Shown here: positions 1 to 33,206 of the stretch, piece after piece
How the letters are laid out: each line of letters starts with the position of its first letter
Position numbering within the stretch: the stretch's first letter is position 1
Assembly (NCBI GenBank): GCA_032718475.1
Contig: JAUCBJ010001228.1
Coordinates: 1 to 33,206, forward strand
Direction: 5' to 3'
DNA: 33,206 nucleotides
Source: Nemertoderma westbladi
Taxonomy: Eukaryota > Animalia > Xenacoelomorpha
The notes under the pieces: model-generated
What the model was told of the DNA's origin: nothing
Databases searched by the model: none
What the model saw: the letters and a program-made list of their open reading frames with translations, nothing else
Position numbers and translations under genes: made by a program

Positions 1-2268
1 TTGCCCCTACTGCTGTCTATGTCCCACCAATTACTCCGACTGATGTCAGTCTCCCAGTAGTTGCCCCCACTGCTGTCTATATCCCCCCTCATACTGATAC
101 TGATGTCCCCGTTATCTCTATTGCTCCCTCTGATTTAAATACTTGTTCTCCTGCCAAGAAGGTCACCGACCTCATCGATGACTACTTCAGTGATTACATG
201 CCCAATGATGATGATGAATCAGCGATAGCGATACTTGAATCAATAGATCTTCAAGATGAAAACATTTCAGACTTATATATGAGACCACTTACAACCATTT
301 CACCATCTGCAATAGAGTCAGATCCATTTTCACTTGATATATTAGAAGACCTTGGCTGTGATGATTGTCGAGATAAAGACTGGGTACTTTCTGATGATGA
401 GATATCAGAATCTTGTGATGATGAGTACAATAAGAATGAAGAAATTATTAATCCCGGAGTAGGATGCTCTATTTCAAAGAAATCTAAAGTGAAGGCTAAG
501 TACTCAATGAATAAGGAATCAAGTGTTCAAATACCCTACACTAATAATGAAGGTGGTCGTAGTTATGATAAAAAGCAATACTGTTTTTATTGTAAACAGC
601 CGCAGTCAAAATTGCATAACCATTTGACACGAAAGCATTCAAATGAAGATTTTGTCATTCGCATCATGATAGCTGGTTCTTTAGCTGAAAAACATAGTCT
701 ACAGAGCAAGATTCGTAACCTTGGGGCTCATGTACACAATATTGAAGTTCTAGAAAAGAACCAAGGCACATTACAGGTTGTATATCGACATAGTAAGAGC
801 GTTTCAGAATCCCAATGTTATACTGTAGATAACTATGGCCCATGCCCTGTTTGTATGGGGTGGTATTTAAAAGGTGATCTTTGGCGCCATCGTTGCCCAT
901 TGCGTGATATAGGTAAAGAGTCTGGACATGGTTGTCTAGGAACAGGGAGGTGGTCCTATGAAAGTAAACTGCTCATACCCTGTATTGGAAGTCCATCAGA
1001 TCTATCCAAAACGGTGAAAGAGATTATATGTTCTATGAACAACGGCCCAGTTTCTTTTGCTGTAAGGTCAGATGCCTTAATATTGGAATTTGCTAAAAGG
1101 GAGTGCCATAAGAATGGCCATGATTACGACCGTAGAGGTTATATCAGAGATAAGTTGCGTGAACTTGGGCGTCTCTTGATACAATTGAGGGAATGCGAGA
1201 ACATTCCAAGGGCAAAGTTGCAGGATTTCATCATCCCGTCTAAACTAACAGTTATAGTGGATGCAGTATACAAGTTGGCTGGTTTTGATTCTTCGTCCAA
1301 CACCTTTCAGCATCCTTCCCTGGCATTGAAGCTGGGTCACTCTGTAAAGAAATGTGCAACACTATTGAAGGCTAGTTCAATTGAACTAAATGATACTGAT
1401 ACTATGGAGTCTGCGGACAACTTCCTATCACTGTGCACCATAAGATGGCCAATGTCAGTCTCAGGTCATGCACTACGTACCATTCAACAGAACAAGCGTA
1501 ATAAGCCACAATTGCTCCCATTAGTCAGCGACATTGTTAAACTAACTGAATATATTCAGCAAAGGATTCCAGAACATATGTCATTAATTGATAAGGAAAT
1601 TCAAATTAAACAAAGTTGGCAATCCCTTAATGAGCTTGTACTTGCGTACTTAATTATCTTTAACAGACGTAGACAAGGAGAGGTATCGAAAATTAAGGTT
1701 GATGACTTTAGTAAACGTCATCATGTAAATGAGGTGTCAGATGACAATAGCCACTTGGGTGTTCTCGAACAGAACATGTGTCGACTCTTTCAAGTAATGG
1801 AGATTGTTGGTAAATGTGGTCGTACTGTACCAGTTCTTTTAAATGGTAAAACCATCGGAGCTATCGAGTGTTTGTTGAAGTATCGAGAGGAAGTTGGCGT
1901 TAATAGCACGAATGAATATCTCTTTGCTCGTGCGAACTATGGTAGTGTTTCCCACATCCGAGGATATGATGCTCTGCACAGCCTTGTTTCTGTTGTCAAC
2001 CTCACAAATCCAAAGGCTATGACATCTACGAAGTTACGTAAGCATATTGCCACAAGTGTGGCTATGCTAAATCTTAGCGAACAAGACCTCGAGCTGTTGG
2101 CAGGTTTTATGGGCCACGACATACGCGTTCATCGAGAGTTTTACCGCTTACCTGATAAAGTCCAGAGGGTAACCAAGTTATCCAAGCTGTTCATGGTAAT
2201 GGAGAAGGGCAACCTGGCTGAATTTAAAGGGCGTAATCTGGAGGATATCCTGAATGATAATTCTATAG
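1..2268 (+). CDS. Tyrosine recombinase of a Crypton-like DNA transposon, large exon (5' end outside the window)
   Basis: The frame is open from position 3 (APTAVYVPPITPTDV..., Pro/Thr/Val-rich repeats) through the ORF at 198. It has a Zn-finger (CFYCKQPQSKLHNHLTRKH) and YR catalytic motifs: FNRRRQGEV (R), GKCGR (K), STKLRKH (R), FMGHD (H), HREFYRLP (Y). Splice donor AG|GTGAGT at 2268/2269, phase 1. Confidence 0.85.
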
Positions 2269-2598
2269 GTGAGTGTGTCTATTTAATATTTATCTAGGTA
2301 TCTTATCTGTAGGTAAGAGGGGGGGGGGGGGGGGGGTCCAGCGCAATCAAAATGGGGTAAATCGAAGCAAATAACAGCTGATTACTCCCAACAATGAATC
2401 TGTAACCTGTTCTATTGATTGGGTTTATTGTTTTGGTTGGAATAACGTGCGACTTTAATCTGCATCCCTAAATTGATAATTTAACATGAAGGAGAAAATT
2501 AAATTTGGCGAGATGGGATTTCAACTTACAATTTCTGGGTTATGTATTATCTTTCCATTCCTACATTTTACAATAATTTTCATTGTTTTCATTTATAG

Positions 2599-2787
2599 AC
2601 CACCTTATGGACAATTCAGATTCTGATTCTGACGTCGAACCTGTTACTCAAATAGAAGGTTATGATCAAGTTGCTGCTGCTGTTCAAATTGGTGTTGATG
2701 GGATTGATGATCATAGGAGTATTGGTCGGCCATCCCCTACTTCATCCACGAGCAGAGCTATTGGCATATCGAATTTTGAAAATACAG
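2599..2787 (+). CDS. Tyrosine recombinase gene, internal exon (acidic, low-complexity linker)
   Basis: Acceptor ttttcatttatag|AC at 2598/2599 and donor AG|GTTAAG at 2787/2788. Both are phase 1 and keep the frame (DHLMDNSDSDSDVEP...ENT). Confidence 0.65.
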
Positions 2788-2847
2788 GTTAAGAATAAAA
2801 TTTATAATGTATATTTAATGACAAATAATTAAGTTAATATTCATAGG

Positions 2848-2987
2848 TCGAATAATCGAATCGAAGTCGAAATTGTTTACTTGAGTCGAATCGAAATTGT
2901 GCTGAATCGAATCGAAATCGAATCGAAAAATATATGGGAAATCGAAGACGAAAAATTGCTTTCGATTCGATTCGATGCAAGTCCCTG
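2848..2987. repeat. TCGAA(T/A)-rich short-repeat cluster ending in GCAAGTCCCTG; probable MITE terminus in intron 2
   Basis: Many ATCGAA/TTCGAT units in both orientations. The end reads CAGGGACTTGC on the minus strand, resembling hAT-type termini. The other end was not identified. Confidence 0.35.
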
Positions 2988-3610
2988 CCCTGAGGTCGAT
3001 AAAATGAGTACCAGTTAAATAACTGGGAGCAATTCTTAGGATAGGAGTAGCGTCCACCCCTACCTTCGGGTATCCTCAGGCTTCAGCCGACTATTTTGTG
3101 CTTAAAAGCTGAACTTTTATTAATAACATGAAAATTTTAGGTATTCATGTCTTATTCTTTTTAAAAATTCCCCGTTTTGATAATAGAAAATAATGTCAAT
3201 TAACATAACTTTTTTCAATGAAATTCACCGTCATTGTTTTTATCGAAACGGTAACATTATATTAATGAATAATTATTTTACTCTATGGGAAATTAACTTT
3301 ATTTGTACTGTTGCTGTAAAGAATTCAGCATCTTGTACTTTAGCCAAGAACAAGAAGAGTACTGCTTGTTTGTATAAAGAGTAGTAGTGTGCAATAAATT
3401 GCTTTGTATGGTGTGTTATACTTATTTAATTCCATAATATTAATATTTCATTCATGTTACAATGCTACATTGTAAGCAACTTATTAGAAATTAAATAGAA
3501 AAATGGCACATTTTGGCATTAAATATTGTAATCATATTATTGTGCTTATGGTATCCTAAACGTGATAAAGTGATAACGTTAATTATTCACATCTATCTTT
3601 TTTTATTCAG

Positions 3611-3849
3611 TACCGGTACGCAAACCAATAATAAAAAGACCCTGGACCATGGCGGAATCAAAGACCTTGACGAATCTTAATGGAATTCAGGAGATGCTTT
3701 TACTTGAAAAGCTACCAGGTAAAGATCCTCTGGAAAAGTTAATAATTGAAAATCCCGTGCTAAGTGGTAGAACATGGCGAAATGTCAAAGACTATTATCG
3801 GAACAATCGGAAGAAAATCTTAGAAGAGCTATCAGTGAAAAACAACTAA
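3611..3849 (+). CDS. Tyrosine recombinase gene, terminal exon with a Myb/SANT-like helix-turn-helix
   Basis: Acceptor ttttttattcag|TA at 3610/3611, phase 1, in frame with the ORF at 3649. Translation: KRPWTMAE...LSGRTWRNVKDYYRN (PW..E...RT...VKD.WRN-like pattern). Stop TAA at 3847-3849. Confidence 0.7.
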
Positions 3850-3863
3850 AACACAAGTAGCTG

Positions 3864-4099
3864 ACAAAAAGTACATCGTTTTGTTAACCCAAAACAATGC
3901 TTGTTGACACAGACATTTATTTTCGTTATCGAAGCGGGGAACATAACTGAATTCATATTATTAAAGTTAATCATATGGAAGGAGAGTATATGAGCAACGA
4001 CTCCCGGTTAGATCTAAATGTAGGGCGTGGCGTGGATGAGATGAACTTTCAGGAGTTGCTTAATTAACATTTAATTAAATTAAACGTCTGCTTTACGTT
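3864..4099 (+). repeat. 236-bp direct repeat, copy 1
   Basis: ACAAAAAGTACATCG...CTGCTTTACGTT appears identical by eye to 5886-6121. Confidence 0.95.
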
Positions 4100-4253
4100 C
4101 ATATTTTGTAGTAACTACTGTGCATATTTGTTGTATTTTGTTTTAATATACAAATGTTTTATTTGTATTGTATTTTGTATTGTGCAGTAAACTATGTACT
4201 AAGTTGTGAATAGATAAGGCATTATAATACATCATTATGTCGGGATACAGTAA

Positions 4254-5887
4254 ATTTTGTAGTACTGATTACCAGTTGTTCGTATTTTGTAGTACGGATT
4301 ACCAGTTGTTCGTATTATGTAGTACGGATTACCAGTTGTTCGTATTATGTAGTACTGATTACCAGTTGTTCGTATTATGTAGTACTGCTTACCAGTTGTT
4401 CGTATTTTGTAGTACGGATTACCAGTTGTTCGTATTTTGTAGTACGGATTACCAGTTGTTCGTATTATGTAGTACTGATTACCAGTTGTTCGTATTATGT
4501 AGTACTGCTTACCAGTTGTTCGTATTTTGTAGTACGGATTACCAGTTGTTCGTATTATATAGTACTGATTACCAGTTGTTCGTATTATGTAGTACGGATT
4601 ACCAGTTGTTCGTATTTTGTAGTACTGATTACCAGTTGTTCATATTATGTAGTACTGATTACCAGTTGTTCGTATTATGTAGTACTGATTACCAGTTGTT
4701 CGTATTTTGTAGTACGGATTACCAGTTGTTCGTATTTTGTAGTACTGATTACCAGTTGTTCGTATTTTGTAGTACTGATTACCAGTTGTTCATATTATGT
4801 AGTACTGATTACCAGTTGTTCGTATTATGTAGTACTGATTACCAGTTGTTCGTATTTTGTAGTACTGATTACCAGTTGTTCATATTATGTAGTACTGATT
4901 ACCAGTTGTTCGTATTATGTAGTACTGATTACCAGTTGTTCGTATTTTGTAGTACGGATTACCAGTTGTTCGTATTTTGTAGTACTGATTACCAGTTGTT
5001 CGTATTTTGTAGTACTGATTACCAGTTGTTCATATTATGTAGTACTGATTACCAGTTGTTCGTATTATGTAGTACTGATTACCAGTTGTTCGTATTTTGT
5101 AGTACGGATTACCAGTTGTTCGTATTTTGTAGTACTGATTACCAGTTGTTCATATTATGTAGTACTGATTACCAGTTGTTCGTATTATGTAGTACTGATT
5201 ACCAGTTGTTTTATTTTGTAGTACTGATTACCAGTTGTTCATATTATGTAGTACTGATTACCAGTTGTTCGTATTATGTAGTACTGATTACCAGTTGTTC
5301 GTATTTTGTAGTACGGATTACCAGTTGTTCGTATTTTGTAGTACTGATTACCAGTTGTTCGTATTTTGTAGTACTGATTACCAGTTGTTCATATTATGTA
5401 GTACTGATTACCAGTTGTTCATATTATGTAGTACTGATTACCAGTTGTTTTATTTTGTAGTACTGATTACCAGTTGTTCGTATTATGTAGTACTGATTAC
5501 CAGTTGTTCGTATTTTGTAGTACGGATTACCAGTTGTTCGTATTTTGTAGTACTGATTACCAGTTGTTCGTATTTTGTAGTACTGATTACCAGTTGTTCA
5601 TATTATGTAGTACTGATTACCAGTTGTTCGTATTATGTAGTACTGATTACCAGTTGTTTTATTTTGTAGTACTGATTACCAGTTGTTCGTATTATGTAGT
5701 ACTGATTACCAGTTGTTTTATTTTGTAGTACTGATTACCAGTTGTTCGTATTATGTAGTACTGATTACCAGTTGTTTTATTTTGTAGTACTGATTACCAG
5801 TTGTTCGTATTATATAGTACTGATTACCAGTTGTTCGTATTTTGTAGTACTGATTACCAGTTGTTCGTATTTTGTAGTACTGATTAC
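4254..5887 (+). repeat. 30-bp minisatellite, about 54-55 units
   Basis: Unit AGTACTGATTACCAGTTGTTCGTATT(T/A)TGT with a few recurring variants and several 29-bp units in the 3' part. There are no unique spacers. Confidence 0.98.
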
Positions 5888-6121
5888 AAAAAGTACATCG
5901 TTTTGTTAACCCAAAACAATGCTTGTTGACACAGACATTTATTTTCGTTATCGAAGCGGGGAACATAACTGAATTCATATTATTAAAGTTAATCATATGG
6001 AAGGAGAGTATATGAGCAACGACTCCCGGTTAGATCTAAATGTAGGGCGTGGCGTGGATGAGATGAACTTTCAGGAGTTGCTTAATTAACATTTAATTAA
6101 ATTAAACGTCTGCTTTACGTT
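5886..6121 (+). repeat. 236-bp direct repeat, copy 2
   Basis: Matches 3864-4099 at an offset of 2022 and starts exactly where the minisatellite ends. Confidence 0.95.
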
Positions 6122-6708
6122 TAGGATTAATGTTTTGTGGACATTTAGCTATTGAACTGTTATGAAACGGTTGGAAAATTTATTTTTTTGAAACTTTTTC
6201 CCTAACCGAAGACAAGATAGTCTATAACGTTAGATTAGCGTAATTAACGTAAATTTTTGCAGCGTCTTATGTAACTGAATTTTCTAATTAACCATAGTAG
6301 TGTGCTCACCTAACCCTGAGTTGGGAAACCGCAAGTTTGTATCTATTGTGGTTTTATTGACTTCAATTATATCGTATTTTTTTCAAAAACAAGTTCCCCT
6401 GGAAACTTTTTTTTCACATGATGAGACCCCTAGGGCACACGATGCGTCCTGGTCCTTATACATACATGCAAAATTTAAGGACACTTTTAAAGATATGATT
6501 TTGCTGGAATAAAAAATACAACATGAGGAAAAGTGCACATATGTACAGTATACACCATCTCTGCAAACGAAGGAAAATTGTTTTATTAGAGTTGATTTTC
6601 ATTAGCTTCGTACATATTGGAACAGTTTTTGAACATATTAATATGTTTAATTAAAATACATGTAATTAGCCATGCATTTCTACTAACAAAATAAAGGCAC
6701 AACATTTT

Positions 6709-7155
6709 CAAACCGGGGAGCGACACATTCAATTATTGGTTTATGGAAATTTGCGACATATGTAGAGGTACCGGTAATCTACTTAGTTCTTACTAGGCGG
6801 GATAGTAGCAAACCGGGGACTGTCACACTCCGTTATTGGCTTCGTATAATTTTTCACCTACGATTTTGCGACATCTAGCGGCGAATATTACAAAGCGGGG
6901 AGCACGGATATTTTTCACACAAAGCGGGGACCATAAATTCCGATACACTCCACATTCATAGACACACCAAGTTCGCTTCATAAACACAAACCGGGGATGA
7001 TATAAAATAAAATTATATTTATAAAAAATGACGTCATACTGATTATATTTGACCTCCTTAATATGATTATAGACGTCTTACAAACCGGGGAGCTCCCCGG
7101 TTTGCAATCGCTCCCCGCTTTGCGGGTCAAAAGTACAGTATGTCTCCCCGGTTTG
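6709..7155. repeat. Subterminal array of nine CAAA(C/G)CGGGGA motifs including a perfect 24-bp palindrome
   Basis: Forward copies at 6709, 6809, 6891, 6920, 6987 and 7081. Reverse copies end at 7104, 7122 and 7155. Palindrome CAAACCGGGGAGCTCCCCGGTTTG at 7081-7104. Confidence 0.9.
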
Positions 7156-7168
7156 CACCATCCGGCAG

Positions 7169-7170
<2 letters not shown>

Positions 7171-7238
<68 letters not shown>
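7171..7238. repeat. (CA)34 microsatellite
   Basis: Perfect CA dinucleotide run. Confidence 0.99.
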
Positions 7239-7242
<4 letters not shown>

Positions 7243-8153
7243 CCTCGCACCTACCGGTAGCCGGCGGTTGTATCAGAGTTTAACTACCAGTAGCTAGCTG
7301 ATTTTACTACATATACCAACAACGCTAAACTGTAGAATGGCAGAATGGCCACGACAGCAACCATAGCTCTTTAGCGTTACCGGTACCGTACTTACTAATA
7401 ATAAAATTAAATTAAGTCGACATGGGGGTTCGTGAATGCAGCATTAGAGGAGGCCCACCTAACAATAGGCTTACTGGTACCGGCACCATAGCACTCTTGT
7501 ACCTGTATACTTGGATAGCGCAAGAGCATGCTGGTTTCTTTGATTAAAGGATTAGGCTATTACACTTGAATGCTTCCAATTTTCTGTTTACAACTTTAAT
7601 TGGTCTAATCTACATTACTGTGTGCTACTGTTGCATAGGTAAGCCTATACAGCTATAGTTAACTTTATGCGGCTCCTTTTCGAATGTTGACCCAATATGC
7701 TTTACGGTTAACCTTTAGAACACACGGATAGGCACACAATCATTTGTTAGACATATAGGCCTAATGACAACGGTACTCCTCAACTGAAAGCCCTCCACCA
7801 CATTGATACAATAGGTATGGTTAGGCATCGGTAGCGCTATAGGCCCTATAAAATCCCCTCGCACTCTGTTACTCTAGCTGATACAATAGGTGTGGTTTGA
7901 GGTATAACTATATAAAATCCACCACATTCTCTGGTTACTAACATTCACTCTATGTTAACGATCCTATATAAAACATAGTTAGTTAGTTTATTTTATTTAT
8001 TTATGCGTCCGCTTTTTAAGTTAAATTACATATAATATAGACATACACAGACCGGTAACATTTAGGTCTACTTTACAGCTTTATAAATGCAGAAATGAGT
8101 ATGAGTGTACGGGTGTACAGGTGTAGGCCTACTAGTTAGATAGCAGTATCCAT

Positions 8154-8582
8154 CTATGAAAAATGTTGATGATTACCGGTAGGCCTATTATTATTATTAC
8201 AGGTAGGCGTTGCTAGTTTAATTTCTTTCCAAATAGTCTCCATCGGTTCTGGTATAGTTGCAGCGGTCTCTGTTTCCCAATTCTCTTGTAGTGGTATTAA
8301 TTCGTTTTGATTACCGGTAACTTCTTCTTCTTCTTCCGTTCCTGGATTTATTCTTATGTTCAAAGTAAAGTTTTTTGTTGTTTCTAACTTTGTAACACCG
8401 TGTTTGTGATTGATGATATTGGTAAATCCGATTTCAAATTTTTTATTAATGTATCTGATTTCCAAATCAGATACGTTTGAGGATGACACAAAAGTATCCT
8501 CACTCTCAAAATCGAACTTTATGCTGCTTTTCAACGACCGGTTGTTGATATAGGCGAAATATATATATATATCATATATCAT
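8154..8582 (-). CDS. Hypothetical protein, last gene of the pPolB cassette
   Basis: 142-aa ORF co-oriented with the pPolB and TBP-like genes, with a beta-like core and an acidic tail. TATA-like sequence upstream (~8615-8628) and AATAAA on the minus strand near 7987-8002. The start codon is uncertain and I recognise no family. Confidence 0.45.
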   Translation of the reverse strand: MIYDIYIYFAYINNRSLKSSIKFDFESEDTFVSSSNVSDLEIRYINKKFEIGFTNIINHKHGVTKLETTKNFTLNIRINPGTEEEEEVTGNQNELIPLQENWETETAATIPEPMETIWKEIKLATPTCNNNNRPTGNHQHFS

Positions 8583-9305
8583 CTATATATATCATCTTCT
8601 TGCTGTCTCAGGTTAGTTTATATATATAGTCTACTAAGGGTAACAGACAGGGTGGATACAGTATACCGGTATTTTTATTTTTTTTCTTATTTTGGTTAAC
8701 AAAATTATAGGTCATTGTTTGAAAATTGAGTTTATATATATTTTTGTAGGGGGTCGCAGATGTTTACATTACAAAATTCACATAGTTAACAAAATGTAGA
8801 ACATAAACCTTTCCCATGCGGATTAGCGATATATGCTCTGTTCATTGTTCTATTCTGAATGTAGGGAGATGCATAGCGGATGTTTTAATAATAATATGTG
8901 CCTGTATACAGACTAGTAACAGATAGGATGGCGTCGTCTTTGACTATGAATACCAGCACATACCCCTAATTTTTTTCTCACTGAGCTTAGCGTTGCCTGC
9001 TGTACACATGCACACTCATAAGTAACAGATGCGCTATAGTAGCTCACCCGTGAGCAACAATGCTTAGTTAGCTAGCTAGCTAGCTACGGCTGCTGAGTAT
9101 ACTATGCCTACTTGAGTGTTACAGGCAATCGCTCTACTGAAGTTAGTTAGTTAATTTTCCATCAAACTAGTTGTTGATTTAAAAAAAAATATTCATAAAT
9201 TTCTTCTCCCTCCAATTTAATATATATATATATATATTTTACAGTAAAAATCTCCACCACCACCAAACAGCATCAACAATAAATTTCACTCACACTAATT
9301 ATATT

Positions 9306-9836
9306 TTACATCAAAAACAATAATAAATTATTAACCAGTTTGATGAATATAGGATAATATATATGAAATTTAAACGGGGAACACATTAATGTACATTTAC
9401 CAGTGTAGAAACAGCAAACAACAACAATATTATTTATTCTGACTTTACAGTTATTGAATATTTCAGGGTCGTATGAAATTTCTAGTTTAACATTATCAAA
9501 TATAACATAAAACCCGATATTGTTTATAAGTAACCTATAAATTACAGTATCGATACTAAAAATATAAGTACACAAATTGATTGATTTAAAAATCAAATTA
9601 ATGTTTGTTTTTTCTAATATATGTTTTTTCACTTTATTAAAATTATATTTTCTACCGAGAATTGTTATTCGTCCATTTGTAAATATTAATATAGTTGCAC
9701 CAAATACCTTATATATAAACTGATTAGGTTTGAGTACAATTTTACCATTCAATTGATTTTTTAATTCTTTTAAATTAAGTCCAAAAATAATCTGCTTACA
9801 ACTTATATTTTTATTTACTATTTGATAATTCATCAT
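9306..9836 (-). CDS. Divergent TATA-box-binding-protein (TBP)-like protein
   Basis: Two TBP-type repeats: YQIVN...LNLKEL...ATILIFTNGRITILG (cf. TBP TALIFSSGKMVCTG) and ISYDPEIF...VVCCFYTGKCTLM (cf. SSYEPELF...VLLIFVSGKVVLTG). It is intronless and about 175 aa. The likely ATG is at 9836 or 9833, overlapping the pPolB C-terminus. Confidence 0.75.
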   Translation of the reverse strand: MMNYQIVNKNISCKQIIFGLNLKELKNQLNGKIVLKPNQFIYKVFGATILIFTNGRITILGRKYNFNKVKKHILEKTNINLIFKSINLCTYIFSIDTVIYRLLINNIGFYVIFDNVKLEISYDPEIFNNCKVRINNIVVVCCFYTGKCTLMCSPFKFHIYYPIFIKLVNNLLLFLM

Positions 9837-12800
9837 CAACACCGTCGTCTTTTGGTTCTTCATAAATTGGTATATTTGATATTTTTATAGGTTTTTTGAG
9901 GTTTGTTTTATAGTGCCCCCAAGGAAGCGATTGATTTTTATTAAGCCAATAAAGTTTATCATCAAAGCTACTGAGTGCAAATTTATTTTGCTTTAAGGTA
10001 TAAATACGATGTAATTTAGATTGAAATCTGTGTATGTTTTTTTTTATTTCTTCATTTGAGTTGTATGCTTTTAAATATTCTTCATATGTAATATTCGTTT
10101 CCACAACAGCTCTTGTAATACCTTTTGCTCTACGAATATTTTTATTATTCCATTCCAAAATTGAATATAATTTTGGTCTTAAAAATACTGCTTGTTTAAT
10201 TTCACGTGAGGCTAGTTCGTCTTTACAGTAATAGAGTCTGGATTTATTTTTATCGCTGTAGAGGGGGTGATCCTTAGGGTAATTGGAAGTATCTAAAATA
10301 TTATTTTTAATTAATGCTTTTAAAAAATTATTCTGTGATGTATTATAATAACAACCTATCAATGAGTCAGTGTCTGATGCGGCAATTTCAATACGACAGT
10401 TTAATTCTTTCTCAATAGGTAGCAATTTATTGTAATACAGCTCATACATATCCAATTTAGCCAAGTCCTACACAGCGCTACCAATAAATATAGGCTTATC
10501 GAGAGTTACAGAGTCTTTCACTAATAAATGTCCCGATAATGTATTATTGTATATTATAAATTGTTCATGATTAATACGATTTACCAATTGATCGCATTTA
10601 TCGTTGCTATTTGCGATACGAAAGTTACATCGGTCTCGTATCCTCTCTATTGATTTGCCAAACAGTGAATTATTGAGCAATTTCGCGACAGCAGTTTCAA
10701 TGTAACTTTTTGCTAGGCGCCTTTGATTAATATTAAAATCTATGTAATTTTTAAATACAAATTCTTGTTGAAAAGAATATAATTTATGTAGTTTAGTAAC
10801 AATTAATCCATGTTTTATATAAAATTTTAACAGTTTCAAATGTAAATGATAAAACTCTTTATCAAATTGCGTCAGCAAGAGTTTTGGTGTAGACATCCTA
10901 TATTTACGGGAGGTACCTCTTTGTATCGATAAATTATTAAATTGTTCCCGCATATAAGGCGAAAGCATTGTTTCATTTATACTTAAATGCTCAGGGGCTA
11001 ACGGTAATTGTAATGTTTGATCGTGAATAGCCTTGGGATAATTTAAATCACATATTAAAAAATATCCAGTAGATCCATCAATGTCTAAATCTACCAAGTA
11101 CTCGATTAGTTTTTCTGGAATTGCATTCTCTAAATGTTTAATACTTACTTCTTTGAATTGCGAGGTGGGTAGTTTTTTACTTAAATTTCCAGAATATAAA
11201 GAGTTGAAATCAATATTAAAAATATGGCATTCTTCCTTAGTAGAATCATATGTACTTGTACCTGGTATATTTGATTCTATATAATGTTTTCGACAAAATG
11301 AAACACCCTTTAATAATACTTTAATAATACATAATAATACATAATACATAATCCTTTATTAATTCTATTTTACATTTATTATATTTTAGCGCGCAATCAT
11401 AGGTAAATGACGCAATACTACAGTAAAAAACCACTTCTAAATCGTAATTTTGTTTACAAACATTCCTAAAATTCTCAAATATATCAGCAAGCAAACAAAC
11501 ATCGAGTTTTAAATAGGCTAAAAGATAATCTTTGAGATTCACACAGTCGAATTCTACCCATGATAATCCTTCAAACCTATAATCTTCAATTGTGCATGTT
11601 TTTTGTGTTAAGTTACTAAAAAAATTATTTATAGACGGCAAACCAGTATCATTAAATTTATTAATATCTGTCAAGTACTCGTATGGAAATACTCCTTTCC
11701 ATTTAATTGTTGAGTTATTCAAGTTTGGATAAAAATATTTCATTTCTTGTAGAGTAATAGGTAAAATTGAGCTTATATCATGACTCGCTACATTTGTTGA
11801 ACACTCAACTAAATTACTTAGGGAAAAGCTTAAAAATTGATATGTGTCTAAGAAACGTAACTCAATTTTTTTAGAAGTGTTTTTAATTTGGATAAACGCA
11901 CTCAGTGAAATATATCGTTCTGTATTTCTCGGTATAACCTTTATATCCCAATCGGTGTATTTCTTATCTCTAAATCCGGTTTGTAATATACAATGTATAT
12001 CGTAATTACTGGAATTGTGCCCGCAAAGTACATACAGGTATCGTTTCAATGATAAACTTCGGTTACAACTATTACAGGCTGTTGCAATATATTTACCTGT
12101 AATATGTGAATGATGTCTGTTTTTCCCAACATTATTATTTAAAGTAACATTACAATAGAAACAAAATTTTGCCTGTTCAAAATTTACAAAATCAATATTA
12201 GTAAATGACATAGTTTTATGAGTGTATATGTCTGACCAACAACATAATTCAGTTAAATCAAAATATAATGAATCTAAGAAATCTTGAATACAATTATTAT
12301 TATTATTTGACTTTACGAATGTTTTCAAATGACATTTTGGGGGGTTAATTAATTCAGTATTGGGAACAATTAAATAACTCGCAGCACACGGTATATGCTC
12401 CTGTATAAATTGATTATTAACTGAAGGTTGTAAGATACATTCTATATCAAAGTAGGTGACAAACAATGGGGATAAGGTTCTATCTAAATTTGTAAAACTA
12501 ATGTGTGTTCTTTTTTTATTAGGTAGTGTCTCTCGTTGACTTCTTCCTTGGTAGCATGCAAGACGGTGTCTTTGGAGAACTTCCGATTGAAAAAAATGAG
12601 CCAAACACCTTTCACAATATTTCCTATTCCCGATATGAAGAGCTCTCATATTCAGCAATCGATTCAAGTTAGTTATGCAAACATAATGATTCAGTTTAGG
12701 TACATTGTTATTTTTTACTACAAGTAATATATTTAATAACTCTTTATCGGGTGTAATTTTACTAAACGGTGGTTGTCTTAATATAGATACGGGAGAGCGT

Positions 12801-13873
12801 TTGTTGTCGTTATTCCAACATAGTAAATTAATTATATATTTTGAATTTTGTTTTTCAAAAAGTTTAATCGCTAACTGCCACTCTGTTGGATAATTATTTT
12901 TCCCGTTGTCAAAAATGAAATGACTCATATAATTTTTGTACGATGAAGTACGGTTTTTGTGATCTTTCACTTTGCTACTAAATTTTGCAGATATAATTAC
13001 CCATTTGAAACAGTCATTATCAGCCGTTTGTATATTTATTGTACATTTTTTAGCTGATAGAGCCTTAGGTAATTCCATATATCCATGCCCCTTATATAGT
13101 AACGACCTACACTTAGATTCAGCTAATTTAATTTCAACCCTTAATAAAGATTTAATACGCCATCCCGAACCACGTGTGTTAAAGATGGCTATTTTTTGTA
13201 ATATATTTTCCACAACATACTCAAACCATGTGTCAAAACTTTGCGACGAATCTACAGTATTAATAGCACCACCGGAAGAATTAAAATAAAAGGTTTCCAA
13301 TTGCTCGCCTTCTGAAAAATGTGATCTGTACATTAATACATTTAGACCTAACCACAGTCTAAGAACATTCATTTCTTTCAATCTATCTAATATTAACTGA
13401 AGAATATTACCTCGAATTTGTGCTAATGCTGTTTCTACATCGGGATAATCTCTAGAAGTTGGGAGGTCGTGGACATAAATTTCAAGACGATTATCGTGAG
13501 CTTCTTGTTCCCGCGTAAAAATTGTTGCGCATGTACCAAGAGCCATCCTTAAGTTTTTTCTGGATATTATATTTTTATGTTGCGGAAATTTACGCTTTCT
13601 TGTGTAGTAACATTTCAAGTGACAGTCGTGTCGTATATAATTCTCATATGTATACTCTTTATTACAGGTAGAACAAGTCAATTGATAGGTGCGGAACTCC
13701 ATTTCTTTACAACCAGTAGTCGATTCATGTCGTTTACAAATTTCGCTGCATGAAGTCACAACATGACACTTAAAACAAGAATAACTTTCAAAATGTGACC
13801 GTAGGTGGCGTAAGTAATTATGTCTAGTTACATTCATATGACAGAATGAACAACATATTGTTATTTTATCCAT
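9811..13873 (-). pseudogene. Polinton/Maverick-type protein-primed family B DNA polymerase, split into three ORFs
   Basis: N-terminal C2H2 fingers; RGSGW and INIQTADNDCFKW motifs; ExoI YFDIEC; endonuclease-VII-like insert CFYC...RHHSHITGKYIATACNSCN; ExoII GHNSSNYD; KGVFPYEY; ExoIII YLKLDVCLLAD; PolA IDFNSLY; PolB KLLNNSLFGK; PolC SDTDSL; C-terminal KGI and LSSFDDK. Frameshift at ~11311-11350 and in-frame TAG at 10468-10470 (GSAV*DLAKLDMY). Confidence 0.92.
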
Positions 13874-13975
13874 GTTGAAGTTTGTTTAGATAAATAATAA
13901 TAATAATAATAATAAAATATGTCCAAAGATTAAAATGAAATGAAATGAAATGAAATGTTATTGACTATATCTAAA

Positions 13976-14021
13976 CATTTATATGCTAGCGAGGGAAATA
14001 ATTTTAAACCAATCACCAATC
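13976..14021 (-). promoter_or_regulatory. Candidate Pol II promoter of pPolB (two CCAAT boxes and a TATA-like box)
   Basis: AACCAATCACCAATC at ~14007-14021 and CATATAAATG on the minus strand at ~13976-13985, about 100 bp upstream of the ATG at 13873. Confidence 0.35.
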
Positions 14022-14067
14022 GCTTATGACTATTAGAAACCACAAAGAGTTTAACTTATGATTAGGT

Positions 14068-15132
14068 TTACATATTAGGATAATAATCAGGTTTCCATGG
14101 AGAATTAGTAACAGGCTCTACTAGAGCTGGGTTACTGACAACTTTCTGTTTCTTTGCAGGTAATGTGTTGGTAAATTTACTCGATGATCTTGGCTTTCGA
14201 GGTAATATTTCAGGAAAGACCTGTTGCGGTTGAGAGCAACTCTCTTCAACATCCGGATTAGGTGATGGGATCTCTACGAAAGCTTTAGGTTTATCCAAAA
14301 GGACAAAACCGTCAACATTGGCTTCAATAAGAGAAACGCCATCCATAGCCTCTTTGAGAAAACTAATATGGGCTTTATCATTCAAGTAATGCAACTCGAT
14401 AGAATTTCCGCCGGCCCCTACTTCAGTAGAATTATCGGTGTTGGTGATAATAATTTTTTTATTATTGGTTTTAATCATTTTGTGACGGTCTGATAATTGA
14501 ATGATATTTTTATCAAAAAGATGCTTGTCTGTTTCATCGACTTGGTTGTCCCACTCTCGCAACAAAACAGTTAGTTCCTGTTTTGACAAATTGAAACCTG
14601 TATAATAGTTAAAACCAACACTATCAGCGTATCTGAGGCTGATTTTCCATAAGCCAACATAGTTGGTTCCTTTAAAAGCTGTTACAAATCCAATAAACTC
14701 TGGATTTGATAATTCAATGTAGAATTGATCGCTAATAATCTCTAGCGGTGGAGAGAGAAATTGCAATAATTTGCCTCTGTATTGAATTAGAACTTCAGTA
14801 AAAGCTTTGTTGAGAACTTTACATTTGCCTTGTTTCTGAACGTAAACATCACCCGATGTGGGGTTTATGGAAATATTCAAATTTCCCCGCGCAAAACGAA
14901 GAGTTGGATATATCCTACCTGGTATAATTGCTGGTCTGGATTGATGTTGGTTGTTGTTGGTTGTTTCTAGAATGTCTAACAAATAGCGGGTATCTTGATG
15001 GGAAAAACAAATTGATTCGTTGTCCTCCTGAGATTCCACAATAAAATACTTGCTGTGAACGATGGTACAAGTATATTTATTGTAAGTAAATTTCCAGCTA
15101 TTTGTTGCTCCGGTTTTTTGCGTTAAGGCCAT
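14068..15132 (-). CDS. Protein with a PC4/Sub1-like ssDNA-binding motif, possibly tandem degenerate copies
   Basis: Intact 354-aa ORF. FVTAFKGTNYVGLWK...TGFNLSKQELTVL resembles the PC4 pattern VSVRDFKGKVLIDIREY...KGISLNPEQWSQL. It has a Pro/Lys-rich tail with an NLS-like PAKKQK. Confidence 0.55.
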   Translation of the reverse strand: MALTQKTGATNSWKFTYNKYTCTIVHSKYFIVESQEDNESICFSHQDTRYLLDILETTNNNQHQSRPAIIPGRIYPTLRFARGNLNISINPTSGDVYVQKQGKCKVLNKAFTEVLIQYRGKLLQFLSPPLEIISDQFYIELSNPEFIGFVTAFKGTNYVGLWKISLRYADSVGFNYYTGFNLSKQELTVLLREWDNQVDETDKHLFDKNIIQLSDRHKMIKTNNKKIIITNTDNSTEVGAGGNSIELHYLNDKAHISFLKEAMDGVSLIEANVDGFVLLDKPKAFVEIPSPNPDVEESCSQPQQVFPEILPRKPRSSSKFTNTLPAKKQKVVSNPALVEPVTNSPWKPDYYPNM

Positions 15133-15187
15133 AATAATAATAATGAATACGAAAAATATTACAAGTGATAAATTTTAAACCGTATCG

Positions 15188-15490
15188 CTGTAATAAATTG
15201 ACACCATAGTTCTCACTCTAAAATTGTGTTTGGTCGGAAGACGACGCCTAAGAAAAATGATGCTGAGTTCGACATTAGGTATCGACTCAAAAACAAAAAT
15301 CGTGTGAGACACGTAGCTCAGATTTTCGTTTTTAGGTCGATACCCAATGCTGGAATCAGTATCATTTTATGTGGTGTCGTTTTCCGACCAACGAATATAC
15401 AACGAGTAAGATAATGTATAAATTATTAAGGAAATAACACAATGTCAGAGTGAGAACAAAAAAATTAGATATGGTATCAATATATTACCA
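15188..15490. other. Long imperfect inverted repeat (foldback), about 300 nt
   Basis: Inner arms 15230-15301 and ~15321-15391 (TTGGTCGGAAGACGACGCC... / ...GGTGTCGTTTTCCGACCAA). Outer arms 15209-15230 / ~15435-15457 and ~15190-15208 / 15470-15488. Apical mini-hairpin CGTGT-GAG-ACACG at 15301-15313. Confidence 0.88.
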
Positions 15491-16468
15491 TGAAGATTAC
15501 AAGTGATGAATTTTATTAAAAACATTCAGTTATATATATAAATTTGTGATGTGGCATAGTCAACGAAGAAGAGATGGGACGTGTCATAATCATCGACGAA
15601 TAAGAAAAGAGATGGGGTGCAACGTGGTTGAATGGTTGGTTGGTTACGTGGATAGGAAATATGTGAAAGAATATGAATCATAGGGTTGTGTGTAATAATA
15701 ATCAATAATTATTATAAAAACGCACAGTATAATGTTAGTAGTAGTAGCCTTTCAATATGACACAGATGCTGCGGGATCGGTTAGCTTGAGTAACTACTTG
15801 GAAATGTTCGTATACGTGTAGCTGGAACGTGGCGGAATTTCATGCACATGTATCATACTGAGTGGTTGGTTTATTGGTTTGGTGACAGCAGTTGAGTAGC
15901 TCTATCAACGGAGGGATGTAAATCGTTGAGTTGGCAATCGATATAATATACTGTAATATAACGACTTGGTATATGCATCGTGTAGATGGCCACGTTATCG
16001 TTTTAGTCACCATATACAGTATGTGGAGGTGGTAGCGTGGCGAAAAGGGGAATAATCGGTGGGTTGGGGGCTAGCCATGCGTCGAGAAGTTAGGCTACGC
16101 GAAGATGAATATGCAATGGATGGTTGTTGCAGCAATGATACGAATCAATACTATCGGTTGGTAGGTAACAGCTGCCGTTGAGTAAGGTGGGCAACGCGAG
16201 GTTAGGCTACGCGTAGGTGAATACGCTACGATTGGTTGATGGTAACTACCTCGATGGTGACAGATGTAGGCAATTAAACGCCGTAATTTAGCATCGGAAT
16301 TTGGCATTTTTAATAGTCCTCCGAGATGTAGCCCATAGCCCAAGCTAGGGAGGAGTTCGTTGGGGTCACCTCTTCTCCTACTACTGTTCCATTAACTTTG
16401 TAGTTCGTCTTAGTGTGTCTTTCTCTCAGCATATCATCATGGTATTTTTATCATCTATGACGGGATCT

Positions 16469-16625
16469 ATGAGATCCTGACCAGGTTAGATTTGTACGCG
16501 TCACCATTCTGCTGGCAGTTATGCTAAGTCGCTTTGGCTGAAGGCCGTTGGGGAAAACAATAGAGTTTTGTTTCTCAATATTGATAGTCCAAACGATAAT
16601 AGCACAATCAGCAAATCGGTAAATC
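16469..16625. repeat. About 150-bp direct repeat (LTR-like segment), copy 1
   Basis: ATGAGATCC...GTTAGATTTGTACGCGTCACC...AGCACAATC is nearly identical to 20498-20654. Confidence 0.92.
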
Positions 16626-18575
16626 CGTAATGACACAGATATAATAGCAGAAAATACACAGATTAATTGCTGATGTTAGTGGCGCTGACGGTCATAAACT
16701 ATGACCAGTCTGCAACTGAGTAACTAATGAACTGACCGGTAAATCAGTAGTGCAGAATAATATATATGATTAACACACACGGATATTGATTTCACCTCTT
16801 ACTGTACTTGGCCCTCTGTACCCAATGGATGCTTTCCTATCTCTAATCACGTGCTTCCCACCCCGCTATTGGCTAAGATTCTAATTGTCACTTTGGCACT
16901 CCCCGTGAGTGTTTCCCCCGCTGCTAGCCTCTACTAGCTGTATTCCCTCCGAGGTGGTTTGACCTCTCACCTCTCTCTGTGGCTTTAGGGCTTGTGTCGC
17001 CCCCCCCCCCCCCCCCCAATGTTGGTTATGAGGAGAGATTAATATTGGTAATCTCGTATCCCCAACTTATTGGTAAATGCCACTGGTCCCATTTGCTGGT
17101 AGGTAATGAAGTGGAATTGAATCCGCTTACACCCCCCCCACCCCCCATGCTATCTTCCCGGTGAGAAGATAGCATCAACCTTAAGTGCACTTCAATTCCG
17201 CTGGAACCCAATCTACTATCGGGTGTGGGGTGGATTTATTTTCTCGGGGTCGGCTTTCCTGACCCCCAACCCCCCCGGGTATGTTATTACTACCCCCCCT
17301 TGGTGCAATCACGAGCTATGTTGCACCAAGGTATCTGGCGTCTCTGTTTGAGACAATTGTGCTTTCTCTCCATACAATTTTTTACAACCTCACTCCAACC
17401 TTAATCTTGGACCTCTCTGTCCCTTACTCTCTCTCTCGCGGACCTCATTGTCCCTTACTCTCTCTCTTGCTGCTCACTCCCCACACTTGAATTGCACTCC
17501 TCTCACTTCCTCACGCGCCAACACCTCCTCTCCATACTTCCCTCATACTCAACCCATTTTGTTTGGTTCTCTGTCCCCTCCTGTCAGGCTCCCACATTCT
17601 CATCAGTGTGGCTGCACTAGAGAAATGGGATCCGTCTAATGTCTCCACCTACCCCTGATGTGCCTCACCCTCCCCTTTTGTGCCGTCACACTCAAGAAGC
17701 GTGATTCATCTAGTGTCTCGTCCTTCTGTCATAGTCAATTGGTCCCCAGACCCAGTAGTTAATTGGAAAAGGTTATATATGACTATAGTACTTATATTGG
17801 TAGTACTTATATTTCTCGATTAATTATATACATATGTAGAATGATGCTATTGCACTTAATTATTTGCACTTAGGAGTTCGTATTTGCCTTCCAGATCAAT
17901 GGTTGGCGTTCTTTTGGTATCCTCGCCAACTCCCCTGAGGGAATCCCCATAGGCCCTCAAATATGCTACCAACTTCTTCCACCTCTTGTACGGTATGTCC
18001 ACCTCTCTGTCAACTAGGTGTCGGCTACCGTAGTGTACCGACTCGCCCTTCAGCCCTGGGTGGTCTACAAAACTCTCAAAAGCCACCTTAAAGGCTCTCC
18101 TGTGATCTTGAGGTGCCCCTGATAGCTCTCTTCCGATAACCACGGCCTTGAATAGGTTTAATAAACCTATCATTATCCAATCCTCCTGTAAGATATATCT
18201 CTTCTGATATATCTTTATCGCTCCCCTTCGGATCTGATATATCTCCTGTTTCCCTGGCCTCGCTCCCCATTTCAGCGAGTTCGCCAGTTCTGCTCCGTAC
18301 TCCTCTCGGACTTGCCCCAGTCCATCGGCTTGTGGCAGACAAGCCCCATGAGCTGGCCCATCGCCACTGTCTCCACAATGTCCTGTGCCCGCTCCATGCT
18401 CCTCCGGAACTCTTACTAACTTCTAACTCTTACGGTACTATGTACCCTGATACTACCCTCATGGTATGTTAATATACCACACTCCCTACTACTACTACTA
18501 GCTCTTACGTACTATCTACTACTATTACTTTCTACTATTTCACTTCTTAAGTTATTATTTTCTTCCTATTTATTT

Positions 18576-19904
18576 TTATATTTTGTGTGGGAAGGGTGTC
18601 TCGCCCTCATTCCCACCCCCCTCAGTCCAACATATTGGACGACTAAACTTTAAGGCGATTCTTCCAGTAGGCACTCCCCACTGCCCCCCTGTAGGTCCTC
18701 TTATCCTTCGCCACACTCTCCTTGTCAATTCCAACTCTCTAGGAATTGATCTTCCCTCCTCCACCACCCTAAAATCGGGTCTTTCGGTCGCCTTCTTGAT
18801 TTCCTCATGGTCCCCTGGCAGCAAAATGCCACCCTTCATCTTGTCGTCACCTGGCGGTAGAATGAAAAGAAATTGAAAGAATAGATAAAACATAATGGAT
18901 AATAGTAATCCTATCCCTTTCCACCCTGTCTTCTTATTTGACCTCCCCCTTTTCGGTATGCCTTTCAACCGGACCAGCGTCTCCTCCGGACACTTCTCCG
19001 GACATCTCGCCGTCCACTCTTCTCCTTCCTCATACCGATACTTGCCGGGAACATCCTTGTTCCATCCCATCTTCTCTAAGTCTTCCGCGTCGAATCCATT
19101 CTCCTCCTCCCACTCTCTTACTGTTGCTTCCCCTACTGACTCATCTACCGACGGTATTTCTCTGGAACTATCCTCTATCCTTTCACCACGCTCCACTATG
19201 CGTGGTTCCAGATCCATACCCAACTCCTGGTATCCTTCCCCGGGCCGCTTCTTGCTTGGGACCTCCCCATCGCCTGTCTCTGGTTTCTCCTCTATGTCCT
19301 TAACAGTGCCTGATAGCATGCACCCTGATGTCTCCGACACCCTGAATGGAATCTTGGTTTTAATTGGGCTGCTAAGCGTCCATCCGAAAGGCGTGAGAAT
19401 CGCCGTCGGATCCCGCTGCTTATTCTCTCCGAATATGGTCCATACTCTCTCGTGGGCCATCGGACAATCCATTCCGACTATGATGGATACCTTCGAGACG
19501 TCCACTTCCGGTATTGAGAAATCGATATCGTCCAGGAACCGGTATTGCTCGACCTCGATCCTGGTAGGTCGCCTGGCGTTTATATTAATCGATTCTATTA
19601 TCTGAATGGGGTCGATGGTCGCCCCATAATCACATCCTGGTGCTATTGCTGATATCTCGCACCGTCCCGTTCTCATCTCCAGGACCTCATCCTTGCTCGA
19701 GATAGTAGTTACTGCCATCCTACTCGGCCTCGCCTGTAACCCTATCTCCTCGGCCGCCCAATTCTCCACCAGCGTGAAGGCTGCTCCGCTGTCGACCAGC
19801 ATCAATGTCGTGACTGATCGGCCGCCCTTTCCTGTTATCCTCAATGGTACTACCCCGAGTAGTACTGTCCTCTTTCTCCTTGCTCCCGTCGTGCTCGTAG
19901 CCAT
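18576..19904 (-). CDS. BEL/Pao-type aspartic protease with an unrelated acidic and hydrophobic C-terminal extension
   Basis: VLLGVVPLRI...MLVDSGAAFTLV (DSG active site), IIVGMD and PTAILTPFGWTL are characteristic of BEL/Pao protease regions. Confidence 0.8.
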   Translation of the reverse strand: MATSTTGARRKRTVLLGVVPLRITGKGGRSVTTLMLVDSGAAFTLVENWAAEEIGLQARPSRMAVTTISSKDEVLEMRTGRCEISAIAPGCDYGATIDPIQIIESININARRPTRIEVEQYRFLDDIDFSIPEVDVSKVSIIVGMDCPMAHERVWTIFGENKQRDPTAILTPFGWTLSSPIKTKIPFRVSETSGCMLSGTVKDIEEKPETGDGEVPSKKRPGEGYQELGMDLEPRIVERGERIEDSSREIPSVDESVGEATVREWEEENGFDAEDLEKMGWNKDVPGKYRYEEGEEWTARCPEKCPEETLVRLKGIPKRGRSNKKTGWKGIGLLLSIMFYLFFQFLFILPPGDDKMKGGILLPGDHEEIKKATERPDFRVVEEGRSIPRELELTRRVWRRIRGPTGGQWGVPTGRIALKFSRPICWTEGGGNEGETPFPHKI

Positions 19905-19907
19905 AGT

Positions 19908-20460
19908 TTAGCCTCCAGTCTCATCAGTCTCGTCGTATTCTATCGGTGTTTCTCTACACTCTCCGAATCTGTGTCCTTCTACCACGCATCGATGACATAG
20001 TCCGTTTGTATCTGTGTAGGCTACCCGATCTTGTTTATCTTGTGATCTCGCCTGCCAATGCTTACAACTCATGGTCTTATGGGTTACATCTCTATGCAAC
20101 TGACATTTGGATCCTGGATTGTAGTGTTCCTTGTATAGCCCTTCACGTATCGCGAGTAGGTTCATATCTACCAGTTTAGTGTTTTGATTATTTGGACTCG
20201 GCCTACTAATTACATTTGTCCGTGTTGTTATTTTGTTTCTGTTCGTGCCACGGTGTGGCCCTACTCCCAGCTATCTGTGGACTTGCAGTCCCCTGTGTCG
20301 CCGCGTATGGTAGTGACTGTCTTAATTTTGGTAACGCATTTGCCACACTATGTTCTGGTTTCGGCCTGTTATAATCGGTCTTTGGCGCCCTTCCCAGGCT
20401 ATCCTCGCTGTAGACTGGGTCTGTGATTAGTTCTGCTTCGTAATTGAGTAAGTTTGACAT
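19908..20460 (-). pseudogene. C-terminal BEL/Pao gag fragments with Zn knuckles
   Basis: YEAELITDPVYS, CQLHRDVTHKTMSC and GLCHRCVVEGHRFGEC (CCHC). Split across two frames and separated from the protease ORF by a single in-frame TAA. Confidence 0.75.
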
Positions 20461-20497
20461 TTCCTCTAGGCCCGGTTCCGCACCTTTCTTCTCCCGG

Positions 20498-20654
20498 ATG
20501 AGATCCCGACCGAGTTAGATTTGTACGCGTCACCGTTCTGCTGGCAGTTATGCTAAGTCGCTTTGGCCGAAGGCCGTTGGGGAAAACAATAGAGTTTTGT
20601 TTCTCAATATTGATAGTCCAAACGATAATAGCACAATCGGTAAATCGCTAAATC
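20498..20654. repeat. About 150-bp direct repeat (LTR-like segment), copy 2
   Basis: Matches 16469-16625 with a few substitutions and lies just upstream of the gag ATG at 20460. Confidence 0.92.
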
Positions 20655-21124
20655 AGTGCTTAATGTGCTCAGTGTACTAATCTTACTAATAATTATTACT
20701 ATTAGTCCTAATAATTTTACTACTGGAGATTGGAATCCCGTTTGTCGGATACTGGCATTTTATTGTGGGACTGTAAATATAGGATGTTAAACCGTTTAGT
20801 ACGTGGTCATCTTTCACTCTTATAATTTTCGCTGGACGCTTTGCAAGTCGGCGCGGCACTAGTTTCCCCTACTTTGTAGTCTAGGTTTGTAACAGCAGCT
20901 CAATCGAAACCACTTCTCACTCATTCATCCAAAATACCATGATTATTTATGTTAAACCTTTATGAATAACATACTAACCTTGCTTCAGTATCAATAGTCA
21001 CATGCATTACTGTTATAGACACTGATTCATTTCACATTTTGCCCTAATTATAATGATTTTCTGCAATATTGTATTATTATAATAATAATATATTAATAAA
21101 ATAATATATTTATTTTCTTCATAC

Positions 21125-21237
21125 CTGCCACGGCCAGCTATTTTTAACAGCCTCGACGCCTCCAATTATCCGCGTGTCAGCTAGATTTGGACTGATAAAA
21201 GGAACTCCGCATTCAACTGGTTCCGAACTTATAGGAA
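21125..21237 (-). CDS. Host gene exon: trypsin-like (S1A) serine protease activation segment
   Basis: Acceptor ttattttatag| and donor CAG|GTATGA, phase 1 to 0. Translates PISSEPVECGVPFISPNLADTRIIGGVEAVKNSWPWQ, with the CG, R|IIGG and SWPWQ motifs. Confidence 0.93.
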
Positions 21238-21624
21238 CTATAAAATAAATTATTATTTAATAATTTCATACAAGATAAGTAGTAAACTTTTTTATAGCAC
21301 CTTGTTGTTATATTTTATAATAACTAATGTGTAATTATTATTTCATTCATGTGTGATTCTATATTACATTGGTACAAATTATACACAATTGTTGACCATA
21401 ACCTAAATAAATAATAGATGTATTTATACATTACGTAAAAACAATAACAAATACACCAAACAATGTACCGGTATAAAGGTATTGTCCAACATAACATATA
21501 GGATTACCCCTAAAGCTTTGCAGCTTATTTCCAAGGGGGTCCTTAGGATGTTTATATTTATTTTTTACATTGATATCTCATAATGATCTAAAAGGCTGTG
21601 CAGTTTATTATCATGTAAGCTTAC

Positions 21625-21642
21625 TCGTTGAGGCCGCCGACT
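21625..21642 (-). CDS. Possible 18-nt phase 1-1 micro-exon (xSAAST linker)
   Basis: gttctcttcag|AGTCGGCGGCCTCAACGA|gtaagc: a GC-rich island in an AT-rich intron with good splice sites and compatible phase. Confidence 0.4.
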
Positions 21643-22084
21643 CTGAAGAGAACATAGCCCTACTATTAAATATCGTGCTTACTATATTCGCAATTTTAAT
21701 TAATGTAAGTTTAATGTTTAAATTACTGTGGACTACTGTATAATTATATTCTGCAGTGCTATGCTTTTTAATCTTGAATGATTAACAAATTATTATTTTA
21801 TTATAATAATATACTCAATTAAAATGGCAACTTGAAAAGTATACAAAATTTTGTCATTAATATAGAATATTTATTAATATATTTCTTCTCAACATTGAAG
21901 AAAAATTTGGCTCTCTTACAGTTTGCCGTGCTACCTATATATATTCAATATAATTAAAAAAAATATAATAGTTATAATTATATAATATATATTTACGCAA
22001 GTGATACCGTAATTTACTTTACGTACAATTACATTTTGTTACGTCTTGTGTAGCTAATAATGTTTTTATTGTTTGTTACTAAAC

Positions 22085-22508
22085 CGGGTACACTTCCTTC
22101 GCTTCCTTCTAGTTTCCCTAATTATGATATGATAGATTAAAAATTATCATTTTATTATATCAAAAAATTGCAAAATGACAAGCTAGCTAGTTTTTTAAAT
22201 GTTCTAGAACATTATCAACCCATTTCATATAAAATTGTTGTTCTAGAACAAATATTTTTTGTTCTAGAACAAAAAATACAAAGCACTAGCTAATTTGTTA
22301 ATTTTTTATTGTATGTTATCTTTGTATACATTTTTTATACTAGCTATTTTTTGTTTCTTTTTTTAATGTTCTAGAACATATTATCTATACATTTAATATA
22401 AAAAATTTGTTCTAAAACAAATATTTTTTGTTCTAGAACAAATATTTTAAGATTATTTTATTATATCAAAATATGGCTATAATGGCATGGGAAAGTGTAA
22501 GAATCCCG
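22085..22508. repeat. AT-rich repeat or MITE-like element with multiple GTTCTAGAAC palindromes
   Basis: GTTCTAGAAC at 22201, 22240, 22261, 22368 and 22430, with a variant at 22409, arranged as two ~168-bp units. Weak inverted ends. Confidence 0.6.
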
Positions 22509-22757
22509 AAAATTTTAAATCGTGGTTTTGACGGATAAATCACTAACATTACTCAATACATAAATTTCCTCTGCCAAGGTGTAAATGTTTTGACAATTGA
22601 AGTTAGATTGTAGTTTTATGAGCTAAATTAAATTAATAATAATTATTCAAAAGAAAGCTAAAATATATGTTACTATTATAATTAATTACTTATACAATAA
22701 TATATTATATTATTTTATATATTTATCACAGCGGCATTATGTGTTCCTGACACTTAC

Positions 22758-22883
22758 TCGGTGGTCCACATTTGAAGCAGCTAGTTTGACAAAACGACAT
22801 CATGTAATTAGGGTTGATGTCGCATTCACCCTCGGAGCTCCACCGGACACAGTCTTGGGTAGAATCGGCATCCTCTACACAAT
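22758..22883 (-). CDS. Host gene exon: ShKT domain 3
   Basis: taatacag| ... |gtaagt, 126 nt, phase 1-1. Translates CVEDADSTQDCVRWSSEGECDINPNYMMSFCQTSCFKCGPP, a six-Cys ShK pattern. Confidence 0.9.
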
Positions 22884-22960
22884 CTGTATTAATAGTAGCT
22901 GAGTAATTCAGGCATTATATTCTGGTTGAAACGGGTGGCATATTATTAGAGACAGAGCTG

Positions 22961-23489
22961 GGTTTTATTGAAAAATATCGGGACAAGAAATATAACGAGT
23001 AAAAATATCGCGCATTGAAAAATATCGATAAATTCGCAGTTAAAAAAATATCGCGAGGAAAAATAACGAGCGTAAAGACAATTAGATATTGTTACTCGCG
23101 ATATTTTTACTCGCGATATTTTTACTCTCGATATTTTTACTCTCGATATTTCGCCCATGTGAAAAATACCAGGTTTTCACTTTTCGGTCGACTTTTTATG
23201 GAAATTTTATTTACTAAGATTTTTTATTTTTTTAAATTTATCTTTATTTAAGTGTTTTATAGTGCTTACGGCTGTGTTTATAGTGTCTTTTGGCCTGTTC
23301 ATGTACTAATTCGTTTATTGGTTTGGTTAGATTCAGCCATTCTGTAACCTGTGTTTTTGGTGAAAACCTGGTATTCTACACATGGGGGTCACTGCAAGTG
23401 AAATACAACAGCAGAAAGTTTGGTATTCTTCACATGGGCCGATATTTTTACTCGCGATATTTTTCAAGTCTCGATATTTTCACCATTAT
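22961..23489. mobile_element. MITE (Mutator-like) with 15-bp subterminal repeats and an 8-bp target-site duplication
   Basis: CAGAGCTG at 22953-22960 and 23490-23497. Imperfect TIRs are built from AAAAATATCG(C)GAGT / ACTCGCGATATTTTT units. Confidence 0.7.
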
Positions 23490-23971
23490 CAGAGCTGAGG
23501 TGAAGGGTTTGGGGGGGGGGGGGGGGGGGTGGGGTTGGAGGGTGGCTCTTGGATTCATATTTTATAGTGTTTCCCTCTTACACCCCTCCAGTATTTCCTC
23601 TTACCCCCGACCATTACTGCCCTCCTATTTCTGTTTGCCACAATTTTTCCGTACCGGTAGCAGCTTCGCCAGGTCATAATCTAAGCAATAATGCAGTGGA
23701 ATTTTTGGCATTGATAACCATTATTTATATGGCTATTCGGGCCTGATTTATTGTTATGGTTATGTTATGGCTGTAAACCGTGATAAACTGTTTTACTGGG
23801 ATCAAAATTCAAGGGGGTAAGAGGAATAAAGTATATCAGGATTGGGGGGCTCTTGACATTCAAAATGTAAACCTGTAACGTTGCGGAATTTCAATCTGAA
23901 ACACTCTAATCAACTCAAACAACAACTGATTGGTTTTCTTTTTTTTTATTCTGATGTTCTTTCTCACTAAC

Positions 23972-24097
23972 ATGATGTATGACATATATTGCAGGATGTC
24001 TGACAGGCGATCAACATAAATCCCGGATGGACTTCACATTGTCCAGTAAAGGACCAACCAGAACATTGTGGTTGCGTATCTGGAAGCTGTAAACAGG
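23972..24097 (-). CDS. Host gene exon: ShKT domain 2
   Basis: tttcacttgcag| ... |gttagt, 126 nt, phase 1-1. Translates CLQLPDTQPQCSGWSFTGQCEVHPGFMLIACQTSCNICHTS. Confidence 0.88.
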
Positions 24098-24559
24098 CTG
24101 CAAGTGAAATATATAAAATTTAGGAATGAATACGCGTATAAGAATTACAAGAATTATAGAAGCTGTAAGACTACAAGTTATCTTTTACTTTTGTTATGTT
24201 ATAGTGAAAGTAAAATGGTAAGTTAACGGTACATACATAGATACAATAAGTTATCTCATTAAATAACTTATCTAATTTGGTAAAACCGGCAAGTATAATT
24301 AAAAGTAATGATAAAAAATTACCGACTCCAACATACTGTATATGTGCTAAACAATTATAATTATGTACATTATATTTACAATTATTAAGTTGGCCTATAA
24401 TATGTTATCGGTGTACAAAAGTGAAACAAAATGTAGTTAAAAATAATTAAATCAATACAGAATACAAGGACTGTAAATAAAATATAGAGGGCTAAAGATA
24501 TATGGAACAAACTATTATATTAAATTACATAAAAAAAGACAAAATATATGTAAAATATG

Positions 24560-25024
24560 ACTGAAAAAGATTCCAAATGTTTACAACCCTGTCTGCGAAG
24601 TTGTTGCATCTGCTTTGAGTCCTGCAGTTCGATTGCTTGTACAGCGCCAAGGAATACACTGGCGTTAAATATTGGTGGAGTCCGGAACGAAACTGGAAGA
24701 AATTACTTCGCTCAATATTGTCAATCCCGTGGATAAACTTGTATGTTGTTTGTTATAGGTCGTCTCGTACACGACGATATAGTAGGCCTAATGTTGGTGG
24801 TTTGAGTGCCCGTAGTCGGTTTTCGTATGACAAACTCAACCAGCGATGGACAAGGCGAGTGGACGTTGTTGTACTTGCTCAAGATGATCGCTATCATATT
24901 GAAGGAATGGCGACCAAACAAGTGTGCCACATTCAAGTAGAGGCCGAACGAGAGATTTGTATAACAGGGTCAAGTTTGGTGCTTCCAAAAATGTCAAAGT
25001 GTTTCGGAGAAACTGTTTTGACAC
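24560..25024 (-). mobile_element. Degraded 3' fragment of a CR1/L2-group LINE ORF2
   Basis: LLYKSLVRPLLECGTLVWSP...HLEQVQQR, then in another frame LSYENRLRAL...RRVRDDL*QTTYKFIHGID. These are typical post-RT motifs, with frameshifts and stops. Confidence 0.8.
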
Positions 25025-25216
25025 TTGTAGCTAAAGATTGAAAGCAAAATAAAAATTCTGGCTCACTCAGTCAGTGGTCGGGAAGTGAAACTCTATCTTT
25101 TTTAATTTTCATGCAAACTCATTAAGATTTGTAGAAAAATTAGGGGGGGGGGGGGGGGGGGTCATTGAAATACGACACTATATTCTGGCACATTTATGAA
25201 GTAGGTCAAATCTTAC

Positions 25217-25378
25217 CATTTTCGCACCCATGACAACTAGCTGCACATTCGTTCAGCATATATGAAGGATTCACACGACATTGATCTAGTCCGTCTTCTT
25301 TGGCCCAAATTTTGCAAAAGACATTTCTGTCGATCAAATCTTCACATGGATGGTATGTGGGAGGTGGTAGTCCCCCTC
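25217..25378 (-). CDS. Host gene exon: ShKT domain 1
   Basis: ttttttgatag| ... |gtaaga, 162 nt, phase 1-1. Translates GGLPPPTYHPCEDLIDRNVFCKIWAKEDGLDQCRVNPSYMLNECAASCHGCEN. Confidence 0.92.
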
Positions 25379-26564
25379 CTATCAAAAAATATAAAAAATA
25401 ATTTTAATTTTAATCTATATAACAATTAACATTGTGAGAGTGGGGTCAGGTAATGCAATTAAGCGGAGCATGGCAACTTTTAGGAAGCAGTAGACCCCTA
25501 CCACAAACATAGTGAAATTATTCTTTAATTTACCTACTTTTTACTTACACTTTACTATTTACGACTTCTGTATCTATTTTATAAAGATTTATTGTTTTAA
25601 GCAACACTAATGTGGGCAAAGTTATATAATAACTCTCAAAAGTTATATCAAAATTCCTAGAATGTATATAAAAAAAGTTACTCAAAGTTACCAAAGCACT
25701 CCTCACCCGGTTTCTACTTTTTCCTCATCCCAGAGGTTTTTCTACGGTGTTACAGTACACTATTTTATATGTCAGAAGGAAGCAATACAGTATTACTTGG
25801 GAAGAACAGAAAATCACTGTGTTTGTTGATGCCTTTAGTTCATGCCTTTATGCCATAATGTTAATGTCTGTGTCTTGATGACATTATAAATTCATTGTTA
25901 ATAATTGAACTTTATTTACGTGTATTATAACTTATATTCTGTGGTTGAACTCAATTTGCTGTCATCTTTTGCTTAATATATCGCTGATATTACGGAATCA
26001 AGAAAGTTTTACACGCACGACAACAACAGGTGGGTCACTATAAATAAGTATCAGTGATAATCTGTACAATTGCATCAGATTTTGTGTTGTCGTACCTCTG
26101 ATTTACTAAATAATTAATATATGGCGATATTTCAGACCATTATTATAAGCAAAGCCCTTATTATTAATCATATCACGATTGAGAGTTGTCACAAATTGAT
26201 TACGGTAGCAATATCAATATAATTAGACATAAAGACAAGTTACAATACGTTTCCCCTAAAGTGAAACACAAATGCTAGACTTGACATACTTAATTACATA
26301 ATTTACATTTACATTACTTACATAATTAATTAGTCAGACATTTGCTTGTTATACTGTGTTGCCACACCCTCCCGGTATCATATCTCGGTTAAATACAATA
26401 GATAATCAAATACCGTATTGAACTAAATAAAATATAGAGCAAATCAATACATAAGAAGGATTAAAGGGTAACTTAAATCGAACCAGTGAGCGGCCCTTCG
26501 TTGAAGGTATACTAGCGCCATTCCGCTCATTGTTTCAGGCCAGCAATTTGAAGGTATACCTGCA

Positions 26565-26666
26565 TGTGGGGCGAGACACGTATGGCGAGCCATCAGCGAA
26601 CTGATATAATTATACTATGGCCGTTTTTCAAAAGTCTGTGTGTGTGTGTGTGACGTGTGTGTGTGT
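26565..26666 (+). repeat. Dispersed repeat ending in (TG)n, copy 1
   Basis: GTGGGGCGAGACACG.ATGGCGAGCCATCAGCGAACTGATAT...CCGTTTTTCAAAAGTCT(GT)n also occurs at ~28196-28298. Confidence 0.85.
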
Positions 26667-27299
26667 CGGTAGCCATAAATGTCGGAAGCCATAATCTAAA
26701 TTAATATATTCAGCTAAAGAGCACCAATCTGAGCGAATGATACATCGGTTAGCAAGGCAGCTAGCTACTTGCAGACCAATCATAGGTGGCCTGCAGCAGG
26801 CTGGGTTGGTTAAGTAGTAATCTCAATAAATAGGACCCAGCAGGAGAGCGGAGAGGATCTACTGTGATTGGTTCTTGACTTACATTGGTAAGAACCAGCA
26901 GTGAATCTTAGATTAGCTTTTTTCAGTTCACATATTGTTTATAATCATAAACACAAAATGATTCAATTATTCAATTTTGCAATGTACCGGATGGGTGCTA
27001 GCGAGGTAGGCCTAGCAGGTCGTCAGTCCGTCATCCTACAAGTTGGATCTTGACTCTATCATGTGCGTTCATCTATATGATGCAGACCATCCTGAGCCCG
27101 TGAACATGAATTGTAAAGGCTATCTCGAGGCTGATTATTTTACACATTTACTTGATACTTGCATGAATGCGTCTTGAGGTAAAATTGCATTATTCTGCAG
27201 TTGTTTTGTTATCTGAGAAATTACTGATCAGCAAGCAGGAAATTATAACAGCATCATCGTAACCACTCTGCTGACACTTTGCAGAATAAATTCTACCAG

Positions 27300-27810
27300 A
27301 CCATAGCTGCGTGTTGGGAGGACGCCGACCAGTTTGCGGTTCTTCAGTCTGCCACTAGGAGGCGAAATGTCTGAAAGTGAAAATCTTATCCTATTTTGTT
27401 ATTAATAATGATTTTTAGCTGATACTTAGGTCCTTTACACAATATGTTTATAATGTTTTTTTTGCTGATACCAAGCAGAGTATACTACACCGTAAGGGTG
27501 TGTATTTGGGCTTGGGGAGACGATGACCAATCTACAGTTCCCCAGTCTGCCGCTATTAGGGGATGAAATGTCTGAATGAGGAAACCTACAATTTTGTTGT
27601 TTATGAATGCTTTTTTGCTGATACTTGGCACTTGGCAGGCAGTCTGTCACTAGGGGGCGAAATGTCTGAAATTACAACCTTCCATTTTAATACGATAGAG
27701 TTGCTGCAGTGACCTACTGCACTATAGGTTATGTTTGCGAGGACGCTAACTACTACTCTGCAGTTATACAGTTTTCCACTAAGGGGAAAATATCACACAG
27801 TTTAAACCTT
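27300..27810 (+). repeat. Degenerate tandem repeat, 3-4 units, with core CAGTCTGCCACTAGGRGGCGAAATGTCTGAA
   Basis: Core copies near 27345, 27543 and 27640, and a decayed copy near 27770. Confidence 0.7.
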
Positions 27811-28090
27811 TTCCCATTTTATTATTTATCTATTACAACATAAAGCCTTATGTTGTTTATTATTGTATGTAGCTGCAACTAAAGCGGCATCAGTCTGTTT
27901 GTTTGAGAGAATGCTCACTTATGTAAAGTTTTGTTAAGTTAATTAATTAATTTATTTATGTTTGATATTGTCCATTGATTGATTGACTGTATAGAAGCTT
28001 GTGAACTAGAAGGTTTCTAGTGTTATATATAAATATGCATTGTCTGTCTGTGAGTCTATGAGTCTGTCCAAGCTATACGCTCCGACACAC

Positions 28091-28298
28091 GAGCACCAAT
28101 CTGAGCAAATGATCGAAAGCTCTCTTCCCGAGCACATAAACTATCGCTATCTCGAGGCTAATTTTACTTGTTTGTTTGCGTGAATGCGTATTTTGTGTGG
28201 GGCGAGACACGAATGGCGAGCCATCAGCGAACTGATATACTGTAATTATACTATGGCCGTTTTTCAAAAGTCTCTGTGTGTGTATGTGTGTGTGTGAC
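28091..28298 (+). repeat. Dispersed repeat, copy 2, with the blocks in permuted order
   Basis: Contains GAGCACCAATCTGAGC (also at 26719), GCTATCTCGAGGCT (also at 27119) and the block found at 26565. Confidence 0.8.
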
Positions 28299-29310
28299 AA
28301 CAAGGCATGAACAAGGGCAGCCGTGCCCAATAATATTTCTTGAAGTTGTACATTACTAAAATGGCAGCTAAAGCTAAAGTCATTGACCAAGCCAGTGCCT
28401 AGGCTAGCACACAAGGACATGGCCTAACCTGTAGTAGTCTAGTAGAAGGAATAGTGCTCCTTCAATACATCTCAACAGACATCAATTCATTTGCCTGTGC
28501 CTACCATAACATAACATATATGCTTGATTTCCAATCACCTCTCACCACAATTATTATTAGTAATTAAAAGTTTCAATTCGATTTGTCTTTCCGTTATCTG
28601 GTTATTCAGTTATTGCATTATTAATAAATAAATGTTTAAAAATATATCTTAGGCCAGTATTGGTTGACAGAAGGAGATACGCAATGCGTATCCCATTGCG
28701 CCTCATAATAGCCTCTCGTCAACAAGTCAACCCCACCGACTAGCGGCACTGGCTGTTTCAGCTGACGGGGCTCTGTCGAAAAACGCGTCCCTGATGCAGT
28801 AAGGGCCCTCTTTTGAGGAGCAATATTATTATTGCCGCGGAACTGCTTCTACTCTAGGCCAGACCTAGCCAGAAGTAGAATCCTCACCAACCATCAACAC
28901 GAATAGATGAATCTGACACTTGCCCCAATACACCCCCCCCCCCCCCTCCCCCCCCGCCCCAATGACGCAGAGGCAGACCAACAACACACCTCTTCACCTC
29001 TACCGATGTCGGAGAGTAAAATACCACGCATTATAGAATACAGGATAAGTTTGATCCAAGCAATGCAACGAAACCTGTAAGTTAGAAAATGCATGGTCCC
29101 AATATTTGCAAAACAATTACAAAGTCCTAGTCCGAGTGGCCCACACCCGCTCAGGTGTGCCCACTGCGGATCTTCCGTAGTAAACCAATTTGGTCAGGTC
29201 AAATCCAAACATTCACTGGAGATCACCAAATGGGGCGCTATGTGAAATACCGTGCAGACACGATGATGAAATATATCTTACGAAATATGGTTAATAATTA
29301 AAACGTGTCG

Positions 29311-29708
29311 CTAACATTCTCGCTGTGGGGGTTTTAAGGGGTGCTGATTACATTTCTGATGTCAGTTTTCACGTTTACATAAATCTAGTCTGTCTGTCTG
29401 TCGGTAATTCTGTTAGTCAGTCTGTCAAAACATAAAAAATAATTCAAATTAACTAACATTCTCGCTATGGGGGTTTTAAGGGGTGCTGATTTCATTTCTG
29501 ATGTCAGTTTTCAGGTTTACATTAATCTAGTTTGTCGGACTGTCGGTCTTTCTGTCAGTCAGTCAGTCTGTCAAAACTTTAAAAAGAATACAAACTAACT
29601 AACATTCTCGTTATGGGGGTGTTAAGGGTTGCTGATTTCATTTCTGATGTCAGTTTACACGTTTACATAAATCCAGTCTGTCTGTCTGTCGGTCTTACTG
29701 TCAGTCTG
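29311..29708 (+). repeat. Three tandem ~144-bp units with a (GTCT)n microsatellite; Helentron/DINE-like core repeat
   Basis: Units begin CTAACATTCTCG.T.TGGGGGT.TTAAGGG.TGCTGATT.CATTTCTGATGTCAGTTT at 29311, 29453 and 29599. The family assignment is an inference. Confidence 0.8.
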
Positions 29709-29961
29709 TACTACTGTACTGTGGTTGGCATTACGCCATATACCTAACATTGATAATACAGTCTACAATAAAGCCTATCCTATCTACAGTACAGAATGGA
29801 TTTTTTGCCATGAAGAGCACTAAATGTCTTTAATACTATCCACCAGTATACCTAGACCAAGAGCCTTCCAATAAAACATGTATTGCAGCATGACGTCCAC
29901 TGCATGTCTTAGTGTTGTCCATGGTGACATGCACTGGACGTCATAGGCTCTAAGGGGTTAA

Positions 29962-30341
29962 GCAACACGGTCCCTACTTCGCCCTGTCGACACCCCAGCC
30001 ATTCTTCACCAATCCTTTTTTAGAGTTTTTAAATTTTTTTGTTATTGGTGAAAGTTCTAGAACATTAGTAGATATGTTCTTTATGATAGCTACCGGTAGT
30101 GTTTTTTGCTAGCTAGTATTTTTAGAAATTATAAAAAATGTGAAAGTCCATGATATTTCAGGTTAAACTGTTGAAGAATATATTAATGACCAAAATAATT
30201 TCCAAAAATTACTAGCTAGTAAAAAATACTAGCTATATACCATAAAAAATCTACTAAGGTTCTAGAACATTCACTAATATAAAAAAGCAATCAAAATCAC
30301 AAAGAAATAAAAGTTAAAAAACTCATTCGGGACACTTTTGC
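29962..30341. mobile_element. Foldback MITE flanked by TTAA
   Basis: TTAA at 29958-29961 and 30342-30345. Ends GCAACACGGTCCC / GGGACACTTTTGC. Long internal inverted arms (~30035-30132 vs ~30195-30286) each contain GTTCTAGAAC and CTAGCTAG. Confidence 0.65.
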
Positions 30342-33206
30342 TTAAGGAGTCAAAATTGTAGAAAAAATTACCGAAGTTTGCGACGTTTGCGAAATTCGCG
30401 ACGTTTGCGAGATTCGCGAAGAATCCGTCAGTTTCTGTGCCCTAATGGGTTCGTGCCAAAACAATCAAATCTTACACACTTAACACACACGAACTAATTT
30501 AAAGTGGGTATTAGTATGCCTGAATAATTAAATAGAAATTAAGTTAATGAACGCTATTTCAACATGAAATCTACGGAATCAATACACAACACACGCACAC
30601 TACTGAATTTAAAAATTTATATAGATTGCAACTTATAATTGGCTACCTTTTAATGGGTGACTAATTTAATTATTCACCCCAATATATTTGCAGCCTTTTT
30701 AATTTGTGCCTTTAATTGAATCAAACATTAAACTAAAATATATGTTACAATATTGATCTGTCTGCAGCTGGTCAATGAATCCCTCATAAATTTGTTAATT
30801 AGTCGCTGCTCAGTCATTGAACATTTTAACACGTGCTGCTCGAAGACCCCACAACGTGTATTTTCCGTACAGTCTGTAAAGAGTCAAAATATACAAAATT
30901 GAGATTGAAAGAACATATTTTTTATCAAATGCGCTAACAGTTATAAATGATTCTCAACCCCCTTCGAGTGTTTTGATTTGCTTATTTGTTCTATTGATTT
31001 GCTTATTTGTTCTATTGATGTGCTTATTTTCTCTGATTTCGACTGATCATCGTAATTAGTAGGAATTGGTGCATAAATATTTATCGATTTATATTATAGA
31101 CCTGGCCCGTTTATTGTATTTTTTGGTAAGTATTCCGCAAGTATTTGATAACCTTATTTACTGGTGTATAACCGGAGAGTGTAAAGGAGTACTTTATATA
31201 TCGTTATTTATAATTGGTGTATTTGTTGTTTTTGCTTTCATGTATTGGTGAGTTTTGAACATTAACTGATAGCGCCCTGTGTGTTGTTGGACCTTGTAAG
31301 GCGTAGACGTTCGTTTTCTACCGTAAGTCGGGTACAACAATAGGTAAATTCCCGCAGCAATAATTCTATATTGGTCGGGTCAGATAATAGACGGAATCTC
31401 ATATTTACCGTAAAACACTTTACTGCAAGTCTGCCTACTGTGAATTACCAGTAAAAAAAAAAAGTATCTGATTGCTTGGCTTCATAGTGTATTAAGTAAA
31501 TGCTTAATTGTTTTGTAGCCTCATTTTACCCCCTATCTTATTCCTATTTCCATTATTGGAACACATAAAGTTATTTATTTCCTTGTGGGAGGAAATATAG
31601 CTTTATTCCCGACGAATTACCTTTCATACTTGGTTTTCCGGAATTAAAGCGCAGAAGTATGACTGGCCCATCAAAAATATCCAAAACATAGACTTTGTAT
31701 GAATCTTGGGGCACTTTCGTTTCTTCAATCAAGTATCAAACTGTTATTTATCGACTTACCTTACGTACAGACTTATTAGTTCGAATTTCTCAGTCAATCG
31801 GAACCACTTTATGCGGTCTTAGCCCGTCAACAGTTCGTTATACCCCATACTCGGCGAAATATACTAAGAGTCCAAGGTGGTGTATTTTTCGACAATCCCA
31901 GGGACGCATTCTACTAACCCTATCTATTGTTTTTATTTGTGCTATTAACGTTTGTCTCTTGACTGGTTTCGACGTCCTAAACGTTGGAAATGTTCTGCAA
32001 ATCTCTTGGTAAATTCCCACAGTCTTATCGTTCTGTCAATTTTGTTTTTAGGTGTACTACATTAAAGTAAACTCTAAGTTTACCCCACTCCCATGTAACA
32101 TAGGTAGGTACTTTAGGTATAAGTAACGTTTTATATTATTTTCATAAGTTGTTCGCGCTTTTGAAGACCTTTAGCAGTTTAACCTGCCAAAATTTATATG
32201 TCTTTTAGTTAATTAAAACCACTTTAGCATACGACAATAATTTATGCTAATACACAAAACATTAGCCGAAGTCAGCCCATGCGCGATCATTCACCCGATG
32301 GATCTACACCCGGGAGACTGAATTCGGATGCTTAAATTTTATTATTGCAGTGTAAGGTTGCAGTGTATACCTACTGTATTATTCGATAGATCGTTAATAA
32401 TTAATCTCTGACAGATATTATTGGCTTTCGGGAAATATTAACAGTTCCTTTAGGACGTGGCGCTTTATCTATTTAAACAGAGCTAGGACTTATACTAAAC
32501 GCAACGATACTGCTTATGATTGAAGTATAAAGCGTATTCTTTAGGAAATACTTTGTTACCAATCACAATCATACACACTATTCTGCCGACCGTCAGTATA
32601 TTTGATCACACATAAAGAGAGCAGCAATTGACTCACGTAGGGTCTGCTAAATAACATTGAATTCAATACACACCACATTAATATAAATCGCAATTGTTAT
32701 ATATAGCCGGTCTCTCTAACCTGTAGTGTATCAAGAAAATTGGGAATTTGGGTGATTTATCCGTATTATCCAAAGAGCAATATTTCCATCAACAAATAGG
32801 TACAATTAATAACTGACGGTAAAATAACAGTACAAACAATATGATTAATGCAATTAAATTAAGTGAGCATGTTAATCAGTGAGTTATTGAGTGATTTAAG
32901 TCAGATTTGATGAGGTAACAGTTTATACTTTCGATAATTTAAGCAGTTTTACTAGAGTTCTTCCCAAAAGGCCGGTGTTTCTGGCTTAGACAGCAATAAC
33001 AACAAAGTATCAAGTAAAAACAGTAAGACTGAACACTCTCCTTATGATCGGCCGAAAAGCTACACGTCGACAGGAAAAATCGCTCTGATTGGCTCAAGCC
33101 AAATAAAGAACCATGCGTCCAATGGCTGTTTTCATGTCAGCAACCAGCTGTTAGATGTCGTAATATGAATCATCATGGCTAAGCTGTGAAAGGTAGTTGG
33201 TGCATT

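Follow-up and report, generated by a model that had tools for sequence, protein, structure and literature searches.

The locus examined here sets a gene for a protein-primed DNA polymerase (pPolB) beside genes for TATA-binding protein (TBP)-like and PC4-like proteins, and so raises the question of whether it is a minimal, capsid-less replicon in its own right or what is left of something larger. The window, the whole stretch of DNA analysed, comprises 33,206 nucleotides of the Nemertoderma westbladi contig JAUCBJ010001228.1 (assembly GCA_032718475.1). An initial sequence-only reading had favoured a self-sufficient capsid-less cassette, with a deletion remnant of a larger Polinton as an alternative. 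It is this alternative that fits best: the window copy has one end, a broken polymerase and a retrotransposon junction, and the block containing these genes is probably a dead, cut-off arm of an unusually abundant Polinton/Maverick-type family.

The polymerase gene runs from 13873 to 9811 on the minus strand. Four intronless, co-oriented open reading frames had been described at the locus; all frames do lie on the minus strand, but the polymerase is split into three of them (13873-11321, 11349-10468 and 10467-9811), which match successive parts of one intact homolog, P0001. The first piece (11321-13873), recognized by motifs and by alignment to P0001 and a second homolog, P0002, contains what we take to be a Cys/His-rich N-terminus, terminal-protein and vOTU-like regions, a proofreading exonuclease and an endonuclease-VII-like insert; the equivalent insert in the polymerase of a related locus, L014, matches Pfam Endonuclease_7. 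The second piece (10468-11349; 33% identity to P0001 residues 760-999) holds motifs A (DFNSLY) and B (KLLNNSLFGK) and is separated by an in-frame TAG at 10,468-10,470 from the third (9811-10467; 40% identity to P0001 residues 1001-1185), which supplies motif C (SDTDS) and the C-terminal palm. The other break, a loss of frame, falls in a scrambled, low-complexity stretch of 10-11-nt tandem repeats (11308-11350). Contigs from other copies either end loose at this site (at 11307 and 11348) or cross it with indels, and the scrambled stretch appears to be peculiar to the window copy.

Searched against Pfam, the window polymerase pieces themselves give no match to PF03175. Because P0001 and P0002 carry this domain (E 2.5e-57 and 3.9e-30), we assign the window gene to the same class, as a protein-primed polymerase with N-terminal terminal-protein and vOTU regions placed by position and motif. 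Both vOTU-like residues, the Cys (DNDCF) and the His (NHYV), occur in the window polymerase and are conserved in P0001 and P0002. In a tree of 14 sequences, the window polymerase groups with P0001, L011, L014 and L019 (support 0.978), the nearest polymerases being only ~30% identical to it. The 34 listed differences between copies fall 12/6/16 by codon position, a set too small and too selected to be informative on selection.

The gene described as PC4-like, ORF1 (14068-15132, minus strand; 354 amino acids), gives no Pfam match, PF02229 included, whether searched whole or in three parts, and no PDB sequence match; its fold was assigned from a predicted structure and a fold search. The model contains two predicted repeats of a beta-sheet plus helix, with two further repeats suggested by sequence pattern alone and a P/S/K/E-rich tail; it is confident at residues 11-59 and 83-126 only, pLDDT falling below 50 across residues 127-354. 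Over residues 9-129 the model superposes on Pur-alpha (Z 10.4, rmsd 3.6, 119 residues aligned), in line with the fold first proposed, and also on MRP1/2 (Z 7.7), Whirly (Z 6.4) and human PC4 (Z 4.2). Six of the seven top chains bear superfamily names or are uncharacterised whirly-like proteins, and unrelated entries reach at most 4.9. We assume here that the PC4, Pur-alpha, Whirly and MRP chains constitute one superfamily. On the strength of the model, ORF1 appears to have the paired beta-sheet-plus-helix units of the ssDNA-binding PC4/Pur/Whirly superfamily and is a predicted ssDNA-binding protein. As in Pur-alpha, a single chain carries the repeats, of which two are modelled and as many as four suggested, and a comparison of ORF1 with PC4/Sub1, Pur-alpha, Whirly and MRP1/2 found no match at the level of sequence. 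Protein searches returned no homologs, none of 49 listed comparison loci contains one, and the ESM Atlas offered only leads below 0.9. One match was obtained (E 4.5e-4), to MOSUB (A0A5H3CT48) of a Bos-associated insect adintovirus, a protein whose name we take to refer to MoSub1/PC4. MOSUB resembles ORF1 in placing a beta-sheet-plus-helix repeat fold within a pPolB element, although it has 197 residues to the 354 of ORF1 and the two do not match at the level of sequence. A supplementary figure in the available part of its source places MOSUB, alongside integrase, FtsK, penton and hexon, on the map of a complete adintovirus bounded by ITRs (PMC8502044, Supp. Fig. S2); our literature search found no main-text mention of the protein.

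On the other side of the polymerase lies the TBP-like gene (9306-9836, minus strand, in an open frame of 9306-9863), which encodes ~175 residues and likely starts at 9833 or 9836, overlapping the final polymerase codons. Pfam TBP matches the protein above the cut-off over two stretches (E 6.1e-7), bearing out the proposed TBP fold, and each half matches TBP alone (E 4e-4 and 0.012); the protein thus has the two repeats that characterize the family (PF00352), and it retains the second-repeat motif Y-x-P/x-E-x-F. NCBIfam TBP also matches (E 0.002), and TBP chains rank first, second and fourth in a fold search (best Z 5.4), which, from a poor model (pLDDT 35), is consistent with the assignment and goes no further. 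Protein searches found no homologs and a PDB sequence search was blank. Among the 49 listed loci, the sole TBP related by homology to the window gene is that of L014 (29% identity, E 2e-8); two others, L028 and L030, carry a Pfam-positive TBP, L028 together with an adenain. TBP is also labelled in pPolB elements in the available part of an earlier study (PMC8502044, Fig. 5 legend). The TBP-like genes of L014, L028 and L030 are, like that of the window, two-repeat cores of ~150-185 residues that have no N-terminal extension. The window protein is farther from cellular TBP (30 bits in Pfam, versus 53-63 for these pPolB-element TBPs), and its gene sits directly downstream of, and overlaps, the polymerase, whereas the TBP of L014 is on the opposite strand and far from the polymerase. 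The L030 gene adjoins a TFIIB-like partner, a neighbor that the window gene does not have.

A fourth frame, an orphan of 142 residues with a beta-rich start and an acidic tail (8154-8582, minus strand), has no useful match in Pfam, NCBIfam or PHROGs; its best Atlas hit (0.88) is a lead only. Other copies carry 3- and 9-nt indels that keep the frame. Some copies skip a TA-rich stretch that holds the orphan start codon (joint 8559-8592), so the true start is uncertain. The long foldback reported ahead of the genes is present: the 300-nt element at 15190-15488, which separates the first gene from a TATA/initiator-like site, folds at -70 kcal/mol as DNA (z -10.3), a value equalled by none of 100 shuffles. 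It is flanked by a 23-nt direct repeat (15155-15177 and 15493-15515) and is skipped in a minority of copies (joints 15150-15468, 15180-15501 and 14748-15411). Beyond it, at 15500-15545 on the minus strand, are a candidate TATA-like box and an initiator-like motif, 29 nt apart, judged by consensus; a second such candidate pair, with a spacing of 32 nt, is found upstream of the polymerase. Rfam has no match over 7,100-17,200.

How far the element extends can be judged from the read depth of contigs from sequencing runs. The unit originally delimited, 8154-15490, is too small; the high-depth block spans ~7,170-16,470, or ~9.3 kb. Single contigs within it are, as rough ratios, ~700-4,000 times deeper than the single-copy flanks, which suggests a family with a per-genome copy number in the hundreds to thousands; all such copy-number statements are ratios of single-contig depth, with summed depth and run X4 left aside. 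At the left edge, depth steps from 352 in run X1 and 156 in run X3 (bin 6567-7233) to 223,241 and 13,753, respectively (bin 7234-7900), and at 16116-16400, adjoining a retrotransposon junction, it is still 65,346 in X1. The block acts as a single unit: X1 depth divided by X3 depth gives 5.8-24 in all 14 bins inside it and 0.96-2.7 in all 16 bins outside. Seven long contigs from other copies are 95-98% identical to the window copy. Run X4 is low in both the block and the LTR interior of the neighboring retrotransposon, and run X5, from organism B, shows the block at a depth of 1-7 with majority alleles, a signal that may be carry-over of organism A DNA and is given no weight for a second host or for expression; X4 bins that lack cover are left out of account.

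These data bear on two other accounts of the block. It is extremely improbable that the block was put together by chance or by faulty assembly, with TBP-like and PC4-like genes that have nothing to do with the polymerase. No listed contig crosses the whole block, and the X1/X3 ratio over its left 2 kb (15-24) exceeds that over the remainder (5.8-8.3), as such an account would have it; against this, the TBP frame overlaps the polymerase end, contigs bridge that junction (9490-10135 in X4, 9697-9906 in X3), the inside bins are distinct from the outside bins without exception, and base composition is even across the genes. We also consider it very unlikely that the abundant form exists as a free, replicating episome or virus (resembling an adintovirus or a bidnavirus, and possibly segmented) of which the window holds an old integrated fragment. 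Long unbranched contigs do suggest a homogeneous majority form (X3 yields one contig of 210 nt with a depth of 10,833 and another of 520 nt with a depth of 2,518, X4 one of 1,211 nt), and the abundance of the block relative to its flanks is ~5-fold greater in X1 than in X3 (median ratio 7.6 inside versus 1.5 outside). However, the block is present in all four organism-A runs (three samples, three studies), as expected of an inherited family; the depth profiles of X1 and X2 across the block are unlike even though both runs come from one sample, so that library effects can yield such ratios. Free ends, moreover, are invisible to contigs. The polymerase likewise speaks against a bidnavirus: the vOTU of bidnavirid pPolB is inactivated, according to the available part of the source (10.1101/2024.03.18.585575), a feature by which Bidnaviridae are recognized, whereas the window polymerase has both the Cys and the His.

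The two edges of the block differ. On the left, an (AC)n tract (7170-7243, plus strand) coincides with the depth step and is a candidate terminus; this (AC)34 resembles the AC-type Maverick end motif, 5'-(AC)3A, given in the available text of PMC8097293 (section 7), with a host microsatellite as an alternative source. It is followed by a high-depth non-coding region (7244-8150) that is a candidate single TIR arm. No partner for the terminal ~800 bp was found in the window, either by self-blastn or by local alignment of 7244-8050, which scores 29-32 against the rest of the window as compared with 26-34 for eight shuffles. Depth over 7,300-7,900 is double that of the next bins, but we do not read this as a terminal repeat, since depth is equally high over 8,500-9,400. 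A recombinase-like frame farther out (198-2297) was likewise set aside as a candidate for the element integrase, depth, taken from 5,900 rightwards, being ~100-fold lower over 5,900-7,233. On the right, a GC-richer region (16000-16468) with 112-nt repeat units that vary among copies (loose contig ends at 16180 and 16273; joint 16002-16197) stops at a retrotransposon junction. A 45-codon frame at this cut edge (16310-16447, minus strand), possibly the tail of a cut gene, matches nothing in Pfam, NCBIfam, PHROGs or the frames of the 49 listed loci.

The sequence interrupting the block is a rearranged LTR retrotransposon (16469-20657, minus strand) that lies outside the element and that we presume to be BEL/Pao-like. 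It has an aspartyl protease (Pfam E 2e-5), a polypurine tract followed by TG at ~17131, and a 160-nt repeat (16469-16628 and 20498-20657); single-copy DNA resumes from ~20,620. Polintons/Mavericks typically carry terminal inverted repeats on both sides and a 6-bp target-site duplication, and the window copy has one candidate end. Since no matching second end exists in the window and the right edge abuts this rearranged retrotransposon, the window copy is probably truncated, and "capsid-less" therefore cannot be read from it.

The window does, as first reported, appear to contain no capsid, ATPase, protease or integrase gene, translated searches and weak profiles alike being blank. The comparison set of 49 listed loci comprises three from viral contigs and at least 46 from metagenome stretches (the best 596 of ~690). 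Of the 346 frames of these loci, searched by tblastn against the window, two gave non-polymerase matches at E<0.01, one being TBP and the other a weak match (E 0.005) in the host flank. Profiles built from 3-7 sequences and run against 752 six-frame segments of the window gave a best E of 0.09, at a sensitivity low enough that, tried on the true TBP-like frame, the TBP profile scored no better than E 0.34. By comparison, L014, the sole long locus in the nearest polymerase clade among those listed, carries an rve integrase (E 1e-12) and a Pox_A32 packaging ATPase (E 2e-6). It presumably encodes a capsid as well, as do L009, L028 and L030, a label that we base on size and position; this presumed family drew no match from Pfam, NCBIfam, PHROGs or PDB. 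The 42 of 346 frames from the listed loci that were scanned with Pfam include no PC4 match, and the order PC4-like, pPolB, TBP-like occurs in none of the 49 listed loci. Our literature search found no paper that joins a Polinton with both TATA-binding protein and PC4, or pPolB with PC4. Of the initial interpretation, both folds stand, but both kinds of gene also occur in Polintons or adintoviruses with integrase, ATPase and protease.

The claim of a minimal capsid-less replicon finds no support in the window copy, with its broken polymerase, single recognizable end and LTR junction. That the family at large is truly capsid-less, a ~10-kb replication-only derivative (SSB, pPolB, TBP and the orphan) that multiplies through protein-primed replication and is integrated by a helper Polinton integrase or by host repair, we regard as rather unlikely. 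Such a derivative would account for 33 kb free of morphogenesis and integrase genes and for very high, fairly even depth over exactly these genes; internal-deletion joints are known among the copies (14748-15411 and 12669-14163), and the available part of PMC4028283 describes nine Polintons from which capsid, protease and ATPase have all gone at once. In the sequence seen, the window shares these absences with those nine elements; it is missing an integrase and one end too, and truncation explains this more simply. A complete derivative should retain both ends, where one is seen; the right edge is a retrotransposon junction; and the nearest-clade locus, L014, has both integrase and ATPase. In its fullest form, this account posits a complete ~10-kb animal replicon with neither capsid nor integrase, comprising pPolB, a four-repeat PC4/Pur-fold SSB and a private TBP, at 1,000 copies per cell or more, partly extrachromosomal and varying in load by individual; this we judge quite unlikely. 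Under it, the 300-nt hairpin in the 5' leader of the SSB gene might be bound by the SSB itself. If true, a family with neither capsid nor integrase would amount to a linear plasmid living in animal nuclei, and would matter much more.

The explanation that we favor is a severed Polinton arm: in the window copy the polymerase is broken twice and the inner end was likely cut by the retrotransposon rearrangement, while sequence closely resembling the block attains very high depth in the reads. An active element would have its protein-primed polymerase initiate at the short-repeat terminus and proceed along the linear genome by strand displacement, as is established for the family and as we infer here. 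The tandem protein of predicted PC4/Pur fold may coat the displaced strand as the SSB of the element, and the TBP-like protein may help host RNA polymerase II to fire promoters of the element. The most plausible targets are genes for particles and integration, which would lie in the missing arm past 16,469. The 9.3-kb block, cut at one end in the window copy, lies below the size range of intact vertebrate Mavericks (12.7-24.6 kb in the available text of PMC8097293). As counterpoints, copies are read only as far as 16,469, gene content may not carry over at ~30% polymerase identity, and vertebrate Mavericks (a mean of 22 copies per genome, the largest cited being 287) are far scarcer than the hundreds to thousands suggested here.

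Among known systems, cytoplasmic linear plasmids of the pGKL type encode their own RNA polymerase and capping genes. The block, which is cut, has no unassigned frame of such a size, and, unlike these plasmids, it has candidate TATA/initiator-like sites that suggest transcription by host nuclear Pol II. From the available part of 10.1101/2024.03.18.585575, pGKL-type fungal plasmids and bidnaviruses resemble the window in having a protein-primed polymerase with terminal-protein and vOTU regions. Closer still are the OTU-PF03175 Polintons ("Alpha" adintovirus, Polinton group 2), which, in the portions of PMC8502044 and PMC8097293 available, share with the window PF03175 homologs, the vOTU-like Cys/His, a candidate short-repeat terminus resembling the AC type and intronless genes; the window copy differs from them in its 9.3 kb, single end, broken polymerase and want of integrase, ATPase, capsid and protease.

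On the best reading, then, the gene kinds of the block are ones already seen in complete Polintons, and the window copy is a decayed fragment. A host of so abundant a Polinton would be a good place to seek active replication, free genomes or particles, and the divergent tandem PC4/Pur-fold protein and TBP that directly flank the polymerase would constitute a testable minimal kit for replication and transcription.

The stretch recurs in five of the 11 listed public sequencing runs, four from organism A (three samples, three studies) and one from organism B; abundance is judged here on two of the organism A runs, X1 and X3, with X4 and X5 left out. At an (AC)n tract, summed depth, which does not equal copy number, leaps in X1 (352 to 223,241) and in X3 (156 to 13,753), and it remains elevated to about 16,400 in both. 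Ratios of single contigs, which set a rough floor, compare 46,643 with 11.5-43.5 in seven flank contigs for X1 (about 1,070-4,060-fold) and 10,833 with 9.1-15.9 in six for X3 (about 680-1,190-fold); a 520-nt contig across the orphan gene described below gives 160-280-fold. Across seven long contigs, identity to the copy in the window is 95-98%. The X1/X3 depth ratio lies between 5.8 and 24.4 in all 14 bins within 7234-16571 and between 0.96 and 2.7 in all 16 outside; because it parts every inside bin from every outside one, the block represents one family, and the alternative that it is a mosaic becomes extremely improbable. The fivefold excess of X1 over X3 could be biological, and a library effect is possible because X1 and X2, drawn from one sample, have unlike profiles. 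Abundance is the element's most unusual feature.

Inspection of the block bears out four co-oriented genes, all on the minus strand, but the polymerase, first read as one ORF, is split over three frames. ORF calls place ORF1 (354 aa) at 14068-15132, a TBP-like ORF at 9306-9863, which probably starts at 9833/9836, and an orphan of 142 aa at 8154-8582. The polymerase frames (family B; 13873-11321, 11349-10468 and 10467-9811) align to consecutive portions of P0001, an intact homolog bearing PF03175. Polymerase and exonuclease motifs are discernible; by our own motif assignment, so are the Cys and His that a vOTU domain should have, a pPolB domain described in 10.1101/2024.03.18.585575. The first break shifts the frame within a scrambled tandem array of 10-11-nt units near 11,310-11,350, and the second is an in-frame TAG at 10,468-10,470. 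The first appears confined to the window copy, because contigs of other copies end loose there or cross it with indels; we infer that the window copy is dead. In the orphan, indels in other copies stay in frame, which suggests a real gene; Pfam, NCBIfam, PHROGs and ESM Atlas searches gave it no identifying match.

The TBP fold proposed from sequence proved sound. Pfam TBP matches the ORF above its cut-off (E 6.1e-7) in two stretches, each half of the protein matches separately, and NCBIfam TBP reaches E 0.002; in a fold search with a poor single-sequence model (pLDDT 35), TBP chains ranked 1, 2 and 4 (Z 5.0-5.4). The PC4-like call for ORF1 holds at superfamily level by model, but PC4 itself scores low and Pfam, protein homolog and PDB sequence searches returned no match. 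Using a model usable at residues 11-59 and 83-126, a search of 48,161 chains aligned residues 9-129 with Pur-alpha (Z 10.4, rmsd 3.6, 119 aligned), followed by MRP1/2 (7.7), Whirly (6.4 and 6.2) and PC4 (4.2). Among viral structures, MOSUB of a Bos-associated insect adintovirus is one of four matches at E<0.001; a map in PMC8502044 sets MOSUB in an ITR-bound adintovirus having integrase, FtsK, penton and hexon. On these fold matches, the most fitting label for ORF1 is tandem PC4/Pur-superfamily protein, with a predicted role as an SSB; sequence pattern alone hints at two additional repeats.

Shuffling confirms the foldback at 15190-15488 (z -10.3; none of 100 shuffles folds equally well). A 23-nt direct repeat stands on both sides, and the structure lies between the first ATG and a candidate TATA/initiator-like pair 29 nt apart, picked by pattern. 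It is missing from a minority of copies.

At the left edge lies (AC)34 (7170-7237); PMC8097293 lists 5'-(AC)3A among the short repeats at Maverick ends, and in it the elements span 12.7-24.6 kb and their inverted repeats 46-1,447 bp. The left 800 bp recur nowhere else in the window (scores 29-32 versus 26-34 for shuffles). Adjoining the tract is a low-copy repeat (6466-7065; contig depth 410 in X1, 164 in X3) with scattered short GC-rich motifs, into which the element seems to have landed. That the family is a free virus or episome, of which the window holds an old integrated fragment, is very unlikely. The right edge passes into an LTR retrotransposon (16469-20657) with one apparently full LTR (~16,470-17,130) and another of only 160 nt, past which the DNA is single-copy. 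This remnant suggests a deletion that may have taken the rest of the pPolB element too; a single deletion following retrotransposon insertion would account for both losses. A frame of 45 codons that ends at 16,310 matches nothing and might represent the tail end of a truncated gene. With one repeat-like left edge and this junction, the window holds a one-ended 9.3-kb piece. Weak profiles detected no capsid, ATPase, protease or integrase gene in the window, but because the copy is cut, neither this nor the lack of a second terminal repeat tells much about the family.

Elsewhere in the window, an intact 699-aa ORF outside the block (198-2297, plus strand) carries motifs presumably of Crypton-like tyrosine-recombinase type and matches nothing in Pfam, NCBIfam or PHROGs. 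Perfect 236-nt direct repeats (3864-4099 and 5886-6121) enclose 54.6 copies of a 30-nt unit (4254-5887), an arrangement that may be a recent duplication or assembly join. Three host exon frames with ShK-like domains (22750-25340, minus strand; Pfam E 1e-3 to 4e-6) mark a gene of the animal host whose introns are filled with repeats. Palindromic MITE-like repeats occupy 22970-23490, where read depth is very high, and 30036-30286.

Polymerase patterns retrieved three viral and at least 46 metagenome loci. In a midpoint-rooted FastTree (550 columns) built from the polymerase's unbroken N-terminal piece, the homologs P0001 and P0002 and 11 long polymerases from the loci, with shorter ORFs excluded, the window polymerase clusters with P0001 and loci L011, L014 and L019 (support 0.978, ~30% identity), a placement relative to these sequences rather than to named reference groups. 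L014 (12.9 kb), the sole member of this clade long enough for gene content, encodes TBP, rve integrase and a Pox_A32 ATPase by Pfam, and holds the only match to the window TBP among the 49 retrieved loci (29% identity). Some of its ORFs we take to be capsid proteins; these match nothing in Pfam, NCBIfam, PHROGs or PDB. TBP also occurs in two Polinton-like loci, L028, with adenain, and L030; in both (L030:3305-4461, Pfam TBP E 2e-14; L028:1-965, Pfam TBP E 7e-16) a TFIIB-like gene directly follows, matching Pfam in L030 (E 3e-4), whereas the cut L028 frame has no match. A figure legend in PMC8502044 labels TBP on pPolB elements. ORF1, the orphan and the 45-codon frame have no homolog among the 49 loci; a match at E 0.13 was discounted as falling inside a polymerase. 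In the viral contig L001, 4475-10003 encodes a pPolB of 1,842 aa whose C-terminus carries a long extension.

Polintons/Mavericks start replication by protein priming at short terminal repeats. Polymerase, relatives of its neighbours and end motif together point to Polinton membership, and the window copy is probably a dead, cut-off arm of an abundant Polinton-type family. In such an element the PC4/Pur-fold protein would coat the displaced strand and TBP would steer host Pol II to the element's promoters, with particle and integrase genes in the missing arm. The sequence-only reading of a capsid-less Polinton-like cassette thus survives in its genes, foldback and folds, loses its single polymerase ORF, and is supported in part as an interpretation. 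Nine Polintons without capsid, protease and ATPase are described in PMC4028283; that this family too is truly capsid-less is unlikely. Less likely still is that it forms a plasmid-like replicon, lacking a capsid, in an animal; if true, this would matter far more than a decayed copy.

Follow-up and report, generated by a model that had tools for sequence, protein, structure and literature searches.

A divergent two-lobed TBP homolog beside the polymerase gene of a Maverick/Polinton-type element in Nemertoderma westbladi

The mini-TBP gene and the element that carries it

We examined a stretch of 33,206 nucleotides of the N. westbladi genome (contig JAUCBJ010001228.1; hereafter the window), in which an intronless open reading frame on the minus strand (9306..9863) runs for 185 codons without a stop or a frame break. 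Its product was identified as a small TBP with two lobes (mini-TBP) by Pfam, profile and fold comparisons. The gene lies at the 3' end of a gene for a protein-primed DNA polymerase B (pPolB) that is present in three pieces, all on the minus strand: an N-terminal piece of 850 aa (11321..13873), whose best relatives are 25–35% identical and in many cases carry PF03175, a middle piece with the polymerase palm motifs (10471..11355), and a last piece (9811..10467). The polymerase gene is broken twice, by a frame change at about 11310-11350, where the middle piece starts within a short 10–11-nt tandem repeat, and by an in-frame stop (10468-10470) ahead of the last piece; both breaks look private to this copy. 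We found 115 relatives of this pPolB at E<=1e-10, and BLAST matched it to Maverick loci. PF03175 pPolB is the polymerase of the Alpha-type adintoviruses and Mavericks, and by its sequence the window element has an Alpha-adintovirus-type pPolB.

Upstream of pPolB, a 354-aa ORF (14068..15132, minus strand) had no match in profile or homology searches, and a suspected likeness to PC4-type single-strand binders found no support. Downstream of TBP, a 142-aa ORF (8154..8582, minus strand), with its 5' end in a TA-rich repeat, had no match either. A step in read depth sets the approximate extent of the repeated-element copy at 7250..16460; its left neighbour is a CA microsatellite, and a remnant resembling an LTR retroelement borders it on the right. 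The window showed no gene for an integrase, ATPase, protease or capsid, and no pair of terminal inverted repeats was seen around the element; the copy appears truncated, with its ends lost or interrupted. In sequencing run X5, which is only guessed to be RNA, depth was 0–8 over coding and non-coding sequence alike, giving no evidence of transcription.

The TBP start lies inside the 3' end of pPolB, as the preliminary description had noticed: the ATG is at 9863 and pPolB ends at 9811, an overlap of 53 nt, or of 23–26 nt from the alternative starts M10/M11. The probable true start is M10/M11 or M1, and the protein has no N-terminal extension. The overlap had been taken to suggest coupled expression. 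The 4-kb pPolB coding strand holds two canonical TATA words, CTATAAAA, both about 50 nt or less upstream of the TBP start: one at 9883..9890 (minus strand; 26 nt before M1 and approximately 53–56 nt before M10/M11) and a second at 9906..9913 (minus strand; approximately 50 nt before M1). These candidate promoters would give TBP a promoter of its own, so that coupled expression is not needed; we rejected the overlap as evidence of translational coupling, a TATA promoter lying within pPolB being its more probable explanation. The ORF is indeed intact beside a broken pPolB, as had also been pointed out, but with 2 breaks in ~1354 pPolB codons, the chance that a run of 185 codons escapes a break is 0.76. 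Because of this, and because both breaks look private to the copy, intactness is uninformative and was discarded as a sign of selection.

Fold, conserved residues and the mini-TBP family

The Pfam TBP model PF00352 matched the ORF in two stretches (E 6.2e-7, 29.6 bits; curated cut-off, 22.9 bits). A profile of 71 related mini-TBPs, built without the window protein, gave 37.5 bits, compared with a best score of 11.7 bits among 1000 shuffles and the reversed sequence, and with 15.6 bits from an archaeal TBP profile. Direct sequence searches with the window TBP recovered no relative: 0 of 110 candidates from a set of 5.8 billion sequences were true relatives, and none was found among 1.84 billion representatives, PDB sequences or viral contigs. 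The mini-TBP family was reachable from the window TBP only via pPolB-bearing loci.

The predicted model (pLDDT 71.8; 32 when folded without an alignment) is a two-lobed TBP saddle. All 43 Foldseek matches to PDB at E<=0.001 are TBP entries as listed, all 30 Atlas matches are TBP clusters (0.95), and the VIA structural comparison gave Z 8.2–10.0 for 38 TBP entries and 6.0 for the next fold. TBPs ranked first with both Foldseek and VIA over residues 6-185, with an rmsd of ~6 Å over ~160 residues. Model quality is lower in the second lobe (residues 104-117 at pLDDT <50; TM ~0.4, rmsd ~6 Å) and poor at the junction between the lobes. Structural alignments gave 16–19% identity to human, yeast and plant TBP. 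Both TBP repeats had been read from the sequence by the preliminary description, and the two PF00352 stretches and the two-lobed model bear this out; fold prediction, proposed there as a check, returned the saddle. We conclude that the ORF encodes a two-lobed, very divergent TBP homolog of a Maverick/Polinton-type element.

Three of the four intercalating Phe are retained, as first read from the motifs LIFTNG, PEIF and CCFYTG: F61, F136 and F152 align with yeast F116, F190 and F207 (numbering counted from the 1tbp alignment), while a canonical TATA-binding TBP has F99 as well. The F99 equivalent is P46 by strand register; the automatic alignment shifts it by one residue, to N47. N17 (equivalent to N69), K52, T57, L59, R65 and R142 are also kept, together with the TFIIB stirrup, D132 and E134, at the acidic positions C.L3.2 and C.L3.4, the first being Asp for Glu. 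These acids are named as TFIIB contacts in section 11 of PMC7221094, in the part of that article consulted. The other change is N137 at the P191 position.

The preliminary description had also remarked on a first-lobe loop altered from NPKRF to KPNQF. The motif is confirmed, but it is a family signature and we rejected it as a lesion of this copy: P-x-Q is found in 68 of 71 mini-TBPs and in 0 of 77 archaeal TBPs. The window loop matches the family gap-free over 27 residues; KPxQ with Pro at the F99 position is common to both (family P 71/71, Q 69/71), as is a first-lobe hairpin two residues shorter than in canonical TBP. The Phe of KPNQF, F49, occupies a core position where 66 of 71 mini-TBPs have Leu. 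Across the family, both TFIIB stirrup positions are Glu in 70/71, the F116 and F190 equivalents are present in 71/71 and that of F207 in 69/71. The window TBP departs from the near-invariant family residues R67, M69, Q98/S99, P137, N150 and G162, is of odd composition, and has a helix-2 region charged +6 versus a family mean of -2.8 (67 of 71 parsed; positions not confidently alignable). In a tree made up solely of mini-TBPs, the window protein, NCLDV and archaeal TBPs, the window TBP sits on the longest branch, of 4.4 substitutions, and attaches at the base of the mini-TBP family, apparently not nested within it. Support was 99/96 for the family plus window versus NCLDV plus archaea, and 73/83 for the mini-TBP family alone.

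A second TBP-bearing Maverick and its CATAAAC box

Among 110 pPolB loci, phmmer found TBP in one, L031, an independent Maverick of 19 kb with pPolB, an rve-chromo integrase, ATPase and PLA2; a two-sequence profile collected 84 mini-TBP relatives. The L031 pPolB is the second-best BLAST match to the window pPolB among 106 loci, and both fall outside an 83-row clade (SH-aLRT 98). Linkage of TBP to pPolB elsewhere, to which the preliminary description gave weight, holds in L031 in that one Maverick carries both genes, but the two are not adjacent: TBP lies 5.5 kb from pPolB and adjoins the ATPase gene. A TBP was present at just one of the 26 long pPolB loci; the majority of Mavericks therefore do without it. 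Mini-TBP alignments searched against viral contigs and against prokaryotic genomes returned no further Maverick locus (the viral contigs gave one giant-virus TBP, P0201 at L111), and outside the window the TBP-pPolB linkage is therefore that of L031. PF00352 was absent from 7 of the 7 viral records searched. Given the departures from family residues, the long branch at the base of the family and the basic helix-2 region, the function of the window TBP may differ from that of the L031 protein.

The word CATAAAC occurs at 12 sites in L031, all on the coding strand (mean of shuffles 3.85; 1 of 200 as high). Of 15 ORFs, 7 have it no more than 130 nt upstream, where 0.17 were expected (p 6e-10, uncorrected, for a word chosen post hoc); this is stronger than the top word of each of 24 TBP-less loci measuring 12 kb or more, which at best reached 1.3e-6. 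In particular, it stands 36–73 nt before the PLA2, ATPase and integrase genes and two orphans and ~40 nt before a penton-like ORF, and is absent before TBP and pPolB. At four of the 12 sites the word shares letters with a stop codon, and CATAAA is known as a variant poly(A) signal as well. Upstream of the 6 ORFs of the window element no word was enriched. The evidence for the box comes from this one other element; the window copy holds no late genes.

A putative promoter-specificity factor and its alternatives

With a confidence only slightly above even, we read the window protein as a Maverick TBP that would be made early and act as a promoter-specificity factor for packaging and virion genes, working through host TFIIB and RNA polymerase II. 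Early production of TBP would rely on the standard TATA box lying within the polymerase gene; the protein would next bind a variant TATA box ahead of the packaging and virion genes of the element, where it may recruit host TFIIB and RNA polymerase II. Kinking of the upstream end of the box and docking of TFIIB would fall to the C-terminal lobe, with its F190/F207 equivalents and acidic stirrup, while the remodelled N-terminal lobe, with Pro for F99 and a hairpin two residues shorter, would alter which box is read. Of the three functions offered by the preliminary description, that of an element-specific promoter factor has the best support, because the protein preserves its DNA-facing residues and its TFIIB stirrup and L031 has a variant box.

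It is unlikely that the protein is instead a decoy, which would bind host TFIIB, TFIIA, Mot1/BTAF1, TAF1 or Brf1 and dampen or redirect host transcription while reading no element promoter. The TFIIB stirrup is the best-kept motif of the family, one intercalating Phe is lost, and the basic helix-2 region of the window TBP would correspond to the surface contacted by the acidic tails of TFIIA, Mot1, TAF1 and Brf1 (PMC7221094, section 12, as far as consulted). A pure decoy, however, would not need the DNA-facing residues that the mini-TBPs keep, and would leave the L031 box unexplained. Moreover, the TBP-TFIIB contact depends on DNA.

Distinctly unlikely, in our view, is a general substitute that reads ordinary TATA and takes the place of host TBP at every promoter of the element, working apart from TFIID and its regulators and with no early/late switch. 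It would suit the canonical CTATAWAA words, which number 15 in the whole window (7.3 expected), 7 of them in the 9-kb element, and the common loss of regulator-binding residues in viral TBPs (PMC7221094, section 12, as far as consulted); the L031 box, however, is non-canonical and avoids TBP and pPolB, and the fixed Pro for F99, with Asn for P191 in the window protein, predicts changed recognition.

We give little credence to a decaying or relaxed passenger, a once-captured TBP no longer working in this lineage, even with the longest branch in the tree, the odd composition, the many lost family residues and an intactness expected by chance. At an overall identity of 16–30%, the protein still has three Phe, N17, the Pro-x-Gln loop and the acidic stirrup. 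Two thirds of the TBP gene and the pPolB tail are covered by a 650-nt contig that stems from another study and shows 12 differences and no gap, whereas a non-coding piece of 566 nt has 57 differences and 45 gap letters. Both reading frames are preserved by a 3-nt insertion that some copies carry at 9829.

A protein that binds the origin or bends terminal repeats, aiding protein-primed replication much as host NFI/Oct-1 aid that of adenovirus, is very improbable. TBP bends AT-rich DNA and adjoins pPolB in the window, but the distance of 5.5 kb in L031, with TBP next to the ATPase gene, means that this adjacency is not conserved, and a replication role leaves the TFIIB stirrup and the boxes before genes unexplained. 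Finally, a recent retrocopy of host TBP, TRF2 or TRF3 landed in the element, which the lack of introns might suggest and which would have counted against the preliminary description, was rejected as hardly credible, given the low identity to cellular TBP, the loop deletion common to the mini-TBPs, and a read depth that over the gene resembles the remainder of the repeated element.

Relation to known viral TBPs

For adintoviruses, animal Mavericks-Polintons and MELD viruses, a TBP label has been published before (Starrett et al. 2021, PMC8502044); in the text of that paper it is a label only, with no residue analysis, promoter box or function. Our literature search on TBP in Mavericks and adintoviruses gave only that paper, whose figures and supplements may hold a fuller description; one of its supplementary files had no TBP/TATA match, and the portion of PMC12220804 consulted held nothing relevant to TBP in these elements. 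Compared with the adintoviruses in the main text of PMC8502044, the window copy lacks integrase, ATPase, protease and capsid genes and its TBP has no detectable close relative. No description of the timing of Maverick/Polinton virion genes was found in the literature searched.

As far as described in the part of PMC12529657 consulted, KSHV ORF24 is a herpesvirus TBP mimic with a TATTWAA late box, and the beta/gamma-herpesvirus mimics share with the window protein a virus-encoded TBP fold and, as proposed here, the use of host Pol II and a variant TATA before late genes. ORF24, however, is a large protein of several domains, belongs to a viral complex of six proteins, retains all four Phe and has no acidic TFIIB contacts, whereas the window TBP, a single TBP core, is a bare saddle of 170–185 aa that has lost one Phe and kept the acids. 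The herpesvirus complex, with its large TBP mimic bearing Pol II-binding and extra DNA-binding domains and its five partner activators, is not matched by the window TBP, and the comparison concerns only how the two may work.

Cellular TBP, TBPL1/TRF2 and TBPL2/TRF3 (PF00352) share with the window protein the saddle fold, three of the four Phe and the acidic C-lobe stirrup; unlike cellular TBP, it has a remodelled first-lobe loop and hairpin, no N-terminal extension, no P191 equivalent and only 16–19% identity, and it keeps Phe at N.L5.1, where TBPL1 has Trp. It is 16% identical to the giant-virus P0201. NCLDVs mostly encode their own RNA polymerase. Their TBPs, as described in the part of PMC7221094 consulted, are likewise two-lobed with the L5.1 Phe in both lobes, and NCLDVs mostly encode their own TFIIB, whereas no TFIIB-like ORF was found among the 12 ORFs searched in the 19 kb of L031 or among those of the window.

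Should the protein be only a decoy or a relaxed passenger, it would add just another divergent example of an accessory gene whose label in these viruses is already published. More broadly, and with somewhat less than even confidence, we suggest a clade of animal Mavericks with a one-protein late-gene switch, in which a bare TBP saddle with altered DNA recognition and an intact TFIIB dock would bring host Pol II to a private TATA variant, and lineages, that of the window included, would each pair their own TBP with their own box. If so, a free-standing viral TBP of 20 kDa would do with far less than the herpesviruses, with their six-protein complex, or the giant viruses, with their TBP-TFIIB pairs, and these elements would offer natural TBP variants for studying the sequence choice of the saddle, as well as naturally orthogonal pairs of TBP and promoter for which neither a viral TFIIB nor a viral polymerase is needed.

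Sequence and fold of the TBP-like protein

The 185-aa ORF at 9863–9306 (minus strand) passed the Pfam TBP cut-off with two matched stretches, in agreement with the two repeats reported in the preliminary description. Since direct database searches returned no relative of this protein, we turned to 110 loci carrying a related polymerase (30 viral and 80 metagenomic) and searched their 5010 open frames with it. One match stood out (E 4e-5), a 169-aa TBP (Pfam E 2e-15) in L031, an independent Maverick locus that carries pPolB, rve-chromo integrase, ATPase, PLA2, KilA-N and TBP genes. A profile of both proteins recovered 84 relatives among 517 candidates, most of them 150–190 aa long (mini-TBPs). 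The window protein scored 37.5 bits against a profile of the 71 relatives of at least 140 aa, from which it was itself excluded (best of 1001 controls, 11.7 bits), and 15.6 bits against a profile of 77 archaeal TBPs.

The AlphaFold model, obtained with the mini-TBP alignment, had a pLDDT of 71.8 (lobe 1 above 90; residues 104–117 below 50). The predicted structure also agreed with a TBP fold: the Foldseek matches at E<=0.001 were TBP entries, VIA gave Z 8.2–10.0 for 38 TBP entries against 6.0 for the next fold (rmsd about 6 Å), and the Atlas structure search returned TBP clusters only, a result of low recognition value. Because the alignment driving the model is itself TBP-like, the fold is not an entirely separate line of evidence from the sequence. 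The window protein belongs to the TBP family, without the canonical four Phe, and probably to the Maverick mini-TBP group.

Three intercalating Phe are retained, as first described: F61, F136 and F152 correspond to yeast F116, F190 and F207, where Phe was found in 71, 71 and 69 of the 71 family members, respectively. The altered first-lobe loop (KPNQF) was likewise recovered and is common to the family. It aligns gap-free to the family (KPYQL in L031), its Pro is invariant and its Gln nearly so, and the motif is present in 68/71 family members and 0/77 archaeal TBPs; judging from these alignments, the change is therefore an old family trait. The loop is two residues closer to the following Phe than in canonical TBP; judged by strand register, Pro occupies the F99 position and the Phe of KPNQF the V102 core position. 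At the acidic positions that contact TFIIB (PMC7221094, section 11), 70 of the 71 relatives have Glu/Glu and the window protein has Asp/Glu. Many near-invariant family residues are absent from the latter, the P191 equivalent among them, and it has no clear Q158/N159 equivalent; identity to family members is 19–30%, and the helix-2 region is basic, while it is acidic in the family. These losses, the low identity and the basic helix-2 speak against a simple reading. A near-canonical TBP in a giant-virus contig (L111, 9956–10516), adjoining a major-capsid-like gene, was used as residue-numbering reference.

Linkage to Maverick polymerases

In a tree of 47 rows (25 family members, 20 of the 77 archaeal TBPs, one giant-virus TBP and the window), the window protein formed a long branch at the base of the mini-TBP family. 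Support was 99/96 for family plus window against the rest and 73/83 for the family without the window; the tree had no eukaryotic TBP, TRF2 or TRF3 rows and so covers part of the phylogeny initially envisaged. In a quick tree of the pPolB middle piece, which had 95 rows after removal of loci with short matches, 83 rows formed a clade (SH-aLRT 98) that excluded the window, L031 and ten others, with no branching order given among these. L031 was also the second-best BLAST match among 106 loci for the pPolB N-terminal piece. The other loci outside the clade were mostly contigs of <9 kb, too short to show a TBP gene, and only L031 had one among the 26 loci of at least 12 kb. Judged from two examples, the TBP gene seems to characterise a single polymerase subgroup. 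Gene order differs, the L031 TBP lying 5.5 kb from pPolB and immediately before the ATPase. Two related-looking 150–155-aa ORFs without Pfam match were also observed in L031 (13037–13489 and 17674–18141), the second matching the mini-TBP profile weakly, at chance level.

The element and its surroundings

Four minus-strand ORFs lie in a row: a 354-aa orphan (15132–14068), pPolB in three pieces (13873–11321, 11355–10471 and 10467–9811), the TBP-like ORF and a 142-aa orphan (8582–8154). Of 5421 candidates, 115 were related to the pPolB N-terminal piece at E<=1e-10 (identity 24–39%); many of these carry PF03175, and the named ones are from insects, molluscs and corals. This polymerase is of the Alpha type described by Starrett et al. 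(PMC8502044). Across three DNA runs, each from a different study, contig depth was in the hundreds, or zero, left of ~7050, and it reached 10^4–10^5 over 7400–16500 in X1 and X3, a depth that does not equal copy number, X1 being possibly the window's own source. The stretch 7400–16500 is clearly an element that has been repeated many times. The window element showed neither integrase, ATPase nor capsid genes, nor a pair of terminal inverted repeats, and this copy appears truncated, with a CA microsatellite on one side and a retroelement remnant on the other. The LTR-retroelement-like remnant (16469–20657, minus strand; bounded by 160-nt direct repeats, with an aspartic protease and a zinc-knuckle-like piece) adjoins its right end. 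The repeats and the taxa named among the pPolB relatives suggest that the host is an animal.

In all four runs, the entire depth at the in-frame stop (10468–10470) carries a different reading, and the X4 and X5 contigs crossing the tandem repeat at 11310–11350 differ from the window; both pPolB breaks therefore look private to this copy. The TBP ORF is intact beside the broken pPolB, as first noted, but this is uninformative, since 185 codons would escape two breaks in ~1354 codons with a chance probability of 0.76. Among the run-contig rows listed, a 650-nt contig over the 5' two thirds of the TBP gene and the pPolB tail (12 differences, no gap) and a 3-nt insertion at 9829 that preserves the frame point weakly to constraint. 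The start inside the pPolB 3' end had suggested coupled expression. The overlap is real, but the only two CTATAAAA words in the 4 kb of pPolB coding strand are both found at most 50 nt from the TBP start; a transcript from the nearer one would begin just past M1, leaving M10/M11 as first AUG, and mini-TBP family proteins begin at the matching point. This embedded candidate promoter could account for the overlap without translational coupling, as a post hoc explanation in AT-rich DNA.

Within the element we also observed tandemly varied subterminal-like repeats (15800–16300), whose unit number varies among copies (joints and loose ends in run contigs), three CTATA(T/A)AA words spaced by ~60 nt within an imperfect tandem duplication with no ORF behind (7800–7975, plus strand), and strong over-representation of the palindromic words TACCGGTA, TAGGCCTA and AGCTAGCT (7260–16460). 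Elsewhere in the window, a 699-aa ORF (198–2297, plus strand) had no Pfam or PHROG match, its C-terminal motifs presumably resembling the tyrosine recombinase of Crypton-like elements. A 30-nt unit repeated ~55 times (4254–5887) yields a spurious 407-aa ORF and lies between two identical direct repeats of 236 nt (3864–4099 and 5886–6121). Clustered 15-nt direct and inverted repeats at 22970–23490, with a 27-nt inverted pair (23154–23180 / 23360–23386), resemble a foldback or MITE-type element.

Upstream box and proposed function

All 12 occurrences of CATAAAC in L031 are on the coding strand (3.85 ± 2.04 in shuffles, 1/200 as high), and 7 of the 15 ORFs have one in the 130 nt upstream (expected 0.17; p 6e-10, uncorrected for ~16,000 words). 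Across 24 TBP-less long loci (L042 omitted as duplicate), the best word per locus had a p of 1.3e-6 in one case and no stronger than 4e-5 in the rest. In the TBP-less locus L005, TAGTATA was found upstream of 5/14 ORFs (p 1.3e-6, uncorrected); upstream words may thus also exist in Mavericks that lack a TBP of their own. CATAAAC lies 36–73 nt before the PLA2, ATPase, integrase and two orphan genes of L031 and ~40 nt before a putative penton ORF, whose start we take to resemble Maverick pentons; none was found within 500 nt of its TBP or pPolB. CATAAA is a poly(A) variant, and four sites overlap stop codons. A promoter role would nevertheless fit the placement better than a poly(A) signal, because two sites are upstream of the stop of the gene that contains them and one sits 200 nt past a stop. 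No such enriched upstream word was seen among the ORFs of the window element, whose genes would all be early ones.

From the box placement in L031 and these would-be early genes, the most likely mechanism, which we favour with moderate confidence, is that a TBP of the window type would be made early, would read a private box before late genes and would dock host TFIIB and Pol II there. Among the three functions first proposed, an element-specific promoter factor is thus the best supported; a decoy for host TFIIA/TFIIB is unlikely. Action as a general TBP substitute is slightly less likely again, a relaxed passenger gene is improbable, and origin binding, also proposed initially, is very doubtful. 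A recent retrocopy of host TBP, the least credible reading, is excluded, as the window protein is 16–19% identical to the TBPs of human, yeast and plant.

The way of working proposed for this TBP is like that of herpesvirus ORF24. As described in PMC12529657, ORF24 keeps four Phe without the TFIIB acids and requires five partners, whereas the window protein has three Phe and keeps the acids. Giant-virus TBPs are mostly accompanied by a viral TFIIB (PMC7221094), whereas none was seen in the window or in 19 of L031's 23 kb. The presence of a TBP gene in such viruses is already in print, since the Figure 5 legend of Starrett et al. (PMC8502044) lists a TBP-like gene; our literature searches found no published account of the residues, box or function of such TBPs. 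It is possible, and we put it forward tentatively, that these loci represent a Maverick clade with a one-protein late-gene switch, whose lineages would pair their own TBP with their own box.
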